Part shown: positions 1-58,159 of the stretch, piece by piece
How the letters are laid out: each line of letters starts with the position of its first letter
Position numbering within the stretch: the first letter of the stretch is position 1
NCBI GenBank assembly: GCA_021372335.1
Contig: JAJFUR010000020.1
Coordinates: 1 to 58,159 of the forward strand
Length of the DNA stretch: 58,159 nt
Origin: Methanobacteriota archaeon
Lineage (GTDB): Archaea > Thermoplasmatota > Thermoplasmata > Methanomassiliicoccales > UBA472
Reading direction: 5' to 3'
Program-made: the position numbers and the translations under genes
Notes under the pieces: model-generated
Told to the model about the DNA's origin: nothing
Seen by the model: the letters and a program-made list of their open reading frames with translations, nothing else
Databases searched by the model: none

Positions 1-44
1 TACGGGGACACCAAGTGCTGGACGCACATGGTCGGCTACGACGT

Positions 45-650
45 CTAGGGCAGGGTGCGCTTGACCTTGGCCACGATCTCGTCCAGCTTGACCTGGCTGA
101 TCGTGGTGCCGCGCACCACCCCGGTCACTATCTCCATTATCGTCCCCTTGGTCTTGATGTCCTCGTCCTTGGGCATGACCAGCCGGGTCTTGCACCCTAT
201 GCGGGCGAAGTCCTCGAAGTCCACTGGCGCCTGGCAGCAGATGACGGCCGGTAGGTCCACGTTCCTCAGGATCAATCTCGCCTTATAGATGATATGATTG
301 CGCACGTTGCCGAGGTGGATGAGCATCACCTTGAACTGCTGGATGCGGGCCACCTCAATTGGCTCCAGCCCGAAGAGGGAGCTTGTGGACACATCGACCG
401 CGTCCAAGGGAACGCCGGAGCCGGCGGTGATGACTATGACGGAGGTATCGATGCCCTCTTCCCGCAGCCCGTAGGTTATCTCACATACCGGCTTGGTGAT
501 GTGGCGCTTGCCGGGGCCCATGGCGATGGCCACCACGTCCCTTCCGCTGTCGGAGATCGTCGCGCGTTGGGCCAGGCTTCCGCCCACCCCCATCCCCCGG
601 GCCTCCCGGCATTCCACAAAGCGGGTCTTCCGCCCGATCGAGTCCTTCAC
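45..650 (-). CDS. mcrC: methyl-coenzyme M reductase operon protein C (McrC)
   Basis: 201-aa ORF. The blocks [36 protein letters not shown] and [11 protein letters not shown] match the McrC family as I know it. It starts 2 nt after the atwA stop. TAG stop. Confidence 0.85.
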
Positions 651-652
651 CC

Positions 653-2275
653 TCAGACCTCGCAGACCTCGGATTCCTCTCCTTCCAATTCGTCCTGGGT
701 CATGCCCCTCAGGACCTCCTGAGGAGGTCCGATGGCAACGATCTTTCCGCTCTTCATCAAGGCCACGCGATCGCAGCAGGCCAGCACGAAGTCCATATCG
801 TGGCTGACGATGAGATAGGTCTGGTTCAGCTCCTTGCGGGAGTGCAGCACTGACTTCGCCACGGCCTGGCGGGTGATGGGGTCCATGGTCCCCGTTGGCT
901 CATCGAGCACCACGAAGCGGGGCTCCATGATCAGGGTCCTTGCCAGGGCGATGCGCTGCTTCTCCCCAACGCTCAATGAGTCCGGATAGGCGTAGAGGAT
1001 GCGGTCCACCTCCTTGGCCGTGAACCCGACCCCTCGCAGGACCTGGATGGCCTTCATCTTGGCCAGTTCCTGGGGAAGCTTCATGCCCAGGCAGATCGTG
1101 AGGTTCTGCAGGACGGTGTTGAAGGGGTACAGGGCGTTCTCCTGATGCATAATCCCGATGTATTGGGTCGCCCTCCCCCTTCCCTCCTCTCCAAGGTCGG
1201 ACATGTTGATCCAGTCATCGCCGATCCGCACCAACACCTCTCCATGGGTGGCGGGAGTGATGCCGGAGATCATCCGGGAGAGGGTGGTCTTCCCGGCCCC
1301 GCTCTGCCCGATTAGGCCGAAGATCTCCTTCTCCGCGACCTCGAAGGACACGTCGTCCACGGCCTTGACCACGCCACGCACGATGGAGTAGAAGTACTTC
1401 TTCGCGTTCTTGACACGGATCACGGGCTCCCCGGTCTGGACCTCCATCTCCTTGTCCCGAACGAAGCTCACGTCGAAGGCCTTCGTGATCTCCCGGGGAT
1501 CGCCCTCGGCCTTGATCATCCCATCCTCAAGCCAGATCGCCCTATGGGAGAGCAGGTTGATGGCCTTGGGCCAATGGGAGGTGATCACCATGCTCATGCC
1601 CGTGTCCTTGACGGCCTTGATGAGCGCCTTGTGCACAATGTCCGCGGTCTCGGGGTCCAGGGTGCCCGTGGGCTCGTCCGCCAGGAAGAGCAGCGGGTCG
1701 CGCGCCAGCTGCCTGGCCAGGACCGTTCTCTGCTTCTCCCCTCCCGACAGGTCGCGGGCGATGTGCATTGTGCGGTAGGTCATGTTGACCATCTCCAGGA
1801 GCTGTATGGCCCGCTCCACCTTCTTCTCGTCCGACATGCCCTTGATGACCTCGAAGACGTTCTCTATGACGGTAAGGTCCCCGTAGAGGGCGAAGGTCCT
1901 CTGCAGCATGATAGCGATGCGCCCGCGCATGGCCAGGCGCAGGGGGTCCCGCTCGTCCATGGCCCAGAAGTCGATCTCGGTGACCTTCGTTTCCTTTCCG
2001 CACTTGGTGCACTTGGCCCCCGGCGATGGCAAATCGAGCCATCCGCAGGAGGGGCAATGGTTCACCCGGTAGATGACGCGCCCTGAATCGGGCTTGTAAT
2101 CGTGGGAGCCGCGCATCACATTGATGAGGACCGACTTGCCGCTCCCGGACCTGCCGATGAGCCCGAGGACCTCCCCTGTGCGCACCGTTGTACTGATGTC
2201 CTTCAGCACTTGGTTCCCATTGAAGCTCTTAGAGACCTTGTCCAGGATAACGAGGACCTCTGACCCATCAGGCAT
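653..2275 (-). CDS. atwA: methyl-coenzyme M reductase activation component A2 (double ABC ATPase)
   Basis: The ORF runs to 2404, but the ATG at 2275 ([13 protein letters not shown]..., 540 aa) is preferred. It has two ABC cassettes, with Walker A GRSGSGKS and GQSGAGKT and signatures LSGGEKQR and LSVGEKQR. A zinc-ribbon insert (CPSCGW...CTKCGKE) sits in cassette 1, which is typical of AtwA. Confidence 0.85.
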
Positions 2276-2360
2276 ACCTGGTTGCGAACGATTAATGCAG
2301 ATATAATACTTACCCCGTTTAGAAAGACTGGCATTAACGATTGGATGGTGCAAGCTATAT

Positions 2361-2386
2361 ATGGATGGATTATATATCCATCCTAT
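2361..2386. promoter_or_regulatory. TATA-centred inverted repeat GGATGGAT-TATAT-ATCCATCC in the divergent atwA / wHTH promoter region
   Basis: Read directly: 8-bp arms at 2363-2370 and 2376-2383 flank TTATATAT. It lies between the atwA start (2275, minus) and the wHTH gene start (2391/2397, plus). Confidence 0.55.
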
Positions 2387-2390
2387 AATG

Positions 2391-3350
2391 CCAATGTCCT
2401 TCAATTCCTACTTTGCGGGAGGCCCAACGCCTAAGTTCAGCGCCTATCACATCTGGAAGGCCCATCAGGTCGTGGCCAAGGACGGCCCCATCGGCAGGAA
2501 GGCCCTGGCCGAGGCCCTCCAAATAGGGGAGGGGAGCACCCGGACCATCCTGGACAAGATGATGCGCGAGGGTTCGGTGGAAAGCTCCCGCTTGGGGATC
2601 ACCATCACCGAGCGGGGGAAGCGCAAGCTCGACACCTCGGGGATGGAGGTGCGGCAGGTCGACCTGTCCGACCTCACCCTGGGCAAGTTCAACTGCGCCG
2701 TGCTGCTCAAGGGGGCCGCCGACCGCGTGCGGTTGGGGTGCGAGCAACGGGACGAGGCAGTGCGGGCCGGGGCCGTGGGGGCCACGACCCTGGTCGTCGA
2801 CCAGGGCCGAATAGTCTTCCCCGGGGACGAGGAGTTCCCGGACCAATCGCTGGTCGCCCCTTTGAAGAACTACTTCCGGATGGACGATGGGGATGTGATA
2901 ATTATCGGCTCCGCCTTCAGCTATGATGTGGCGGAGAAGGGGGCGGTGACCGCCGCCCTCGCCCTGAGCAACCTGTCCCGCCGCTGCTGGAACGAGGGCA
3001 CGGAACTCTTGAGCCGGGACACCGAGGCGGATGAGCTGCGCTGCCTGGCGCTCGCTGTCCATGAACTCCTGGGCCGCCTGCCGGTCACAATGCGCAGCCG
3101 GAACAGGCCGGGGGTGCGCTGCGAGGAGGGGGAGGTCATCGACACCCACTACACCGGCCCAATGCTGGAGGAGGCCATGAAACGGGGCGCGATCGTCCGG
3201 CGCGTTTCCACCAGCGGTCCTTACCGGGGGCTGCCTGTCATAGCCGTCCCGATCATGCGCAAGCGGGAGGCCATCGCGGCCATCGCCACGATGGACATCG
3301 GCAAGGGGTCGCTGTCGGAGCTGCTCGCCAAACTGGCGGAGCGGTACTAG
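2391..3350 (+). CDS. winged-helix domain protein, function unknown (DUF4443-like impression, unverified)
   Basis: The ORF is 2361..3350. Its first 8 codons are the palindrome itself, so ATG 2391 or 2397 is preferred. The N-terminal segment is HTH-like (GRKALAEALQIGEGSTRTILDKMMREG). It is divergent from atwA-mcrC. TAG stop. Confidence 0.6.
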   Translation, partial: PMSFNSYFAGGPTPKFSAYHIWKAHQVVAKDGPIGRKALAEALQIGEGSTRTILDKMMREGSVESSRLGITITERGKRKLDTSGMEVRQVDLSDLTLGKFNCAVLLKGAADRVRLGCEQRDEAVRAGAVGATTLVVDQGRIVFPGDEEFPDQSLVAPLKNYFRMDDGDVIIIGSAFSYDVAEKGAVTAALALSNLSRRCWNEGTELLSRDTEADELRCLALAVHELLGRLPVTMRSRNRPGVRCEEGEVIDTHYTGPMLEEAMKRGAIVRRVSTSGPYRGLPVIAVPIMRKREAIAAIATMDIGKGSLSELLAKLAERY

Positions 3351-5176
3351 AAATAATACCATATGCTCTCATACTCCCGCACGTCCTCTCCCCTCTCCGC
3401 AAGGGCGATCAGGAAGTCCAGGATCGGCACGTCCATGTGCACATAGGTAGGCGCTACGGCAATGTTCTTCTCCCAGGGATGGAACTCGTACACGCGCTCG
3501 CCCCTTGGGGTAATGGCGATCAGGTCGTGGTGCTGCCACGCCCGCAGATGGTTCTTTCCCAGCGCCGGGATGTTGAACACCGGTTCGTCCGTTCGGCTCA
3601 GGCCAGGTAGTAGCCTTGCCTCCTCCTTGCGCTCCTGGAGGAGCCTTGATATGGGCACCCTGTACTCGGACGTCTCCTCCTTCCCCTTGGCATTGAAGGT
3701 GTAGTAGGGGTCCACTCCGATCCTTTTAAGCGTCGAGCGCACCGCCACCGTCTCGAAGCGACGGCAGTTCTCCATAGTGAACACCTGTTGATTGTAGACG
3801 GAAATGCCAAGCGTTCGCAGGGAGCGCACGGCCTCGGCCGCTTCCGGGGTCACTTCATATGGATGCTCGAAATGGGTCACGAGCGCGAACTCCCTTCCGG
3901 GGGGATCATGGACCGCCGCCATTAGGTCAAGGAAGCCGGGGTCGATCCTCATTGGCATGACCACGGGCACCCTGGTGCCCAGCCGCAGCCTTCGTACGTG
4001 CGGTAGCTCCATCAACCTTCCCAGAAGTCTCCTGAGATGCCCGTTCGAGAGCACTCCTGGGTCCCCTCCCGTGATCAGGACCTCGCTTACCATCGGATGG
4101 TCCCTGAACCAGTCCAAGGCGGCCTCGATCTTCTCGGGCGGGGCCATGGCGTCGGGGGAGAGGACCCCTTCGATCTCCCAGTTCCGCTGGCAGTAGACGC
4201 AGATCTGGGCGCAGGTGTTGTACGGCTTGAATATGGCGATCATGGGGTACCGCCGCGTGACCAGGTCCACGGGGGAGGTCTGCCCCTCCCGCATGAAGTC
4301 CAGGGTGGCGGAGGGATCCGCCCTGGCCTTAAGTATCCCGTGGATGTAGTTGAGCGGTGGGATGACCTGCGCCCGCACCGCATGGTCGAGGCGCCGGGAA
4401 GGCTCCCTATCCATGAGGGAGAGGTAGTAAGGGGTTATTCCGAACGGGATGCGGTTCTCCCCGCAGAGGCGGATGGCCTCGCGCTCCGAGTCCGTCAGCT
4501 CGATGAGGTCCCCTATTACCTCCTCGCTCAAAAGGACGTTCCTCATCTGCCATGGATAGTCGTTCCAATCGTCCAATGTGGCGTTCAGGTGGTCCAGGAT
4601 CCGCTCGCGGTTCTTCCTGCGCCGCTCTATGACGCTGGGCTCGAGGCCGCTGACGTAACGAGATGCCTTTGCCTCCACCGCCTTGGCCAGGCCGTCGAGG
4701 TAGTCTGAGCGCCGCCGGCTTCCTTCCCTTTCGTCCATAACAGTGAGATCGGGGGCCTCCTGAAGCGCTAGCACTGGTGCCCCTGTGGTGCCCTTCATGA
4801 TGTGCAATATATCGTGGACGAAGGCGGGGTGAACATCGCCACATCCATCATCCTGCTCGAGGCAGAGGAGGTGGTGAACCACCGAAGTGCCGCTCACCCT
4901 TTCGTTCCTGGGGGAGAGAAAGTTGCGCATCACGCGGAGGCAATGGAGCGCGTTCGACCTTTCCAGGGCGTGTATCTGGCAGTCCCGGGCGTGTAGCCTG
5001 CTTTCCCTTTCATGGAGAATGGCCATTATGTTGTGGCGAGCGGCCTCGATGTCCTTGGAGGCTTGAAGGGCCTCATGCAATTGAGGGTCGCTCATCCAGA
5101 GCAGGGCGCGGGCCTCGGCGGTATCAAGCTCCGGTCCCTGGGGGAAAGCTGCGTCTGATAGCTTCGTGGTTTGCAT
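3347..5176 (-). CDS. KamA-family radical SAM / PLP aminomutase-like protein with a long N-terminal extension
   Basis: The ORF extends to 5242. The ATG at 5176 has a GGTGA Shine-Dalgarno-like element 5 nt upstream. It carries the CxxxCxxC cluster motif CAQICVYCQRNWE, ITGGDP, and a candidate PLP lysine in NIPALGKNH. About 200 aa N-terminal to the core resemble nothing I recognise. Confidence 0.75.
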   Translation of the reverse strand: MQTTKLSDAAFPQGPELDTAEARALLWMSDPQLHEALQASKDIEAARHNIMAILHERESRLHARDCQIHALERSNALHCLRVMRNFLSPRNERVSGTSVVHHLLCLEQDDGCGDVHPAFVHDILHIMKGTTGAPVLALQEAPDLTVMDEREGSRRRSDYLDGLAKAVEAKASRYVSGLEPSVIERRRKNRERILDHLNATLDDWNDYPWQMRNVLLSEEVIGDLIELTDSEREAIRLCGENRIPFGITPYYLSLMDREPSRRLDHAVRAQVIPPLNYIHGILKARADPSATLDFMREGQTSPVDLVTRRYPMIAIFKPYNTCAQICVYCQRNWEIEGVLSPDAMAPPEKIEAALDWFRDHPMVSEVLITGGDPGVLSNGHLRRLLGRLMELPHVRRLRLGTRVPVVMPMRIDPGFLDLMAAVHDPPGREFALVTHFEHPYEVTPEAAEAVRSLRTLGISVYNQQVFTMENCRRFETVAVRSTLKRIGVDPYYTFNAKGKEETSEYRVPISRLLQERKEEARLLPGLSRTDEPVFNIPALGKNHLRAWQHHDLIAITPRGERVYEFHPWEKNIAVAPTYVHMDVPILDFLIALAERGEDVREYESIWYYF

Positions 5177-5326
5177 AGGTCTCACCTTTGCCGCCCATAC
5201 CGAACCGAAAAGGAAATCGTCCCGAGGAGCGACGCTATTCATCAGGACCCCATCTTACTTATTATTTGCCCACTCCGAGCGTTTCCGAAGGATATGATTA
5301 TCTGACTTGAGCGCGATCGAGGGGGG

Positions 5327-5668
5327 ATGGTCGAAGAAGGGGAGCTTCCCCTGCAAGCAAGGGTCAGGGTGGACCCCGGGGTGTGCCGGCTGCCTAGTGT
5401 CATCCAGGCTCGGAGCGACGGGACGACCGTGGAGTTCGAGGTCGTCAATAGCGATTGCCCTCAGGTCCGCAATCTGACCAAGGTCCTGCGCCGAATGGAG
5501 ATCTGGGATGTGATGAGGATGCCGTACGTGGACAATGCCGTCTATCAAATATGCGGCGAGGTCCTCAAGCATTCCGCCTGCCCAGTGCCTATGGCCATGA
5601 TAAAGTGCGCTGAGGCCGCCGCCGAACTCGGCCTCAAGAGGTCGGTGGTAGTCGAATTCGTTCCCTGA
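5327..5668 (+). CDS. hypothetical Cys-rich small protein
   Basis: 113-aa ORF with coding-like composition. A GAGGGGGG run lies just upstream of the ATG. It has 6 Cys, including CPQV and SACPVP. No family recognised. Confidence 0.45.
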   Translation: MVEEGELPLQARVRVDPGVCRLPSVIQARSDGTTVEFEVVNSDCPQVRNLTKVLRRMEIWDVMRMPYVDNAVYQICGEVLKHSACPVPMAMIKCAEAAAELGLKRSVVVEFVP

Positions 5669-5959
5669 TCACTTGGTCAGCAGCTCGTTCATGGAGGGCA
5701 TGCCCACGACGGCGCTCGGCCCCGCCAGGTACATGGCCACGAACAACGCCTCGCGGTCCTCGTCCTTGGTCGCCCCCGCCCCCGGGGCCTTCGGAATGTG
5801 GCCAGAGGCATTCGTCGCACTTCAGCACCGCGGTCACGCGATTGCGATGAACCCCTTCTCCTTGATGGTCAGCTTATTGTCCTTGAAGATCCCGTTCTTG
5901 AAGCGGTGCATCGCCCCACCGCCCTCGGCCTGTTGCTCGGCCATCCGTTCCAGGGACAT
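5669..5959 (-). pseudogene. AhpD/carboxymuconolactone decarboxylase-family gene disrupted by two compensating frameshifts
   Basis: The frame from ATG 5959 to TGA 5669 is 97 codons, but codons 42 and 46 are TGA. The family core motif CxxCxxxH (VTAVLKCDECLWPH) is encoded in the -1 frame between them. The N-terminal part (KEKGFIAIA) and C-terminal part (GAGATKDEDREALFVAMYLAGPSAVV) are in the outer frame. Confidence 0.55.
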
Positions 5960-6037
5960 GAATGGGGGATCTGCCTGAGGAATATTGAGCGACCGGGGAA
6001 ACAATCTTTTTCTAGCGTGAAGGCCTTAGGGGTTGGC

Positions 6038-6580
6038 ATGGAACCTGTCAATATGGCCGTGGAGATCATCAAGGGCATGCCCGGCACCTGCATGGTCTTC
6101 CCGCTTTCCGAGGAGGTCATCAAGGACATTCAAAGGGTCGAGGGCGGCATCAGGTCCCAGATAGGACTGGACGTTGTGAACGAGGGGCTGAACCAGTGCC
6201 TTAAGAGGCAGCATGTCATCTGTGTGATCAAGGATTCCCGTTTCAGGCCCCCTCCGGAACCTACCGTGCTTATGATGGGCGATAAGGACATGGTCATCGG
6301 GACCGAGGTCCTTGCTGGTCAGCACTCCCGGTACAAGGACATGGAGAACGTATGCTGGCTGGGGAATGACTTCGTCGTCTTCACGGACAAGGTCCCTAGG
6401 ACCAAGGAGTACTTCCTAATGCCCCCTGTTCCCTTCCCGGAGCTGGAACAGGTCCCGGGGGCGAGGAACATCGTCTCCTGCAGCCCTTCCCCGTTAGGGG
6501 ACCTGATCATCAAGAACCATTACAACATCAAGGACGATCCGAAGCTGGCCAGCATCCTTGTCGGCTTTGACACGTCCTAA
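6038..6580 (+). CDS. hypothetical protein
   Basis: The ORF is 5798..6580. Its upstream 80 codons are antisense to the AhpD-like gene, so ATG 6038 (MEPVNMAVEIIKG..., 180 aa) is preferred. No family recognised. Confidence 0.5.
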   Translation: MEPVNMAVEIIKGMPGTCMVFPLSEEVIKDIQRVEGGIRSQIGLDVVNEGLNQCLKRQHVICVIKDSRFRPPPEPTVLMMGDKDMVIGTEVLAGQHSRYKDMENVCWLGNDFVVFTDKVPRTKEYFLMPPVPFPELEQVPGARNIVSCSPSPLGDLIIKNHYNIKDDPKLASILVGFDTS

Positions 6581-6856
6581 ACCTTTATTCTGATCCCATA
6601 GGAGCGAGAGGTTCTCGTCGCCACAGCCCTGATGAGCCTTGGCCCAATTACGCTCCGGCCCGTGCCTCCGTCAGCTGCACCGGTCAGGAATATGACCAGG
6701 GTACAGACGATCTGAGGCGCGTCCTTCGACGATGCCCCCGATTGCTTAGCTCGCCCTGAGCCATCTCCATCTAAGGCGATCTGCATGTACCAGCACGACA
6801 AGAGAGGGGTTCGTGATCAAGCAGTCCGCAAGGAATAATGGCTGTCCAGAATTAAG

Positions 6857-6863
6857 AAAAAAA
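6857..6863 (-). terminator. oligo-T (T7) tract downstream of the mcr operon
   Basis: An A7 run on the plus strand is T7 on the coding strand. It lies 35 nt after the stop of the last gene of the mcr transcription unit. Archaeal terminators are oligo-T tracts. Confidence 0.35.
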
Positions 6864-6897
6864 TAGATGACGGGAAAGGGTTTTGTGCTTGGTTGGC

Positions 6898-7179
6898 TCA
6901 ACCGCTCCCGCTCGGGGTCACGGTGGAGATGTCCGCCACGACCTCTTCGGTCAGGCCTTGCATCTCCCCCAGGACCACCTTTCGGGTCCTTTCCTTGTAG
7001 GAGGTCCGCTTGTACTCGTCCTCGGATGCGGGGTCCAGGAGACTGGTTACGTACCAGAGGTCGTAGGTGTCGAGCAGAGCCCATTCCACCCCGTCGCGCT
7101 CCCGTACCTCCAGCACCTTTCCCACCGTCCCGGTGACGCGGTATTTTGCGAACTCCCCTACTTGCATCGGACACCTCAC
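6898..7179 (-). CDS. small conserved-looking hypothetical protein trailing mcrA
   Basis: 93-aa ORF starting right after the mcrA stop. An alternative ATG at 7167 gives [21 protein letters not shown]... It is on the same strand and tightly packed with mcrA. Confidence 0.5.
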
Positions 7180-8840
7180 CTAGCAGGGATGATCGCGGTC
7201 CTCTCGCCCATTGGCATGAACTCCCTCAGGCATCCGCGACCGAACTCCTTGGTGATGTTCGCGAAGTCGAAGGGCAGGTTCTTGTCTGCGAAGGCGATCT
7301 TGACCAGCGGGCTGGCCACGAAGGCATCGCCGCGGGCGGCGTGGGGTGCCAATGCGATACCGGTGTATCCGCTCAGGTGGCCCACGTTCATCGCGTAGTT
7401 CGGGTAGTTCGGACCGCGCAGCTCATGCGGTAGGCCCTCGTCGCTCCTGTAGGAGAACGAGTTGGCCGCCCCGCATTCGTCCTGCAGGTCGTATCCGTAG
7501 AACCCGAGCCTTCCTAGCCTCTCCCGGTGCTGATACATCGACAGGTACCAGCCATTGATCCCTGCGTTGGCGTTACCGGTGGCGAAGGCCACACCTATGC
7601 CGGTGGCGGCCGCTGCGACGGTGGCCCTCTGGGACCCTCCGAAGTGCGCCTCCATTGCGGCCGGGTAGCGCTCGTACATCTCCAAGGCGTAGGAGTTGAT
7701 CTCGGAGCCGAGCTTCTCGATCAGCTCGGTGGAGGGTTTGGACTTGCAGAACCCACCGTACTTCTCCTTGATGTGGTCCACGGCCCAGTAGGTGTAATCC
7801 TCCAGGATGTTGTCGGTATAGGCGGCGGTGGCATACTGAGTGAACCCGACGCCCCCGGACATGTAGGACCCGAGGTATATCTGGTCCAGAATCACCGCGC
7901 CCAAAGCGACAGCCTCCAGGGAGGCTCTAGCAGGGTCATCCGGCTTGGTCCTGGTGGACTGCACGCAGTCCGCCAGCACACCGAACGGGAGTCCACCGGG
8001 CTCGTTGGGGCCCCTGGCCCTCCTGGCGGGCATCATGGTGGCCATCTCCACCATCGCGGCATGCTTGGCGGCGAAGGCGAAGTCCGCGATCGCGGCCTCG
8101 CCGGCTGCCAGCCTGTAGGCGGTGATGAAGGCCATGGAGATCTGCATCGCCGAGTGCCTGGAGACCGTGGCTCCGTCGCACACGCGGCCGACAATGGTCG
8201 GGACGCGCACTACCTGCCACAGCTTCTTACCGACCGCGGCCTTCAGCTGCTTGGCCTGGTCCGCGGGGAACTCCTTGTTGATGTCGATGACGAAGCACTT
8301 GTCGATCTCGTCGATGAGCTCGTCGTCCCCGGAGAACACCTTGACGTAGGAGTCCTTCACGATCTCGGGGCATAGCTCGGCCATGTGCTCCTGCACCACT
8401 GCGCCGCCTGGCATGGTGTGGTTGACAGCCTCCAGGTAACGGTTGATGGTCTCGGGGGTGACCTCCTTCGACAGCCTCTTCTCGATGACATTGTGGGCGA
8501 CGTCCAGACCGACGATGACGGTCCTTCGTATGTCATCCCACGCCTGCTGCATCGCAGCGTTGTTCACAAAGTGCAGGTCATCGGCCTCGCCATAGATGTC
8601 GGTGTGGGACAGCTGGTAGGGCATCAAGACCCTCTGGCCGAGCGCGACACCGATATCCTGGTTCATCATTGGGATCCCGCGCTCCTTGGCGATCCTGTTG
8701 GCCTGCTCGACCCACTCCCGCTTCCTCTTGGACTGCCTCCAGCCCCCATAGGAGTAGTGTTTGGAGCGGACCTCCGTGGGGTCCTCCTTGAACTTCTTCT
8801 TCATGGCGGCGATGAACAGCTTATCCTTTTCCTTCGCCAT
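7176..8840 (-). CDS. mcrA: methyl-coenzyme M reductase alpha subunit
   Basis: 554 aa. Diagnostic blocks are [37 protein letters not shown] and [18 protein letters not shown]. Confidence 0.97.
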
Positions 8841-8842
8841 AT

Positions 8843-9625
8843 TTAGTCCTCCTTAACATCGAAGGGCTTGAAGCCGCACTTCGTTCTCAAGGTGTGGATC
8901 CTGAGGTTCTGCCTCATGACCTCCTCGTCCTCCCTCATGTCGACGCCATCGGCGCGGAACATGGCGGTGTGCTCCTTCAGCCACTTCTCGGGCATGGGCT
9001 TTCCGACAGGGACCGGCTTGTCCAGCGGGACACCCACCTGGTCCTTGACGTACTCCACCTCACCCTTCTTGGCGTTCCACCGGAACCTCTGCCAGGCATC
9101 GAACATCAGCCCGTTCTCGTCCAGCCTCACGGCGTGGCCATGCACGGTGGCGCCTCTGATACCGGTCCTCGCGGTATCGAAGGTCTCGCTGTCGATGAGT
9201 TCCTTGGCCACCTTCTCGACGTCCCTCTCCCTCATCTCGATGATCTGCCTTCCAGATAGGGTACCGGTGTCAATCCCTCTGTACCTCCACATGTACATCT
9301 GCGCCCTAACATACGGAACTATGGGGGCCCAGTATACGGAGTCAGTGAACTGAACGTACCTGATCCTGTCTCCCTTCTTAGCACCTTCTGTGGGCTCGAC
9401 GATTGCCCTTATGGGGCAGTCGGGCTCGTTGCCCTCCTCCAGCGGCGGGTGGATGGTGGCGTAGTCGGAACCGGGGACCCTGTGCCCCAGGATCTTGACC
9501 ACGTCGTCCATCGGAATGTCACGGAGCTTCTCCAGCTTGACGCTGGGGTCCATGAAGCGCCTGCGGTTCTTGGCGGGCAGGGTGGTGCCAGGATAGAATT
9601 GTGCCTTATACTTTGTCTTAGCCAT
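8843..9625 (-). CDS. mcrG: methyl-coenzyme M reductase gamma subunit
   Basis: 260 aa. The N-terminus [27 protein letters not shown] and its position between mcrD and mcrA fit McrG. Confidence 0.93.
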
Positions 9626-9626
9626 G

Positions 9627-10049
9627 TTACTTCACCAATCCTTTCATGTAGTCTGTAGTAGTGGGCCTGAACTTGTTGTAACGACCTACCTCCAATGTGA
9701 ACCCGAAGGGTAGTACTTCCTTGCATACCGCCTCGATGTCCTTCAGGGCCTGCGGCACATGGTCGATGTCGCTTATCTCAACGAATATGCGCCCGACCTG
9801 GACCGTAAGCTCGACCTCCTTTCCCTTGACCTTGATCTTCTTGCGCTCGGGATGGTCCACCGGACCGCCAGTGCCAGGACCGGACTTCATAACCGCCGGT
9901 AGCCCCTCGCCCTGGATGTTTATCTGTCGAACGTTCTTTATGTCATACAATCGGTTCAGCAGCTTTTCGGTGGTGCTTGCCATCAAAAGTCTTTCCGGGA
10001 AGATCTGGATCTCCGGAAGCGGGACTCCCTCGGAGGCAGGTGCACTCAT
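9627..10049 (-). CDS. mcrD: methyl-coenzyme M reductase operon protein D
   Basis: 140 aa. It contains [10 protein letters not shown]...[22 protein letters not shown] and lies between mcrB and mcrG. Confidence 0.85.
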
Positions 10050-10051
10050 GT

Positions 10052-11380
10052 TCAGACCAGCTCCTTCAGCCTCTTGGCCTCCTTACCGACCATCTTCATA
10101 GGGCTCTTGAACTCGTCAAGCTTGCCGAACACCTCACCCATGATGAGGGATGTGTTCTCAGCGCTGAAGTACTGCGTACCAGCGTCCAGAGCGCATCCGG
10201 CAGCGATAACGGGCACAACCGTTCCCTTGGCATGCCTGGTAACGACGTGGTTCCCATGGAACAGCCCCGGGCCGCCCCCGCCATAGATCGAGTGGCTGAA
10301 GAAGGACATGCCGACCGAGGTCCCCATGGCCCTCCCATAGTCCACACCGGGCAGGCTCGTCTCGTGCTCGATCAGGTCGTTGTAGTACAGGATCGTGGAT
10401 GGAACGCCCTGCGCAGCCCTTGCGGCACCGATGTTCACGCATATCGCGGCGAGCATACCGGCGGAGATGTAGGCATTCCACAGCGGAAAGTCGTTGGTGG
10501 TGTACTCAACGAATCCGGACGGATACTTCTTACCCTTCTTTATGACCTTGTCCTCCAAGGCGGTCCCGACCACGGAGGCGACGACGTCTCCGACGGTGCC
10601 GGTCTTGCCATTCTCCTTGACCCAGGTATAGACCATGTTGTTGCCGTTCAATCCTTGGTAGGCCAGGGACAGCAGGTGTTGTCTCTCGAAGTTGCCGATG
10701 GCATCGCCCATCTCATAGGCCGCGACGGTCTCATAGATCGAAGACAGAGCGGCCGCGTTCATCGCGTTCCTTCCCGTCAGCATGACTATGTGGTTGGCCA
10801 TGATGTTCCTGAGCGCGTAGCCAGTACCCTCGTTTAACTGCGGAAGGTCCAGGATGGATTTCAGGTTCGAGCCCGCCATACCTATGGTCTGAGGATATCT
10901 GCCCCAAACGGCGGCCTTCACCATCGAGGCCTCGAACATGCCCACATCGAACATGTCGATGATCGCCTCCGTAAGGGCGGCAGCGACGGCGGTGAATCCG
11001 TTGGTGTACTCGGCCCCAGTGTCGATCCTGGCGCTCGGGCACATCGCAACCATCCTCTTCCCGTCCGCCATGACCTTGATCTCGGTGTCATCGTCCTTGG
11101 AGACCTTCAGTGTGTCCTTCAACTTCTTGGCCAGCTTGTCCGCGTTCGCCACTATCGCGAGCTCCATGCCCCTTCCGGGGACGTTCAGTCCACCAACCGC
11201 TCCGGTCTTGAGGCTCTTCTCAATACCCTCGAGGTTGACAGCGATCGTCCTCTTGGTCAGGGAGATGGTTCGCATAATGGCGCCGTTGTTCAACGGACTG
11301 ATGGCGTCCAGAGGCACATCCCTTTCAATCAGCTTGCCTCTGTCGTCATACAAGTCCACTTTGTCCTTGTATTTTGCCAT
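10052..11380 (-). CDS. mcrB: methyl-coenzyme M reductase beta subunit
   Basis: The ORF runs to 11467. The ATG at 11380 ([17 protein letters not shown]..., 443 aa) has a GGAGGT element 8 nt upstream. The N-terminus is typical of McrB. Confidence 0.95.
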
Positions 11381-11493
11381 TTTATACCTCCTTTTCAATA
11401 GCTCGGTCCCCTCAAGTAGATTCAGCATCGATCTTGAGAAAACCGGTACCCCTTGCGGACTCGACAATGTTAAGTTAGAATATAAGCTTGATG

Positions 11494-11514
11494 ATGGATG
11501 GATAATCCATCCAT
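11494..11514. promoter_or_regulatory. perfect palindrome ATGGATGGAT-A-ATCCATCCAT upstream of mcrB
   Basis: Read directly. It lies 114 bp upstream of the mcrB ATG. On the mcr strand a TATA-like CTTATATTC (11478-11486) lies just downstream of it. Confidence 0.6.
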
Positions 11515-11519
11515 GTTAA

Positions 11520-11663
11520 ACAATAGCTTAATTTGAGTCGTGTTCCAGACAAAAATGCATCTGTTTTAACATCCTAAATTTTTTTTAATATTATTTATAG
11601 TTAATATAAATAATGTTTCATTATTAATTTATTTTTCAATTGTTCTTATAATATTGATCCCCG
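11520..11663. promoter_or_regulatory. AT-rich island between tfuA and the mcr operon
   Basis: About 145 bp that are visibly more than 75% A+T within a GC-rich genome. It contains several TATA-like runs and a T8 tract. Confidence 0.4.
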
Positions 11664-12302
11664 TCATTCGCTCATCTTTTTTAGATGTCTCAGGACGGCT
11701 ATTGCGTCCTCCTTCTTAACATCTCGGTAGTTCTCCGCGAAAAACCGGTCGAAACCCTCCGCCCTAATGTCCCCAAGGACCTCCCTTGCGATGCCGAGGA
11801 AGGCGGGGATGGTCCTCCTGGGATAATAGAGGGAGCGAAGGCGGCCCAGCATCGCTCCTCTCTCTCCATCGGAAATCGCGCCATGGCTGAGCGCCTCGTC
11901 CAGAAGGCAACGGAGGTTCACCATTGGTTCCGAAAGGGGCTGTAAGGTTTCGGGATCGAAGACTAGGGCGACCTCGTCATCCCCCTCGATCGTTCCCGTC
12001 GAATAGAGTTCGTAGATCCTTCCCACGCCAATCATTCCATAGGGTCTCAGCTCAGCGGCTCGCAGGGCCCCCATGCTCCCACCGCCGACAACGCCCACGC
12101 CGCGGTTCAGGAGGGCCATGATCTCACGGTGCCCTACGGAGCAATGCTGAAGGAAGACACCGTCTATGATGCCGATCAACCTAGCGCCCGCCACATGGCC
12201 TAGGTCTCCCCGCTTCACCGGAGGGCGGTAGTCCGCATCTAGGATCTCGTATGCCTCCTGCCAAGGGAGGCTTGGCCCCAGGAATACCACTGGCCGGGTC
12301 AT
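11664..12302 (-). CDS. tfuA: TfuA-like protein (partner of YcaO in thioamidation)
   Basis: 212 aa. The N-terminus RPVVFLGPSLPWQEAYEILDADYRPPVKRGDL is typical of TfuA. It shares a 4-nt ATGA overlap with ycaO. Confidence 0.85.
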   Translation of the reverse strand: MTRPVVFLGPSLPWQEAYEILDADYRPPVKRGDLGHVAGARLIGIIDGVFLQHCSVGHREIMALLNRGVGVVGGGSMGALRAAELRPYGMIGVGRIYELYSTGTIEGDDEVALVFDPETLQPLSEPMVNLRCLLDEALSHGAISDGERGAMLGRLRSLYYPRRTIPAFLGIAREVLGDIRAEGFDRFFAENYRDVKKEDAIAVLRHLKKMSE

Positions 12303-13492
12303 GCGCCCAGCCTTGGACCTGTCCGGTCCATGTCCATTGCGTAGATCTCCATCCCCGGGATCACCATGCGCACGACCGGAATCCCTAGTTCTGGGCGGGT
12401 AAGGTCGACCGCTATCACCCTCTCGAAGCCGAGAGAGTCCAGGCGTTCGAGGACGACCTCGATGTCCTCCAAAAGGTCCTTGGTATCGCGCTCAGGGAAG
12501 CTGGACAGGGGAACCTCCTTGGATGGGGAAAAGTACATCGCGTTCAGCCGTTTCATCCTCTCATAGCCCACCGTCCGGTTCAGGTCCGCCTTTACGGTGT
12601 CCTCCCTGGCCCCATGGATCTGCGTGCATCGGCTCTGCGCCACCTCGGTGAGGGCGCGGATGGCCGCTACCCTGGGACTGAGATGGGTCCCTACGCCCAG
12701 GTTCAACAGGGCTGGGTCCTTCAGGCGCACATCGTCCGCCGCGGCCGCAATGGTTGGGACCCCGACATCGCTTGTGAGGTCCTTAAGATGCACGTCCACC
12801 CCCTGCGCATGGAACTTCTCCAATAGCTCCGAGACGACTGGGCAGCCCTCCTCCACTTGGATATCGTTCAAAGGCCTCCTCCTAGCTTCGCATATGGACC
12901 AGGCATCTCGTTCGATGACCTCGCAGATGCCGTGCAGGACCGCTTCCTCAATGGTGTTCCCGGACGCCAGGCCGTTGGTGTTGCTCCTGAAGAGCTGCAG
13001 GTCGCTCTGGGACTGATAGGGATGGAATACGGCGGCCGCCGGGACCCAGATCTCCTCGCCCTCCATAAGGTCGAACCCCTTGATCCATGCGATCGGATGG
13101 TAGTGCACGTGCACGTTGATCATCTGCGGCAGGATCAGGGCCCGCGGGTCCACGGCGTTCTCCGAGGACAGCATGTCGTCCATCAACTCCCTGCGAAGCT
13201 TATCGTCGTGGTACTCGGCCGAGTACCTTTCCATCGCCTCCATGATCGCGGAAACCTTGGCCTGTTCTCGGCTCGCCCCCTTGCCGTTGTAAATCGAAAT
13301 CGCCCCCTCCTTCGCCCCCGGACGAATGCTGGAGAAGACCGGGATCCCTATGCGGTCGAGGTCGGTTATATCCGCCACGCGCGTAATGCCGGCCTTAGGA
13401 AGTAGGGGCTCCACCCTCCTCAGCGTCGCCTTCGGGCCTATGGCGCGATGGCCGTCCTTGGTGTAGGTCTTGGGGACCGGTCGCAGTTCCAT
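12299..13492 (-). CDS. ycaO: YcaO-family protein (McrA glycine thioamidation type)
   Basis: 397 aa. YcaO-like blocks include AMERYSAEY and TNGLASGNTIEEA. It is translationally coupled to tfuA and sits directly upstream of mcr. Confidence 0.85.
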   Translation of the reverse strand: MELRPVPKTYTKDGHRAIGPKATLRRVEPLLPKAGITRVADITDLDRIGIPVFSSIRPGAKEGAISIYNGKGASREQAKVSAIMEAMERYSAEYHDDKLRRELMDDMLSSENAVDPRALILPQMINVHVHYHPIAWIKGFDLMEGEEIWVPAAAVFHPYQSQSDLQLFRSNTNGLASGNTIEEAVLHGICEVIERDAWSICEARRRPLNDIQVEEGCPVVSELLEKFHAQGVDVHLKDLTSDVGVPTIAAAADDVRLKDPALLNLGVGTHLSPRVAAIRALTEVAQSRCTQIHGAREDTVKADLNRTVGYERMKRLNAMYFSPSKEVPLSSFPERDTKDLLEDIEVVLERLDSLGFERVIAVDLTRPELGIPVVRMVIPGMEIYAMDMDRTGPRLGA

Positions 13493-13529
13493 GGTGAGGA
13501 GGGAACCGTGCGAGAGGGATTAAGGTTTT

Positions 13530-14018
13530 TCATCCCCTTTCCTTGGACTCGTGGGCATCGGTCATGGGAAGCGCCAGGTCGAACATCGCGTCCTCGTTGA
13601 TCGGAATCCTCTCGATGAGGATGTCCACCTCCACCCTTTGAACGTTAGGGATGCCGACAATCTTGTCCTGGATCAGGTCATAGAGCGCGTCAACGCTGGT
13701 AGAGTAGACCTCGCAAATGAGAGAATGGTCCCCGAACACCTTGTAGGCATATTGAATGCCAGGGAATCTCTTCAGTTCCTCTATGACCGCACTGAGAGGC
13801 CCCCCCACCACCTGCAGGGCGATCAGGGCTCTCATCAACCCGAGCTTTCCGATGTTCACCCGCATGGTGTATGCGTTGACGTACCCCTCCTCTTCCAATC
13901 GGGCGATACGCCTGCTCACCGTGGCCTTGGAAATACCAAGCTGGTCCCCGATGGTCCCCAGGCTTTCCCTAGCGTTCTTCCTTAATAACCTGAGGATCCG
14001 AAGGTCGATGAGGTCCAT
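13530..14018 (-). CDS. Lrp/AsnC-family transcriptional regulator
   Basis: The ORF runs to 14129. ATG 14018 gives 162 aa. It has an HTH segment (DLRILRLLRKNARESLGTIGDQLGISKATVSRRIARLEEEGYV) followed by a RAM-like C-terminus. Confidence 0.85.
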   Translation of the reverse strand: MDLIDLRILRLLRKNARESLGTIGDQLGISKATVSRRIARLEEEGYVNAYTMRVNIGKLGLMRALIALQVVGGPLSAVIEELKRFPGIQYAYKVFGDHSLICEVYSTSVDALYDLIQDKIVGIPNVQRVEVDILIERIPINEDAMFDLALPMTDAHESKERG

Positions 14019-14082
14019 GGCATTTCCTGCAAATCGGTTACATAGATACGATTGGCTGATGCAATATATGGACCTTTGTTTC

Positions 14083-14107
14083 AAAAAACGATGAAAAATA
14101 AAAAAAA
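14083..14107 (-). terminator. clustered oligo-T tracts after the DUF169 gene
   Basis: A6, A5 and A8 runs on the plus strand are T-runs on the coding strand. They lie 18-43 nt downstream of the stop at 14126. Confidence 0.35.
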
Positions 14108-14125
14108 CGTTGAGCGGTAAGGTTC

Positions 14126-14866
14126 TCATCCGCTCTTGATCTTACCCTTTTCCCGGGCGGGTTTAAGCCTTTGCAAGGCTTGGACGATCGCCTCGAGCTT
14201 GGTCGCAGGGATGCCTACCAGCATCTCGGTGGGCTCTAGGTCGGTCGCTTTGCGGCACCCATAGCATCCTATGGACACGCTGAGCGTGCCGGTGAGGTAT
14301 GGATATACGGTGGAATAGGCGCAGCTCGCCTGGAACGTTTCCATCTCAATGAGCATCTTGCCGCCCTCGAAGTATTTGGCTGCGACCGGTACAAGCCAAT
14401 AGAGCTGCTCTGGGGTCCCGGTGACGATCACCACATCCGGGGGTATCTCCGCCTTGCTGAGCGGGGACACCGCGGTAGCGATGACGTCCCCCATCTCCAG
14501 TTGGGGGCGCTCCTCTATCATTCTCCTCGCCGCTTCCTGGTTGGCGAACATGCCCAGGTTGAAGTGGAACTCCCCGCTCCTCACCTTGTCCGGGATGGGC
14601 ACCATCCCGAGCGCCGAGGCGCCCACATGGCACGCGTGCTTATCCGGTGTCAGCAGCAGCTTCTCCCCTTTCCTGGCCCTCATGACGGACTGGCAATGGC
14701 GTATGTTCTTTTCCGGGATCTCGTACCCCTTGGGCAACTGTTGCCCCTTCCTCACCAGTGTGACGGCTACTGGCTCTGTCTTCAGTTCTAGCACGTCCAT
14801 GATGATGCGGGAACAGTTGGCGTAATCGGTCATGATGATATCGAGGGGGTTGCTGGTTTTTAACAT
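14126..14866 (-). CDS. DUF169-like protein
   Basis: 246 aa. The overall pattern (LELKTEPVAVTL...HCQSVMRARKGE...ACHVGASALG...) matches my memory of DUF169 proteins. Confidence 0.65.
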   Translation of the reverse strand: MLKTSNPLDIIMTDYANCSRIIMDVLELKTEPVAVTLVRKGQQLPKGYEIPEKNIRHCQSVMRARKGEKLLLTPDKHACHVGASALGMVPIPDKVRSGEFHFNLGMFANQEAARRMIEERPQLEMGDVIATAVSPLSKAEIPPDVVIVTGTPEQLYWLVPVAAKYFEGGKMLIEMETFQASCAYSTVYPYLTGTLSVSIGCYGCRKATDLEPTEMLVGIPATKLEAIVQALQRLKPAREKGKIKSG

Positions 14867-14922
14867 TTATTGTATTCCCTTTTATTATTCGATTGGTAAT
14901 TGAAGAAGGACCATCAGGGCCG

Positions 14923-15747
14923 TTAATCGATCGAGCACGCCCAGCGGTCGTAGAAGAGGTCCCGCTCGTTCTCGAAGACCCGGGGCCTCCTTCCCCTGGC
15001 CTCCGCCCAGGCCCTTAGCTGCTCCGCCTCTTCCTGGGTGCCGACGGTCGCCAGAACGTGGTCGGCTATCCGAAGCACCTGGTCGAAGATCCTTTCCCAC
15101 ATCCACGCATTTCCTGGACCGATGTTCCCTGCCATCAGCAATATTGCGTAGGACGCCCTCTCCAAGTATTGGGAGGCCTTCATGGCATCGAGCTGGACAG
15201 TGCTCCAGGTCTTCAACCGGCCCTTTCGGAGGCCTGACGAGAGCAATGCCTGGTCAACGTCGAAGGCAAAGGACTGCAGTCCCACTTTGGATAAGGCCAG
15301 GCTTCCCACCCCGGAACCGCAGCAGCAATCGTAGCAGAGTTCGCCGGGCCTGAAGTCCCATTCCTTCCAGATGAGGTCCGAGACCTTCTTCGCCCTGTCC
15401 TCGGGCACGTCCTCCATGGCCGGCTCCACCTCGTCCAGTAATCTTCTGGAGAAGTGGTCGCACACCGCCTCGCGGTACGTTCTCGTGTCACACGTATACA
15501 CCTTCAGGTCCAGCTCGGGAAGGGCCTCGATCAGCTCGTCCGAAGGCTCCTTCCATAGGAAGCTTACCGCCTTCCAGCCGTTGTCCTCCCTGGCCATGGC
15601 CAAGGGCCTTTCGTCATGGCTGACGAGGAGCCGGACCTCCCGAGAGCCGCGCAGCATGTGCGCCAGGAACCTCTCGTTGCTCAGTTCCTCGAAGGTCCCC
15701 TCTATCAGTTCCAGGTCGTCCAGTTCGAAAAGCTCGCACAGCGCCAT
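14923..15747 (-). CDS. class I SAM-dependent methyltransferase with an unassigned 130-aa N-terminal domain
   Basis: 274 aa. Motif I is YDCCCGSGVGSLAL, followed by an acidic loop (FAFDVD). Confidence 0.65.
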   Translation of the reverse strand: MALCELFELDDLELIEGTFEELSNERFLAHMLRGSREVRLLVSHDERPLAMAREDNGWKAVSFLWKEPSDELIEALPELDLKVYTCDTRTYREAVCDHFSRRLLDEVEPAMEDVPEDRAKKVSDLIWKEWDFRPGELCYDCCCGSGVGSLALSKVGLQSFAFDVDQALLSSGLRKGRLKTWSTVQLDAMKASQYLERASYAILLMAGNIGPGNAWMWERIFDQVLRIADHVLATVGTQEEAEQLRAWAEARGRRPRVFENERDLFYDRWACSID

Positions 15748-15843
15748 GGTAGAGTGGTAACGGAGTTCGAAATATTAAAAAACTGGTCGAGGAGGGCGAT
15801 GAGCCGCAAAGCGATAAATAGCGTCATTCACTCCCCCTGAAGG

Positions 15844-16836
15844 ATGAGGCTTCAGCCTAGGCAGGACTGGGACCTGTGGGCGATCATCTCCCTGTCCCTG
15901 CTCCTCATAGTGGTGATATACGCGTTTCCGGGGAGCGCCGCTCGGATTGTATTAGGGCTCCCCTTCATCCTGTTCTTTCCCGGCTATGCCGCACTGTCGG
16001 TGCTGTTCCCGGAGGGCAAGGACCTTGAGATCATAGAGCGGATCGCCCTTTCCTTCGGCCTCAGCATCGCCATATCCCCCTTGGTCGGCTTCGGTCTGAA
16101 CTACACCCCCTTCGGGATCAGGCTCGCCCCGATACTGTTCTCCTTGGCATCGCTCAACGTGGCGTTGAGTGTCCTGGGCCTCTACCGTCGGGAACGCGCT
16201 CAATCCCCATACCTCCCATTCGACCCCGTCGCGACCTGGAAAAGATACTTTGGCCAGTTCAAGGCCGAGAAGGGACTGGACAAGGCGCTGACCATCGTCC
16301 TTGTCATCTCGATCCTGTCCTCGGTGGTCGCCCTGGTCTACGTCGTGGCCGTCCCCCGGCAGGGAGAGAGCTTCACGGAGTTCTACATCCTAGGACCGAG
16401 CGGGAATGCCACTGACTATCCCAGGAACCTAACGGTCGGGGAGGACGCGTCGGTCATCATAGGCATAGCCAACCACGAGCACCGCACCGTGACGTACACC
16501 GTGGAGCTATGGCTCGTCAACATGAGCTTCGAAAACAATGTGACCAACGTGCACGCCATGTACTTCTTTGATTCCTTCAACGTCACGCTGGAGCATACCG
16601 ATGTGGACCTCGAGGGGGAATGGCAGCCTCAATGGGAGCGTCCGTACCATTTCAACGTCTCCGTCGAAGGTAATTTCAAGCTCTGGTTCCTGCTCTATAA
16701 GGACGAGGCGCCCTCACTTCCATTTCCTCCCGCCTACATGATGGACTATACAGGCACCTCCGCCGAGGAGCGGATCGTGGCGGCCGTGGAGAACAAGGTG
16801 CAGAGCCTGAACCTGAACCTGCGGATCGGCGAATGA
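15844..16836 (+). CDS. membrane protein, DUF1616-like
   Basis: 330 aa. It has 4-5 N-terminal TM helices, then a soluble domain with several N-x-S/T sequons (NATD, NLTV, NMSF, NVTN, NVTL, NVSV). Confidence 0.6.
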   Translation: MRLQPRQDWDLWAIISLSLLLIVVIYAFPGSAARIVLGLPFILFFPGYAALSVLFPEGKDLEIIERIALSFGLSIAISPLVGFGLNYTPFGIRLAPILFSLASLNVALSVLGLYRRERAQSPYLPFDPVATWKRYFGQFKAEKGLDKALTIVLVISILSSVVALVYVVAVPRQGESFTEFYILGPSGNATDYPRNLTVGEDASVIIGIANHEHRTVTYTVELWLVNMSFENNVTNVHAMYFFDSFNVTLEHTDVDLEGEWQPQWERPYHFNVSVEGNFKLWFLLYKDEAPSLPFPPAYMMDYTGTSAEERIVAAVENKVQSLNLNLRIGE

Positions 16837-17151
16837 TACTGTTACGCCAAGGTGCAGCCTGGCGCATCCGTCCTTAGGGGCGTCCTGATAATGCCCCTGC
16901 CTGGACTGCGTTGGGTTTATTCGCTTGAGCCATCAGTATGCCGGCCACTCCCCTCGTTTGGCAGCTGAGCCTACGGACCTCCTCCATCAGCTCCCTGAGC
17001 CCTTTGAGCTCCATAAGCCGTCCGTTCACTAGGAGCGCTTCGCTTTCATTGAAAGGAATCGGACTGTCAGGGCCAGCATGGCCCGGCACCGTTACCGCTC
17101 ATCAAGGATGAAGGATGAAAAGGGGAGAAAAAAGGTTTGCGCACTGCAGGC

Positions 17152-17877
17152 CTAAAGGAAATAGAAGCGGGTCCCGTAGGTCACGCAGACGTTCCCCATC
17201 CTCTCCAGGCGGTCCAGAACCCCTGTGTACCGGCGGACCATCACCTTGCCCTCCTCAGGCAGTCTCTCCCGCAGGACCTTGACCTCCTCCAGGAGCCTGG
17301 CGGCATCCTCGACCGAGAACACCTTCCGCCCCTCGATGGCGGAAGGGACGCTGGCGACCGTGGCGCAATTATGCTTCTGCGCTATCCCTGGCAAGGCGCT
17401 GTTCTCGGGACCGAAGGTCCCCATGCATCCCCGGCCCTCGTCCCAGGACAGCGGACACTTGGCGCAGGTGGCTGCCATTTCGTCGAAGGAGAGCATGTCC
17501 CAGCCGGTGAGCCGATCGTCCTTCCCGGCCCTTTCCATGAGCGCGGGCAGGCGATCCGCGGGCACCCTGTCCAATGCTATCCAGCCGGTGTAGCGTTTGC
17601 GGCCTTCGGCGGCCAGCAACTGCCGGTCCGCCTCGTTCTTGACCTTGTCCAGGTACACCATCTCCATCTCTGGGTCCAGCCTGTTCCTTTTCAAGAACGC
17701 CTCCCACTCCGCGCCAAGGACCTGCATGGCCCGGTCAAGCGGCACCACGATATCATACTCCGCGAGGTCCTCGAAGCCCGAGACGTCCTTCAGGTTGACC
17801 TTGAGCAGCTGGGCCTTGCCTACCTTGCATAGGGCGCTGTCGCTGTCCAGTTCGCATATGGCCATTGAGACTCCCAT
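17152..17877 (-). CDS. hypothetical protein
   Basis: 241 aa. GAAGGGA lies 7 nt upstream of the ATG. It has a Cys cluster (CAKCPLSWDEGRGC). It is divergent from the MtrA-like gene. TAG stop. Confidence 0.55.
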   Translation of the reverse strand: MGVSMAICELDSDSALCKVGKAQLLKVNLKDVSGFEDLAEYDIVVPLDRAMQVLGAEWEAFLKRNRLDPEMEMVYLDKVKNEADRQLLAAEGRKRYTGWIALDRVPADRLPALMERAGKDDRLTGWDMLSFDEMAATCAKCPLSWDEGRGCMGTFGPENSALPGIAQKHNCATVASVPSAIEGRKVFSVEDAARLLEEVKVLRERLPEEGKVMVRRYTGVLDRLERMGNVCVTYGTRFYFL

Positions 17878-18035
17878 TTTACATCCCTTCTGCCGCGTAG
17901 TACAAAAAGGGCTGTATTTATCGCTTCCCTTCGTAACGTTGAAATTGGGGCTCGCGGGACCCGATGGTCCTTAAGGGAACGTGACAAGGGGACGTTCTAT
18001 ATATTCTTGAAATCGGATTTGTACTGGGAGCGACC

Positions 18036-18803
18036 ATGGAAGGGACGAACGCGTGGCCGGTGGTCAGTGGGGACTACGTCCTGGGGAACGAAGCCTCGCC
18101 GGTGGCGGTGCTCATAGTGGGCAGGGGGGCGGTGGACGTCCCGAAGGACCTCTTCTGCATAAAGGGCATACTGAAGACAGAGAACATCGGGCTCGAGAAG
18201 GTGATCGCCAACATCGTCTCCAACCCGCGCATCCGGCTCCTTGTCCTCTGCGGCAGGGAGGAGTTCGGGCACTTTCCCGGGGAGGCGATCCACGCGCTCA
18301 TGGCCCACGGGGTCGACGAGCACAAACGCATCAGGAACACCAGATCGGCCATCCCCTTCCTGTGCGATCTTCCGTTCGAGGCCATCGAACGCTTCCGGCA
18401 ACAGGTGGAACTGGTGGACATCATGGACGCCTCTCCGGCCAAGGAGATCGCGGCGTACGACCCTATCTATGAGTTCGACGAGGAAGGGCGGGGGCGGTTG
18501 GTGAGCACGTTGAGGACACTTGCGGAGCAGCCCCTTGAGCCGTTCCCGGAGGAGGCTGTAATAGTCCGCTCCAAGGCCCTTGCCGGTGAGGGGGGAAGCA
18601 TTGCCACCCAGTTGCACCTGGCCTCGGATGATTTCATCACCCCTATGCTCCGCCTGCCCTCGGATGGGCTGAACACAGGAATGGGCATGGTCCTGGTCTC
18701 CGAGGAGTTCGGGGTGGTCCTAGAGCCCCTGCGAGGGAAGGTGCTGACCGTCCCGTCCGTTGAGCTGGCCTTGCGATTGCGCTCCTATCTCATGGGGGTG
18801 TGA
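18036..18803 (+). CDS. soluble MtrA-like corrinoid protein (MtxA-like)
   Basis: 255 aa. WPVVSGDYVLGN, KTENIGLEKVIANIVSNPRIRLLVLCGREEFGHFPGEAIHAL and AIERFRQQVELVD align with MtrA, including the His of the cobalt-ligand region. There is no C-terminal TM helix. Confidence 0.8.
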   Translation: MEGTNAWPVVSGDYVLGNEASPVAVLIVGRGAVDVPKDLFCIKGILKTENIGLEKVIANIVSNPRIRLLVLCGREEFGHFPGEAIHALMAHGVDEHKRIRNTRSAIPFLCDLPFEAIERFRQQVELVDIMDASPAKEIAAYDPIYEFDEEGRGRLVSTLRTLAEQPLEPFPEEAVIVRSKALAGEGGSIATQLHLASDDFITPMLRLPSDGLNTGMGMVLVSEEFGVVLEPLRGKVLTVPSVELALRLRSYLMGV

Positions 18804-18804
18804 C

Positions 18805-19689
18805 ATGTACCGGTTCCAGATGGAGCAGCGGGTCCTGAGCGTCGGGGACGTGCGGGTCGGGGGGCAGCCCGGTAAGAAAAGGACGATGCTTGTTGGTTCC
18901 CTTTTCTATCCCCGGCATTCAGTCGTCCTCGACCCTCGTCGGGGGACGTTGGACCATGCTCGGTTAACGGACCGACTGGACCGCTACCTCGAGGCCGTGC
19001 GCGCCTGCGCCTGCCCCTCCGCCCTGATGCTGTACGCGGAGAGCGAGGAGGCCACCCGACCATACCTTGAAGCGGTCTGCGACCGCGTTACGGGGCCGCT
19101 TTTCGCTGATGCCGGGACCTTCCAGGTCCGATCGGCCTTCCTCAGGAACGCCGAGGAGATGGGGCTCCTGGACCGAGTGGTGTACAACACCATCAATGCC
19201 GGCCTGTCAGTTGAGGAGACGGAGGCGCTTCGGGCCTGCCCACCGGTCAACGCCGTCGTGCTCGCCTTCAATCCCAGGGGGGATGACGTGAAGGGGCGCA
19301 TATACATGCTGGAGAACGGGGACGACATCGCGCCGCAAGGGCTGATCGGCGCGGCGGAGGAGCTGGGCATCGAAAATATATTGATAGACACGGCGGCGAC
19401 CTCCCCCGAGCTGAGCGCTGGCTCCGCCCTCCGCGCCATCCTTGTTGCGAAGGCGAAGTGGGGTCTGCCGACCGGGTGCGCACTGCACAATGCCGTGGAA
19501 TGCCTGGACCTGCACGGGACGCCGGACCCGGAGGAGGCGCGCAGGAGCGTGGACAGCTCCGCCGTGGCGATCAGCATACTGGCCGGGGCGGACTACGTCG
19601 CCTATGGACCGTTCGAATACGCCAAGCGCACCATGCCGGTGGCGGCCTTCGCGGACAGGATGATGGAGCAGGCGGCGCGGGACCTCTAG
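18805..19689 (+). CDS. MtrH-like methyltransferase (MtxH-like)
   Basis: 294 aa from the ATG at 18805, 1 nt after the upstream stop. It has MtrH-family character throughout (VGGQPGKKRTMLVGSLFY...NTINA...ILIDTAA...). TAG stop. Confidence 0.75.
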   Translation: MYRFQMEQRVLSVGDVRVGGQPGKKRTMLVGSLFYPRHSVVLDPRRGTLDHARLTDRLDRYLEAVRACACPSALMLYAESEEATRPYLEAVCDRVTGPLFADAGTFQVRSAFLRNAEEMGLLDRVVYNTINAGLSVEETEALRACPPVNAVVLAFNPRGDDVKGRIYMLENGDDIAPQGLIGAAEELGIENILIDTAATSPELSAGSALRAILVAKAKWGLPTGCALHNAVECLDLHGTPDPEEARRSVDSSAVAISILAGADYVAYGPFEYAKRTMPVAAFADRMMEQAARDL

Positions 19690-20531
19690 AGCTCCATCTG
19701 GCATCCCGTGCCCAGGAGCTCGAATCCTGGGAAGCGGTCGGAGAAGGCTTTCGTGGCCGCGAATCCTGTACAATGCATCGGGGCCACCTTCTCGACGTTG
19801 AACCTCTTGACCCCGTCTATGGACCTCAGGAGCATGTCCGGGGCCGCCCGCCATAGATGGAACCCTCCGGCCACCATGGCGATCTTCCTATCGCTCCGTC
19901 GGCGGACCTGGGAGAGGATGTTCACTATCCCGGCGTGGCCGCAGCCTGTGAGCACCACGATCCCCTTCTTCGTCGATACGCAGAGCGCCTGCTCCTCCAT
20001 GATCAGGTCCGGGGTCCTGTGACCGTCCCGTTCAATGACGAAGGATGAGGGAACCTCGAAGCTGGTGCTCCGCTGCACCTCCCCGGTGGTGCTCACCCCG
20101 GGCACCAATTCCCTTGGCCTGTCGTCATAGGTCGGGGGGTTGTCCCTGAGAAGCGCCAGAAGCCCCTCCGAGGGGCCGATCTCCCTAAGCCTACCGGAGG
20201 TCTCGATGAACCTCCTCCCCAGGAATGTGGAGGGATGGGTGTAGCATGGGACCCCCTCCCTCAGGAGCGCGGGCAATCCTCCTAGATGATCGTAGTGGCC
20301 ATGGGAGATGAACACCATGTCCAGGTCCTTTGGCCGAAGGCCCAGGAGATCGAGGTTATGGAGGAACGCCCTCTCCGAGGAGCCGGTATCCATAAGCACC
20401 TTCTTCCCCCGGTCGGTCTCCACCAGGAGGGAGAGGCCGTGCTCGGAGAGGAACCCTCCGCTCGCCTTGGCGATGGAGCGGTCGGGGTCCTCCACGCCGC
20501 TGTTGTCGTCGACCACACAGGTGAGGCGCAC
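19686..20531 (-). CDS. MBL-fold metallo-hydrolase, MJ0301/COG1237-like
   Basis: 281 aa with a GTG start directly abutting the ramA stop. It contains LSEHGLSLLVE...VLMDTG and HGHYDHLGGL. Confidence 0.75.
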   Translation of the reverse strand: MRLTCVVDDNSGVEDPDRSIAKASGGFLSEHGLSLLVETDRGKKVLMDTGSSERAFLHNLDLLGLRPKDLDMVFISHGHYDHLGGLPALLREGVPCYTHPSTFLGRRFIETSGRLREIGPSEGLLALLRDNPPTYDDRPRELVPGVSTTGEVQRSTSFEVPSSFVIERDGHRTPDLIMEEQALCVSTKKGIVVLTGCGHAGIVNILSQVRRRSDRKIAMVAGGFHLWRAAPDMLLRSIDGVKRFNVEKVAPMHCTGFAATKAFSDRFPGFELLGTGCQMEL

Positions 20532-22190
20532 TTACGCGTCCGCTCCCTTCTCGACGATCTTCAATGCGGTGAAGTCGTAGACGCCCTCCGGGCACACAGC
20601 CTGGCATTTCTTGCACGCCGTTCCGAGGCAATGCTCGGTGTTGACCTTTATCTGGAACCTCTTGTCCTTCCTGTCCCCTAAGGGAGAGACCTGCAGCGCC
20701 CTCTCTGGACATTCCTTCTGGCATTTCTTGCACCCGATGCAGCCCTCGAAAGAGCCGATGAGGTACACCCCGACATCGTCCAGGGTCCGCAGCCCGCGGG
20801 CCCCGATCACTGGGATGTCCGAGAGCACCAACCGCACGGTCTCCTTGGGACGCTTGATCTCCGGCAGGGGGCGCAGGCCCGCATGCTTGATCATATCATT
20901 GTACATCTCCATGGACATGCCCTCCGTCCAATAGGCGATCTCGTTGACATAGATCTCCTCGAACACCTTGCTCGTGGCGAACATGATGTGCTTGCTTGAG
21001 ATCGCGTTCGCCACGTCCTGCAACTTGTCCAGGCCGCTATCGTCTACCAGTATGTCATAGGACATCATCAGGGAGGTGTTGCCAGCCTGAACGGTCTTGT
21101 CCAGCACTCGAGGGATGAGCCCCACGGTCTGCGCCTTGATCGGATCGACGTACGTCCCGGACGCCCCGGCCATGTACATGGTCTTGATGGCATCGTCCTC
21201 CACCCCCACCTCCTCGATCAGGGTGCGATGCCCGGCACGAATGGCCCCGATCGCCTTTCCCGCCTCCCGGACGTCCTCTTCGCCGAAGTGGATACCGTTG
21301 GTGAGATGGATCCTGTGGTCAGGGGTGGCGACATAGGGAAGCTTGATCACCCCGGTCTCCAGGCCCAATGCCATCGCGGCGACCGTCCCGGTCCCGGTGA
21401 TGCCCCGGGCGACCACCCCGTCCAAGCGCCGCTCCTCACCGGTGGTGGGATCCACGAGAGAGGACTTGACTGGGTGAAGGTTGTCGTTGAGCACGATATT
21501 GTACCATTTACCGTCGTCCGCCAAGGCCAGGTCGGAAATGGCCTGCGGAGCGGCCAGCATGCCGAAGTCTATGGACTGCCCCTCCATGGCCGGGCCCGCG
21601 GCGGCGGAGCCTGTGTAGAGTTCGCCCTTGTGGAACAGCCCCATCTCGGCGTTGGTCCCATAGTCCGTGACCATGCACGTCTCGTTCTTCTCCATGAGCC
21701 CGGTCTTCATGACCATTGCGAGCGCGTCGGCGCCTATCTCGTGCCGGATGGACGGGGGGATGCGCACCTCGGCGGTGCCCTTAACGGATCTCATCCCCAG
21801 CTCCTCGGCCTTGATGGTATGGGCCTTCCTCTCCGGCACCTTGACGTTGAGCCTCTTGAGGATCGACTGCCCCGCGAAGGCCAGGTCGCGGATCTCTATC
21901 TTCTCGAACATAGACATCTGGGCGGGGTTGCCGCAAACGGACACCCGGATGATCTCCTCGGGCTTGGCGCCCATGGTCCCAATGAGCTTGTCTACGGTCT
22001 CGATGATGATACGGTGCCCGACGTCCGCCCCGTTCTCCATCCAGAAGTGCAAATGGTCCATGATGTTGGCCCCGGGCAACGGATGCCTCATGGTGATGGC
22101 CGTTGCCAAGATCTTCCCTTTCTTGTCCAGGTCGACAAGGTGCCCCCGGTACCCGCTAGTGCCCAGATCCAGCGCGACTCCCAATGCCAT
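20532..22190 (-). CDS. ramA: corrinoid protein reductive activase (RamA family)
   Basis: The ORF runs to 22256. The ATG at 22190 (MALGVALDLGTSGYRGHLVDL...) aligns closely with RamA as I recall it. The C-terminus has two 4Fe-4S motifs (CIGCKKCQKECP, CKKCQAVCP). Confidence 0.85.
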   Translation of the reverse strand: MALGVALDLGTSGYRGHLVDLDKKGKILATAITMRHPLPGANIMDHLHFWMENGADVGHRIIIETVDKLIGTMGAKPEEIIRVSVCGNPAQMSMFEKIEIRDLAFAGQSILKRLNVKVPERKAHTIKAEELGMRSVKGTAEVRIPPSIRHEIGADALAMVMKTGLMEKNETCMVTDYGTNAEMGLFHKGELYTGSAAAGPAMEGQSIDFGMLAAPQAISDLALADDGKWYNIVLNDNLHPVKSSLVDPTTGEERRLDGVVARGITGTGTVAAMALGLETGVIKLPYVATPDHRIHLTNGIHFGEEDVREAGKAIGAIRAGHRTLIEEVGVEDDAIKTMYMAGASGTYVDPIKAQTVGLIPRVLDKTVQAGNTSLMMSYDILVDDSGLDKLQDVANAISSKHIMFATSKVFEEIYVNEIAYWTEGMSMEMYNDMIKHAGLRPLPEIKRPKETVRLVLSDIPVIGARGLRTLDDVGVYLIGSFEGCIGCKKCQKECPERALQVSPLGDRKDKRFQIKVNTEHCLGTACKKCQAVCPEGVYDFTALKIVEKGADA

Positions 22191-22395
22191 GGATAACCTC
22201 GGAGGGGGAATGCCGTGAACGGATTTATAATACTGTTTACTATGCTGTCCCCCCATGCCGATGCTATGCTGCGCATCGCACTTTTTATGGTAAGATCGCG
22301 CATGTTAGCCGCGTCCAGTCTCGATGCGGATAGGGTTGCCAACGCATCGGGGGCAATGGAATTATATCCGTGAGGCTTCTACCCTCCCTGATTCC

Positions 22396-23061
22396 ATGAG
22401 GATAGCTCAGGTGACCGGTTTCTTGGGGAGCGGAAAGACCACCTTCCTCATTGAGGTGGCGAAGGAGCTTAACGCGCGGGGGTTGAAGGTGGCCACCATC
22501 GTCAATGACGTGGGGCATATCAACGTCGACCGGAAGTGCATGGAGGTGCATGGGATCAATACGATGGAGATCTCCGGCGGCTGCATTTGCTGCGAGGTGC
22601 AGGGCACGCTGACCACGACGGTCACCAACATCTTCCTGAGCTATAGGCCGGACATCATCCTTGTCGAGCCGACGGGAGTGGCCATCCCGCTGGGGCTCAA
22701 GCAAGCTGCGGCGGAGACGGTGAAGAAGATGCCCAATGTCCTGGTGCAGGCGCCCATCGTGACCTTTGTGGACGCCATGCGCATCGACAAACTGATGAAC
22801 AACGTCCGACGGCTCGTCGAAACGCAGATAGTAGAGGCGGACGCCGTGCTCATCAACAAGGTCGACGCCGTAAGCGATGAGCGCCTTCGACAGGTAACGG
22901 AGATGGTCCGGGGGCTTAACCCGGAGGTTGGCATTCTCTATGGTTCCTCCCGCACCGGACAGGGAGTGAGGGAGGTGGCCGACATCATGATGAGCGGGGA
23001 AGCGGCAACGTATGACCTTACTGAGGCGGAGGACCGCTTCGACCGGAAGTACGGGGAGTGA
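22396..23061 (+). CDS. CobW/G3E-family GTPase metallochaperone, GTPase domain only
   Basis: ATG at 22396, 221 aa. It has the P-loop GFLGSGKTT, the metal motif GGCICC, and NKVD. Confidence 0.8.
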   Translation: MRIAQVTGFLGSGKTTFLIEVAKELNARGLKVATIVNDVGHINVDRKCMEVHGINTMEISGGCICCEVQGTLTTTVTNIFLSYRPDIILVEPTGVAIPLGLKQAAAETVKKMPNVLVQAPIVTFVDAMRIDKLMNNVRRLVETQIVEADAVLINKVDAVSDERLRQVTEMVRGLNPEVGILYGSSRTGQGVREVADIMMSGEAATYDLTEAEDRFDRKYGE

Positions 23062-23065
23062 GCCG

Positions 23066-23518
23066 GTGGACCAGAAGGAAAGGCAGCTGCTGACGCATAG
23101 GGCCTCCGACGAACTGGGCAAGTTCTCCATGTGGCTTCGGCTCTATATCAAGGACCCCTTGGACGGGAAGCGAGCGGAGGAGATGGTCGTGGACCTGCTG
23201 GACGGGATCACCCGGGAGTGCTTCGCTCGCGGGGCGGACATGATCGGGCACGTCAAATCGTTCCTCACCGCCGAGGACGGCTCCACGATCAGCGTCAGCC
23301 TGATCGACATGGACATCCCTCCGACGGTCCAGAACCGGTTCGACGGGACGGAGATGGTCCGGGGGGAGCTAATCGTGCACGTCATCGTTCATGGGATGTG
23401 GGACCCCCAGGTGAGGGAAGCCTCCTTGGACTTCACCAAAGGGTTCATGGCCGAGCGCTCCATTGAATACGAGGTCGTCAACGACTTCTACGAGAAGGAG
23501 AAGCGCATAAAGGACTGA
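23066..23518 (+). CDS. small protein, possibly a detached CobW C-terminal-like domain
   Basis: GTG at 23066 lies 4 nt after the cobW-like stop; an alternative ATG is at 23129. The segment IGHVKSFLTAEDGSTISVSLID resembles the CobW_C beta-core. The start is uncertain. Confidence 0.45.
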   Translation: MDQKERQLLTHRASDELGKFSMWLRLYIKDPLDGKRAEEMVVDLLDGITRECFARGADMIGHVKSFLTAEDGSTISVSLIDMDIPPTVQNRFDGTEMVRGELIVHVIVHGMWDPQVREASLDFTKGFMAERSIEYEVVNDFYEKEKRIKD

Positions 23519-23557
23519 GCGCGCAAAGGATTTCTAGGCCCAAGCAAATGAGGGGGC

Positions 23558-24607
23558 ATGACCCCCAGGGAGAGGTTCGATGCGGCCTTCGACAGGGCAC
23601 CGGCGGACAGACCACCGATCATGTATCAGCACCTGGGGGCGGCCAGGACCGTCCTGAGGGCGGCGGGGCTCACCATGCGCGAAGGGTACCATGATCCCGA
23701 GAAGTTCGCCCGCATCTGCACTATGGCCCAACGGATCACTGGGTTCGACAATGTCATGGCCGGATGGGGGGACATCCTGGTAGAGGCGCATGCTCATGGC
23801 ACGCTCTGGAGATGGCCGGAGAAGGACTACTACCCTCGCTCGGACGGGTACGCCATAGGGTCGTTGGCCCAGTTGGACCAGGTTCGATCGGTGGATCCAA
23901 TGGACGATCCATATTGGTCCGTGCCCCTTCGGGCCGCTGGTCTCATGCAGGAACGGATCGGGGAGGAAGTGGCGGTGCTGGGGTGCATCACCGGGCCGAT
24001 GATGATGGGCGGGGAGGTCATGGGCTATGAGGCCCTGCTCATGGCCACCTGGGCGGAGCCAGACCTTGTCGAGGAGCTGATGGGCCGCCTGCTCGGGTCC
24101 TCGGCCGCCTATGGGGAGCACTTGGCCAGGATGGGGGTCGGGTACGTCTTCATTGAGGATGGGACATGCAGCGCGGACGTCAATTCCATCGAGGGGTTGC
24201 AGCGGTTCGACCTTGGAATGCTGTCCAGGATGCTCTCGGCCTTCCGTTCCCAGGGCCTCAGGTCCATAGTGCATAACTGTGCCAACAATCCCTATCTTGA
24301 TGGCTATCCGGGCATGGAGATCGACGCCCTCCATTTCACCCCTAAGGCCGAGGAGCGAAAGGGCCTCTATGACAGGTTCCGCAAGGAAATGACGGTCATC
24401 GGCGGAATAGACCAGACGGTCCTGCTGTTCAAAGGCTCCCCCGAGGAAGTTGCCAGGGAGGTCCAGGGAATGTTGGCCGATTGGGGCGATGGCCCGGGGT
24501 ACATGGTGGCGCCAGGGTGCGAGATGCCCTTCAAGACCCCGATGGAGAACATCATCGCTCTGAGGGAGGCCGTGGCCGGGGTCCGCCCCCTGCCCCGGGA
24601 TGGTTGA
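23558..24607 (+). CDS. uroporphyrinogen decarboxylase-family (MtaA/CmuA-like) methyltransferase
   Basis: 349 aa. GAGGGGG lies upstream of the ATG. Candidate zinc ligands are H-x-C (VHNCAN) and a distal Cys (APGCEMP). Confidence 0.75.
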   Translation: MTPRERFDAAFDRAPADRPPIMYQHLGAARTVLRAAGLTMREGYHDPEKFARICTMAQRITGFDNVMAGWGDILVEAHAHGTLWRWPEKDYYPRSDGYAIGSLAQLDQVRSVDPMDDPYWSVPLRAAGLMQERIGEEVAVLGCITGPMMMGGEVMGYEALLMATWAEPDLVEELMGRLLGSSAAYGEHLARMGVGYVFIEDGTCSADVNSIEGLQRFDLGMLSRMLSAFRSQGLRSIVHNCANNPYLDGYPGMEIDALHFTPKAEERKGLYDRFRKEMTVIGGIDQTVLLFKGSPEEVAREVQGMLADWGDGPGYMVAPGCEMPFKTPMENIIALREAVAGVRPLPRDG

Positions 24608-24776
24608 ACGCGTGTTAATTAAAATTCGCGGTCGTTTCATTGGGCGAAGGAGATGCCAGCGTCTGTGGAATTAACTCGTGTTAATCGATGTCCTGGATGC
24701 TTGCACCCCCGATAGATTAATGTACGGTAAAAATGATACTTGGGACAGGTCAGATTCCTACTGGACTATAGGGGGA

Positions 24777-25799
24777 ATGAATTTGCCTGAAAAATTGACT
24801 CCAAGGGAAAGAGTATTGGACGCCCTTAAGGGCAAGAAGCATGACAGGCCGCCGGTCGCGGTTTTCACCCAGAGCGCAACCATGGGACAGATGGACGCCC
24901 TCGGCGTCTCCTGGCCGGATGCCCATTACAACGCGGACCTTATGGTCAAGCTGGGCGCTGGCCAGGCCAAGGTCTTCGGGTTCGAGGCCGTTCGGGCGCC
25001 GTTCTGCCTGACGGTTGAGGCCGAGACCCTGGGAATGACCGTTGACAAGGGCCGCAAGGACAGGACGCCTATGATAAAGGGGCACTCCTTCCAGATGGAG
25101 GACGAGCCTAACCTCATGGACGTCAAGACCTTCCTGAAGAGCGGCCGGGCTGCCATATGCCAGGAGGCCATAAGGAAGATGAAGGCGACCTATGGGGCCG
25201 AGTACCCGATCATCGCCGGCAACACCGGCCCGTTCACCCTGGCCGGGCACATGGTCGGTACCGAGAACCTCGTGCTGTACATCATGGTGGACCCAGACCT
25301 GGTGCACAAGTGGGTTAAGGCCGTCAACGTGATATGCACTGGATACAGCCAGGCTCTGGCCGATGCCGGAGGGGACGTGGTCCAGATGTCCGAGCCCTCC
25401 GCAAGCACCGATCTGCTTTCACCGGAGATGTTCGATGAGTACGCTGGCGCCTACGTGAAAGGGTCCCTGGCCCCCGTAAAAAGGGCGACAGGTGTACTAC
25501 ACATCTGCGGGAATACCACCCCCATCCTCAACAACATGATCAACACCGGCGTGAAGGCCCTCTCCATCGAGGAGAAGGTCGTTCCCGAGGAGGCGGTCAA
25601 GATCGTCAACCACCGGGCAGCCCTGATAGGGAACGTTGGCGTCGTCAACCCGCTGCTCCAAGGAACCCCGGCGGACGTCATGGCCCATGGCAAGCGCTGC
25701 GCTGCCGCCGGCTTCGACGTGGTGTCCCCGGGATGCGGGCTGTCCGCCCTCATCTCGAACGACAACCTGGCCGCGCTGGTCAAGGCCGTCAAGGGCTAA
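24777..25799 (+). CDS. methylcobamide:CoM methyltransferase (MtaA/MtbA-type MT2)
   Basis: The ORF starts at 24678. ATG 24777 (MNLPEKLTPRERVLDAL...) is preferred, giving 340 aa. It has LHICGNTTPIL (HxC) and SPGCGLS. Confidence 0.8.
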   Translation: MNLPEKLTPRERVLDALKGKKHDRPPVAVFTQSATMGQMDALGVSWPDAHYNADLMVKLGAGQAKVFGFEAVRAPFCLTVEAETLGMTVDKGRKDRTPMIKGHSFQMEDEPNLMDVKTFLKSGRAAICQEAIRKMKATYGAEYPIIAGNTGPFTLAGHMVGTENLVLYIMVDPDLVHKWVKAVNVICTGYSQALADAGGDVVQMSEPSASTDLLSPEMFDEYAGAYVKGSLAPVKRATGVLHICGNTTPILNNMINTGVKALSIEEKVVPEEAVKIVNHRAALIGNVGVVNPLLQGTPADVMAHGKRCAAAGFDVVSPGCGLSALISNDNLAALVKAVKG

Positions 25800-26911
25800 G
25801 CGCCCTCAAAACCTCTTTTCTTTCCATTTCTTTCTCTCACCCGTCCATCCTCGTCATAGTATCTCTTCTTGAACCACAGCGCCAGGTTCACCAGGCTTAT
25901 GAGGGCGGGGACCTCGACCAACGGCCCGACCACGGCCGCTAACGCCACGTCCGAGCCGATCCCGAAGACGCCGATAGCCACCGCGATGGCGAGCTCGAAG
26001 TTGTTGGACGACGCGGTGAAGGACTGCGCGGCGGCATGCGGGTAGTCGAACCTCAAGCGGATGGAGATGGTGAACGAGAGGAGGAACATTATTATGAAGT
26101 ACACCAGAAGGGGGAGGGCGATGCGCAGCACGTCCAGCGGGAGCTGGACGATGTACTCGCCTTTCAAAGAGAACATCACAACGATGGTGAAGAGGAGCGC
26201 CAGCAGGGACACCGTCCCCATGACCGGCATGAACCGTCTATCGTACCACTCCGCCCCTTTATAGGGACGGAGGAGGCGACGGGTCAGCATCCCTCCGAAG
26301 AACGGGATCCCCAGGTAGATCAGCACCGTCTCGGCCACCTCCATAACGGTGATGTCGACCTCCACTCCAGAACCTGGGACCAGGAAGTCTGAGAGCACGA
26401 AGACGAGGAAATAGGCGTAGAGGGCATAGAGCGCGATCTGGAACAGGGAGTTCAGGGCCACGAGGACGGCCGCGTACTCAGTGTCCCCCTCGGCAAGCTG
26501 GTTCCACACGAGCACCATTGCGATGCAACGGGCGATGCCGGTGAGGATGAGCCCGATCCGGTACCCGGGATGGTCCGGAAGGAATATCCAAGCTAGGGCG
26601 AACATCAGCAGCGGGCCGACGATATAGTTCAGGGACAGGGAGACGGAGAACATCCGGCGGCTCCCGGGCATCCTGAGCAGTTCGGGAAGGTCCTCGTACC
26701 GGACCTTGGCCAGGGGAGGGAACATCATCAGGATCAGCCCGACCGCGATGGGAATGGAGGTCGTTCCAATGCTCAACGAGCTGAGGGCATCGGCCATACC
26801 AGGAACGACGGTGCCTAGGAGCACTCCGATGAACATTGCCAAAAATATCCACAAGGTCAGATAGCGATTAAGGAAAGGAAGGCCTGTCGTAGTTCCGCTC
26901 AGGGCGGTCAC
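25796..26911 (-). CDS. acr3: ACR3-family arsenite efflux transporter
   Basis: 371 aa. It has FLNRYLTLWIFLAM and MMFPPLAKVRYE and is polytopic. GTG start, TAG stop. Confidence 0.85.
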   Translation of the reverse strand: MTALSGTTTGLPFLNRYLTLWIFLAMFIGVLLGTVVPGMADALSSLSIGTTSIPIAVGLILMMFPPLAKVRYEDLPELLRMPGSRRMFSVSLSLNYIVGPLLMFALAWIFLPDHPGYRIGLILTGIARCIAMVLVWNQLAEGDTEYAAVLVALNSLFQIALYALYAYFLVFVLSDFLVPGSGVEVDITVMEVAETVLIYLGIPFFGGMLTRRLLRPYKGAEWYDRRFMPVMGTVSLLALLFTIVVMFSLKGEYIVQLPLDVLRIALPLLVYFIIMFLLSFTISIRLRFDYPHAAAQSFTASSNNFELAIAVAIGVFGIGSDVALAAVVGPLVEVPALISLVNLALWFKKRYYDEDGRVRERNGKKRGFEGA

Positions 26912-27077
26912 CCTCTATCAATAGAGTAGTTCAAAATATATTGAAATATTTTGCTAAGCCCCCCTATGGCAACCGTCGAGCAACTTTCGTCCCGTGCCCA
27001 TCGGCCGCCGCTCGCCTGCCGACCGGGATGAGCGATGGATGCCTTGGAAGGAGGGGACCGTCGCATCCTGGGTTGCG

Positions 27078-29042
27078 TTACTTCCCCTTTCTGACCGCGG
27101 GATCGCCGGTCGCCCGGGCCACGATGTCCACCCAGGCGGTCTGCTCACCCTCGACGTTATCGCCCCCGTAGAACTTGTTCTCGTAGACGTCGCTGCGGAC
27201 CTTGATGTTCTCGGCCCCTGCCTCGTATGCGCGGTTCCACACGTACTCCTCGGCCTGCCGCCGGGCGGATGATATGGCCTGCTCCACATGACTGTACGTA
27301 CCGGTCGAGCCGAAGGGACCGAGGACGTAGAAGACGTTGTCCATATTGGGATAGACCTGGGCGGTGACGGTCTCGGAGATCTTACTGCATACCGCCCCGA
27401 CGGCGTTGCCGACGTCGTGGTCCCTTGGAATGACCACCCTGACGTCCATGCGCTTCTCGAGCGGGGGCATGTAGATCGGGGTCGGCGCCCCTATCCCGAC
27501 CAGTGGCCGGTCCAGTCTGGTCCTGAGGACCAAGCTGCTTCCCTGGTTCCCATTGACCGTGGCGCGGAGGAGATAGTTGAAGCCTGGACCGTCCGGCATC
27601 TCCCCCGATTCGTCGAGGACGATCTTCCTCATTACCTCCTCTCCGACCCGGGTAACGAACTCCTGCTGGAAGGACTCCAGGCATTCCCCGACGGTCGTAT
27701 GGGTCCGATCGGCGATGAACTGCACGCCCAGCCGGGCCGCCTCCACATCGAAGCGGGTGAAGTGGCCCTGCACGTGCATGAAGTCCGTGGCGGTGAGCCC
27801 CGTCATCTGAAGGAAGCCGCGGTCCTTGAGATGCTTGACCACGTCCCGATATGTATACACCTCGGGGGCGCCGCGCCTGATCTCCTCCAGGGTGCAGAGC
27901 GGGTTGGCCTTGACGAACTCGTACACCTCCTTCTCCTTAGGGGAAAGCTTGGCCGTCCCCCTCTCCACAGGAAGGTAGTAGTTGGTCTCGCCAGTGGCGC
28001 CCATCCTCTCCCTCAGCCGGGGATGGGCGACCGAGGCCACGGCCAACGGCACCACCCGCTCCGGCCCGATCTTGAAGTTGCCCCTCTGATCGGGGACGAC
28101 ATGCGAGTCCCCGCCCAGGCCCACGGTCCAGATGTCTATGGCCCGGACCCTGGTCCGCCAATGGCCGACGGTCGCCCCCTCCTTGGAGATGCGTGGGAAG
28201 CCATCATCCAGGAAAGCGATGTCCGTGGACGTGCCCCCGATGTCCACCACGATGAAGCTATCCTCCTTGCTGAGCAGCTTGGCGCCCATCAGGCTTGCGG
28301 CCGGCCCGGACAGGATGGTCTCCACGGGGCGCTCCCGGGCCTTCTCGATGCTCATGAGGGTCCCATCCCCCTTGAAGACCAGGATCGTGGCGTCGATGCC
28401 CCTCTCCTTCAGGGAGCGCTCCACCCCGTCCAGGAACTCGGATATGACCGGTAGCAGCCTTGCGTTGAGCACAGCGGTGACGCTGCGCTCCGGCACACCG
28501 AGCTGAGAGGTCAGATGATGGCCCAGCACGACCGGCAGGCCGGTCCGTTCCTTGATGGTGCGGGCCGCCTCGATCTCATGGGCGGGGTTGTACACGCTGA
28601 AATGGCTGGAGACGACGAAGGAGTCGACCTCTCCCTTCATTCTTTCTATGGCCTCCTCGAGCGCGTTGGTGTCCAAGGGGGCGAGTTCCTGGGCCCATAC
28701 CCCGTGCCCCCCCTTGATATAGGCATCCATGTCCGCCCCCGAGCGGAACCCGGGCGTCGGGGTCCATCCGATCCCTATATGCCCAACCTTGCCGCCCTTC
28801 CCGGTCAAAATGGAATTGGTGGCGAGGGTCGTGGAAAGCCCTACGAACTGGATCTCGCTTCGCTCACATTCCTCGCACTGCAGCACATCGTCGATCGCCT
28901 CCAGGACCCCGATGGCCAGGTCTTGGTACGTGGTCTGGGCCTTGCCCTTTGCCAGGACCTCCAGGCTCTCCATGTCCACGATCGCCGCATCGGTGTATGT
29001 GCCCCCAGTATCAAGCCCAAGTCCAAGCTTCCTGGTCGCCAT
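27078..29042 (-). CDS. hydantoinase/oxoprolinase-family (HyuA-like) protein
   Basis: 654 aa. It has an ASKHA phosphate-1 motif (GLDTGGTYTDAAIV) and a second one (VVDIGGTSTDIA). Confidence 0.75.
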   Translation of the reverse strand: MATRKLGLGLDTGGTYTDAAIVDMESLEVLAKGKAQTTYQDLAIGVLEAIDDVLQCEECERSEIQFVGLSTTLATNSILTGKGGKVGHIGIGWTPTPGFRSGADMDAYIKGGHGVWAQELAPLDTNALEEAIERMKGEVDSFVVSSHFSVYNPAHEIEAARTIKERTGLPVVLGHHLTSQLGVPERSVTAVLNARLLPVISEFLDGVERSLKERGIDATILVFKGDGTLMSIEKARERPVETILSGPAASLMGAKLLSKEDSFIVVDIGGTSTDIAFLDDGFPRISKEGATVGHWRTRVRAIDIWTVGLGGDSHVVPDQRGNFKIGPERVVPLAVASVAHPRLRERMGATGETNYYLPVERGTAKLSPKEKEVYEFVKANPLCTLEEIRRGAPEVYTYRDVVKHLKDRGFLQMTGLTATDFMHVQGHFTRFDVEAARLGVQFIADRTHTTVGECLESFQQEFVTRVGEEVMRKIVLDESGEMPDGPGFNYLLRATVNGNQGSSLVLRTRLDRPLVGIGAPTPIYMPPLEKRMDVRVVIPRDHDVGNAVGAVCSKISETVTAQVYPNMDNVFYVLGPFGSTGTYSHVEQAISSARRQAEEYVWNRAYEAGAENIKVRSDVYENKFYGGDNVEGEQTAWVDIVARATGDPAVRKGK

Positions 29043-29091
29043 GGATCATCCCAGGGGACAATGGCATCGACGATATATGATTATTACACCC

Positions 29092-30453
29092 TCAGAGAAG
29101 GAGGGCGAAGGGCAGCATGAGGACGGAGAAGAAGGCGGCGGCCGTGCCGGCCACCTTGAGCGCCCTCACGCCCTCCGGCCTAGCCTGGCAGAGCAGCGCC
29201 AGCGACGCCAGGAGCGCCATTTGCGCACCCCCCATCAGAACGTACCTTTCCCTGACGCCCCCGAGATCGTCGATGCGGAGATCCCCGGCCAGGACCATTA
29301 CCGCCAGTCCCTCGAGGGCGATCACCGTCAGCGAAAGGAGGGAGAGCGCGGAGACGACGAGCTTTGCCCTTCCTCCCAGCCTCGGGCTGTCTCGAATGAT
29401 CCACATGGACAAGGCTACCACTGAGAGGGCGAGCAGCTGCGCTCCGGCAAGCCGGAAGGTTCCCTCCAATATCCCTCCGATGCCCTCGATGTGGGTGTTC
29501 GCCGCGAGGGCCATTGCGAAGACGCCCTCGAAGGCCAGCATCGCCATCGAGGCGGCCGCTATGAATTGGACCAGGGACCGGCGGTCGAGCCTCTCAAGGC
29601 TGAGCTTCCATAAGATGGGTGAGACCAGCCCCAGGGCGAACAGCTGGGCGATGCCCGCTACAACGTACCCTTTGGTGGCGTTGCCGGCGCCGGCAACGGT
29701 CACCGAGCCTGCCACAGTGGAGACGGCGACCGCGGCGGCGGCGACCAAGCCCCCGAGCACGCCCATGACGGGCAAGGCCCAACCCAGCCCGATGCGCTTT
29801 TGAAGGCGGGGAGCAGCCCAGGGATCGCTGGTGATCGTCCAAACGAGAAAGATGAGGGCCCCGAGCAGGAAGAGCCCTGCTCCGGCATACACCATCGTCC
29901 TTTCCAGGACCGTTCCGAGGCCAGTGATGGTGGCGTTGCCCGCGATCCCTATTGCGGTTAGGCCCTCCAGCATAAGCATGGCGGAGGCCAGCGAGCCCAG
30001 GGTGTCCGCGAGCCAATTGACCGGGCGGATGTCCCTTAGGCGCCACAGCCTCAGGGAGAGGACGGCGATGGCGAAGAGCTGCGCCCCTATCAGGACGATC
30101 CATTTCTTTCCAACGCCCCCGAAGCCTTCCACGTTCACGTTCCCGGCGATGAGGACCATGACCAACCCCTCCATGGCCAATATAACCATGGCCAGATAGG
30201 TGAGGAGGTCGAACAGTCTGACCAGCACTGTTCGCCTCGGCTCGGGGAAGGCGATCTTCAAGGCCCACATGGCCCCAATGAAAATGCCGAGGGCCGTGAG
30301 TTGAGCGGCCGCTAGTGTGAATGTGGAGGCGAGGATGGTACCGAGGCCCTCTATGCTTGCTTGAGCAGCGATACTGAGGGCGAAGAGCCCCTCGAAGATG
30401 ATGGTCCAGCTCAAAAGCGTTCCGAGCAATGTTCGGCTGGTGATTCCCCTCAT
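29092..30453 (-). CDS. polytopic membrane protein built from six tandem ~70-75-aa repeats
   Basis: 453 aa. The motif (F/L/M)EG(L/V)x5-6(A/L)A(G/A)Nx3(E/T/D)GxG...GAQLxAL recurs six times; the fourth copy is degenerate. Confidence 0.7.
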   Translation of the reverse strand: MRGITSRTLLGTLLSWTIIFEGLFALSIAAQASIEGLGTILASTFTLAAAQLTALGIFIGAMWALKIAFPEPRRTVLVRLFDLLTYLAMVILAMEGLVMVLIAGNVNVEGFGGVGKKWIVLIGAQLFAIAVLSLRLWRLRDIRPVNWLADTLGSLASAMLMLEGLTAIGIAGNATITGLGTVLERTMVYAGAGLFLLGALIFLVWTITSDPWAAPRLQKRIGLGWALPVMGVLGGLVAAAAVAVSTVAGSVTVAGAGNATKGYVVAGIAQLFALGLVSPILWKLSLERLDRRSLVQFIAAASMAMLAFEGVFAMALAANTHIEGIGGILEGTFRLAGAQLLALSVVALSMWIIRDSPRLGGRAKLVVSALSLLSLTVIALEGLAVMVLAGDLRIDDLGGVRERYVLMGGAQMALLASLALLCQARPEGVRALKVAGTAAAFFSVLMLPFALLL

Positions 30454-30507
30454 CTCTTCCCCCTACCCTCCCAGTTACCAATTTCCTGATTTATACAACT
30501 TGTGCAA

Positions 30508-31371
30508 TCATTCAACCTTCCCAACCACCCCCTGGTCGACGAGAGGGGTGTGGATGTTGGACCCTTCCCCGCCCGCCATCGTCCGGAGGTATAGATCGTT
30601 GATCAGCTCTAGCGCCATATGCCCCTTGGGTGTTAGGGCGTAGTCACCCCGGCCTCCCCTCTGGAAGACCATGCCCGAGCTGGTCAGCCTTTGGAGATGG
30701 AACAGTAGGTTGCCGCCCCGAAGGTTGGTTAGGTTCGAGAGCTCGGAGAAGGAGCGCTGGGACCTGCTCAATGCCTTCATGATGACCAGCCTTTGGACGT
30801 TGGCCATTGGCTCCAACAGCCCCCGCACCACCGCCTCCTCCGGCAGGGCCTCGATGCTCTCTCTGACCTCATCCCGGCTCATATAGAGCCTAAGCTGGCG
30901 CATCAGCTCCGTCTGGTCCTTGAAAAGGGCGCCGACCTCCTTGAAGCACGCATCGCACCTGCCAGGGACGGCAGTGGAACGGAGCGTTTCAAGCTTCTGC
31001 GATTGCCTGCACATGTCCTCCTCGGAGATCCTCCGCTGCCCCATCATGTCCAGGTTCTCATCGAGCAGCTCCATGAACCTCCGCCGGCACTCGGGGCGCA
31101 TTTCGCATCGCTTTGTCATTCCGGCCGTGAGCCGGCTCTCCGCCTTTTCGCGCGCCTCATCGCGCAACAGCTCGAACACCTCAGACCGGCCGTTGATGCC
31201 GAGCTGCGAGCTTTCCAGAAGGGTGCTGATGTACCGGAGCTCTATCCCCAGCTCATCCACCCTCTGCCTCAGCTGGAACAGCTCCCTTTCCATATCGCTC
31301 ATCTCAGTGCTCGTATTTTGCATCATTATCGCTACATAATGATGCCCTCGGAGTATAAAATAATGTACCAT
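30508..31371 (-). CDS. transcriptional regulator with a C-terminal ArsR-like wHTH and an N-terminal coiled-coil/Cys-rich region
   Basis: 287 aa; the start could also be 31326. The HTH region is LVIMKALSRSQRSFSELSNLTNLRGGNLLFHLQRLTSSGMV. The Cys motifs are RCEMRPEC and RCDAC. Confidence 0.65.
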   Translation of the reverse strand: MVHYFILRGHHYVAIMMQNTSTEMSDMERELFQLRQRVDELGIELRYISTLLESSQLGINGRSEVFELLRDEAREKAESRLTAGMTKRCEMRPECRRRFMELLDENLDMMGQRRISEEDMCRQSQKLETLRSTAVPGRCDACFKEVGALFKDQTELMRQLRLYMSRDEVRESIEALPEEAVVRGLLEPMANVQRLVIMKALSRSQRSFSELSNLTNLRGGNLLFHLQRLTSSGMVFQRGGRGDYALTPKGHMALELINDLYLRTMAGGEGSNIHTPLVDQGVVGKVE

Positions 31372-31420
31372 TAAATATATTCATAATATTTTATTTATAT
31401 ATAATTGAATAAAAAAAAGA

Positions 31421-31428
31421 GATTGGGG
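31421..31428 (-). terminator. oligo-T (T8) tract after the corrinoid protein gene
   Basis: An A8 run on the plus strand lies 11-18 nt downstream of the TAA at 31439-31441. Confidence 0.45.
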
Positions 31429-31438
31429 GCGAAGCCCT

Positions 31439-32074
31439 TTAACCCTTCAGCAGCTGGGTGGCGACCCGGACGGCCTCGTTCGCGTCGTAGCCCCAGCCAT
31501 CGGCCCCGATGCTCTTAGCAAAGTCCTGGGAGGTCGCACCACCGCCGATCATGGTCTTGATCTTGCCCTTCAGGCCGCTCTCGACCAGCATCTTCTCAAT
31601 TTCCTTCATTCCTGCCAGTGTCGGGGTCATCAGGGTGGAGGTCGCGATGATCTGGGCGTTCTCGTCCTTCGCCTTCTGTATGATGTCCTTCAGGGGCACG
31701 TCACGGCCCAGGTCGAACATGGTGTTCCCGGCTCCGGTCAGCAGGGCCTTGACGATGTTCTTGCCGATGTCGTGGACATCCCCCTCGACCACACAGATCA
31801 CGATCTTCCCCGCAGCCTCAGCGGAGGCCGTGTCCAACTTCGGAAGGGCCAAGTTCAATCCCTGGTACAGCGTCTGAGCGGACAGCAGGACCTGGGGCAG
31901 GAAGTACTCCTTCTTTTCGTACTTCTCGCCCACGATCTCCATTGCCTTGCTCAGTCCGTTGAAGATGATCTCTCTGGCGGTGACCCCGGAATCAAGGAGT
32001 CGCTGGGTCTCCCCCTTCGCTTCCTTGATCCTCCCCTTTACCACTATGTCGATCAATGTGTCCAAGTTTGCCAT
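31439..32074 (-). CDS. methyltransferase cognate corrinoid protein (MtbC/MttC/MtmC-size class)
   Basis: 211 aa. It has the B12-binding DxHxxG motif (GDVHDIGKN) and an N-terminal helical cap. GGAGG lies 9 nt upstream of the ATG. Confidence 0.88.
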   Translation of the reverse strand: MANLDTLIDIVVKGRIKEAKGETQRLLDSGVTAREIIFNGLSKAMEIVGEKYEKKEYFLPQVLLSAQTLYQGLNLALPKLDTASAEAAGKIVICVVEGDVHDIGKNIVKALLTGAGNTMFDLGRDVPLKDIIQKAKDENAQIIATSTLMTPTLAGMKEIEKMLVESGLKGKIKTMIGGGATSQDFAKSIGADGWGYDANEAVRVATQLLKG

Positions 32075-32133
32075 TTCTATTTTCCTCCAAAGAAGTTTTC
32101 TGCCACCAAATTTCTATCTAAACTAATAAACCC

Positions 32134-32191
32134 TTGGATGGATGGATGAGATATCCAAAGCCTTTTTATTGGATGGATTATACATCCATAT
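32134..32191. promoter_or_regulatory. two GGATGGAT-type inverted repeats upstream of the corrinoid protein gene
   Basis: Read directly: TTGGATGGATGGATGAGATATCCAA at 32134-32158, and GGATGGAT-TATAC-ATCCAT at 32171-32189. They lie 60-115 bp upstream of the ATG at 32074. Confidence 0.5.
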
Positions 32192-32252
32192 CATTATGCC
32201 ATACACTATCGTTAATGGCGTTTAGGGACATGATATTTATACTGCGCGACAT

Positions 32253-33311
32253 CTATACTTTTTTATATATAATTTCCCCGCATTCCGGACATCTTCCATC
32301 GACCGTCCTGTCGCTGATATCGGAATAGGAAGGGCAGAACCTGCTCAGCCCGCGCCCCTCGAAGACGATCCTTTCCGCGGCGTCCCTCGCGGAGCGTTCT
32401 ATGACCACCTTCCCACATCTAGGACAGAAGGTGCGGTGGTCCTTCCCCTCCACCATGCCGCTGAGGTAGATGAACCTGAGGCCGATGCCTGTCCCAAGTC
32501 CCTTGGCGCCTTCCATCGTCCTCATGTCCGTTGGTTCGAGCCCGGAGAGGCGGTGGGCGGGCATGAACCTGTAGAGATGTACGGGCACCTCCTTCCCAAG
32601 CTCCCTTGCCACCCATTCGAAGAATCCGGTCAGCTCCTCAGTTCCGTCGTTCAGACCGGGGATGATGAGGTACGCCAACTCCAGAGGCCTTCCTTCCTTG
32701 TAGATGCGCTCGCAGATGCGGAGCACCGGGGAGAGCGTTCCCCCGCAATGGCGCTGATAGAACCCTTCCGTGAATCCTTTCACGTCCACCTTGAAGACGT
32801 CCACCGCCGCGATGAGCTCCGCCAACGGCCCTTCCTGCACGAAGCCGTTGGTGTTCATCACGATGTAAAGACCGTACCTCCTGGCGACCGAGGCCACATC
32901 CAGCACGTACTCGCTCCATACCACGGGCTCGTTGAATGTGAAGGCTATCCCCTGCACCCCTTTATCCAGCGCCAGGGCGACGGCCGCTTCCGGTGCCATA
33001 GGCGTCCCCTCATGCCCCTTCGGCCCGGAGGAGGCAAGGGCGGCGTTCTGGCAACAGTCGCAGTCCAGGTTGCATCCGAACGTGCCGAGGGACAGCAGCC
33101 TGCTGCCCGGCCTATAGTGATAGATCGGCTTCTTCTCTATCTGATCGACCGCCTGAGCGCATACCTGACCATAATTTAGGGCGTGCAGCACGCCTCCTTG
33201 CACGCCCCGGGCCCGGCACCTTCCAAGCTCCCCCTCTCCAATAACACATTCGTGAGGGCATAGGGCGCAGGTAACTTTGTCCCCTTCTAGAATGCCCCAT
33301 CTCGCTTGCAT
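32253..33311 (-). CDS. radical SAM enzyme, pyruvate formate-lyase-activase-like / AmmeMemoRadiSam-type
   Basis: 352 aa. It has the cluster motif CNLDCDCCQN, an N-terminal CxxCxxxC-like segment (CALCPHEC) and a C-terminal zinc ribbon (CPRCG...CPECG). TAG stop. Confidence 0.75.
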   Translation of the reverse strand: MQARWGILEGDKVTCALCPHECVIGEGELGRCRARGVQGGVLHALNYGQVCAQAVDQIEKKPIYHYRPGSRLLSLGTFGCNLDCDCCQNAALASSGPKGHEGTPMAPEAAVALALDKGVQGIAFTFNEPVVWSEYVLDVASVARRYGLYIVMNTNGFVQEGPLAELIAAVDVFKVDVKGFTEGFYQRHCGGTLSPVLRICERIYKEGRPLELAYLIIPGLNDGTEELTGFFEWVARELGKEVPVHLYRFMPAHRLSGLEPTDMRTMEGAKGLGTGIGLRFIYLSGMVEGKDHRTFCPRCGKVVIERSARDAAERIVFEGRGLSRFCPSYSDISDRTVDGRCPECGEIIYKKV

Positions 33312-33522
33312 GGAAAGGCTCGCCGGGGTCTAATAGTCGTCATCCTCGCTTTGGGACGCACCGCACACAGGGCATTTGTCCTGGTTCTTCTTCAAGATGC
33401 ATCCGCACACGATGCACTCTACCAATCTACCCCTCTGGATGCTATATAGGCCGGGTGTGTAATTAAGCTTCGGTCCGGGCTTTGGGACGGAATATTGGGA
33501 AATGGAAGTGAGATTGGGGCCA

Positions 33523-34461
33523 TCAGCCCCTGCTGGCCATCGTTAGGGACAGCCCCTTGCGAATGTCGTAGGCTGGTACGAAGCCTAGGTCCCGGCGCGC
33601 CTTCCCGATATCGGCCAGGGAGTGCCGCACATCCCCCTTCCTTTCGGCCCGATGCTCTATCATGCCCTCTTCTCTCAGCCCCATTTCCATTAGGACCAAG
33701 GAGGCCAACTGGTTCACGGAGACCCTCTCCTGGCAGGCGATGTTGAAGGCCTCGCCGTTGTGCCCCTCGTCCAAGGCGGCCAATATGTTCGCGCGCACCA
33801 CGTCCCGCACGAAGATGAAATCCCGGGTCTGCTCCCCGTCCCCGAAGATTGTTAGAGGCTTGCCGGCCCTTGCCGCGGAGATGAACCGGGGGACCACGGC
33901 CGCATAGTCCGAGGACGGGTCCTGGCGCGGACCATAGACGTTGAAGTAACGCAGGCTGCAGGTAGGCAACCCATAGTTCAGCCAGAAATTGCGGCAGTAC
34001 AGCTCCCCGGTGAGCTTGGTGACCGCGTACGGGGAGATCGGGTCGGGGAGGTCCTCCTCCCGCTTCAGGTCCGAGGGCGTGTTCCCGTAGACCGCGGACG
34101 AGGAAGCGAAGACGACCTTGCGCACCTTGGCGGCCCGAGCTTCGTTCAGCACCCGGAGCGTCCCGCAGACGTTCACCTGATTGCTGGCGATCGGGTCGTC
34201 CACGCTCTTCGGGACCGAGGCTATGGCCGCGTGGTGGAAGACGTAGTCCACCCCCTCCATCGCGCTTCGGACCTTCTCCGCGTCCCGGACGCTTGCCACG
34301 ATCACCTCGGCGTCCATCCCTTCAAGGTTGCCCCTCTTCCCGGTAGTGAGGTCGTCGATGACCAGCACCTCGTTGTCCGCGCTCAGGGCCTCCACGATAT
34401 GGGAGCCTATGAAGCCTGCCCCTCCGGTGACCAGGATGCGCTTCCCTTTGATCGATGCCAT
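33523..34461 (-). CDS. NAD-dependent sugar epimerase/dehydratase (SDR)
   Basis: ATG at 34461, 312 aa. It has GGAGFIGSH and the catalytic YAVTK. Confidence 0.85.
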   Translation of the reverse strand: MASIKGKRILVTGGAGFIGSHIVEALSADNEVLVIDDLTTGKRGNLEGMDAEVIVASVRDAEKVRSAMEGVDYVFHHAAIASVPKSVDDPIASNQVNVCGTLRVLNEARAAKVRKVVFASSSAVYGNTPSDLKREEDLPDPISPYAVTKLTGELYCRNFWLNYGLPTCSLRYFNVYGPRQDPSSDYAAVVPRFISAARAGKPLTIFGDGEQTRDFIFVRDVVRANILAALDEGHNGEAFNIACQERVSVNQLASLVLMEMGLREEGMIEHRAERKGDVRHSLADIGKARRDLGFVPAYDIRKGLSLTMASRG

Positions 34462-34502
34462 GCTATCAGGACGGGGGCACAAACGCCTCGGCGCTATTGA
34501 AC

Positions 34503-35237
34503 CTATGCCTTGCGCCCCCTATGCCGCCCAAGCCCCCCGACCTTCCCCAGGCGGATGACCCCAATGTCGCTGCACCCGTAGACCTCCGCCCTGGCCATGT
34601 CCACCCCCTTCAGGCCGGGGGAGAGGGGGCCTTCGGCCAGCAGGGCGCTCACATCGTTCCCGGCGGCCAGGGGGCTGAAGGCCGGGAGGACCAAGACCCG
34701 CTCGTCCGGATGATAGAGGAAGGCCGGGAGCTTGACGAACCCGCCCACTCCGTCGAAGAGGCGGACGGAGGGATGCTCATGCCCCTGGACCAAGGGGCGG
34801 GGGGAGAAAGGCAGATGACCATGGACGAGATGGACGCCGTCCACCTCGAGCGCTTCGACCAGCTCGACCCCCGCCTGCGATGTGATGGTGGCCAGATAGT
34901 TATCGTGATTGCCCCTGATTACCGTCACGGGGGCCAGGGAACGCAAGTGCGCCAGCATCCCGCGCACCTGCGACCATTCCTGGTCGAGGTTGCGGGAGAA
35001 CTCATGCTTCAGGTCCCCGAGCACCACGATGCGGTCCGGCCGTTGCCTCTCGGCGGCCATGGTCACCCGTTCGTGCATCTCCGCGGCCTGGGATCGGGGG
35101 AGCTGCATCCCTTCCAGCTCCAGGCTGGCCTCGATCCCCAGGTGCAGGTCCCCCAGGACCATTGTCCTTGAGGGGAGCAGAACGGCGCACCGCTCGTTCG
35201 TGATGCGCAGCCCCGGCGCGACATCGAGGTGGAGCAT
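34503..35237 (-). CDS. calcineurin-like metallophosphoesterase
   Basis: 244 aa. Motifs are VLGDLHLG, VVLGDLKH, RGNHDN and GHEH. Confidence 0.75.
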   Translation of the reverse strand: MLHLDVAPGLRITNERCAVLLPSRTMVLGDLHLGIEASLELEGMQLPRSQAAEMHERVTMAAERQRPDRIVVLGDLKHEFSRNLDQEWSQVRGMLAHLRSLAPVTVIRGNHDNYLATITSQAGVELVEALEVDGVHLVHGHLPFSPRPLVQGHEHPSVRLFDGVGGFVKLPAFLYHPDERVLVLPAFSPLAAGNDVSALLAEGPLSPGLKGVDMARAEVYGCSDIGVIRLGKVGGLGRHRGRKA

Positions 35238-35332
35238 GGGGGAAGGAACGCGCTAGGGGGGATATCAAACCCTTGCCCACTTTCGATGCCTGGGGCGATA
35301 GGGTATTATACGCACTCCCCACTGAAAGGACG

Positions 35333-36097
35333 ATGATCAAGCGCACCTTCCTGCTTCTGCCGGGCATCGGGCAGGTCAAGGAGCGCCGGCTCTGGGAGGC
35401 CGGCGTGCTCTCCTGGGAGGAGTTCTCGGAGAGGAGGCACGTCGAGGGCATCTCCGACCATCGCAAGGAGGACCTGGACCGGGAGCTGGGGACGGCCATG
35501 GAGCTCTGGGGCCGCGGCCGGACCGATTACTTCACCCGGTTGCTCCCGAGCGGCCAGCATTGGCGCATGTACCGACGCCTGAGGGAGGCCACCGCCTACC
35601 TGGACATAGAGACGGACGGCCTGGGCCCGGGGGCGGTCATCACCATGGTCTCCGTGCACAGGGACGGGAAGACCGTCACGCTCACCCGCGGGATCGACCT
35701 TGACGCGGGGGGATTGGAGAGGGCACTCACCGGCACCAAGATGCTGGTCACCTTCAATGGCAGCACCTTCGACCTTCCGATGATCGAGAGGGAGTTCCCC
35801 TTCATCGTGCCCAGGGTCCCGCATTATGACCTTAGGCACGCCTGCCCCAAGGTCGGCCTCCGGGGCGGGCTGAAGCAGGTGGAGGTCCTCCTAGGCCATC
35901 GCCGTCCCCAGGAAGTGGAGTACGTGACGGGCGAGGAGGCGGTGTACCTTTGGCATCTCTGGCAAAGGAAGGGGAGCGAGAACGCCCTGCGCCTGCTGCG
36001 CCGCTACAATCAGGAGGACGCCAGGAACCTAGAGCCGCTCGCCGCGATCGTCTACGACCGGTTGGCCGACATGCTGGCAGGGGGGTGCGGCCGATAA
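35333..36097 (+). CDS. RNase H-like / DEDD exonuclease-fold protein
   Basis: ATG at 35333 is preferred, giving 254 aa. It has an Exo I-like motif (AYLDIETDGL) and then FNGSTFDLPM. Confidence 0.65.
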   Translation: MIKRTFLLLPGIGQVKERRLWEAGVLSWEEFSERRHVEGISDHRKEDLDRELGTAMELWGRGRTDYFTRLLPSGQHWRMYRRLREATAYLDIETDGLGPGAVITMVSVHRDGKTVTLTRGIDLDAGGLERALTGTKMLVTFNGSTFDLPMIEREFPFIVPRVPHYDLRHACPKVGLRGGLKQVEVLLGHRRPQEVEYVTGEEAVYLWHLWQRKGSENALRLLRRYNQEDARNLEPLAAIVYDRLADMLAGGCGR

Positions 36098-36117
36098 CCG
36101 AGGATGTCAGGGGGTTC

Positions 36118-37632
36118 ATGGACAGGGCCAAGGGGCTGGCGGAGGTCGTGCGCTCCGCCGGCTCCGTCGCCCTCTTCTCCCATATAGATGCGGACGGCAT
36201 ATCCTCGGCGGCCATTGCCAAGCGCGCACTGGAGCGGCTCGAGGTCCCGCACAGGGTGCAGTTCGTGAGGTCCCTGGGAGAGGAGGAGCTCGGCCTGGTC
36301 GCGAAGGCCGAGGAGGACGTCGTCTGGATATGCGACCTCGGAGGCGGCTATTGCCACCGCACCGCAGGGACGCGGGCTGTGGTCACGGACCACCATCAGG
36401 TCTTCACGGGTGGCCAGGCAAGCCTGGACCTGTTCGGGGGGATGGACAACGTGCTGAACCCGCTGCTGTTCGGCATGAACGGCTCCACCCACCTGAGCGG
36501 CGCCGGGAACACGTACTTCGTGGCCCGGGAGCTTGATCCGCGGAACAGGGACCTCGCCTACCTGGCCGTGGTCGGGGCGGTGGGGGATATGCAGGACCGG
36601 GGGGCCAGGAGGCTGGAGGGGCCGCTGCACGCCGAGGTCCTCAGGGATGCCGGGGAAAAGGTGGAGGTCGTTCCGGACGACCTTCCCTTCTTCGGGTGGG
36701 TGACCAGGTCCGCCGCGGCCATGCTCGCCTTCTCCAACGACCTCAAGGCCCTGGGGTACATGGACAGCATCAAGGAGGTCTCCTCGCTCTTCTATCAGGC
36801 CGGGGTCCCGCTTAGACGCCCCGGACCGCCGCCCAGGGACGGGGGGGCGCAATGGCGCAGTTGGTCCGAACTCTCCCAGCCGGAGCGGAACATCATGAAG
36901 GCGACGCTCCGGGGGCGACTGGCCGAGGTCGGCCTAGACGCCACGGCCCTGGACCGCATGCTTGGCGAGGTCTATCTCTTTCCGGAGCACCCCCTGGGCT
37001 CCCCGACCTTCGAGGCGAAGGAATTCGCCACGCTGCTCAACGGCTCCGGGCGCTACATCCTTACGCCCACGGGGGAGGGGGACGACGAACGGGGGGAGCT
37101 GATCATGAAGGTCTGCCTGAACCCCACGGTCTACTCCGAATCGGCATTGCGGAACATGGACGACCATAAGGTGCACATCCGAGATGGAGTGGCCAAGGTC
37201 CGCACCGTAGTGCAGATGCGCAACATCCAGTATGTCCTGCCGAAGCGGAAGAACAGTTATTGCCTGGGGGTGAACGACACGATCCTGGGCATCATCGCCG
37301 GCATGGTCTTGGACCAGCGGAAGGGGGACGGGCCGCTGGACGTGGACCCCTCCAAGCCCCTCGTGGCCTTGACGGAGAGGGCGGGCTCGGCGCAGGGCGG
37401 CAAGGACCCGGAGGTGAAGGTGTCGGCGAGGATGGAACGCACGCTCACAGCGAGGGGGATCAACCTGGGAAAGGCGATCGACCGCGCCTCCGCGAGGGTC
37501 GGAGGGGGTGGGGGAGGGCACGACGTCGCCGCGGGGGCCACCATCCCCAAGAAAAAGATAAGGAAGTTCCTGGAGGCCCTGGACGAGGAGGTCGGGGGGC
37601 AGCTCGGGCTCAGCCCATCAGAGCGACCATGA
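36118..37632 (+). CDS. DHH-family phosphoesterase (archaeal RecJ-like)
   Basis: ATG at 36118, 504 aa. It has SHIDADGISSAA, VVTDHHQ and GGGGGHDVAAGA. Confidence 0.75.
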   Translation: MDRAKGLAEVVRSAGSVALFSHIDADGISSAAIAKRALERLEVPHRVQFVRSLGEEELGLVAKAEEDVVWICDLGGGYCHRTAGTRAVVTDHHQVFTGGQASLDLFGGMDNVLNPLLFGMNGSTHLSGAGNTYFVARELDPRNRDLAYLAVVGAVGDMQDRGARRLEGPLHAEVLRDAGEKVEVVPDDLPFFGWVTRSAAAMLAFSNDLKALGYMDSIKEVSSLFYQAGVPLRRPGPPPRDGGAQWRSWSELSQPERNIMKATLRGRLAEVGLDATALDRMLGEVYLFPEHPLGSPTFEAKEFATLLNGSGRYILTPTGEGDDERGELIMKVCLNPTVYSESALRNMDDHKVHIRDGVAKVRTVVQMRNIQYVLPKRKNSYCLGVNDTILGIIAGMVLDQRKGDGPLDVDPSKPLVALTERAGSAQGGKDPEVKVSARMERTLTARGINLGKAIDRASARVGGGGGGHDVAAGATIPKKKIRKFLEALDEEVGGQLGLSPSERP

Positions 37633-38521
37633 TGGCCTTCTGGGCGTGCAGGCGGTTCTCGGCCTGGTCCAGGACGACGGAGCGCTCGCTGTCGATGACG
37701 TCGTCCGTGATCTCCATGCCCCGGTGGGCGGGGAGGCAGTGCATTACGATCGCCCGCTCATGCGCTCCCGCGAGCAGCTCCGCATTCACCTGGTAGGGCC
37801 TGAAGACCTTCTCGCGCACCCGCTGCTCCTCCTCCTGGCCCATGGAGACCCAGACGTCGGTGTACACAATGTCGGCCCCTTCCGCGGCCTCCTTGGGGGA
37901 CTCCACTATGCTGAGGCGGCAGCCGTTGGCCTTGGCGATGGCCTTCGCCCTCTTCGTGACCTCGGGGTCGGGCTCGTATCCGGGGGGGCAACCGCATGCC
38001 AGGTCCATGCCGACCATCGCGCACCCGAGCATGAGCGAGTTGCAGACGTTGTTGCCGTCGCCCACATACGCCATCTTGATCCCCTTGAACTGGCCGAAGC
38101 GCTCCTTGACGGTGAGCAGGTCGGCCATGATCTGGCAGGGATGCTCGAAGTTGTCGAGCCCGTTGATGACCGGCACGGTGGCATACTTCGCCAGCTCCAG
38201 GACCATGCTGTGCTCGTACGCCCTGTACATGATGCCGTCGACGTAGCGGGAAAGCACCCGGGCGGTGTCCGCCACCGTCTCCCCGCGCCCCATCTGCAGG
38301 TCCTTGGAGTTCAGGGTGACCGCGAACCCGCCGAGCTCTATCATCCCCACCTCGAAGGAGACCCGCGTACGGGTGGAGGATTTCTCGAAGATCATGGCCA
38401 GCACCTTCCCCTTCAGAGGTTGGGCGTCCATGTCCCGTTTTTTCTTCATGGCCTCGGCCATCTCCAATATGTCGAGGATGTCGTCCTGGAGGTCCAGCAT
38501 CGTGGTCAGGTCCCGCTTCAT
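37610..38521 (-). CDS. argF: ornithine carbamoyltransferase
   Basis: ATG at 38521, 303 aa. It has FEKSSTRTRVSFE, HPCQ and HCLPAHRGMEI. Confidence 0.9.
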   Translation of the reverse strand: MKRDLTTMLDLQDDILDILEMAEAMKKKRDMDAQPLKGKVLAMIFEKSSTRTRVSFEVGMIELGGFAVTLNSKDLQMGRGETVADTARVLSRYVDGIMYRAYEHSMVLELAKYATVPVINGLDNFEHPCQIMADLLTVKERFGQFKGIKMAYVGDGNNVCNSLMLGCAMVGMDLACGCPPGYEPDPEVTKRAKAIAKANGCRLSIVESPKEAAEGADIVYTDVWVSMGQEEEQRVREKVFRPYQVNAELLAGAHERAIVMHCLPAHRGMEITDDVIDSERSVVLDQAENRLHAQKAIMVALMG

Positions 38522-38672
38522 CGTTCGCACCTCTCCTTCGTCCATCGCGGCGATGGGACGCCCATCGCCCAGGGTGATGGAGGATTCGCCCTTGTTTAAT
38601 AAAATGAATGATGGGGATGGAACATTCGGCCCCGCTTTTGTCGGGAGAGGGGTGCGATGACGGAACGGGCCA

Positions 38673-39473
38673 TCAGGGCAACAGGTCATACCCGAAGGGG
38701 ACGAAGGAGAAGAGGAAGAAGTTCAGCAAACCGTGCATCAGGGCGGCGAGGCCGAGGCTGCCTGTGCGCTCGTACGCCAGGGCGAGCACCAGCCCAATCC
38801 CGAAGACGAAACCTAGGTAGGGGACGTTGTGATAGCCGGAGTGCATGGATGCGAACAGGAGAGCGGATACGAGGACCGCGACCCCTTTCCCGAAGTTGGA
38901 AGCGATGGAGCTCTGCAACAGCCCGCGGAAGACAAGCTCCTCCCCGAAGCCGACGAAGACGACCATTACCAGCATGAGCTTGCCCAGGTCAAGGGGCCCA
39001 AGGTCCCAGACCAGGGCCTCATTGCCAAGCATAGAGTATTCCAGGTTGGCGCCCAGGTAGCCGAATATTATCGCGAAGGGGACGTACTCCCATTTCCATT
39101 GGACATTTTCGCGGAGGCCATGCCCGTTCAGGAAGCGCACCAGGTTGCGCCAATGCGGCCTTCCCGCATCCACCACCGTCTGCCTCCAGATGATGTAGCC
39201 TGCGATGATCACCGGGGCGTAGACGAAGGGCATCCAAAGCAACGTTTCCGTGAAGAACACCGGCATGCCGATGTTCAGGACCCTGAGCAGGGAGACCAGG
39301 GAGAAGGATTGATAGAGGAGCATCTGCTTCTCCGCCCAGATCGGAAGCAGGATGCACAGGAAGATGTTGAGGGCGTGCACCTCCAGGCAGGCTTCGGTCC
39401 GGCCGTTGAAGAACAGCCCCTCCGCTAGCACGATCAGCGCCGTTGGCAGCAGTAGACCGACCTTATCCCGCAT
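38673..39473 (-). CDS. CPBP-family intramembrane glutamic protease (CAAX protease-like)
   Basis: 266 aa. It has EELVFRGLL, FASMH and HGLLNF and is polytopic. Confidence 0.8.
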   Translation of the reverse strand: MRDKVGLLLPTALIVLAEGLFFNGRTEACLEVHALNIFLCILLPIWAEKQMLLYQSFSLVSLLRVLNIGMPVFFTETLLWMPFVYAPVIIAGYIIWRQTVVDAGRPHWRNLVRFLNGHGLRENVQWKWEYVPFAIIFGYLGANLEYSMLGNEALVWDLGPLDLGKLMLVMVVFVGFGEELVFRGLLQSSIASNFGKGVAVLVSALLFASMHSGYHNVPYLGFVFGIGLVLALAYERTGSLGLAALMHGLLNFFLFSFVPFGYDLLP

Positions 39474-39679
39474 CGGCCCGTTGAATGGGGAGGGACGATT
39501 AATTACTATCGTCTGGAATGGGTAAAAAAGGAATAGGAGGATAGGTCATCGGTAGAAGGCCTACGGTCTGAGGAAAAAGATGTTGCCGTTCACTATGACA
39601 AAGTTCGGCTGGCCCAAGGTCTTCTTCACTTCATTCCCTCCCCTAATTATTTCTTAACGGTATAATCTGATTTGAGCGA

Positions 39680-39727
39680 TGATTAATATAATATTTAATC
39701 ATTTTCAACATACTAGTGCGTTGAAAA
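39680..39727. promoter_or_regulatory. two adjacent inverted repeats in front of the ArsR-family gene
   Basis: Read directly: TGATTAA-TATAATAT-TTAATCA at 39680-39701, and TTTTCAAC-N10-GTTGAAAA at 39702-39727. They end 19 nt before the ATG at 39746. Confidence 0.5.
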
Positions 39728-39745
39728 TAGATTTTAGTGGTCAAA

Positions 39746-40318
39746 ATGAAAGAGATGGGCGTTGAACAGCTAAAGGTGCTCTCGGACCCCAATCGCCTGG
39801 CCATACTGTCCCTGCTTACGATAAGGGAGATGACAACGACCGCCATATCGAACTTGCTCGGCTTGAGCGTGCAGAATGCCCAGTATCACATGAAGAAATT
39901 GCTGGAGGCCGGCCTGATCGTGCCGACGCGCACGGAGCTCGTCGGCAACCTGGTGGAGAAGTACTATCGCTCGGCGTTCGAGCCGGGGATAATGGGGGAC
40001 GCGGCGGGGGCGGGCTCGGTGGACATCGCCGAGCGGCTCAACATTGTCTTCGCGGCGCTTGGGGCGATCAAGGGGATCTTGAACCGCGGGATCCGGCTCA
40101 TGGATGAGCAGCGGGAGTACTTCATGAACGTGGCCGAGCGGCCCAACTATCCGTTCGGAGCCAACTATGTGATCCTGCCGGTAAGCGCCCCCGCCGTCGA
40201 GGACGCCGAAACCCTTATGTCCGAACTCAACGACCGCCTGAAGGGGCTGTCGGACAAGCATCCCGAGGAGGGGAAGCCCAAGTTCGCGGTCCTGTACGCG
40301 GTCTTTCCCTTCGAGTAA
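39746..40318 (+). CDS. ArsR-family transcriptional regulator
   Basis: The ORF starts at 39737. The wHTH is LKVLSDPNRLAILSLLTIREMTTTAISNLLGLSVQNAQYHMKKLLEAGLI. Confidence 0.8.
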   Translation: MKEMGVEQLKVLSDPNRLAILSLLTIREMTTTAISNLLGLSVQNAQYHMKKLLEAGLIVPTRTELVGNLVEKYYRSAFEPGIMGDAAGAGSVDIAERLNIVFAALGAIKGILNRGIRLMDEQREYFMNVAERPNYPFGANYVILPVSAPAVEDAETLMSELNDRLKGLSDKHPEEGKPKFAVLYAVFPFE

Positions 40319-40365
40319 GAGGGCGAATATTTATTAATCTTGAAGCGATGCTGAGATTCCATCAT

Positions 40366-40440
40366 GGCCGGGATGGGGTAGCCTGGTTATCCTGTGGGAC
40401 TGTGGATCCCTAGACCCGCGTTCAAATCGCGGTCTCGGCC
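40366..40440 (+). tRNA. tRNA-His: tRNA-His (anticodon GTG) with genome-encoded G-1
   Basis: Hand-folded. The acceptor pairs GCCGGGA with TCTCGGC. The D arm is GGGT/TCCT. The anticodon loop is CTGTGGA, with GTG at 40402-40404. The T arm is CCGCG-TTCAAAT-CGCGG. An extra 5' G at 40366 opposes discriminator C at 40440. No CCA is encoded. Confidence 0.85.
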
Positions 40441-41720
40441 CCTTCTTCTTCCTTTATCACCTCTAGCTCCCGTTCGAGGATGGCCCTCTGGCGTTCGGTG
40501 AGCGTGGCCGGGTCCACCACGACCAGGAGGACCGAGCCGCTCACCATTACGCTGTCCCGGAGCTGCCCCAGGAACTTCAGCACCCTGGTCAGGTCATTGT
40601 TCACGATTATGTACTCAAGCCCCTCGATGGCGATGAGGGCCGGTCCTTCCTTGATGAACTCCAGGACCATGTGGGTCAGGAGCTGCAGGTTGGTGGGGTC
40701 GATCCGGTCCGGGCCCGGGCTCTGGGCCAGCCACAGGAAGGGGGTGTGCGCCAGCATGTAGCGGGAGCGCAGATGGTCGGGATGGGCCCTGCTGATTACC
40801 AGCGCCGCTGTCCCTTTGCTTACTTCTTGCACCACCGCCCTGAACATCCTGTCCGAGTCCTTGCCCTCAAAGAGGTACGCCCTTCCCCTGGCCAATGATG
40901 GTATGCGGTCCTTGGGAGCGGCGGCCTCCTGGCCCCTCGGGATGACGAGCAGTTGGTACCGAAGGATCCCATAGGTCAGCAGGGCCATGGAGACGAGCTC
41001 CCCGAGCCCGTACATGCGCGGCACCTCCACCCCCGTGGCGGCCATGCCCATGATCGCGATCATCACCAGCGCCGGGACGGCCAGGGCAAGGAAGAGGATC
41101 CCCGTCCTTCCCCTGTTCAAGCCCTCCAGGGTGCGCCATTTCCTTCGGAAGGTGAGGGCAAGGGCCACCAGATAGACCGTGAGGAGGAGGACCAGCAGCG
41201 CGAAGGGCAGGTTGGTTGCGGGAACCCAGCCGTAGCGGTCGCTGACCATGGCCTCCACGGAGGCGGCGAAGGCGATCGCGGTCCCCAGAACGAGCGCCCC
41301 ATAGACCCTGCGATCGTTCCCCAGCAGGAGCATTGGGGAGGGGAACGGCACGAGGGTGCCCAGGTGATAGGCCACGCCCATCTCGATCACCAGCAGGAAG
41401 ACCAGCGATCGGAACGCCCAGGCGGCCGGCCCGGCGGTGGTGAGGCTGGCCACCAGGAGGTCCATCAGGCTGCCCGTTCCTGCCAGAATGGTCAGCCAGA
41501 AGAAGGTGCGGTTGACGGGGGAGGTGCGCCCCTTGGACAGGACGTATGTCCCTAAGGCGACCTCGGAGATCGCCAGGAATAGGAATGCGGGCGTGAGCGG
41601 CCCTAGCTCCAACATAGCAGCCCCCTTCATCATTGGCTCGGTGGCTAATAATGATGCCCATGGACCCTGGCAGACCATCGCATTGGAGGCGGGGTTTCCT
41701 ATAAATCCCGGAAGCGGCAT
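40422..41720 (-). CDS. 7TM membrane protein with a C-terminal DUF835-like cytoplasmic domain
   Basis: 432-aa ORF; the start may be Met-36 at 41615. It has about 7 TM helices, then a soluble tail (RAYLFEGKDSDRMF...ALVISRAHPDHL...FLWL...) resembling DUF835. Confidence 0.65.
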   Translation of the reverse strand: MPLPGFIGNPASNAMVCQGPWASLLATEPMMKGAAMLELGPLTPAFLFLAISEVALGTYVLSKGRTSPVNRTFFWLTILAGTGSLMDLLVASLTTAGPAAWAFRSLVFLLVIEMGVAYHLGTLVPFPSPMLLLGNDRRVYGALVLGTAIAFAASVEAMVSDRYGWVPATNLPFALLVLLLTVYLVALALTFRRKWRTLEGLNRGRTGILFLALAVPALVMIAIMGMAATGVEVPRMYGLGELVSMALLTYGILRYQLLVIPRGQEAAAPKDRIPSLARGRAYLFEGKDSDRMFRAVVQEVSKGTAALVISRAHPDHLRSRYMLAHTPFLWLAQSPGPDRIDPTNLQLLTHMVLEFIKEGPALIAIEGLEYIIVNNDLTRVLKFLGQLRDSVMVSGSVLLVVVDPATLTERQRAILERELEVIKEEEGAETAI

Positions 41721-41739
41721 GGGATGGGCGTCGAGGTAG

Positions 41740-43200
41740 ATGGAAATGGGCTGGAATGGGCCGCTCGAGCAGATCGATGCCTATCGGTGGATGATCCCCC
41801 GCTCCTACAAGGAGTGCATGAACGGGGACGCGGTCATCTTCGCCGACGAGAGGATGATAAGGAGCATAGTGTCGGACAACTCGCCGGAGCAGGCAGCCAA
41901 CGTGGCGTGCCTTCCCGGCATAGTCGGCAGGTCGATGGCGATGCCCGACATCCACTGGGGCTATGGCTTCCCGATCGGGGGCGTGGCGGCCATGGACGCC
42001 GAGGAGGGAGTGATCTCCCCCGGGGGCATAGGTTTCGACATCAACTGCGGCGTCCGGCTCCTGACCACGGCCCTGCGCGCCGAGGAGGTCGCCCCGCGCA
42101 TAAAGGAGCTCATTGATTCTCTCTTCCACGCCGTCCCGGCAGGGGTTGGCTCCAAGGGAGTGGCGGACGTGGCCGCCGACCAGATAGACCGGATCCTGGA
42201 GGAGGGGGCGGAGTGGGCAGTGGCCGAGGGGTATGGTTGGGAAGAGGACCTTGTCCGCACCGAGGAGGGGGGGAGGATGGGGAACGCCGACGCCTCCAAG
42301 GTCTCATCGAAGGCGAAGCAGAGAGGCGCGCCCCAGGTCGGTTCGCTCGGCTCCGGCAATCACTTCCTGGAGGTGGACCGCGTGGAGAGGATATTCGACC
42401 CAGCGGCGGCAAAGGCCTTCGGGCTCGTCGAGGAGGGGCAGGTCACCGTCTCGATCCATTGCGGCTCCCGCGGGTGCGGGCATCAGATCGCCACCGACTA
42501 CCTGCAGGTCATGGAGCGGGCGGTGCGCGCCCGGGGCCTCAGGCTTCCGGACCGGCAGCTGGCATGCGCGCCCGTCACCTCGCAGGAGGGGCAGGACTAC
42601 CATGCGGCCATGGCCTGCGGGGCGAACTACGCCTGGGCCAACAGGCAGATGATCATGCATTGGGTCCGGCAGTCCTTTGAGCATGTCTTCGGGCGGAGCG
42701 CGGAGGCGATGGGCATGGAGCTGGTATACGACGTTGCGCACAACATCGCCAAGCTCGAGGAGCATGTGTACGAGGGCAGGCGCCGCAAGGTCTATGTGCA
42801 TCGCAAGGGCGCGACGAGGGCGTTCCCCGCGGGGCATCCCGAGGTCCCGGCCATCTATCGCTCGGTGGGCCAGCCGGTGCTCATCCCGGGGGATATGGGC
42901 GCCGGCTCCTACGTGCTCGTGGGGACGGAGCAGGCCATGCGGGAGTCCTTCGGCTCCACCTGCCACGGGGCGGGGAGGCTCATGTCCCGCGAGGCTGCCA
43001 TCCGCTCCTACTCCGTGAAGACGATCGTCCAGGAGATGGAGGCCAAGGGGATCTATCTGAGGGGGAGCACCAAGGACGGTATCCAGGAGGAGGCCCCGGG
43101 AGCGTACAAGGACATAGACGATGTGATAAGGGTGGTAGTCGGCGCGGGCCTATCAAGGCCGGTGGCCAAGCTGACGCCCATCGGCGTGATGAAGGGCTAG
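41740..43200 (+). CDS. rtcB: RNA-splicing ligase RtcB
   Basis: 486 aa. It has MPDIHWGYGFPIGGV, GSGNHFLEV, GSRGCGHQ and AHNIA. Confidence 0.93.
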   Translation: MEMGWNGPLEQIDAYRWMIPRSYKECMNGDAVIFADERMIRSIVSDNSPEQAANVACLPGIVGRSMAMPDIHWGYGFPIGGVAAMDAEEGVISPGGIGFDINCGVRLLTTALRAEEVAPRIKELIDSLFHAVPAGVGSKGVADVAADQIDRILEEGAEWAVAEGYGWEEDLVRTEEGGRMGNADASKVSSKAKQRGAPQVGSLGSGNHFLEVDRVERIFDPAAAKAFGLVEEGQVTVSIHCGSRGCGHQIATDYLQVMERAVRARGLRLPDRQLACAPVTSQEGQDYHAAMACGANYAWANRQMIMHWVRQSFEHVFGRSAEAMGMELVYDVAHNIAKLEEHVYEGRRRKVYVHRKGATRAFPAGHPEVPAIYRSVGQPVLIPGDMGAGSYVLVGTEQAMRESFGSTCHGAGRLMSREAAIRSYSVKTIVQEMEAKGIYLRGSTKDGIQEEAPGAYKDIDDVIRVVVGAGLSRPVAKLTPIGVMKG

Positions 43201-44519
43201 AGGTCCGCGAGGGTCCGGGAGGCCGCCCTTTCCACTCTCTCCACGTACTTTTCGGGACAGGCGACCATCACCGCCCAGTCGTGCACCCCGCGGGACTGCA
43301 GCGCCTTGCTAATGGGGCTGAGGCGGGTGAGCGGCCTGACCCTGCCGTCGTTCAGGATCGGCACCTCCGTCTTCCCCCGCCGCGCCTCGCCGGTGATAAG
43401 CTCGCGGGAGGGCGCGTCCAGTATGACCTCGGACGGGTCCACCCCGGCCCGGTCCGCGATCAGGGCCTCGGTGGCCTTGCGCTTCCGGTACTCGGTGATG
43501 GGAAGCAGACGCTCGGCGTCCTCCTCGGTCATGTCCGGCACGTAGACCGAGAACGCCCTTTTGTACAGATGACGGTACTTAAGCAATGTGACCAGTTTTC
43601 GGGGGCGGCCCCCTTGGGCGACCAACCGCTCCAGGAGGGAGGGGTCGTTCTCCTGCTGCAGCCCCTCGGCGATCGAATCGTCGGCGGCCTCCACCGCCTT
43701 GCATAGCATCATCTCCGCGATGCGCACCGTCTTGTGAAAGTATACCGAGGAGTACATGAGCGCCCGGGCGACCATCAGGCCCTCCGCGGCCACAAGCCCG
43801 TTCTTGCGCACCACGATGTCCCCGTGGTGCAGGGCGATCGTATGGACCAGGCGGTCCAGGTCGATGGCGCCGTGCGCGACGCCGGTGTAGTGCGCGTCGC
43901 GCAGCAGGTAGTCCATCTGGTCCGCGTCCACCGGGCCGTGCAGCATCTGGTTCAGATGATCCCTGGAGTTGAAATGGGACTGCCCGCTGGCCTCGGTGAT
44001 CAGCCGCTGCCCGCGTCGGGCCTTGTGCCCCGGGGACACGATGATGTCCGCGACCGCCTCGGCCGGGATGCCGTTCCGCTCCAGGAGCTCGGCGATGGTC
44101 CCCTCGCATCCGATCATCCCCTGTTCCCAGTCCCGGACCGCGCTTCGCTGTCCCCTAACCAGCGCGGCGCCGAGCTCCATGTGGTCCATGGAGAACCGGT
44201 TCTCCAGCACCTCCTCGAGGGTGTGAGAGAAGGGGGGGTGCCCGAGGTCATGCAGCAGGGCGGCCGCCAAAGCCTGCGCGCGGTCCTCGGGGCTCAGCTC
44301 CAGTGCCTCGCACATTAGGCCCGCCACATAATAGGTGCCCAGGGAATGCTCGAAGCGGGTGTGGTTCGCCCCCGGGAACACCAGGTACGCAAGGCCGAGC
44401 TGCTTGACGCCATGCAGCCGCTGCAGCTCCGGGCGATGCAACAGTTCCAGGAAGACCCCGCTGACCTTCACGCTTCCGTGCACGCTGTCGTGGATTATCT
44501 TATGCTCAGGCCCGGTCAT
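43197..44519 (-). CDS. HD-domain dNTP triphosphohydrolase-like protein
   Basis: 440 aa. It has RFEHSLGTYY, HDLGHPPFSH and DADQMDYLLRD. Confidence 0.8.
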   Translation of the reverse strand: MTGPEHKIIHDSVHGSVKVSGVFLELLHRPELQRLHGVKQLGLAYLVFPGANHTRFEHSLGTYYVAGLMCEALELSPEDRAQALAAALLHDLGHPPFSHTLEEVLENRFSMDHMELGAALVRGQRSAVRDWEQGMIGCEGTIAELLERNGIPAEAVADIIVSPGHKARRGQRLITEASGQSHFNSRDHLNQMLHGPVDADQMDYLLRDAHYTGVAHGAIDLDRLVHTIALHHGDIVVRKNGLVAAEGLMVARALMYSSVYFHKTVRIAEMMLCKAVEAADDSIAEGLQQENDPSLLERLVAQGGRPRKLVTLLKYRHLYKRAFSVYVPDMTEEDAERLLPITEYRKRKATEALIADRAGVDPSEVILDAPSRELITGEARRGKTEVPILNDGRVRPLTRLSPISKALQSRGVHDWAVMVACPEKYVERVERAASRTLADL

Positions 44520-44553
44520 GGAACGGAGGGCCCCTTGCGCTGGGACAGGATGC

Positions 44554-44931
44554 CTACTGGTAGCCGCCCTTGATCTTCTTCCGGTCGATGCGGATGCCGT
44601 TGGGGGCCACTACGATGATGTTGTTCCCGATGGCGGCCACATCCCCGTTCGTGTCCCTGGCGACCGACTTCAGCTCGTTGGTGATGCGCTTGAGGGTGTT
44701 CTGGTCATTGGCGATGGGGGAATAATCGATCATCAGGATGTTGCCCTGATAGACCGGCTGGGTGATCGAGCCCACATCCTCGTATCGGTAGATCTCGGCC
44801 ACCTTGATACCTCCGGCGGAGACGGTGCTCTCGTCCGGGAAGTACAGGGCGCCGAGGTCGATGTACTGATCGGTCTCCACGCTCTTGACGTCCTCCTTGC
44901 CCTTGCCCATCGGCTTCTTGAGAATCGGCAT
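44554..44931 (-). CDS. sepF: cell division protein SepF
   Basis: 125 aa. Its size and C-terminal block (ILMIDYSPIANDQNTLKRITNELKSVARDTNGDVAAIGNNIIVVAP) fit archaeal SepF. Confidence 0.75.
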   Translation of the reverse strand: MPILKKPMGKGKEDVKSVETDQYIDLGALYFPDESTVSAGGIKVAEIYRYEDVGSITQPVYQGNILMIDYSPIANDQNTLKRITNELKSVARDTNGDVAAIGNNIIVVAPNGIRIDRKKIKGGYQ

Positions 44932-45007
44932 TGCATCCCTCGGTCGGACAGCTATGGCATCTAATCAATATTAATCTATCCCAATCGTCCCTGGCCCGGG
45001 CGGGGCC

Positions 45008-45502
45008 TCATCGCTCGTCGTACTTCCAGATCTTGTCGCCCACGAAGTGCAGGTTCTCGATCGCCTTCCCGGGGGCCTTGGCGGCCATGACCTCCGCGGG
45101 CACGAGCGCCCTTCCTATCGCGAGAGGGCGCTTGTGCGTCATGTCCCGGATCCAGACGAGGTCCCCCTCCTTCACCTCGGGGTCCACCTCCACTATGCCC
45201 GGGGCCATGACATCCGCCCCGTTGGTCACGAACGGGACGGCGCCCATGTCCACCGTGACATAGCGTTTCGTGGCCTTGTTCCTGAGCAGCCCGCGGATGG
45301 TCGGGAACGGCTGCCCGTCCACGATCATGCCCTCGATCACGTTGTTGACGAGGATAAGCTCGCAGCCCGGCCCCTCGGCGACGTCAATGGTGTCCTTGGG
45401 GCCCAGCATCTCCGCGCCGGTCACGGAGAACAGCGTCTCCGCCAAGGCCTTCAGCTCCTTCTCCCGCAGCCGCCTGCGCTTCCTTACCCTGATCTCGCTC
45501 AC
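45008..45502 (-). CDS. PUA-domain RNA-binding protein
   Basis: The ORF runs to 45781. The GTG at 45502 is preceded by GGGAAGG and gives 164 aa. The PUA core is VTVDMGAVPFVTNGADVMAPGIV...GDLVWI. Confidence 0.7.
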   Translation of the reverse strand: MSEIRVRKRRRLREKELKALAETLFSVTGAEMLGPKDTIDVAEGPGCELILVNNVIEGMIVDGQPFPTIRGLLRNKATKRYVTVDMGAVPFVTNGADVMAPGIVEVDPEVKEGDLVWIRDMTHKRPLAIGRALVPAEVMAAKAPGKAIENLHFVGDKIWKYDER

Positions 45503-45606
45503 GTCCTTCCCTATGGTCCGATCGCCAATGAACTTTGCGCCTTTGGAGGCCGTTCTGATACTGGCACAGCATTGTTTTATAAGCTTCGAACATCCTGCCT
45601 TCCCGT

Positions 45607-46437
45607 ATGAAGCTCCCCCTGTTGGCCACCCGGGTGGGGATATTGGCGGTAAAGCTTTCCGTCGCCGTTCTCGTAGCCTTGAGCATCCTGCCGCTTTTGA
45701 TGGGCGGGATCGGGATCGGCCTTGAGGACGAGGAGGAGGGCGAATGGGCCCTGGACGGCAGCACCATCCGTTTGGAGGCACCCCTGATGGTGAGCAACGA
45801 CGGCTTCTTCGACGTCACCGACCTGCGGGTGGGCTTCACCTTCAAGGACAGGGACGGCAATGTGCTGGCGGTCAGCGAGATGGACCCGGTGGACATCCCT
45901 GCCGGCCGGGAGACGGCCATTCCCATCGAGATCGCCCTCGACCTCTACGACCTCGACCGCCAGACGCGGTCCGACCTCATCTTCAACGGCACCGACATGG
46001 CCTTCGACCTCAGCGTGCAGGCCAGATACACATGGAACCTGGTAGGGATGAGCGTCGACGGGGGGAGCGAGATGGGCTGGGACGCGCTGCTCGGGGACCT
46101 GCAGGTCCGGTCTGATATGGCGTACCTGAGGGAGATGGACGGGAACCAAACAGTGGTGGTCCCCTTCACCCTCTACGCCAATGACATGGTCCGGGACGGG
46201 CAGGCGCTTGCGCTCACGGAATACTGGGATTCGCAGGGGTACTATGCGAACGTCACTCAGATGGTGGACCTGAGCGACAATATCTGGGAGGAGGCCGCGG
46301 TCCCGCTCTCCTCGGAGGCGTACGACCGGGTGATGACCGGAGAGGAGCAGCTGACCGTCCGGGTCACCCTCTTCTTCCTGGACTGCTCGAACTATGAGGA
46401 AACGACCTTCACGGAGCAGTGGGGGTGGGGCGGATGA
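45607..46437 (+). CDS. membrane-anchored hypothetical protein (LEA_2 / Ig-like beta-sandwich impression)
   Basis: 276 aa. It has an N-terminal TM anchor, an acidic linker and beta-rich repeats. Confidence 0.5.
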   Translation: MKLPLLATRVGILAVKLSVAVLVALSILPLLMGGIGIGLEDEEEGEWALDGSTIRLEAPLMVSNDGFFDVTDLRVGFTFKDRDGNVLAVSEMDPVDIPAGRETAIPIEIALDLYDLDRQTRSDLIFNGTDMAFDLSVQARYTWNLVGMSVDGGSEMGWDALLGDLQVRSDMAYLREMDGNQTVVVPFTLYANDMVRDGQALALTEYWDSQGYYANVTQMVDLSDNIWEEAAVPLSSEAYDRVMTGEEQLTVRVTLFFLDCSNYEETTFTEQWGWGG

Positions 46438-47504
46438 GTGGGGGAGAGTTCTCCTGGAAGAACGCCTCCGCGGGCAGGGGAGCCCTTTCGGCTGTGAAAG
46501 GCGCCCTCAAATATCTTGTCGTCCCGCTGGTCCTGGTGACGCTCGGCATTGCGGTCGTCACGAATGAGGATGGCCCGCAGGCGATCGCCGACATCCTGGG
46601 GGAGATGCGCTCCATCGTGCTCGTCCTGGGCGCGGTCCTTACGGTGCTCAGCTTCTTCCATGGGGCCTATCCCAAGGGCACCTATTCCCGTCTGACCTTC
46701 GGGCTGGCCATCTCCGTACTGGTCATCGTCTACGCGTACCTGCTCCTGTTGAACGGCAGGACGCAGGAGGTCATAGGCCGCGAACTCTTCGAGGTGGACC
46801 TGTGGCTGATCTTCACCCTTTACTTCTTCACCGCCATCTTCGGGGTGCTCATGCCGTTGGGAGAGTTCATGGACCGCCGCCCCCTTTGGCTGAATGGAAC
46901 CGGGGCAACGGGGACGGAGGGAACGGAGGCTCCGGAGGCGCATCGCCCCTATCACGATTTCAGACTGCGCTACGGTTCCCTTTACAACGGGCTTAGGCTC
47001 GCCCGCAACACCTTGACCTGGTCCGTGGTGCTCCCGTTGATAGTCATCATATTGCTCGAGGCAGGCCTCACCTCTTTGGAGGTTGAAGAGTTGGATCCCC
47101 TGCTGTCCAGCCTTGAGGACGTGGCTGCCGTGGTGGTACTGCTCGGGCTGCCCATGACCGCCCTGGCCTTCTTCAAGGGGTTCTATCCCAGGGGGTCGGT
47201 GTCCCGCTTCATCCCGGCGGAGGCGATGGTGCTCATCGGCCTGTATTGGATCTGGGTCATCGGCCTCGAGGGCAAACTGCTGATGGAGGTCGAGGAAATA
47301 GACATCAGCCTGGACTATTCCGGGCTCCTGATGCTCATCATGCTCGGTTCCGGCCTCTGGCTGGTGTACTACGCTTTGGAGTTCTTCCTCTACCGTAAGG
47401 AGTGGAAGGAAGGGGGGTTCAAGAAGGACCTGGAGAAGAAGAGCGGAAAGAAAAAAACATTGGAGCGGCCGGCAGAGCCCCTTGATAAGGCCCCGCAGCC
47501 TTGA
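46434..47504 (+). CDS. polytopic membrane protein, hypothetical
   Basis: ATG at 46434 overlaps the upstream stop (ATGA). It has about 8 TM helices and a Lys-rich tail. Confidence 0.55.
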   Translation: MSGGEFSWKNASAGRGALSAVKGALKYLVVPLVLVTLGIAVVTNEDGPQAIADILGEMRSIVLVLGAVLTVLSFFHGAYPKGTYSRLTFGLAISVLVIVYAYLLLLNGRTQEVIGRELFEVDLWLIFTLYFFTAIFGVLMPLGEFMDRRPLWLNGTGATGTEGTEAPEAHRPYHDFRLRYGSLYNGLRLARNTLTWSVVLPLIVIILLEAGLTSLEVEELDPLLSSLEDVAAVVVLLGLPMTALAFFKGFYPRGSVSRFIPAEAMVLIGLYWIWVIGLEGKLLMEVEEIDISLDYSGLLMLIMLGSGLWLVYYALEFFLYRKEWKEGGFKKDLEKKSGKKKTLERPAEPLDKAPQP

Positions 47505-47557
47505 CCGAACTGGCCCTTTGAACCGATCGCTCGGCGAAAGAAGGGTGTGTACGGCGA

Positions 47558-48763
47558 TCAGGAAAGAAGCTCCTCATAGAGCTGCAGGACCTGGGATAGG
47601 ATCGTGTCCGGGTGATAGCGGCTGAGCACTTTCTCCCCGGCCATGATCATTTGTTCTCGCAAGCGGTCATCATCTAGGAGCCGCTGGAGCTTGATGGCCA
47701 GGTCTTCGGGGTCCCCGTTCCGGAAGGAGAGCCCGGCAGGGCCCAATATGCTTGAGGCGGAGCCGCTGTCGGAGACAACCATCGGAACGCGGTGGGACAA
47801 CGCCTCCAGGATTGTTCGGGGGAAGGGCTCCGGCCAGAGAGCGGGATGCACGAAGACGTCCGCCATGTCATAGTACCGTCCGATCTCCCCCTTCTCCATG
47901 AAACCGGTGAAAATGACCCGGCCCTCCAGGTCCAGCTCCTTGGTCAACTTGGTAAGCTGGGGCGCATAATCGCCCGTGCCGACTATGTAAAGCATGCTTC
48001 CCAAAGGCAGGAGGCTGAAGGCTTTGATAAGCACCTGCAACCCCTTCTCCGCCTCCAGCCTCCCTACGTACAGGATCATTTTATTCCTGTTAATCCGATT
48101 CGGCCGGAGGGGTTCGGTCAGGACCATTGGGTCGTACATGTTGGGTATCAGCCTTAGACGGTCCGCATCGTAGCCCGCATCCAGATAGCATTTTTTGGTG
48201 GCCTCGGATAGGACGATGTAGCCATCCGCCCGACTGGACAGACGATGAAGGACGATGAACTGTAGCCAATGCATGGGCATGAAGGCCCTCATACGCAGAG
48301 GCCCGGGCCGATGGAGCGAGCAGACGAACGAATCGATGGCTCCGCAACCGGCGCACTTCCCTTCCACGTAATTGCTGGGATTGGTGCAGACCGGGGCCAG
48401 ATTGTTCATCGTGGCTACGACCGTTTTATCGTGCCGGGAGGCGTAGCGCACCGCCGACGGCAGCTGCTGGGTGTTGTAGACATGGATGATGTCGCAGTCG
48501 GGGCGACGTCTGTTCAGCTCATGATAGGCCAGGCGGTTCAATCCCAGCAAGGTGCGGGAGGTCGGGAAGTAGAGCGTTTCCCCCATTTCGCCCTTCGTTG
48601 CCTGGGAAGTGTCTCCATTGAAGGCCCATACGTCCGTCTGAACCCCTCTCGCCCTCAGCCCTTCCACGAGCAATTGGCAGCTGAAGGCACACCCGCCGAC
48701 ATAATGCGGTGGGTAATCTGGTGTGATGACCAGCACCTTGAACGGACGCCGGGAGCGGTCCAA
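47558..48763 (-). CDS. GT4-family glycosyltransferase
   Basis: 401-aa ORF with a TTG start in the track; a GTG at 48736 is also possible. It has the E-x7-E region EPFPRTILEALSHRVPMVVSDSG. Confidence 0.8.
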   Translation of the reverse strand: MDRSRRPFKVLVITPDYPPHYVGGCAFSCQLLVEGLRARGVQTDVWAFNGDTSQATKGEMGETLYFPTSRTLLGLNRLAYHELNRRRPDCDIIHVYNTQQLPSAVRYASRHDKTVVATMNNLAPVCTNPSNYVEGKCAGCGAIDSFVCSLHRPGPLRMRAFMPMHWLQFIVLHRLSSRADGYIVLSEATKKCYLDAGYDADRLRLIPNMYDPMVLTEPLRPNRINRNKMILYVGRLEAEKGLQVLIKAFSLLPLGSMLYIVGTGDYAPQLTKLTKELDLEGRVIFTGFMEKGEIGRYYDMADVFVHPALWPEPFPRTILEALSHRVPMVVSDSGSASSILGPAGLSFRNGDPEDLAIKLQRLLDDDRLREQMIMAGEKVLSRYHPDTILSQVLQLYEELLS

Positions 48764-48874
48764 ATGAGCACCTTGGCCAGGGTAATCCGCATGCCATTAG
48801 GTAATCCTTTCCCACCCCCTACGGCTGGACGACCTTAAATAATCCCTAGCCCTTCCAGTGGAAGGGACCTTCGA

Positions 48875-50134
48875 ATGAGGCTATCCATCATCGGTACTGG
48901 CTATGTAGGGCTTGTCTCAGGGGTGTGCTTCGCGGAGCTGGGGCACCAGGTGCTCTGCGTCGACACCGTCAAGGAGAAGGTGGAGAGCATCAATGCCGGG
49001 GAGCCTCCGATCTTCGAGGAGGGACTGGAGGAGATGCTGCAGAGGCACCTTTCCAGAGGGACCTTCAGGGCGACCACCGACTACGAGGAGGTGCCGGGCA
49101 CCGACATCACCTTCCTGTGTGTGGGGACACCCTCCCTGGAGGACGGCTCCCTGGACCTCAGGTACGTCAGGAGGGCGACCGAGGACCTTGGGAAGGCCCT
49201 CCGGGGGAAGGGGGGGAGGCATACCGTCGTGGTCAAGTCCACCGTCCCCCCGAACACCACCCGGGACGTTGTGGGGCCGCTCCTGGCGAAGGCCTCAGGG
49301 AAGGGGCTGGATGAGATAGGGCTGGCGATGAACCCGGAGTTCCTAAAGGAGGGTGTGGCGGTGCGGGACTTCCTGAGCCCGGACAGGGTGGTCATCGGGG
49401 CCATGGACGACCGGACGTTCGCGGAGGTGGCCTCCCTCTACGAGGGGCTGGAGACCAAGGTGCTCAGGACCGACCCCTCGACCGCGGAGATGATCAAGAT
49501 GGCCTCCAACGCGTTCCTGGCGGCCCGGATATCATTGGTGAACGAGCTCGGCAACCTGTGCAAGGCCCTGGGCCTGGACTTCCGGAAGGTGGCAGAGGGC
49601 GTGGGGATGGACCCCCGGATAGGCCCGCTGTTCCTCAGGGCCGGGTGCGGCTTCGGCGGCTCCTGCTTCCCCAAGGACGTCAGGTCGGTCCGGGCGCTTG
49701 CCCGCTCCCTGGGGGTCCGAACGGACATGCTCGACGCCACGCTCTCCGTGAACGAGGGGCAGCCCCGCCGAATGGTGGAGCTCCTGGAGAGGAGGATGGA
49801 GGTCTACGGCAGCACCATCGCGGTCCTCGGGCTGGCCTTCAAACCGGGCACGGATGACATCCGGGAGGCCAGCTCCCTGACGGTGGTCTCCGAGCTGCTC
49901 CGGAAGGGCGCGAAGGTAAGGGCGTACGACCCCCAGGCGATGCCCGCCTTCCGGAAGGCGTTCCCGCAGGTCACCTACTGCTCCTCTGCCAAGGAATGCC
50001 TGAAGGGGGCCGACGCCGCGCTCATCCTCACCGAATGGAACGAGTTCGCTGACCCTACGCTCTACGGGAGCATGTTGGTCATCGACGGCAGGGGCGTGAC
50101 AAAGACCAATAACTACGAAGGGATATGCTGGTAG
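48875..50134 (+). CDS. UDP-glucose/GDP-mannose dehydrogenase-family enzyme
   Basis: 419 aa. It has IIGTGYVGLVSG and GFGGSCFPKD. Confidence 0.88.
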   Translation: MRLSIIGTGYVGLVSGVCFAELGHQVLCVDTVKEKVESINAGEPPIFEEGLEEMLQRHLSRGTFRATTDYEEVPGTDITFLCVGTPSLEDGSLDLRYVRRATEDLGKALRGKGGRHTVVVKSTVPPNTTRDVVGPLLAKASGKGLDEIGLAMNPEFLKEGVAVRDFLSPDRVVIGAMDDRTFAEVASLYEGLETKVLRTDPSTAEMIKMASNAFLAARISLVNELGNLCKALGLDFRKVAEGVGMDPRIGPLFLRAGCGFGGSCFPKDVRSVRALARSLGVRTDMLDATLSVNEGQPRRMVELLERRMEVYGSTIAVLGLAFKPGTDDIREASSLTVVSELLRKGAKVRAYDPQAMPAFRKAFPQVTYCSSAKECLKGADAALILTEWNEFADPTLYGSMLVIDGRGVTKTNNYEGICW

Positions 50135-50136
50135 CC

Positions 50137-51006
50137 ATGAAGGCGGTCATTCCGGCGGCTGGATGGGGGGTGAGGTTCCTTCCCCTTACAAAGGAGCAGC
50201 CGAAGGAGATGCTCCCAGTCATCGATAAGCCTGTGATCCAATACGTGGTGGAGGAGGCGGTCGCGGCCGGGATCAAGGACATTATCATCGTTACAGGGCG
50301 GCACAAGCGGACGATCGAGGACCACTTCGACCGCTCGTTCGAGCTGGAGAGCATCCTGCGCAATGGCAACCGCAAGGCGCTCCTGGACAGCATCAGTGGG
50401 CTGCACGAGCTGGCCGACCTTCACTACATCCGGCAGCATGAGCAGCGCGGCCTCGGGGATGCGGTGTACCGGGCGCGGCACCATGTGGGAAATGAACCGT
50501 TCGCGGTGATGCTGGGCGACACCATCCACGTGTCCGAGGTGCCGGTGGTGAGGCAGCTCATGCAGGTGCACGCCCGCACTGGAAGGACGGTCATCGCCGC
50601 GGAGCGGGTGCCTCGAGAGAAGGTCAAGGACTACGGCGTGCTCGACGCCGTGCGGATGGAGGACCGCCTCTACGATATAAAGGACCTCGTGGAGAAGCCG
50701 AGGCCCGAGGAGGCCCCCTCCGACCTGTGCATCGCCGGGACGTACGTGCTCACGCCTGGCATCTTCGAGTGCCTGGAGAGGACGGAGCCGGGGTACAATG
50801 GCGAGGTGCAGCTCACCGACGCACTGCGCCTCCTGCGCGAGAAGGAGGGGCTCCTGGCCTGGGAGTTCGTCGGCAAGCGGTACGACATAGGGGACATCCC
50901 TGGCTGGCTGAGCGCCCAGCTGGAGCTGGCGCTCAAGCATCCGGTGTATGGGGAGAGGCTGAGGGAGCGCATCAGGGAGCTGGACCGGGAGGAGCACTTC
51001 CTCTGA
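50137..51006 (+). CDS. galU: UTP-glucose-1-phosphate uridylyltransferase
   Basis: ATG at 50137. It has KAVIPAAGWGVRFLPLTKEQPKEMLPV. Confidence 0.85.
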   Translation: MKAVIPAAGWGVRFLPLTKEQPKEMLPVIDKPVIQYVVEEAVAAGIKDIIIVTGRHKRTIEDHFDRSFELESILRNGNRKALLDSISGLHELADLHYIRQHEQRGLGDAVYRARHHVGNEPFAVMLGDTIHVSEVPVVRQLMQVHARTGRTVIAAERVPREKVKDYGVLDAVRMEDRLYDIKDLVEKPRPEEAPSDLCIAGTYVLTPGIFECLERTEPGYNGEVQLTDALRLLREKEGLLAWEFVGKRYDIGDIPGWLSAQLELALKHPVYGERLRERIRELDREEHFL

Positions 51007-51112
51007 CCGTGCCGGTGTTGGTGACCTTTTTTTTCGATCCCTCGATCCTAATGCCAGGCGTATCGCTCGCCAGCGGCGCTCCGTCCATGGCCTGATCGGA
51101 AGCGTTCGGCCT

Positions 51113-52102
51113 ATGAATGGGGTTTCATCGCTCCCAGGCGGGAATGGCCTCAGTTTCGAGGAGCGCCCCGTAAGCTTGATGTCCAAGCAGCTGTTCATCA
51201 CTACCCTGGACGATGCCATGACCTGTGGGGGCGCTAGGACCGATGAGCGCACGAGGGCGGTGCTCGCCACGCTGATGGCCAGCCTGATGCTGGGGACCTC
51301 CTACGTGGCGGTCAAGACGCAGGTGGATGGCGCTAACCCCTTCCTGCTGGGCGCGGCGACCATGGCCGTGGGCTCGGCCCTCCTGTTGGCGTACATGGCC
51401 CTGACCGGGAAGCTGGAGCGCAGGATGCTGCGGCGCTGGGAGTTCTGGGTCGCACCGCTGATAAACACCGCCGTGGTCGCCCCTTCCTACGTGGGGCTCA
51501 CCCGGACGACCGCCTCGGCCGCCGGGCTGATCATCGGGACCAACGTGATCTTCGTCGCCCTCTTCAGCCGGCTTGCCTTCAGGGAACGACTGGGGCCCCG
51601 CCGGTTGCTCGGCCTGGCAGTGGCCATGCTCGGCCTGGTCACCCTCACCACCCGGTGGGACCTCTCCGTGCTTCACGGCTCGCAGATGACAGGCAACCTG
51701 CTGGTCCTCCTCTCCGCCATGGCCATCGGCGTTTCGGTGGTCCTCTCGCGTATCGCGCTGCGCACCCTCAGCCCGGAGCAGTGGAGCCTGGGGCTGCACC
51801 TGCTCCTTCCGCTCGCATTGCTCGCGTTGTACTTCCTCGTGCCGATGGATGGCGGCCTGGGGCCAGGGGCTCTGCCGGGGGTCCTCTTCATCGGCCTGGT
51901 GTGCACCACCGTGCCCACCGTGCTCTGGACGACGGGGCTGCGGCACCTGAGCACGGTGACCTCGGCGACGGTCCTGCTGGTCGAGTCGGCCTTCGCGGTG
52001 CTGTTGAGCTGGTTGCTGCTCGGGGAGAGCATGGATGTCTACGTGCTCGCTGGGGCGGCGATGATCTTCCTCGCCATCCTGTTGATGGCCAGGTCCGATT
52101 GA
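51113..52102 (+). CDS. EamA/DMT-family transporter
   Basis: 329-aa ORF. The true start is probably internal (51179 or 51218). It has 10 TM segments in two EamA-like halves. Confidence 0.7.
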   Translation: MNGVSSLPGGNGLSFEERPVSLMSKQLFITTLDDAMTCGGARTDERTRAVLATLMASLMLGTSYVAVKTQVDGANPFLLGAATMAVGSALLLAYMALTGKLERRMLRRWEFWVAPLINTAVVAPSYVGLTRTTASAAGLIIGTNVIFVALFSRLAFRERLGPRRLLGLAVAMLGLVTLTTRWDLSVLHGSQMTGNLLVLLSAMAIGVSVVLSRIALRTLSPEQWSLGLHLLLPLALLALYFLVPMDGGLGPGALPGVLFIGLVCTTVPTVLWTTGLRHLSTVTSATVLLVESAFAVLLSWLLLGESMDVYVLAGAAMIFLAILLMARSD

Positions 52103-52179
52103 GCGTTAGGGGCGGTCCTCGATGAGAAATAGAAAGGCAGGAAAGGGTTTTGAGAAGGTTTTGAGAAGACGTTGCCGAA

Positions 52180-52239
52180 TCACTTCTTCTTTTCCTCCTT
52201 CTTCTTCTCACCCTTCGTGCCGCACTTTCCACAGGACAT
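52180..52239 (-). CDS. candidate 19-aa micro-protein MSCGKCGTKGEKKKEEKKK
   Basis: ATG at 52239 is preceded by GGAGGT with a 5-nt spacer. A TATA-like TTTATATT lies about 70 nt upstream on the same strand. It is below the ORF-track size cutoff. Confidence 0.3.
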   Translation of the reverse strand: MSCGKCGTKGEKKKEEKKK

Positions 52240-52537
52240 GTTCTACCTCCTATGGGGGAGACCCATGGAGAAGTGATCGCTCGGACTATATTTCAATCTT
52301 ATCCAATGAGTAATATAAATGTTAATTCAGTAGGTTAAAAGTAATACGTTATCGGAAATTTTGCTACCTCCAAAGTAGCGCTGTAAGACAACGTTGATTA
52401 CCAGAGCGGATAAAACGCCCTTCATGATGACCTTCATCCCGTATGCTGGCCGGGCGCATTCGTTCAGTATCAAAAATGATTCTATGAAGATTTTGATTAT
52501 ATATTACTCTGAGCGGTAGAATTCTTTTGTGGGAACG

Positions 52538-52894
52538 ATGAAGGTCCTGGAAACGTCGCGCCTGCTGACCGAGGAGTATACAGCCAAGATATTGATGGCT
52601 ACCATGGGCCGCCCCAAGAGCGCCTTCGAACTCAGCGACGCGCTGGGGATCCCCATAGCGGCCTGCTACCGCAAGATCAGGGTGCTGGAGGAGGCTGGCC
52701 TTATCCGCTGCTGTGAACGGCGGCTTACACAGTCCGGGAAGCGCATGAGCATGTACAAGTCCATGGTTCGCAACGCCAACATCACCTTCGAGCGCAACCG
52801 GATCCGCGCCCGCATCGAGATGGAGGACGGCAGCAGTACCGATGATTGTTTTGACATCGACCTCGGGGTGATGTTCAAGGAGACTCACGCCTGA
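52538..52894 (+). CDS. small winged-helix (ArsR/TrmB-like) transcriptional regulator
   Basis: 118 aa from ATG 52538. The HTH is AKILMATMGRPKSAFELSDALGIPIAACYRKIRVLEEAGLI. Confidence 0.7.
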   Translation: MKVLETSRLLTEEYTAKILMATMGRPKSAFELSDALGIPIAACYRKIRVLEEAGLIRCCERRLTQSGKRMSMYKSMVRNANITFERNRIRARIEMEDGSSTDDCFDIDLGVMFKETHA

Positions 52895-53142
52895 GACCCC
52901 CTTGGCGCGCCTTTTCCTTCGACGGCCCTCTATCGCTGCGGGCTAATTCTCATTGGACTCATTCCTTTCGTAATGGAATCGCAATACGTAAAAAAATCGA
53001 CAATATCAGTAGGACCAGTGGTAAATTATAATTAATTCCGCTTGTCCTATACGTTTTCCATAATCTTTATTAATAATCCTACGGAAGGAGGGCTGCGATC
53101 CGTTCGGTTCCGGCGGATTTACGCCGACAGGAGGAGCGACTG

Positions 53143-55125
53143 ATGAGCGACGGCAAGACCATTGAGAGCGTGATGGAGGAGGTGCGGCGGTTCCCGCCCT
53201 CAAAGGAGTTCAGCGAGAAGGCCTACATCAAGAGCATGGAGCAATACCGGGAGATGTACAGGCAGTCCATTGAGGACCCTGAGGGCTTCTGGGGCAAGAT
53301 CGCTAGCGAGGAGCTGCACTGGTTCTCCAAGTGGACCAATCTGCACAGCTGGGACAAGGAGAACGCGATCATCAAATGGTTCGAGGGGGGGAAGCTGAAC
53401 GTTTCCTATAACTGCCTGGACCGTCACCTGGAGAATGGTCGGAAGAACAAGGCGGCCATCATCTGGCAGGGGGAGAACGAGGACGAGGTGAAGACCTACA
53501 CCTATCAGCAGCTGCACACCGAGGTCTGCCGCTTCGCCAACGTCCTTAGGTCCCTGGGAGTGAAGAAGGGGGACCGGGTGTCCATCTATCTTCCGATGAT
53601 CCCCGAGCTGGCGATAGCGATGCTCGCATGCGCCAGGATCGGGGCGATCCATAGCATCGTGTTCGGGGGCTTCAGCTCCGAGTCGCTGAAGGACCGCATC
53701 GCCGATTGCGGCTCCAAGATCCTGATCACCGCCGACGGCAACCATCGGGGCAGCAAGTTCGTGCCCTTGAAGGCCAATGCCGATGTGGCGCTGGAGAAGG
53801 GCACGTCCATCGAGAAGGTTATCGTGGTCAACCGGGCCGGCGCGGAATGCCCGATGGAGCCTGGCCGGGACATATGGTGGCACGAGGAGATGGCCAAGGC
53901 CGACCGCTCCTGCGAGCCGGTGTGGTGCGACGCGGAGGACCCGCTCTTCATCCTGTACACCTCGGGGTCCACTGGTAAGCCCAAGGGCGTGGTGCATACC
54001 ACCGCCGGATACCTGCTTGGGACCTGTATCACGTTCAAATATGTCTTTGATTACCACGAGAATGACACCTACTGGTGCACGGCCGACATAGGCTGGATCA
54101 CCGGGCATTCCTACATCGTCTACGGACCACTGTGCGCCGGGGCCACCACGCTCATGTTCGAGGGCATTCCCACATATCCCCAGGTGGACCGCTTCTGGAA
54201 CATCATCGAGAAGTTCAAGGTGAACATCTTCTACACCGCCCCGACAGCCATCCGCTCCCTCATGAGGGAGGGCGAGAAATGGCCGCAGAGCAGGGACCTG
54301 AGCTCACTGCGGGTGCTGGGCTCCGTGGGGGAGCCGATCAACCCCGAGGCCTGGATGTGGTTCCACAAGTATGTGGGGAACGAGCGATGCCCGATCGTGG
54401 ACACCTGGTGGCAGACCGAGACCGGCAGCCTGATGATCACGCCGCTGCCCGGGGCGATAACCACCAAGCCGGGCTCGGCCACCCTGCCTTTCTTCGGGGT
54501 CGTGCCCGAGGTGGTCAAGGACGACGGCACCAAGGCCGGGGTGAACGAGGGGGGCTACCTTTGCATTACGAGGCCGTGGCCGGCCATCATGCGGACGGTC
54601 TGGGGACAGCACGAGCGGTTCAAGGAGATCTACTGGACCAGGTTCCCGGGGAAGTACTTCACGGGGGACTCGGCGCGCTGCGACGAGGACGGATACTATT
54701 GGATTATGGGGCGCGTGGATGACGTGATCAAGGTCTCCGGGCACCGCATCGGGGCTGCGGAGGTCGAGTCCGCCCTGGTCTCCCATCATGCCGTGGCCGA
54801 GGCGGCCATAGTGCCGGTGCCGCACCCCATCAAGGGGGAGGCCATCTATGCCTTCGTCACCCTGAAGGCGGGGGTGGAGGAGACCGACCAGCTGCGGAAG
54901 GAGCTCATCGCCCATGTGCGCAGGGAGGTCGGGCCGATAGCCACCCCTGAAGTGATCCAGTTCTGCCCCGGCATGCCGAAGACCCGGAGCGGCAAGATCA
55001 TGCGCCGCATCCTACGGAAGGTCGCCACGGGCACCGCGGAGGAGCTGGGGGACACGTCCACCCTCGCCGACCCCGGCATAGTGGACGTGCTCATCCAGGG
55101 AAGCAAGGCGCTGCACAGGAAGTAG
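53143..55125 (+). CDS. acs: acetyl-CoA synthetase (AMP-forming)
   Basis: 660 aa. It has [18 protein letters not shown] and a C-terminal SGKIMRR. Confidence 0.95.
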
Positions 55126-55170
55126 GCCGAAGGGGCGCCGCCCCCTCTTTCCCTTCCCCTTTCCCTTTTA

Positions 55171-56664
55171 TTACTTCTTTTCCCTCAGCTCGCCGGATAT
55201 ATAGGCCAGCATCTTCCTGACGTTGATGAGGTCCAGGAAGTACTGCAGGTCCGTCCTTTTGAACTCCCCTACCAACGCCAGCACCGGCAGGTACGCCGCG
55301 AAGGCGACCAGCCCGAAAAGGATGAGCGTATAGAAGCGATCGACAGAGATGATCATGTCCAGAGCGAACATGGCCAGCGCGGCCGCCGCCCCGGCCACGA
55401 GATGAAGGGCGAGGCGGGGGTTCGGGGGGGTCCTGGTGAGGCGCCACACCGCGTAGCGGACCATTATGAACCCAATGATGTTGCCGATCATCAGGGCGAG
55501 GGCCGCCCCCACGTACGAGAGACCGAGGCCGTACTGCGGGATGAACAGGAACATGAGGGAGATGTTTATGGCCACGGTGAGGATGGTGATGCGGGCGGAG
55601 ATGTCCGGTCGGCCCACCGCCACGATCTGCGAGCCGTGCACCGCGTTCATCATCGTCAGGAAGTTGGTCACGGCCATGATCGCGATCGCGTCCCCGGACT
55701 CGATGAACAGCGGCCCGAGCAGGATCAGGCAGACCTCGTAGGGGAACATGATTATAAGGATCGTGATGGGCAGGCTGATCATCGCGATATACCGCTCGGC
55801 CTGCTTTGACATCTCCCGGATCTCGGCCAGGTTCCCCTCGGCGTGCAGCTTGGAGAACGAGGGGAAGGTCAACGTGGACACCGCGGTGCTCACGGTGGCG
55901 AACACCCCGAGGAACACCGCCGGGGCTGTGTACAGGCCGACGTCGGAGGCGGTCCAGAAGGCCCCGATTATCAGCTTGTCCGCGCTCCCGCTCACGGTGC
56001 TGATGATCGTGATCAGGATGAGCGGCAGGGCGAAGTTGAAGTATTGGCGCATTAGCACCGGCCGCTGCCACCGCACCTTCTCCCTGAACATCAAGAAAAG
56101 GGCGAGGGCGGCGACGGCGATGGCCCCGATGACGTAGGCGAACGCGAGCTCCATGACCCCCATGCGGTTGACGGAGACGAAGATGATGAGGGGCACCCGG
56201 ACCAGGGGATCGATCAGGGTGACCAACGGCATCTTGGCCATCTCCATCCGGGCCTGGAAGGTGGTGGTGGCTATGGCCGAGAGGTCGTACAGCACCTGGT
56301 ACAGGACGAACAGGAGGATGAGGTCGATGCTGGTGCCGCTGAGGGCGTTCCCCATCGGCCCCGTCCAGATGAATACGGAGGTGAGGACGAGGACCACCAT
56401 CGCCCCGGTCAGGATGAGCTTGATGGCCGCGTAGGTGCTTATGCACGCGTTCGGGTCCTCCCCTTCCGAGACCTTCTTGACGTGTGCGCTCCCGAACCCC
56501 AGGTCCGACACCGCGTTGAAGGTGGCCACGAAGGCCATGGTGTAGGTGACCGTCCCGTAGATCTCCGTGCCCAGGTACCTGGTCATGAAGTACAGCCCTA
56601 CATAGGCCAGGGCCGAAGAGACCATCCGGGATAGGAACAGCAGGAAGGAGCGTCTGCCTAGCAC
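55171..56664 (-). CDS. MOP/Wzx-family polysaccharide flippase
   Basis: 497 aa with about 12-14 TM helices. It has an N-terminal pattern typical of polysaccharide biosynthesis proteins. GTG start. Confidence 0.75.
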   Translation of the reverse strand: MLGRRSFLLFLSRMVSSALAYVGLYFMTRYLGTEIYGTVTYTMAFVATFNAVSDLGFGSAHVKKVSEGEDPNACISTYAAIKLILTGAMVVLVLTSVFIWTGPMGNALSGTSIDLILLFVLYQVLYDLSAIATTTFQARMEMAKMPLVTLIDPLVRVPLIIFVSVNRMGVMELAFAYVIGAIAVAALALFLMFREKVRWQRPVLMRQYFNFALPLILITIISTVSGSADKLIIGAFWTASDVGLYTAPAVFLGVFATVSTAVSTLTFPSFSKLHAEGNLAEIREMSKQAERYIAMISLPITILIIMFPYEVCLILLGPLFIESGDAIAIMAVTNFLTMMNAVHGSQIVAVGRPDISARITILTVAINISLMFLFIPQYGLGLSYVGAALALMIGNIIGFIMVRYAVWRLTRTPPNPRLALHLVAGAAAALAMFALDMIISVDRFYTLILFGLVAFAAYLPVLALVGEFKRTDLQYFLDLINVRKMLAYISGELREKK

Positions 56665-56713
56665 ATGATCGGCCAGAGAGATGCGCGGGGCTATTTAACC
56701 CTGCGCCAGCCCC

Positions 56714-57270
56714 TCACTTCACCTCCCACCTCGTGATCAGTACAACTACGCCGATCAGGGCCAACGCCACGGTGGCCACCATAGCCAGGTTGAGGCACGC
56801 TCCCTCCATATTCCCATGCACCAGGGCGTCCCTCAGCCCCTGGTCCATGTACTTGAGCGGGAAGACCGAGATCCGCTGCAGATATCCTGGCATCATCCCA
56901 AGCTGGAAGAACGCGCCGAAGAGGAACATCATCGGGAGGACGATCGCGTTGGCCGCCCTGCACCCCGTCTCCTCGCTCTTGGTGAAGCGCGGGATGATCA
57001 TGCCTAGGGCGGGAACAGGGCGCTTCCGGCGATGCCCATGAGCGCCACCGCAAGGTTGATGCTCGCGTGCATCCCGAAGAGGGCGATGTTGAAGCCCGTC
57101 GTCTTGGTCCTCGGGCCCTTCATCATCTCCACGGCGGTGGTCTTGCCCTCGCCGGACGGTCCGAGGAGGGGGAGCTCCTCTCCGGCCTTTACGATCGGAT
57201 CGATCCCGTCCGCGGCCTGAAGGCTTCCCTACAGCTTCACGAGGCCTTTGCCCTCGATCACCGCCTCCAT
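56714..57270 (-). pseudogene. ABC-2 transporter remnant: ATPase N-terminus fused by deletion to a permease C-terminus
   Basis: From ATG 57270 the reading is MEAVIEGKGLVKL-TAG-GSLQAADGIDPIVKAGEELPLLGPSGEGKTTAVEMMKG (Walker A). It then runs directly into TM-like sequence, hits a TAG at 57004-57006, and the permease tail continues in another frame to 56714 (ALGMIIPRFTKSEE...QLGMMPGYLQRISVFPL...). Confidence 0.6.
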
Positions 57271-57370
57271 TACAAGGCGGGGAACGGAATGCGCGCCGAT
57301 ATATGGTTTCCCCGAGGCGCGTGGCAAGGAGGCGCAACCTGTTAAATCGGCAGACCGCCATCCCCGCCTC

Positions 57371-58096
57371 ATGAAGGACCGCTACGTCCGGCAGCTCTCC
57401 ATCCCCGGGTTCGGGCCCGAGGCCCAGAGGAGGCTGGGCAGGGCGTGCGTGGCCGTGGTCGGCGTCGGAGGCCTCGGCTCCGCCGCGCTCATGTACCTGG
57501 CCGCCGCCGGGGTCGGGAGATTGGTGCTGATAGACGACCAGAAGGTGGAGCCGTCCAACCTGAACCGCCAGATCATCCATTTCGAGGAGGACGCCCTCCT
57601 CCCGCGGTACAAGGTTGAGTCCGCCCGGATGAAGCTGCAGGCCTTCAACTCCGAGATCGACGTCGAGGCCATCCCGATGCGGCTGGAGGAGGAGACGACG
57701 TTCCTGCTGAAGGGCGCTGACCTCGCCCTGGACTGCATGGACGGCCCTGCGGGGAGGTATCTCCTCAACCGCTGGTGCCTCCAGCAGCGGATCCCGCTGG
57801 TGCATGGCGCGGTGGAGGGGCTCACCGGCCACGTCCTCACCGTCCTGCCCGGGGGGCCTTGCCTGCGCTGTGCCTTCCCCGGCCTTCCCAATCGGGGGAG
57901 CGGGGTCCCTGTCCTCGGCGCCGCCGCGGGCGTCATCGGCTCCATGCAGGCGTTGGAGGCCATCAAGGCCATCGTCGGCATAGGGGAGGGGCGGGAGGGC
58001 CGGGCGCTCTTCCTGGATATGGGGAGCGGGCAGGTGGACGAGGTCGTCTTCCAGCGGAGCCCGGGCTGTCCGGACTGCGGCTCACTTCGACCATAG
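57371..58096 (+). CDS. ThiF/MoeB/UbaA-family E1-like adenylyltransferase
   Basis: ATG at 57371, 241 aa. It has RYVRQL, VVGVGGLGSAA, NLNRQ and two CxxC pairs (CLRC, CPDC). Confidence 0.85.
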   Translation: MKDRYVRQLSIPGFGPEAQRRLGRACVAVVGVGGLGSAALMYLAAAGVGRLVLIDDQKVEPSNLNRQIIHFEEDALLPRYKVESARMKLQAFNSEIDVEAIPMRLEEETTFLLKGADLALDCMDGPAGRYLLNRWCLQQRIPLVHGAVEGLTGHVLTVLPGGPCLRCAFPGLPNRGSGVPVLGAAAGVIGSMQALEAIKAIVGIGEGREGRALFLDMGSGQVDEVVFQRSPGCPDCGSLRP

Positions 58097-58159
58097 GTCT
58101 ATGGTGACCAGATAGGTGTCCTCGATCAGCCGGGTCTCCACCTTGAGCCCGGTGCGGTA
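58082..58159 (-). CDS. 3' end of an unidentified gene running off the window
   Basis: Open frame to the window edge, ending ...LVTIDLWSK-TGA. It overlaps the thiF-like 3' end by 15 nt. It is too short to assign. Confidence 0.25.
   Translation of the reverse strand, partial: YRTGLKVETRLIEDTYLVTIDLWSK

Follow-up and report, generated by a model that had tools for sequence, protein, structure and literature searches.

A palindrome lying between the divergent atwA and wHTH genes of a Methanomassiliicoccales archaeon is, in our reading (probability about 0.6), the operator of a factor specific to this order, likeliest the product of the adjoining wHTH gene, which would repress its own gene and activate the mcr and methyltransferase genes. 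The protein is best read as an undescribed ligand-sensing regulator; we infer its role as the binder and the direction of its action. The window analysed is a single stretch of 58,159 nucleotides (58 kb), and the features discussed below are collected in Table 1.

Two perfect 8-bp arms (GGATGGAT, 2363-2370, and ATCCATCC, 2376-2383) flank the 5-bp spacer TATAT (2371-2375), in the 112-bp intergenic region that separates the atwA start codon (2275, minus strand) from the wHTH ATG at 2388. The palindrome that a first-pass annotation had placed at 2361-2386, an interval taking in a few flanking bases, is therefore real. Its core, TGGAT-N5-ATCCA, spans 2366-2380 with its centre at about 2373. Searching the 58-kb window with the palindrome pattern and up to three mismatches gave six matches against 0.63 expected, a count reached in 0 of 100 shuffles, and every match falls at one of three loci (2363, 11492-11516 and 32136-32191). 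The core itself occurs five times in the window, exclusively in the promoters of the wHTH gene, mcrBDGA and the corrinoid-protein gene, while the looser GGAT-N5-ATCC pattern averaged 0.65 occurrences in the shuffled window (maximum 4). A position weight matrix scan scored the three loci at 16-33, the rest of the window at 3.6 or less and the best shuffle at 13.4. Shuffles and scan together bear out the earlier proposal that a shared, non-random motif marks three promoters.

Table 1. Genes, candidate operator sites and predicted promoter elements in the window.
Feature	Sequence	Position	Strand	Remarks
mcrC (45-650) and atwA (MCR component A2, 653-2275)		45-2275	-	divergent from wHTH gene; NCBIfam
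Predicted BRE/TATA of atwA	AAGTATTATAT	2301-2311	-	ends 25 nt before atwA ATG 2275; fixed distance in 52 loci
Predicted TATA box of wHTH gene	CTATATAT	2355-2362	+	ends 25 nt before ATG 2388
Palindromic operator (candidate)	GGATGGAT-TATAT-ATCCATCC	2363-2383	no strand	between predicted TATA box and wHTH start codon
Candidate regulator gene		2388-3350	+	320 aa; PH0730/CggR-like winged helix, DUF4443, DUF2111 (Pfam)
mcrB-mcrD-mcrG-mcrA operon		7176-11380	-	putative activated target; Pfam MCR_beta and synteny mapping
Predicted BRE/TATA of mcrBDGA	AAGCTTATATTC	11478-11489	-	consensus CAagcTTATAT, 36 aligned loci
mcrB-promoter operator (candidate)	ATGGATGGAT-T-ATCCATCCAT	11492-11516		reads on minus strand
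Methyltransferase-cognate corrinoid protein gene		31439-32074	-	putative activated target; Pfam B12-binding, B12-binding_2; TIGR02370
Predicted TATA of corrinoid-protein gene	GTTTATTAG	32123-32131	-	predicted start about 32100
Corrinoid promoter-proximal site	TGGATATCTCATCCATCCATCCA (minus strand)	32136-32160		core 32143-32157, centre 32150
Corrinoid promoter distal site	GGATGGAT-TATAC-ATCCATAT	32171-32191		core centre 32181, 31 bp from proximal site

The identity of the two genes divergent from the wHTH gene was confirmed by NCBIfam (atwA, TIGR03269, 756 bits; mcrC, TIGR03264, 292 bits). In the mcrB promoter, the site contains GGATGG-N5-CCATCC at 11496-11512 (centre 11504), together with two TGGAT-N5-ATCCA cores that overlap at an offset of 4 bp. 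The centres of palindrome and BRE/TATA are 22 bp apart, the latter being downstream, and the predicted start at about 11456, on a conserved GCAAGGGG, would leave an untranslated leader of about 76 nt; the promoter consensus across aligned loci is TGGATGGattaTCCATCCAtcAtCAagcTTATAT. As the 4-bp register shift between such overlapping cores makes an automated TATA-distance scan noisy, aligned consensus sequences were used instead. The proximal core of the corrinoid promoter is centred 23 bp upstream of the TATA centre in a site conserved in metagenomic orthologues, and the distal site also occurs in the close orthologues (L081-L083). In metagenomic corrinoid genes from sediment, termite-gut, rumen and human-gut contigs, TGGAT-N5-ATCCATCCAT is followed 4-8 nt on by a TATA box in most loci. 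An ArsR-type gene (30508-31371) adjoins the corrinoid gene.

Comparison of related loci indicates that the palindrome is conserved throughout the order Methanomassiliicoccales. Of 75 orthologous wHTH promoters, 61 have the motif no more than 70 nt from the start codon; it also occurs in 30 of 39 mcrB upstream regions and in many corrinoid-gene promoters from metagenomes. Its spacing is restricted to two values: among loci L001-L080 (1.22 Mb), perfect GGATGG-Nx-CCATCC matches numbered 40 for N5, 38 for N9 and 0-2 for any other spacing, and the core TGGAT-Nx-ATCCA in loci L081-L160 gave 36, 33 and at most 5, respectively, counts that come from loci of common ancestry and so do not represent independent events. 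All perfect matches in the first set lie at wHTH or mcrB promoters, except for one N9 match in the atwA coding region of L004. The synteny of mcrC-atwA, the wHTH gene and mcrAGDB is kept across the order, down to 44% identity, and atwA and the wHTH gene are divergent neighbours less than 700 bp apart in 47 of 64 loci. The two linkages whose absence from related genomes would have told against the first-pass annotation, that of the wHTH gene with the motif and that of the same gene with atwA, are thus both present. The Methanomethylophilaceae loci (L075-L080) encode the protein but have no palindrome at mcrB, and a termite-gut clade and paralogues are without the motif at the wHTH genes' own promoters; one paralogue locus (L069) has half-sites only, upstream of a corrinoid gene.

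Alignment of 16 homologues set the wHTH start codon at 2388, so that the database gene call of 329 aa, which begins inside the TATA/operator region, was corrected to 320 aa. The N-terminal domain matches Pfam PH0730-like_N (PF22167, 48.4 bits, cut-off 30.2) and falls just below the cut-off of 30 for CggR_N (PF21715, 29.9 bits); it is followed by DUF4443 (PF14544, 95.4 bits, cut-off 27), and DUF4443 and DUF2111 together occupy residues 98-304. Structural superposition of the winged helix on the CggR domain bound to DNA (PDB ID: 7oyk) gave 0.7 Å over 63 columns with a probability of 1.0. A profile search against PDB 2p8t gave E = 2.6e-20 over residues 31-196, with a Foldseek TM of 0.72. Pfam found neither a SorC sugar-phosphate effector-binding domain nor a TrmB family match in this protein, and no DUF1724 in it or in the ArsR-like protein (30508-31371); NCBIfam has no model for it.

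The DUF2111 domain was modelled with AF2 from a domain-only alignment (pLDDT 92), the full-length model with 16 sequences being poor in this region. Its best Foldseek matches are GAF, SpoVT-C, NreA and Cache domains (TM 0.47-0.57, E about 1e-3, probability 1.0), with no match at the sequence level, and a GAF/PAS-like sensor fold is predicted. All named DUF2111 homologues come from methanogens, and the three domains recur in a permuted order that was fused independently (DUF2111-wHTH-DUF4443). The neighbours of stand-alone DUF2111 genes (TYW3, DUF2112 and DUF6485 in Methanotorris; ArgG and GNAT on a Methanothrix-like contig) gave no functional hint. Gao & Gupta (2007) placed COG4029 (MMP0337), a group possibly equivalent to DUF2111, among methanogen-specific proteins. 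A literature search on the motif, DUF2111, DUF4443, PH0730, MMP0337 and Methanomassiliicoccales promoters or start sites found nothing on the motif, the protein or either DUF.

The motif adjoins the wHTH gene at most orthologous promoters, which fits the autoregulatory layout suggested in the first-pass annotation, and the protein (called there from 2391) stays the best candidate for the binder, although a motif at a promoter shows that the gene is a target and not that its product binds. It is conceivable, if on the whole unlikely, that another factor recognizes a true operator, namely the ArsR-type protein, the Lrp/AsnC protein (13530-14129) or one encoded elsewhere, and that the wHTH-DUF2111 gene is a regulon member or even encodes an MCR-maturation factor that does not bind DNA. 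Both other HTH genes lie within the window, the motif is missing at mcrB or at the gene's own promoter in some clades that carry the protein, and a role in MCR activation would be equally consistent with the close synteny with atwA, mcrC and mcr. Nor do recognition helix and motif covary; as the helix (GEGSTRTILDK) is invariant across clades and paralogues, including the termite-gut clade and those paralogues with no motif at their own promoters, this is uninformative on the binder. Against another binder, the motif holds a classic autoregulatory position at the wHTH gene in 61 of the 75 species-level loci, the promoters of the remaining HTH genes lack it, the N-terminal domain fits closely onto the winged helix of DNA-bound CggR, and the invariant recognition helix parallels an invariant TGGAT half-site.

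The position of the palindrome within the wHTH promoter was compared with that of the predicted TATA box, using a TATA-to-start spacing calibrated on a tRNA promoter. Across 42 aligned loci, a TATA consensus (TtTataT) stands immediately 5′ of the palindrome, and the promoter reads TtTataT, GGATGGATtATATATCCATCC, 3-4 nt and ATG. A variant with a palindrome shorter by 4 bp is offset by 8 nt before the ATG, and the distance from the TATA end to the ATG is 24-27 nt in all clades, N5 and N9 variants alike. The wHTH mRNA is therefore probably leaderless on this alignment, with a predicted start at about 2385. The atwA mRNA is probably leaderless as well, judging from its own BRE/TATA, and its start is predicted at about 2276-2278.

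The first-pass annotation had instead taken the A/T-rich centre, TTATATAT (2370-2377), for a symmetric TATA box serving both genes, with the regulator on top of it, a wHTH start at about 2397-2400 on the second ATG and a leader of about 70 nt for atwA. The centre is indeed TATA-like, and its ATATAT is well conserved among 42 N9-type orthologous sites; a minor minus-strand transcript from it is possible in this clade, and the A/T-rich centre of the N9-type autoregulatory sites may have a second function. As a bidirectional promoter, the arrangement is very improbable. First, the in-frame ATGs of the wHTH gene lie at 2361, 2388 and 2394, and a start at 2397-2400 is downstream of all three and inside the conserved N-terminus, which a leaderless message would lose; translation from the following in-frame Met, at about residue 58, would delete the winged helix. 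Secondly, the conserved A/T-rich box expected about 26 bp before an archaeal start is found at 2355-2362, directly 5′ of the palindrome and at leaderless spacing from the wHTH ATG, and not at the palindrome centre. Thirdly, the centre is GC-rich (GCACC or AGACC) in the Methanomassiliicoccus clade, whose sites are of the N5 type. Moreover, where the intergenic spacer has grown to 250-480 bp or genes have been inserted, the palindrome remains beside the wHTH gene, and at mcrB and the corrinoid genes the motif stands upstream of separate TATA boxes. The 70-nt atwA leader is not expected because atwA has its own conserved element 25 nt from its ATG. With direct control of atwA-mcrC in mind, a full site was also sought at activator distance from this atwA TATA, and none was found, the half-site TGGATGG at 2342-2348 being the only match.

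A chance inverted repeat, a repeated-element remnant, an RNA hairpin or a terminator is scarcely credible: the palindrome could form a hairpin and GGATGG hexamers are over-represented window-wide (85 observed, 38 expected), but the shuffles never match the observed count, the conservation data contradict a lack of function through a strictly selected spacing and a position relative to TATA and ATG that stays fixed in lineages whose flanks have diverged beyond alignment, no T-tract follows the palindrome, Rfam returned tRNA only and no match to it, and its location upstream of the predicted transcription starts should keep it out of the transcripts.

Returning to the operator bound by the wHTH protein, the functional unit would be TGGAT-N5-ATCCA, with half-sites 10 bp apart that would suit a dimer and a further GGAT repeat flanking it at one or both ends. 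Measured from the TATA centre, the operator centre lies 14.5 bp downstream at the wHTH gene (about -12) and 22-23 bp upstream at mcrB and the corrinoid genes (about -48). At the regulator's own gene, the operator would fill the 25 bp from the TATA box to the leaderless ATG, where bound protein could block RNA polymerase and exert negative autoregulation. A location near -48 is that of archaeal activators recruiting TBP/TFB, and binding there would activate mcrBDGA and the corrinoid/methyltransferase operons. The overlapping registers at mcrB may add a second level of control. The methanogen-restricted DUF2111 probably senses a small molecule and would thereby tune DNA binding.

In its geometry this arrangement resembles the Thermococcales glycolytic motif (TATCAC-N5-GTGATA) of TrmBL1/Tgr, in which one palindrome with a 5-bp spacer recurs in many promoters of a single pathway, a site upstream of BRE/TATA leading to activation and one downstream of TATA to repression. 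The likeness is limited to sequence geometry, upstream of BRE/TATA at the mcrB and corrinoid genes and downstream at the own gene: the protein lacks both the TrmB HTH and a sugar-binding domain, the half-site differs, the pathway is methanogenesis in another lineage, and regulation is here a prediction. Methanosarcina Msr proteins, which we take to be HTH regulators of methyltransferase genes combining an ArsR HTH with DUF1724, offer a functional parallel, and neither they nor MreA are known to act on the mcr operon by way of a common palindrome. MreA of Methanosarcina, a TrmB-like COG4738 protein, is likewise an archaeal HTH regulator of methanogenic pathway genes (PMC3419521). Msr and MreA are thus archaeal HTH proteins dedicated to methyltransferase or methanogenic pathway genes, but they belong to unrelated families and a different order.

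The closest structural relatives lie elsewhere. CggR of Bacillus subtilis (SorC family; PDB ID: 7oyk, 8r3g) has a winged helix on which that of the archaeal protein superposes, and carries an effector-binding domain; its winged-helix domains dimerise on palindromic half-operators, and it represses the operon that contains its own gene (PMC11229326). In the archaeal protein, DUF4443 and DUF2111 replace the SorC sugar-phosphate-binding domain, the operator is unrelated and the factor probably also activates. PH0730 from Pyrococcus horikoshii (PDB ID: 2p8t) has the identical two-domain module, PH0730-like_N and DUF4443, homologous over the residues given above, and differs in lacking DUF2111. No characterised member of the PH0730 family was found in the literature.

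A broader reading, which we hold tentatively, is that this uncharacterised wHTH/DUF4443/GAF-like DUF2111 factor would be the methanogenesis master switch of the Methanomassiliicoccales, sensing a metabolite, activating mcr and several methyltransferase/corrinoid operons from TGGAT-N5-ATCCA sites near -48 and repressing its own leaderless gene. Its ligand would then be specific to methanogenesis, such as CoM, CoB, the heterodisulfide or a methylated substrate.

All biological methane formation ends with the step catalysed by methyl-coenzyme M reductase, and to our knowledge no dedicated regulator of the mcr operon has been described. The Methanomassiliicoccales are methylotrophic methanogens of the rumen, the human gut, the termite gut and wetlands. 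One conserved operator joins mcrBDGA and methyl-corrinoid operons to a regulator gene that neighbours the MCR-activation genes, constituting a directly testable regulon. Besides correcting an automated gene start, the analysis provides a promoter set for genetic tools in this order, with a leaderless promoter, predicted to be autoregulated, and leadered, probably activated ones. If the model is true, it would assign a first function to the PH0730-like module, DUF4443 and DUF2111, and the operator and its regulon may offer a handle on methane output.

The palindrome preceding the gene for the winged helix-turn-helix (wHTH) protein, GGATGGAT-TATAT-ATCCATCC, has perfect 8-bp arms around a 5-bp spacer. 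A search of the whole window at ≤3 mismatches returned six matches against 0.63 expected, a count reached in none of 100 shuffles; all six are intergenic and fall in three regions (2363, 11492-11516 and 32136-32191). As a minimal core, TGGAT-N5-ATCCA (N5 standing for a 5-nt spacer between the arms) occurs five times in the 58 kb, never outside those regions, and the looser GGAT-N5-ATCC has a shuffle mean of 0.65. A weight matrix derived from related sites, circular by construction, still left a clear gap, the three loci scoring 16-33 against 3.6 for the next best window position and a shuffle maximum of 13.4. The observation of the first-pass annotation, including its remark that the motif occurs at three loci, is confirmed, and the palindrome is genuine and under functional constraint. 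Distances to the downstream start codon are 116-132 bp for the second locus (mcrB, start codon 11380) and 62-117 bp for the third (a gene for a methyltransferase-cognate corrinoid protein, start codon 32074), so that all three promoters of this Methanomassiliicoccales archaeon (GC ~60%) belong to methanogenesis. The GGATGG/CCATCC hexamer is itself frequent window-wide (85 copies versus ~38 in composition-preserving shuffles, maximum 56); most copies are intragenic, and codon or dipeptide bias is a possible cause of the excess.

Genes and predicted promoter elements around the three palindrome sites
Feature	Position	Strand	Remarks
mcrC	45-650	−	
atwA (MCR component A2)	653-2275	−	TIGR03269, 756 bits
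atwA BRE/TATA	2311-2301	−	AAGTATTATAT
wHTH TATA box	2355-2362		CTATATAT
Palindrome	2363-2383		
wHTH gene	2388-3350	+	
KamA-family radical-SAM gene	3347-5242	−	631 aa, N-terminal extension ~210 aa
mcrB-D-G-A	7176-11380	−	
Predicted mcrB 5′ UTR	11380-11456	−	
mcrB TATA box	11486-11479	−	CTTATATT
tfuA	11664-12302	−	
ycaO	12299-13492	−	McrA thioamidation
Lrp/AsnC	13530-14129		
URO-D/MtaA-like methyltransferase	24678-25799		
SBF-family transporter	25796-26911		
Hydantoinase_A/ASKHA-like protein	27078-29042		654 aa
ORF	29092-30453		453 aa, no Pfam or NCBIfam match
ArsR-like HTH protein	30508-31371		
Corrinoid TATA box	32131-32123		GTTTATTAG

The KamA-family gene is convergent with the wHTH gene, overlaps its stop codon and separates the regulator from mcrA in the closest clade only (related loci L001-L009, L011, L012 and L056). 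The cluster downstream of the corrinoid-protein gene (24678-32074) could encode a methyltransferase system for a methyl substrate that is so far uncharacterised as a system.

In-frame ATGs of the wHTH gene are found at 2361, 2388 and 2394. Because 16 homologues (53-86% identity) align from the residue of 2388 onward (MPMSF versus MSLSF, MPLIF and MVLKF) and most homologues are 319-321 aa long, the database gene call (P0001, 329 aa, ATG 2361) is probably too long; its ATG lies inside the predicted TATA box/operator. For 80 species-level loci taken from GTDB genomes, upstream regions anchored on the palindrome gave the consensus TtTataT, GGATGGATtATATATCCATCC, 3-4 nt and ATG, with a TATA-like box (TTTATAT, TTTAAAT, TTTATGT or TATTTA) always immediately preceding the palindrome. 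In the Methanomassiliicoccus-genus clade, the palindrome is shorter by 4 bp (e.g. GGATGGATGCACCATCC) and its gap to the ATG is 8 nt versus 4, so the distance from TATA-box end to ATG is constant at ~25 nt; it is 25 nt to the A of ATG 2388 in the window. The promoter of the tRNA gene at 40367, whose TTTATTAA ends 29 nt ahead of the mature 5′ end, confirms that the usual archaeal TATA spacing holds in this genome. From these two distances, wHTH transcription is predicted to start at ~2385-2388 and to give a leaderless mRNA, the palindrome spanning roughly −22 to −2 relative to that start.

The linkage of the wHTH gene to both the motif and atwA, proposed as a check at first pass, was found across related genomes. 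Among the 75 loci with sufficient upstream sequence, GGATGG-N9/N5-CCATCC (≤2 mismatches) lies ≤70 nt from the wHTH start in 61, and 55 carry the exact TGGAT core pair at this promoter. The divergent neighbour within 700 bp is atwA in 47/64 loci, most of the others having frameshifted atwA matches or inserted genes. The block comprising mcrC-atwA, the wHTH gene and mcrA-G-D-B is syntenic to 44% protein identity, reaching Methanomethylophilaceae. A second regulator paralogue (46-49% identity) is encoded elsewhere in the genome in L054, L055, L060, L067 and L069, twice near corrinoid genes; no palindrome was detected at the paralogues' own promoters in these five loci, and in L069 only CCATCCAT half-sites precede the corrinoid gene adjoining the paralogue.

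Alignment of 36 mcrB promoters yielded the consensus aTtgTTta..aT GGATGGattaTCCATCC AtcAtCAagcTTATAT ... gcaaGGGg. GGATGG-N5-CCATCC (≤1 mismatch) is present in 30/39 mcrB upstream regions, and the palindrome is absent from the mcrB promoters of the Methanomethylophilaceae loci L075-L080. The mcrB site of the window contains a pair of TGGAT-N5-ATCCA cores that overlap with a 4-bp shift; the palindrome centre (11504) is 22 bp upstream of the TATA-box centre, and the predicted start (~11456) falls on a conserved GCAAGGGG. Scanning metagenomes with the corrinoid protein of the window gave 80 loci. Upstream of many of these (42-97% identity), TGGAT-N5-ATCCATCCAT occurs with a TATA box 4-8 nt further on (e.g. 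...ATCCATCCATAAAAGCCTTTATTTA); those with the motif come from sediment, termite gut, rumen and human gut. In the window, the proximal corrinoid core is centred at 32150, 23 bp upstream of the TATA centre, and the second at 32181, 31 bp farther upstream.

Other features accompany these promoters. The predicted mcrB 5′ UTR, which starts with GCAAGGGG, contains a hairpin (CCGGUUUUCUCAAG...CUUGAGGGGACCG; MFE −23.2 kcal/mol, z-score only −1.8) that relatives keep through differing sequences, and may be an mRNA-stabilising or regulatory leader. A second recurrent element, which may be another factor's site, is seen in the window and in L001-L080: ATYGTTTA precedes the mcrB palindrome by 3-5 nt at nearly all loci (window 11515-11526), TTAACGAT-like boxes are close to the other two sites (2334-2343 and ~32205-32215), and CCGTTAA/AACGGGG or CATCTGG boxes directly precede the atwA BRE/TATA. 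The ~140 bp that separate the mcrB operator from the stop codon of tfuA (11520-11660) are extremely A/T-rich, and relatives are A/T-rich there too.

Scanning loci L001-L080 (1.22 Mb) for perfect GGATGG-Nx-CCATCC gave 40 matches at N5, 38 at N9 and 0-2 at other spacings; exact TGGAT-Nx-ATCCA in L081-L160 (0.38 Mb) gave 36, 33 and ≤5, the N9 class arising here because GGAT is tandemly repeated. Both scans, on differing patterns, point to one and the same spacing selection. All perfect matches in L001-L080 are at wHTH or mcrB promoters, bar one N9 match within the atwA coding sequence of L004. All sites have TGGAT-N5-ATCCA in common; its half-site centres are 10 bp apart, as would be expected if a helix-turn-helix protein bound it as a dimer.

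The wHTH protein matches the Pfam families PH0730-like_N (48 bits), DUF4443 (95 bits) and DUF2111 (100 bits); its CggR_N score, 29.9 bits, is right at threshold. A profile search with its family retrieved PDB 2p8t (PH0730, no known function; E = 2.6e-20) and, weakly, CggR/SorC DNA-binding domains. The AF2 model aligns with 2p8t at TM 0.72, and its winged helix superposes on operator-bound CggR at 0.7 Å over 63 columns. In CggR, the winged helices form dimers on palindromic half-operators, and its own gene belongs to the operon that it represses (PMC11229326).

DUF2111 is a small family, with only 79 clusters among 1.84 billion representatives, and its named stand-alone members come from methanogens only (Methanocaldococcus, Methanotorris, Methanothermococcus, Methanofervidicoccus, Methanococcus and Methanothrix). 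The permuted fusion DUF2111-wHTH-DUF4443 in protein P0131 argues for a functional coupling of the modules. Protein P0121 carries a tandem pair of DUF2111 domains, and in Methanotorris igneus (L161) the stand-alone gene adjoins DUF2112 and DUF6485 genes. A domain-only AF2 model (pLDDT 92) best matched GAF, SpoVT-C, NreA and Cache sensor domains (TM ~0.5, E ~1e-3, probability 1.0), which is suggestive of a ligand-sensing fold.

We propose that the wHTH protein binds TGGAT-N5-ATCCA, either as a dimer or as a pair of dimers; that this protein is the binder has a probability of about 0.6. Since the site at its own promoter sits between TATA box and start, bound protein would be expected to exclude RNA polymerase, leading to negative autoregulation; among archaeal repressors, this arrangement is known for MDR1, Phr and TrmB. 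The autoregulation suggested at first pass is probable. At the mcrBDGA and corrinoid operons, the site, centred at ~−48 by the BRE, is placed as for archaeal activators like Ptr2, and as for TrmBL1/Tgr at gluconeogenic promoters. The GAF-like DUF2111 would couple DNA binding to a putative metabolite ligand. We hold these directions of regulation tentatively, at slightly less than even odds. Sequence, conservation, geometry, domain folds and synteny are what the analysis establishes, and the binder, the direction of regulation, the start sites and the ligand are inferred.

It is unlikely, though worth serious consideration, that another factor binds the motif, such as the ArsR-like protein, the Lrp/AsnC protein or the product of an unlinked gene: the recognition helix of the wHTH protein is invariant even where the motif is absent, and a promoter motif marks a target only.

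Very improbable is the first-pass model in which the palindrome centre is the TATA box of a bidirectional promoter shared by atwA-mcrC and the wHTH gene. From a TATA centred at 2373.5, a plus-strand start near 2400 would lie downstream of all three ATGs, within the conserved N-terminus. As no further in-frame Met comes before about residue 58, the winged helix would be lost. The centre is GC-rich in the shorter-palindrome clade (GCACC, AGACC, GCTCC). Moreover, atwA has its own conserved minus-strand BRE/TATA (consensus of 52 loci, ggGgaAa.ttttata) ending 24-26 nt ahead of its ATG, so that a leaderless atwA is predicted instead of the 70-nt leader. Where the atwA-wHTH spacer is expanded to 250-480 bp (L013, L014, L016, L018, L044, L058) or genes are inserted (L042, L048, L052, L057, L059), the palindrome remains beside the ATG of the wHTH gene, just as the TATA box of atwA remains beside atwA. 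There are therefore two back-to-back core promoters, with TATA centres ~54 bp apart, rather than one symmetric TATA. The A/T-rich centre is nevertheless well conserved across 42 N9-type autoregulatory sites, which we attribute to a spacer-shape requirement or to an A/T-rich melting region just upstream of the start; on our reading of the CggR operator palindromes printed in PMC11229326, their spacers are also A/T-rich. A weak additional minus-strand promoter at the palindrome centre is formally conceivable. Motif sharing, linkage and probable autoregulation thus survive from the earlier model, whereas its TATA assignment and start sites do not. That the palindrome is a non-regulatory repeat or RNA structure is scarcely credible, being contradicted by the spacing selection and the fixed position versus TATA boxes.

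The regulatory logic resembles that of TrmBL1/Tgr and the Thermococcales glycolytic motif, and the DNA-binding domain that of CggR, but the wHTH protein has neither TrmB domains nor a SorC effector domain and hence falls in neither the TrmB nor the SorC/CggR family; its sequence and fold are those of a PH0730-like protein to which a DUF2111 domain is added. No characterised member of the PH0730-like family was found, and our literature search returned no paper mentioning the motif, DUF2111 or DUF4443. We rate the protein as a putative archaeal regulator of the winged-helix type that would respond to a ligand and act through a palindromic operator, whose effect would be set by position. The palindrome probably marks a conserved, order-wide methanogenesis regulon, mcr included, and is of more interest than a quirk of one promoter.

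Follow-up and report, generated by a model that had tools for sequence, protein, structure and literature searches.

Organization of the mcr locus

The DNA analysed here, hereafter the window, is the whole stretch of 58,159 bp with 61% G+C. McrB homologues place it in Methanomassiliicoccales; the best of them reaches 91% identity, and there is no identical sequence among them. The mcrB-mcrD-mcrG-mcrA operon, the presumed regulated target, occupies positions 7176-11380 on the minus strand (Pfam MCR_beta and MCR_alpha, ORF map). Upstream of it, in the same orientation, come ycaO-tfuA and an Lrp gene, and tfuA ends at 11664.

Between tfuA and mcrB lies a 21-bp palindrome, ATGGATGGAT-A-ATCCATCCAT, at 11494-11514 (no strand is assigned to this or the other operators). 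The minus-strand mcrB gene begins with the ATG at 11380, which puts 114 bp between this start and the near edge of the palindrome upstream. The sequence-only reading had described the palindrome as perfect, had given this distance and had noted a TATA-like box directly after the palindrome on the mcr strand. All three descriptions hold: the window sequence shows no mismatch between the arms, and the box reads CATCAAG-CTTATATTC at 11493-11478. We infer from the archaeal promoter consensus and from conservation that this stretch, CATCAAGCTTATATTC (11478-11493, minus strand), is the BRE/TATA of mcrBDGA; its TATA begins 8-9 nt past the operator arm. On the upstream side, the operator is abutted by a second conserved element of high information content, CTATTGTTTAAC (ATyGTTTA; 11515-11526, minus strand). 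The sequence TTAA(A)CRAT occurs only three times in the window, each time adjoining a palindrome.

Inverted pairs of the same half-site had also been claimed at 2363-2383 and, in two copies at 32134-32191, ahead of a corrinoid protein gene. The first pair is present as GGATGGAT/ATCCATCC, and the second region resolves into two sites, operator C1 (32139-32157) and operator C2 (32170-32188).

Definition of the motif and its statistics

We compared about 60 related Methanomassiliicoccales loci, and on this basis the conserved unit is TGGATGG-N5-CCATCCA, with the core GGAT-N9-ATCC. The arms are nearly invariant across these loci, and the central 5 bp are freely variable. The half-sites are thus two inverted TGGATGG sequences, 12 bp apart centre-to-centre, and in the mcr operator of the window the unit spans 11495-11513. 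As relatives do not keep the centre, the perfect match over 21 bp is in part incidental. The arm spacing had been read as 1 bp at the mcr site and 5 bp at the other two sites, and this is literally so in the window; however, the difference is an appearance produced by the GGAT repeat, and the conserved GGAT-N9-ATCC register is identical at every site across genomes. We also considered TGGAT-N5-ATCCA, which fits all five window sites, and rejected it as it fails at mcr promoters with an altered centre (L013, L021 and others); the register that holds everywhere has N9 between the GGAT cores.

By itself, the 8-mer GGATGGAT shows no significant enrichment in the window (8 observed, 4.9 expected), and the enrichment of GGAT-N9-ATCC over the whole window is modest (5 versus 2.15 in dinucleotide shuffles). 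The paired form GGATGGAT-N(0-8)-ATCCATCC is significant, being observed twice against 0 expected in shuffles. An intergenic-versus-coding comparison, which had been suggested earlier and which we ran on the window, gives four TGGAT-N9-ATCCA matches, all in the intergenic DNA (4967 bp, 8.5%), and none in coding DNA. Per-segment intergenic shuffles lead to an expectation of 0.003, and 0 of 3000 shuffles reach four matches. Whole-window statistics of short patterns are weak, and the significance stems from the intergenic restriction together with conservation. As had been claimed, the paired motif is absent from the other intergenic regions of the window, even with three mismatches to the 14-position consensus; at the same tolerance, no site is found upstream of the MtrA/MtrH-like, RACo/RamA and URO-D/MtaA-like genes of the window.

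The specificity extends to 935 kb of loci anchored on mcrB or the corrinoid genes, almost all from Methanomassiliicoccales, in which 70 of 71 TGGAT-N9-ATCCA matches lie at mcr, regulator or corrinoid promoters. The one remaining match equals the chance expectation. The motif shows two properties of a transcription-factor operator: the half-site sequence is conserved with a free spacer at orthologous promoters, and the occurrences are promoter-restricted at a frequency far over chance. Alignment of the mcr, atwA/regulator and corrinoid promoters from relatives, also suggested by the sequence-only reading, finds the site conserved at all three. By these comparisons, the palindrome is deeply conserved and not a product of chance, and its conservation at three promoters supports a genuine operator.

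Conservation at mcr promoters

To describe the mcr promoters, we took 51 mcrB loci with 10-kb flanks and read the upstream regions. TGGATGG-N5-CCATCCA is found in the window and in 32 of the loci, giving 33 mcr promoters with McrB identities of about 60-91%. The site is positioned at -125 to -134, and at -164 to -177 in the lineages with longer leaders. The arms have no mismatch in 30 of the 33 promoters and one mismatch in the other three (L012, L017 and L027), each uncompensated in the opposite arm. The central 5 bp vary among TTATC, CTATC, TTGTC, TACTC, TGCTC, CTCTC, TTGGA and others. The upstream flank carries the conserved ATyGTTTA block and CTGG; on the downstream side, CAAGCTTATAT, read as BRE and TATA, starts 8-9 nt beyond the arm. 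CAAgCTTAtAT is conserved in the anchored alignment of mcr promoters.

The motif is absent at seven loci of other methanogen lineages (e.g. Methanofastidiosia and Methanomicrobiales). Methanomethylophilaceae-type mcr loci have no canonical site at the proximal TATA; a degenerate element, GGnTTATGCATCCAkCC, is present there at about -225. One Methanomassiliicoccaceae MAG (L050) carries another palindrome, TGGTGATAATCACCA, at the equivalent mcr place.

The corrinoid operon

The corrinoid operon (27078-32074, minus strand; Pfam and NCBIfam) keeps its gene order in relatives. Its first gene encodes the corrinoid protein (31439-32074, minus strand) and its second a 287-aa protein with a weak ArsR-type HTH (30508-31371, minus strand), followed by a conserved 453-aa protein without a family match and a hydantoinase/MutL-like protein of 654 aa. 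Operator C1, which reads TGGATATCTCATCCATCCA on the gene strand, is promoter-proximal and conserved in orthologues. Operator C2 (TGGATGTATAATCCATCCA on the gene strand) lies 31 bp from C1 centre-to-centre; it is present in the 88-90% identical orthologues L052-L056, and the more distant orthologues have a single site.

The BRE/TATA-like stretch of the operon, TCCAAGGGTTTATTAG (32123-32138, minus strand), lies 8 nt past C1. All corrinoid-operon orthologues conserve AAGGGTTTAT(T/A)A, which contains TTTAT(T/A)A 8 nt after the site. The site itself is found at the operon in six of six distinct lineages (67-90% identical, in genomes of 46-58% G+C), and its proximal arm is always a perfect CCATCCA. 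An arm-to-TATA distance of 8-9 nt is common to mcr, the corrinoid operon of the six lineages and a second corrinoid/URO-D operon (L177). Transcription is predicted to start at about 11454-11462 for mcr and at about 32100 for the corrinoid operon; relative to the predicted starts, the operator is centred at about -47 at mcr and at about -48 at the corrinoid operon.

The regulator gene and its promoter

The third promoter belongs to a gene for a candidate regulator at 2391-3350 on the plus strand, divergent from atwA (MCR component A2) and mcrC (45-2275, minus strand; NCBIfam TIGR03269 and TIGR03264). The atwA start at 2275 is taken from the orthologue alignment. The two transcription units share a 115-bp intergenic region, from which atwA-mcrC are possibly co-regulated. 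Here the operator is composite: TGGATGGATTATATATCCATCCT, at 2362-2384, contains two overlapping GGAT-N9-ATCC registers with a 4-bp offset, and this repeat leaves some ambiguity as to the register bound. The TATA-like CTATATAT of the regulator gene (2356-2363, plus strand) abuts the left arm in every orthologue. An TTAACGAT element followed by an extra TGGATGG half-site (2334-2348, plus strand) lies 20 bp upstream of the composite operator, and its TTGGAT is kept in close relatives. The conserved start of the regulator is 2391; gene callers pick the ATG at 2361, inside the palindrome, which would give 329 aa.

Synteny of the regulator gene with mcr and atwA holds throughout the order: in 27 loci, Methanomethylophilaceae (42% identity) among them, an orthologue is found 6.8-8.8 kb away from mcrB. 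The 25 regulator promoters that could be read, with protein identities as low as 42%, all show the order TATA, palindrome, ATG. Because the ATG follows about 30 bp past the TATA and no Shine-Dalgarno sequence is seen in these 25 promoters, the regulator mRNA is probably leaderless, with a predicted start at about 2386-2391, and the operator would then span about -24 to -2. Most Methanomassiliicoccaceae have the 23-bp composite site, with one perfect 7-mer arm in each register; the canonical form is found in L027, and TGGAT-N9-ATCCA in Methanomethylophilaceae.

The candidate regulator protein

The candidate regulator has 319 residues and consists of a wHTH domain (PH0730-like_N), DUF4443 and DUF2111, which are the only domains that Pfam assigns; TrmB and SurR (ArsR-like) families do not appear. 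The PH0730-like and DUF4443 assignments both score over their cut-offs (PF22167, 48.4 bits; PF14544, 95.4 bits), and NCBIfam gives the protein no name. The typical member of this family has two domains and about 200 residues, so that the larger regulator, with its extra C-terminal DUF2111, is by its domain composition a fused variant. In a census of 1.84 billion representative proteins, we found 837 relatives. Most are about 200 aa long (wHTH and DUF4443), only about ten have the three-domain form, and some are stand-alone DUF2111 proteins of 110-130 aa. The recognition-helix residues Gly46, Glu47, Gly48, Arg51 and Thr52 (G-E-G-x-x-R-T) are invariant in long and short forms.

The first ~190 residues match PDB entry 2p8t at E=3.5e-13, and Foldseek finds the same entry with the AF2 model (pLDDT 84) at a TMt of 0.76. 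The modelled wHTH superposes on the operator-bound DNA-binding domain of CggR with an rmsd of 0.7 Å over 62-64 columns at 26-27% identity. The Pfam CggR_N match is weak (29.9 bits against a cut-off of 30), and Pfam finds no SorC/CggR sugar-phosphate-binding effector domain. Other Foldseek matches are IclR regulators, which combine a wHTH with a ligand-binding effector domain, and, over about 110-140 columns, dCache- and GAF-containing ligand-binding proteins; because of these matches, the part beyond the wHTH may be a ligand-sensing module.

The wHTH protein had been named in the sequence-only reading as one candidate binder. This suggestion gains support, as the site is a constant feature of the protein's promoter and an identical palindrome adjoins the genes of short homologues (see below). 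Judged from this gene arrangement, the binder of the palindrome is most likely the regulator encoded about 9 kb away.

Motif and homologues on metagenome contigs

An exact-pattern scan of metagenome contigs gives at least 120 loci. We discarded 86 of these matches as chance, since they lie inside long ORFs, many on GC-rich contigs. Among the matches listed, about ten have an AT-rich, promoter-like context. They include, among the matches listed, an mcr promoter with the motif (L076) and the further corrinoid and URO-D operon in L177, which has the activator-type geometry. Several other cases among the matches listed show the order TATA, operator, ATG before membrane or transport genes. Behind the motif lie, again among the matches listed, pairs of ECF-S-like and DUF4430 genes (L106, L136 and L166), an orthologous pair of membrane protein and DUF4430 (L067 and L146, 47% identical), a membrane protein beside ECF A/T components (L073), cbiM (L126) and cbiQ/O (L127).

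The operator had been called dedicated to a methanogenesis regulon. The footprints at three promoter classes uphold this view, but the ECF-S/DUF4430, cbiM and cbiQ genes mean that the motif is not exclusive to methanogenesis.

On L166, a wHTH-DUF4443 protein with 32% identity to the window regulator is encoded divergently from the ECF-S operon. Through homologues of this protein, we found three longer contigs (L179-L181), and in all four contigs (L166 and L179-L181) a perfect TGGATGGATAATCCATCCA lies in the intergenic region shared by the regulator and the ECF-S-DUF4430 genes. This pairing of short homologue and palindrome is the strongest computational argument that the window protein would bind the window palindrome. 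The L179 proteins cluster with proteins of Nitrososphaerales MAGs (at least 90% identity), and the L146 protein with that of a Hadesarchaea MAG. On the Hadesarchaea-like contig, where the motif precedes the membrane-protein/DUF4430 pair, no regulator gene is seen. Since the regulator-operator pair also occurs on Nitrososphaerales-like contigs, these neighbourhoods suggest that it is old and widespread. The connection of the transporter genes with B12 follows from Pfam names only, because PDB sequence searches with the ECF-S-like and DUF4430-like proteins returned nothing useful.

Proposed mechanism and alternative readings

We consider it probable, from the promoter comparisons, that the palindrome is the operator of a dimeric PH0730-like wHTH factor, here most likely the 2391-3350 protein. 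The dimer would bind the two TGGATGG half-sites 12 bp apart. At mcr and at the corrinoid operon, the site abuts the BRE, its end being 8-9 bp ahead of the TATA, and the bound regulator would help to recruit TBP/TFB; we propose recruitment because archaeal activators bind at this position. Archaeal activators such as Ptr2, TrmBL1 and SurR act from just upstream of the BRE. By analogy, activation at mcr and the corrinoid operon is slightly the likelier outcome, and repression by blocking of the BRE is slightly the less likely one. At its own promoter, the regulator would occupy the weaker composite site between TATA and the leaderless start. This site fills the space from TATA to start, so that polymerase recruitment would be blocked and autoregulation would be negative. 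The two C-terminal α/β domains would sense a small molecule or a protein partner. If affinity follows match quality, the predicted ranking is mcr (perfect), the corrinoid operon (one or two mismatches) and the regulator's own promoter (composite), which fits an autoregulated activator with mcr as its main target.

The same operator and regulator could also act by repression alone, with the BRE/TFB contact occluded at mcr and the corrinoid operon. Such a pure repressor is suggested by the distance of only 1-2 bp between the end of the site and a purine-rich BRE-like stretch. On the non-methanogen contigs, the site and the start region of the transporter genes overlap, which is likewise a repressor arrangement. 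We regard this reading as plausible but less likely. The best-matching site is the one at mcr, with no mismatch in 30 of the 33 promoters, and a permanent high-affinity repressor site would be odd at that place; mcr is essential and very highly expressed in methanogens. In addition, a centre at about -47 would match the known archaeal activator sites of Ptr2, TrmBL1 and SurR.

It is rather improbable that the operator is genuine and has another binder, namely the Lrp/AsnC protein (13530-14129), the corrinoid-operon protein with the weak ArsR-type HTH (30508-31371) or an unlinked short PH0730-like paralogue. The Lrp gene is near ycaO-tfuA-mcr in the window and in relatives, but it has no motif upstream in the window. 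The HTH protein is transcribed from a motif-bearing promoter, yet it is missing from the motif-bearing corrinoid operons L057, L182, L184 and L186. Lrp, two ArsR-type proteins and the corrinoid-operon HTH protein were rejected as binders on these grounds, their own promoters being free of the motif or the proteins not being co-conserved with it. Regarding the paralogue, short PH0730-like proteins are far more numerous than three-domain ones and accompany the same palindrome, so that one of equal specificity, encoded elsewhere in this organism, could be the actual binder at mcr; none is found in about 1 Mb of Methanomassiliicoccales loci, which represents a small part of each genome. The three-domain regulator, by comparison, carries the site at the promoter of its own gene in all 25 orthologues.

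A nucleic-acid hairpin instead of a protein site, acting as a terminator or processing signal of ycaO-tfuA or as a structure of the mcr leader, is very improbable. The perfect 10-bp stem with its 1-nt centre does lie between tfuA and mcrB on the same strand. What is conserved is nevertheless the sequence of the arms and not merely their pairing, as seen from the three uncompensated arm substitutions. The palindrome also lies upstream of the conserved mcr TATA, and the arms recur at unlinked promoters, including a position between TATA and a leaderless ATG at which they would be untranscribed. For structured RNA, Rfam finds only one tRNA in the window.

The idea that the matches arise by chance from GGAT-rich, low-complexity AT-rich intergenic DNA draws on the lack of enrichment of GGATGGAT and the only modest excess of GGAT-N9-ATCC, but it is negligible and effectively refuted by the intergenic location of all occurrences, by the mcr footprint with positions kept across dozens of genomes, and by the near-absence of the motif elsewhere in 935 kb.

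Comparison with known regulatory systems

We compared the proposed regulator-operator pair with described systems. TrmBL1 reportedly recognizes the Thermococcales glycolytic motif TATCAC-N5-GTGATA, and SurR of Pyrococcus and Thermococcus is said to recognize GTTn3AAC. For both proteins, a site upstream of the BRE/TATA activates, and a site between TATA and the start represses. The likeness lies in a short palindrome common to several promoters, a site at the regulator's own gene and a position-dependent effect, here an inferred one. Both site positions of such dual regulators, upstream of BRE/TATA and between TATA and start, are present in our promoters, with TATA assigned by conservation and consensus; the regulator may thus act in their manner without belonging to their families. 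The differences concern the proteins, which are TrmB or ArsR-like in those systems and PH0730-like wHTH-DUF4443-DUF2111 here, and the motif. The regulons also differ, covering sugar or redox metabolism there and, as predicted from sequence, MCR, corrinoid methyltransferases and transporters here.

Next, PH0730 of Pyrococcus horikoshii (PDB 2p8t, annotated as a 'hypothetical protein') resembles the regulator in sequence, in fold and in the GEGSxRT motif of the recognition helix, but lacks the DUF2111 domain. No operator, regulon or ligand for PH0730 was found in the searched literature. The family has had a solved structure since 2007, with no function assigned, and the present analysis puts forward a candidate DNA motif and an initial functional setting for it. 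In the comparison with CggR and the SorC family, the likeness is the superposition of the wHTH on the CggR DNA-binding domain, with the weak CggR_N match; the regulator has no SorC-type sugar-phosphate-binding domain.

Among methanogen regulators, Msr proteins and MreA are reported from Methanosarcina, and NrpR from Methanococcus, with GGAA-N6-TTCC as its reported operator. They are similar in being dedicated factors for methyltransferase or central methanogen genes, and NrpR also in using a short inverted repeat near the promoter. The difference is that the protein families are unrelated, as Pfam finds no DUF1724, TrmB or NrpR domain in our regulator. None of these regulators is known to have a defined palindromic operator at the promoter of mcr, and the literature search found none. 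MCR makes nearly all biological methane. In the full-text literature, we found nothing on the function of DUF2111, DUF4443 or PH0730, on an mcr promoter palindrome or on a matching archaeal B12-type regulator, nor any publication on mcr control in gut or wetland Methanomassiliicoccales. An operator with its transcription factor is a pair of a well-known kind; its unusual importance comes from the target and from the orphan family. The analysis yields a defined 19-bp operator and a named candidate regulator for mcr control, with a predicted regulon of mcr, corrinoid methyltransferase operons and the regulator gene itself, and the operator opens the control of methane production in these archaea to direct testing.

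Lastly, the palindrome is comparable with the bacterial cobalamin riboswitch in lying directly upstream of ECF-S/DUF4430, cbiM and cbiQ/O genes, on contigs that are archaeal where checkable. The riboswitch is an RNA sensor, whereas here a DNA operator is combined with a candidate protein regulator, and Rfam gives no cobalamin riboswitch match in the whole window at the gathering threshold. As a speculation that we hold only tentatively, PH0730-like proteins might be pan-archaeal sensors of tetrapyrrole cofactors (corrinoid, perhaps F430, nickel or cobalt) that recognize TGGATGG-N5-CCATCCA and ancestrally repressed ECF-type corrinoid or cobalt uptake genes, the arrangement of the Nitrososphaerales-like and Hadesarchaea-like contigs. 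In Methanomassiliicoccales, the fusion of one copy with DUF2111, a domain taken from the mcr-adjacent mmp cluster, might have produced a master switch for mcr and corrinoid genes. If true, the regulator would be an archaeal, protein-based counterpart of bacterial B12 riboswitches. The switch would then couple cofactor supply or MCR status to the transcription of mcr and the corrinoid methyltransferase operons, which together account for the entire energy metabolism of these H2-dependent methylotrophs.

DUF2111 and its genomic link with MCR activation

In two loci from outside Methanomassiliicoccales (L036 and L043), a stand-alone DUF2111 protein with 45% identity to the C-terminus of the regulator is encoded between mmp6 and mmp5. 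The gene belongs to an mmp6-DUF2111-mmp5-mmp15-mmp17-mmp7-mmp3 cluster located directly upstream of mcrB. The ATP-driven complex that activates MCR is made up of Mmp7, Mmp17, Mmp3, A2 and McrC (PMC12176620). We considered DUF2111 as the small protein co-purified with this complex and rejected the assignment, as the small protein is DUF2098 (PMC12176620); since DUF2111 is not among the co-purified proteins, its link with MCR activation is a genomic one only. Because DUF2111 stands alone in an mmp cluster adjacent to mcr, the signal of the regulator may be related to MCR or cofactor status. Gene neighbourhood thus ties the orphan DUF2111 to an mcr-adjacent cluster of methanogenesis-marker genes that includes genes of MCR activation.

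The palindrome at predicted uptake genes and a second promoter element

The palindrome of the window, TGGATGG-N5-CCATCCA, recurs in identical form in other archaea, ahead of ECF-S-like/DUF4430, cbiM and cbiQ/O genes. It is found on the metagenome contigs L067, L073, L106, L126, L127, L136, L146 and L166, and on the longer contigs L179-L181 that carry homologues of the L166 regulator; among them, L179 is Nitrososphaerales-like and L146 Hadesarchaea-like. Such a placement hints that short PH0730-like regulators run a corrinoid or cobalt uptake regulon.

Besides the palindrome, a short element, TTAA(A)CRAT / ATyGTT(T)AA, has only three copies in the 58-kb window (2334-2341, 11516-11524 and 32208-32215), each adjoining a palindrome, and is kept in the orthologous promoters of the mcr, regulator and corrinoid genes. 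The element may be the site of a second factor, or else an extension of the operator.

Automatic gene calls add 2361-2390 to the regulator gene, beginning the protein (P0001, 329 aa) at an ATG inside the palindrome. Alignment of the orthologous proteins supports a start at the ATG at 2391, which would give 319 aa. The same mis-start (MDxPSM...) is seen among the ORFs listed downstream of the operators in L106, L073 and L146.

The mcr promoter and leader

In L050, a Methanomassiliicoccaceae MAG, a different palindrome, TGGTGATAATCACCA, lies approximately 180-200 bp upstream of mcrB and immediately precedes the mcr TATA box. No regulator orthologue is located within 10 kb of this locus, which may represent a natural swap of both operator and regulator.

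Comparison of the mcrB loci L001-L051 shows a near-invariant CGCAAGGGG close to the inferred start in the mcr 5' leader (11381-11460, minus strand), followed downstream by a hairpin-like CTCAAG...CTTGAG. The Methanomethylophilaceae retain CGCAAGGGG despite having no canonical operator.

Associated and neighbouring genes

The predicted motif-controlled corrinoid operon encodes a conserved protein of approximately 450 aa (29092-30453), also present in L052, L055, L057 and L186, that has no match in Pfam or NCBIfam. Its gene is often adjoined by URO-D (MtaA-like) genes, and the protein is a candidate for a new substrate:corrinoid methyltransferase. Elsewhere (18036-19689), MtrA-like and MtrH-like genes have two neighbours, one encoding a corrinoid activase of the RACo/RamA type and the other a protein with a metallo-beta-lactamase fold; this gene order is kept in L057, L184 and L185, and no palindrome lies upstream of the group in the window.

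Between the regulator gene and mcrA, and tail-to-tail with the former, lies a KamA-family gene (3347-5242), whose 631-aa product resembles radical-SAM aminomutases and carries a long extension at its N-terminus. The single tRNA gene (40367-40440) is the sole Rfam match in the window. In two methanogen MAGs outside Methanomassiliicoccales, a stand-alone DUF2111 gene (L036, 4723-5106; L043, 4808-5188) is located between mmp6 and mmp5, in the order mmp6-DUF2111-mmp5-mmp15-mmp17-mmp7-mmp3-mcrB.

Follow-up and report, generated by a model that had tools for sequence, protein, structure and literature searches.

A soluble mtrAH gene cluster beside mcr in a Methanomassiliicoccales genome and its possible role as a corrinoid methyl relay

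The window analyzed here is a stretch of 58,159 nucleotides from an archaeon of the order Methanomassiliicoccales, near MAG UBA472. Methyl transfer genes cluster at positions 18036 to 25799, with an mcrBDGA operon 6.6 kb upstream. Genes for an MtrA-like soluble corrinoid carrier (18036..18803, + strand) and an MtrH-like pterin:corrinoid methyltransferase (18805..19689, + strand) are separated by a 1-nt spacer (TGA-c-ATG at 18801-18807). Convergent to them on the - strand, the gene for a COG1237-type MBL-fold protein (19686..20531) and ramA (20532..22256), whose product activates corrinoid proteins by ATP-dependent reduction, abut at a TAA-GTG junction (0 nt). The + strand then carries genes for a CobW-like (COG0523/G3E) GTPase (22396..23061, in an ORF at 22324-23061), a small protein of 129 aa (23129..23518, inside an ORF at 23012-23518), UroD1 (23558..24607), and UroD2 (24678..25799). 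Both junctions, read directly from the sequence, are as the initial annotation described them, and the cluster genes are all present at the positions it gave. The reported lack of MtrB to MtrG was also borne out; the cluster has no room for these genes, with unassigned space nowhere larger than 205 nt.

Membrane Mtr is absent from Methanomassiliicoccales according to the literature, as had been expected for this host, and the order is described as having a C1-H4F pathway and no H4MPT methyl branch. The suggestion that the locus encodes an undescribed route did not hold for its core. Soluble mtrAH genes in the same order were reported from environmental Methanomassiliicoccales in 2018 (Speth & Orphan 2018), including an "unusual C-terminal extension" of MtrA, and were surveyed again in publications from 2020 to 2024; mtrAH is reportedly enriched in the environmental clades of the order. 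The mtrAH pair is thus already published, and its partners and function are the additional question addressed here.

The MtrA-like protein (255 aa) matched PF04208 (E = 1.8e-42) over residues 4 to 140 only. An MtrA Rossmann domain (residues 1 to ~170) is followed by a soluble C-terminal extension of ~85 to 110 aa, which replaces the juxtamembrane and transmembrane segment of membrane MtrA. No transmembrane or hydrophobic segment was found in the protein (highest Kyte-Doolittle 19-residue mean, 1.29), in agreement with its earlier description as a homologue without a membrane anchor. The best PDB match was the cytoplasmic MtrA homologue 5LAA (E = 2e-39). H79 corresponds to the cobalt ligand His84 and E49 to Glu54, and both are invariant among 28 relatives. 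In an AF2 model (pLDDT 87.5), the N-terminal domain superimposed on 5LAA with a TM score of 0.89, which predicts that the MtrA fold is kept. The extension is conserved across relatives and was modeled as a confident fold with no match in the PDB.

The MtrH-like protein (294 aa) matched PF02007 (E = 3.9e-62), and its PDB matches were MtrH (9QTP, 2e-45) and MtgA (6SJ8, 4e-36). Loss of pterin-binding residues had been named beforehand as grounds for abandoning the proposal. Five of the six pterin-ring contacts of MtgA (S32, D102, N129, D194, and N227) are kept and are invariant in 116 family members; the sixth, D75, is replaced by Met. The THF-tail residues of MtgA have not been kept, and on the N5 side the protein has the "HN" motif of true MtrH, so the sequence is compatible with either H4F or H4MPT. 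The proposed match of the pair to mtxA/mtxH was not upheld. The MtrA-like protein scored below the cut-offs of TIGR01111 (133 versus 249) and of the MtxA model NF010654 (124 versus 279), and the MtrH-like protein scored below those of TIGR01114 (212 versus 271), NF002142 (200 versus 287), and the MtgA model (144 versus 550). No mtxX lies nearby. A genuine mtxXAH locus (L124) passed the corresponding thresholds (MtxA, 300 versus 279; MtxH, 410 versus 271; MtxX, 233 versus 190).

MtrAH without other Mtr subunits has been discussed in the literature as a remnant in other archaea, and the pair could in principle be a degenerating relic of an ancestral Mtr complex, without present function. We consider this highly improbable. 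More than 50 genomes carry intact ORFs, neither frequent frameshifts nor relaxed selection is seen, catalytic residues are invariant across 41 to 80% identity, and the tight operon junctions are retained. Furthermore, the MtrA-like protein has gained a conserved extension that is predicted to fold confidently.

Both UroD proteins belong to PF01208 and keep a His/Cys(Asp)/Cys metal motif, which supports their original description as two Zn-type members of the UroD/MtaA family. UroD2 (E = 4e-69) passed NF004889 (319.5 versus 244) but not the MtaA_Meth equivalog model (318 versus 400). All 25 aligned UroD2-type sequences share its HxC...C motif, and UroD2 is predicted to be an MtaA-type methylcobamide:CoM methyltransferase (MT2). 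UroD1 (E = 5e-48) is only 22% identical to UroD2, scored below all MtaA, MtbA, and CmuA cut-offs (119 versus 244), and matched MtaA (4AY7) at only 1e-15. In its metal motif, H239 never varies, position 241 holds Cys in 121 members and Asp in 30, and 144 of 151 retain C321. All 70 loci of this multiparalogous family are from Methanomassiliicoccales, and outside it the closest sequences are unnamed members of the UroD family. By these sequence features, UroD1 is classed as a divergent member of an order-specific, uncharacterized Zn-motif UroD/MtaA-like clade. It is a candidate for one of two roles, either transferring methyl groups as the partner of the MtrA-like carrier or acting as a substrate MT1.

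RamA exceeded the TIGR04270 cut-off (700 bits versus 500) and also matched RACo_C_ter (3.7e-64), Raco_middle, and Fer4_7; an ASKHA domain is followed by a C-terminal 2x[4Fe-4S] domain. Its true start is probably near 22190. RamA is known to activate MtaC-type proteins and is not known to activate MtrA-type carriers, which counts against the relay discussed below. The MBL-fold protein (Lactamase_B, 7.7e-13; PDB matches 2P4Z and TM1679 at about 1e-35) accompanies ramA in many loci irrespective of the presence of mtrAH; other loci lack it. The CobW-like protein, whose start is probably at 22396 judging from homologues, consists of the N-terminal domain only (PF02492, 2.3e-39), with a P-loop GSGKTT and a GCICC motif readable in the translation, and may insert a metal or cofactor. 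Its top NCBIfam match, "CobW-related selenoprotein," was rejected as an assignment (104, below the cut-off of 180). The small protein had no Pfam or NCBIfam matches, and its single-sequence AF2 model was unusable (pLDDT 53). It is 80 to 88% identical in close relatives and 34 to 46% in distant loci, always directly after cobW.

Downstream of the cluster on the - strand, a gene for an ACR3 arsenite efflux pump (25796..26911; TIGR00832, 412 versus 283) overlaps the uroD2 stop. Some close relatives have this gene and others lack it; we treat it as a variable insertion outside the core set. A hydantoinase/oxoprolinase-like ASKHA protein (27078..29042, - strand; Hydantoinase_A, 3.9e-40; Hydant_A_N, 3.3e-28), with an N terminus weakly resembling MutL (3.7e-11) and GlmL (8e-8), is a recurrent neighbor, encoded in many loci either adjacent to uroD2 or convergently with mtrH; locus L072 has two copies. 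A protein with an ArsR-type HTH and an extended N-terminal region (30508..31371, - strand; HTH_5, 3e-6) is possibly a regulator; its gene is a conserved neighbor of the corrinoid protein gene, and the two co-occur in loci L014 to L024, L027, L067, L071, and L081. That orphan corrinoid protein, of the MtaC/MtbC type (31439..32074, - strand), matched PF02310 (B12-binding, 6e-23) and PF02607 (B12-binding_2, 3e-18) and scored 188 against the TIGR02370 cut-off of 215. Its canonical DxHxxG motif is readable in the translation as EGDVHDIGKN. The gene is conserved downstream of uroD2 at 65 to 93% identity, including in genomes that lack mtrAH. The initial annotation had overlooked this gene, the hydantoinase-like gene, and the nearby mcr operon.

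Among the larger ORFs of the window (nearly all of those of at least 180 aa, shadow frames excluded), none matched the MtaB, MtmB, MtbB, or MttB families. To this extent the initial annotation was right that no MT1 is recognizable, but this is not an anomaly, since MtrH itself takes the MT1 role when the donor is a methyl-pterin, and UroD-family enzymes are capable of this role too, as in the bifunctional MtsA and the O-demethylases OdmB and VdmB. These UroD precedents raise an alternative in which the locus encodes a three-component system for demethylating a substrate, akin to the O-demethylase/Mto or MtsA systems. UroD1 would strip an unrecognized donor (such as a methylated thiol, a methoxy-aromatic compound, or another heteroatom compound) and pass the methyl group to the MtrA-like or MtaC-type carrier, from which it would move through MtrH to a pterin and/or through UroD2 (MtaA) to CoM. 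The divergence of UroD1 from UroD2 and from all MtaA/MtbA models and its multiparalogous family, resembling substrate-specific MT1 families, are consistent with this, and uroD1, uroD2, the corrinoid protein gene, and ramA form a full MT1/corrinoid protein/MT2/activase set even without mtrAH. MtsAB-type genes have been reported in the order, where methyl-sulfide use was inferred from transcripts and the genes meant are not established. However, UroD1 holds the type of thiol-activating metal motif found in MT2 enzymes and has no characterized close relative that we found, the backbone spans gut and environmental clades with differing substrate ranges, and the need for a second, MtrA-type carrier is left without explanation. 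We regard this alternative as unlikely, although we give it more weight than any other.

Conservation of the neighborhood, which had been proposed as a check, holds well beyond close relatives. Among 23 MtrH-sampled loci with enough flanking sequence, from relatives 37 to 49% identical, mtrA adjoins mtrH in 22; within 8 kb, 17 have a UroD gene and 21 have some corrinoid-system accessory gene. Seen from UroD1, 24 of 44 nonredundant family genes are within 6 kb of mtrAH. The clustering exceeds chance. In relatives 41 to 50% identical, mtrAH is found beside UroD genes, ramA, cobW plus the small protein gene, or the hydantoinase-like gene, and no fewer than four different arrangements occur: mtrA-mtrH/MBL-ramA/uroD1/uroD2; uroD1-mtrA-mtrH with a hydantoinase-like gene; cobW-small-mtrA-mtrH (eight distant loci); and a mixed string (L132) that joins mtrAH to a corrinoid protein gene, a UroD-like gene, cobW, and a hydantoinase-like gene. 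Because these arrangements differ, the linkage cannot be put down to simple synteny.

Divergent ramA and uroD1 are found in nearly all relatives, and the backbone of ramA, uroD1, uroD2, and the corrinoid protein gene is conserved even in genomes without mtrAH, including five of the loci compared (L010, L011, L045, L046, and L064). The 7.8-kb block is therefore composite and not one indivisible operon. It might even consist of merely juxtaposed units, a housekeeping RamA/UroD1/UroD2/MtaC-type set beside mcr and a separate mtrA-mtrH insertion, perhaps with cobW and the small protein gene, whose own function could be methyl-pterin-dependent methylation of another acceptor. The site of mtrAH does vary, from beside ramA to 2.5 kb away, 15 kb away (PtaU1.Bin124), or elsewhere (MXMAG1), and cobW-small-mtrA-mtrH strings have neither a UroD gene nor ramA close by. 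Yet mtrAH located away from ramA rejoins uroD1 and hydantoinase-like paralogues in five loci (L105, L112, L115, L119, and L130) and a UroD-like gene in the mixed string, and MtrA-MtrH by itself would lack an acceptor-side enzyme. We consider mere juxtaposition improbable as well.

The reading that we prefer, with about even confidence, is a soluble corrinoid methyl relay specific to Methanomassiliicoccales, connecting a pterin C1 carrier with the thiol/methyl-CoM side and operating without MtrB to MtrG; the parts listed at the outset, namely a corrinoid carrier, a pterin-side methyltransferase, UroD-type methyltransferases, and an activase, fit such a relay. The gene content, catalytic residues, and recurrent linkage are observed; the pairing of partners, the pterin used, and the direction of transfer are inferred. 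The MtrH-like protein would exchange methyl groups between N5 of a reduced pterin, most likely H4F given the literature on the order, and the Co(I)/CH3-Co(III) states of the MtrA-like carrier, which would be His-on through H79. A UroD-family Zn methyltransferase would exchange them between carrier and thiol, RamA would re-reduce Co(II) with ATP, and the CobW-like GTPase and its small partner would load a metal or cofactor. These functions would have been grafted onto the order-wide backbone beside mcr. UroD1 is the prime candidate for the thiol-side step because its paralogues form uroD1-mtrA-mtrH strings, lying directly upstream of mtrA-mtrH in L033/L119 and L035/L130, with UroD2/MtaA as the fallback. 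Against the relay, UroD1 orthologues adjoin ramA without mtrAH in L010, L045, L064, and L050, so UroD1 is independent of MtrA and may pair with the MtaC-type protein, and no UroD gene lies within 9 kb of cobW-small-mtrA-mtrH loci.

In canonical Mtr, the membrane subunit MtrE is needed for the CoM half-reaction, as given in the legend to Fig. 1 of PMC4915002, and a soluble MT2-type enzyme would therefore be its logical replacement in the relay. The role proposed for soluble mtrAH in 2018 was that of a methyl-H4F:CoM methyltransferase, a catabolic transfer from methyl-pterin to CoM (Speth & Orphan 2018). We lean weakly and only slightly toward the opposite direction, in which methyl groups would flow to methyl-pterin and supply anabolism in free-living methyl reducers that depend on H2.

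The cluster at positions 18036 to 25799 contains every gene that the initial annotation had named, as judged by ORF listing and family scans. A gene for an MtrA-like protein (18036 to 18803, + strand), whose PF04208 match covers residues 4 to 140 only, is followed by a gene for an MtrH-like protein (18805 to 19689, +). Direct reading of the DNA confirmed the 1-nt spacing between them (TGA-c-ATG) and the 0-nt junction (TAA-GTG) between ramA (20532 to 22256, −) and a COG1237-type MBL-fold gene (19686 to 20531, −). The + strand continues with a CobW-like GTPase (ORF 22324 to 23061, for which homologues indicate a start at 22396), a 129-aa small protein without a family match (23129 to 23518), and two UroD-family proteins, UroD1 (23558 to 24607) and UroD2 (24678 to 25799). 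The claimed absence of MtrB-G was borne out, as the coding space of the cluster is fully used and no MtrB-G family match was found among the window ORFs scanned. A recognizable substrate methyltransferase (MT1) is likewise absent, with no MtaB, MtmB, MtbB, or MttB family match among the larger window ORFs scanned. An Rfam scan of the cluster detected no riboswitch and no other RNA element.

The initial annotation missed the Methanomassiliicoccales source of the DNA, the proximity of the mcr genes, and the genes downstream of the cluster. The closest public loci are in MAGs such as UBA472 (protein identity of 74 to 80%), and the relatives fen_33 and fen_65 are classified in f__UBA472. The mcrBDGA genes lie 6.6 kb from the cluster, separated from it by TfuA/YcaO, an AsnC regulator, and DUF169. 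They belong to a methyl-CoM reductase neighborhood in the left part of the window (45 to 13492) that comprises an McrC-like ORF, an AtwA-like ABC ATPase, a large radical SAM protein, mcrA/G/D/B, and the TfuA/YcaO thioamidation pair. Downstream of the cluster are a variable ACR3 arsenite pump gene (25796 to 26911), whose overlap with the UroD2 stop codon is 4 nt and which only some close relatives have, a hydantoinase-like ASKHA protein (27078 to 29042), a membrane protein, an ArsR-type HTH protein with a long N-terminal region (30508 to 31371), and an MtaC/MtbC-type corrinoid protein with a canonical DxHxxG motif (31439 to 32074). This corrinoid protein is an orphan with no adjacent MT1; it is paired with the ArsR-type gene, and both are conserved behind UroD2 in most relatives, even where a genome lacks mtrAH (the MtrA-like/MtrH-like gene pair and its relatives). 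As MtrA-like and MtaC-type proteins are both present, the locus encodes two kinds of corrinoid carrier. Farther along, the window encodes an AMP-forming acetyl-CoA synthetase (53143 to 55125), which bears on acetate dependence for cell carbon.

The closest PDB relative of the MtrA-like protein (255 aa) is the cytoplasmic MtrA homologue 5LAA (E = 2e−39). The cobalt-ligand residues His84/Glu54 of 5LAA align with H79/E49, which are invariant in 28 relatives. No transmembrane segment was found in the protein, the top Kyte-Doolittle 19-residue mean being 1.29, within the N-terminal beta-strand. An AF2 model built from 42 sequences (pLDDT of 87.5, pTM of 0.86) reproduces the MtrA fold (TM of 0.85 to 0.89 to 5LAA and 5L8X). 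All relatives share a C-terminal extension of roughly 110 aa that is confidently folded in the model, is predicted to be soluble and alpha/beta, and lacks a PDB counterpart.

The MtrH-like protein matches MtrH (9QTP, 2e−45) slightly better than it does the H4F enzyme MtgA (6SJ8, 4e−36), and it scores 144 against the MtgA model, for which the cutoff is 550. When the pterin contacts of MtgA (Badmann & Groll) were mapped onto the family, five of the six (S32, D102, N129, D194, and N227) proved to be retained and invariant in 116 members. At the sixth, D75, the window protein has Met and the 9QTP MtrH has Gln, and its N5-side motif is the "HN" of MtrH. The MtgA residues Y230 and R236, whose mode of binding the THF tail is unique to MtgA (Badmann & Groll), are not kept. 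The MtrH-like protein should bind a pterin, a prediction from sequence that does not decide between H4F and H4MPT.

The proposal that the pair represents mtxA/mtxH was rejected. A genuine mtxX-mtxA-mtxH locus from the outgroup Methanosalsum (L124) passes all three curated cutoffs (MtxX TIGR03270, 233 versus 190; MtxA NF010654, 300 versus 279; MtxH TIGR01114, 410 versus 271), and its MtxA has 197 aa, within the range of approximately 170 to 200 aa that is the MtxA criterion. In contrast, the window pair, which is 39% (MtrA) and 34% (MtrH) identical to L124, falls below the MtrA equivalog TIGR01111 (133 versus 249), the MtxA model NF010654 (124 versus 279), and the MtrH equivalog TIGR01114 (212 versus 271). 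No MtxX or phosphate acetyl/butyryltransferase-like family matched among the window ORFs scanned, most against Pfam only and the cluster genes also against NCBIfam. By these scores, the pair is neither Mtr nor Mtx in the strict sense, in agreement with the separate clade of Zinke et al.

UroD1 and UroD2 are only 22% identical. UroD2 passes NF004889 (319.5 versus 244) and TIGR01463 (288 versus 235) and falls below the MtaA equivalog (318 versus 400); by these models it is a putative MtaA-type CoM-side methyltransferase (MT2). UroD1 is below every MtaA/MtbA/CmuA cutoff (119 versus 244 for NF004889, 98 versus 235 for TIGR01463) and matches MtaA 4AY7 at 1e−15 only. Aligned to 4AY7, UroD1 carries a putative Zn-site motif, HxC...C (H239, C241, and C321), which UroD2 shares and whose residues we take to correspond to the Zn ligands of MtaA. 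The UroD1 family keeps H239 and C321 and has its own invariant residues N240, E322, H259, and D285. Position 241 (window positions of about 24278 to 24280) is Cys (HNC) in 121 members and Asp (HND) in 30. Asp is somewhat commoner in copies without mtrAH linkage; this residue was discarded as a linkage marker, being a weak trend only (19:10 versus 5:10) that is confounded by phylogeny.

UroD1 homologues were found only in Methanomassiliicoccales, both in a collection of 5.8 billion proteins (88 clusters) and among GTDB species genomes (70/70 loci), and the family is multi-paralogous, often with several paralogues per genome. Outside the family, the only matches to a profile search of 1.84 billion representatives were UroD-family proteins without a name, which form a continuum and come from Promethearchaeota, Humimicrobiaceae, and Coriobacteriales. 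In two Methanomethylophilaceae-type MAGs, a UroD1 paralogue lies in a string of TerC, UroD1, ACR3, and an ArsM-like, ArsR-fused SAM methyltransferase (L036, 9032 to 13570; L049), which hints that some paralogues are tied to metalloid handling.

As a less likely alternative to the relay proposed below, UroD1 may act on a substrate as an MT1, like MtsA or the O-demethylases, with either carrier, in which case the system would be an MtrA-based analogue of Mto or MtgABC. In the MtsA/MtsB methylthiol:CoM system, an MtsA-clade UroD protein is encoded beside the MtsB corrinoid protein; UroD1 and the orphan MtaC-type corrinoid protein are 7 kb apart. A broader form of this idea, that the whole clade (>60 loci, Methanomassiliicoccales only) consists of substrate-specific MT1s for unrecognized methyl donors, with an MtrA-like/MtrH branch diverting methyl groups to the pterin, strikes us as improbable. 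The donors may then be methylated thiols, ethers, or even metalloids. If true, archaea would have, in MtrA-based form, a counterpart of the bacterial O-demethylase and Mto systems, and a methanogen order found worldwide would use a wider range of substrates.

RamA has the RACo ASKHA domain, RACo_C_ter (3.7e−64), and a C-terminal 2×[4Fe-4S] domain (Fer4_7, residues 506 to 559), and by TIGR04270 (700 bits, cutoff of 500) it is a bona fide member of its family. The CobW-like protein has a G3E GTPase domain (PF02492, 2.3e−39) with a P-loop and GCICC, comparable to the CxCC of COG0523. It lacks the CobW_C domain and is below the cutoff of all curated models. A single-sequence AF2 model of the small protein (pLDDT of 53) is too low in confidence to interpret. 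The annotation of COG1237-type MBL proteins as an H4MPT biosynthesis enzyme was dropped, as the literature searched gave it no support. The hydantoinase/oxoprolinase-like ASKHA protein (650 to 690 aa) has an N terminus weakly like that of GlmL/MutL, which assist B12-dependent mutases as accessory proteins; the ASKHA protein might serve corrinoid proteins as a second ATP-dependent factor for their maintenance. Its gene recurs across the order beside UroD2 or convergent to mtrH (27078 to 29042 in the window; L072, 15325 to 19383; L044, 15759 to 17825) and is duplicated in one locus.

Gene neighborhood conservation was examined in homologous loci from other genomes. In close relatives, the whole region is syntenic; this is little informative because the unrelated flanking genes are syntenic as well. 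Distant relatives are informative, and five types of arrangement were found among them. In the first, which lacks mtrAH, mcr is followed by AsnC, ramA (−), uroD1 (+), uroD2 (−), and a corrinoid protein gene (−), with RumEn M1 and MXMAG1 contig 20 as examples of this backbone. Across the order, ramA-uroD1-uroD2-corrinoid protein is thus a unit by itself as well, and on a less likely reading the window locus is two units that are merely juxtaposed. In the second, at protein identities of 45 to 50%, mtrA-mtrH is inserted next to (MBL-)ramA, and uroD1, uroD2, the hydantoinase-like gene, and the corrinoid protein gene come after it. In the third, far from ramA, a second UroD1 paralogue is directly upstream of mtrA-mtrH and a hydantoinase-like paralogue is convergent to mtrH (L033/L119, L035/L130, L105, L112, and L115). 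The fourth, found in eight MAGs, is cobW-small-mtrA-mtrH with no UroD gene within 9 kb. The fifth comprises mixed strings: that of L132 consists of mtrH, mtrA, DUF169, a corrinoid protein, a UroD-like protein, a further corrinoid protein, cobW, the small protein, and the hydantoinase-like protein, and L072 carries this set except for mtrAH.

In all but one or two loci of the order that carry both, mtrA and mtrH are adjacent (on opposite strands in L131 and L132). Of the loci sampled by MtrH (37 to 49% identity), 23 had sufficient flanks; 22 of these have an adjacent MtrA, 17 have a UroD gene within 8 kb, and 21 have some accessory gene within 8 kb. Counted from the UroD1 side, 24/44 nonredundant genes are within 6 kb of mtrAH. 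On the evidence of the distant, rearranged loci, plain synteny was rejected as the cause of the clustering. Since the linkage survives so much rearrangement, it argues for functional coupling of MtrAH with the UroD-family enzymes, CobW and the small protein, and the activase. An evolutionary remnant is contradicted by the invariant catalytic residues and the intact operons.

Other neighbors recur around the pair. DUF169 (COG2043; 14126 to 14866 in the window) is the usual divergent neighbor of mtrA in distant relatives and stays with mtrAH even in the rearranged loci L110, L131, and L132. In the genus of the window, three genes are inserted between DUF169 and mtrA, encoding a 274-aa unknown protein, a membrane protein with DUF1616, and an unknown, Cys-rich protein of 241 aa; the last has no similarity to an unknown 254-aa protein of L072. 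TrkA/TrkH potassium uptake genes adjoin mtrA-mtrH in two otherwise different arrangements (L044, 11117 to 14023; L114, 13524 to 16406), probably as a relic of synteny. A class I SAM methyltransferase with weak, subthreshold similarity to the "corrinoid protein-associated methyltransferase CpaM" model directly precedes cobW-small-mtrA-mtrH strings (L114, 7419 to 8087; also L111, L116, L118, and L120 to L123).

A soluble mtrAH without mtrB-G has been described in the same gene order in environmental Methanomassiliicoccales, where MtrA has an "unusual C-terminal extension" and MtrH is divergent (Speth & Orphan 2018, MALP genome). Those authors found no role for H4MPT in the order and a C1-H4F pathway present, and they proposed that mtrAH is a methyl-H4F:CoM methyltransferase. 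Later surveys bore out this distribution without settling the function (Zinke et al. 2020; Xie et al. 2024; Adam et al. 2022). With the core pair already in the literature, our central observation is not new, and the suggestion of an undescribed system does not hold. The part of that suggestion that remains plausible is a soluble route for methyl groups between pterin, corrinoid, and CoM, as the parts and the conserved linkage fit a relay.

In the membrane complex, methyl-H4MPT is the donor from which MtrH methylates Co(I)-MtrA, and the onward transfer to CoM is ascribed to the membrane subunit MtrE. MtrA and MtrH alone thus lack an enzyme for the acceptor side, which is missing from the 2018 proposal and for which the conserved neighbors supply candidates. 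We therefore read the locus as a soluble relay, pterin ↔ MtrA-corrinoid ↔ UroD/thiol, in which a Zn-motif UroD enzyme could carry out methyl exchange between corrinoid and thiol, standing in for the MtrE half-reaction, while RamA could restore Co(I) and the G3E GTPase may load a metal or cofactor. Methyl transfer from methyl-H4MPT to CoM releases about 30 kJ/mol, and that from methanol to methyl-pterin is near equilibrium. Both the catabolic direction, from methyl-pterin to CoM (Speth & Orphan), and an anabolic one, from methyl groups to methyl-pterin, would thus be feasible, and anabolic flow could draw on methylated corrinoid proteins instead of methyl-CoM. The enrichment of mtrAH in free-living clades (Zinke et al. 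2020; Xie et al. 2024) mildly favors the anabolic direction, in which methyl-pterin would be supplied to the synthesis of methionine and acetyl-CoA, a direction that is inferred only.

Soluble MtrA/MtrH homologues are widespread (MtxAH in Methanosarcinales; mtrAH in Methanomassiliicoccales, Asgard archaea, Bathyarchaeia, and others), and since 1997 no function has been established for them. Methanomassiliicoccales are important methane producers of wetlands and guts that lack the Mtr pump. Whether and how their methyl-CoM pool is connected to a pterin C1 pool decides whether they can build cell carbon from methyl groups and whether, as has been speculated, they can turn formate, CO2, or acetate into methane. 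The conserved neighborhood narrows this question to a few soluble proteins amenable to expression and reconstitution, namely the MtrH-like and MtrA-like proteins, one of the two UroD proteins, RamA, and perhaps CobW plus the small protein.

Compared with known systems, the locus shares with membrane MtrA-H the MtrA fold with His/Glu cobalt ligation and the MtrH fold with the pterin ring residues and "HN." It differs in lacking MtrB-G and the transmembrane helix, in scoring below the TIGR equivalog cutoffs, and in having adjacent mtrA and mtrH genes, between which mtrF and mtrG stand in the membrane Mtr operon; Na+ coupling would not be possible. MtxXAH of Methanosarcinales/Methanocellales is likewise a soluble, adjacent MtrA-like/MtrH-like pair outside the mtr operon, but the window pair has the C-terminal extension, lacks mtxX, and fails the models. 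With MtaABC/MtbA and RamA, the locus has in common a putatively MtaA-type UroD2, a bona fide RamA, and a nearby MtaC-type corrinoid protein, but it has no MtaB, MtmB, MtbB, or MttB, and UroD1 is outside the MtaA/MtbA equivalogs.

MtgABC, Mto, and the bacterial O-demethylases are three-component systems that combine an MT1 (UroD-type or other), an MtaC-type corrinoid protein, an MtrH-family methylcorrinoid:pterin methyltransferase, and a RACE/RamA activase. The locus follows their logic and has a matching list of parts. In Methermicoccus the methyl group goes to H4MPT, not CoM. The likeness extends to the conserved MtgA pterin contacts, but the carrier beside MtrH is MtaC-type in those systems and MtrA-type in the window. 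Type 1 mlp clusters, for which sulfur or selenium methyl metabolism has been proposed (Kountz & Balskus 2023), are similar in their parts, with several UroD paralogues, a corrinoid protein, an activase, and no recognizable MT1; unlike the window locus, they have no pterin methyltransferase and are mostly found in Firmicutes. The published mtrAH papers treat the pair without its neighboring genes (Speth & Orphan 2018; Zinke et al. 2020; Xie et al. 2024; Adam et al. 2022), and the first three assume that MtrA itself passes the methyl group to CoM. Beyond them, we find recurrent linkage to an order-specific UroD clade, RamA, CobW and the small protein, and the hydantoinase-like gene. What is new here is this partner set and a candidate acceptor-side enzyme, which earlier mtrAH proposals omitted, as a testable extension of them.
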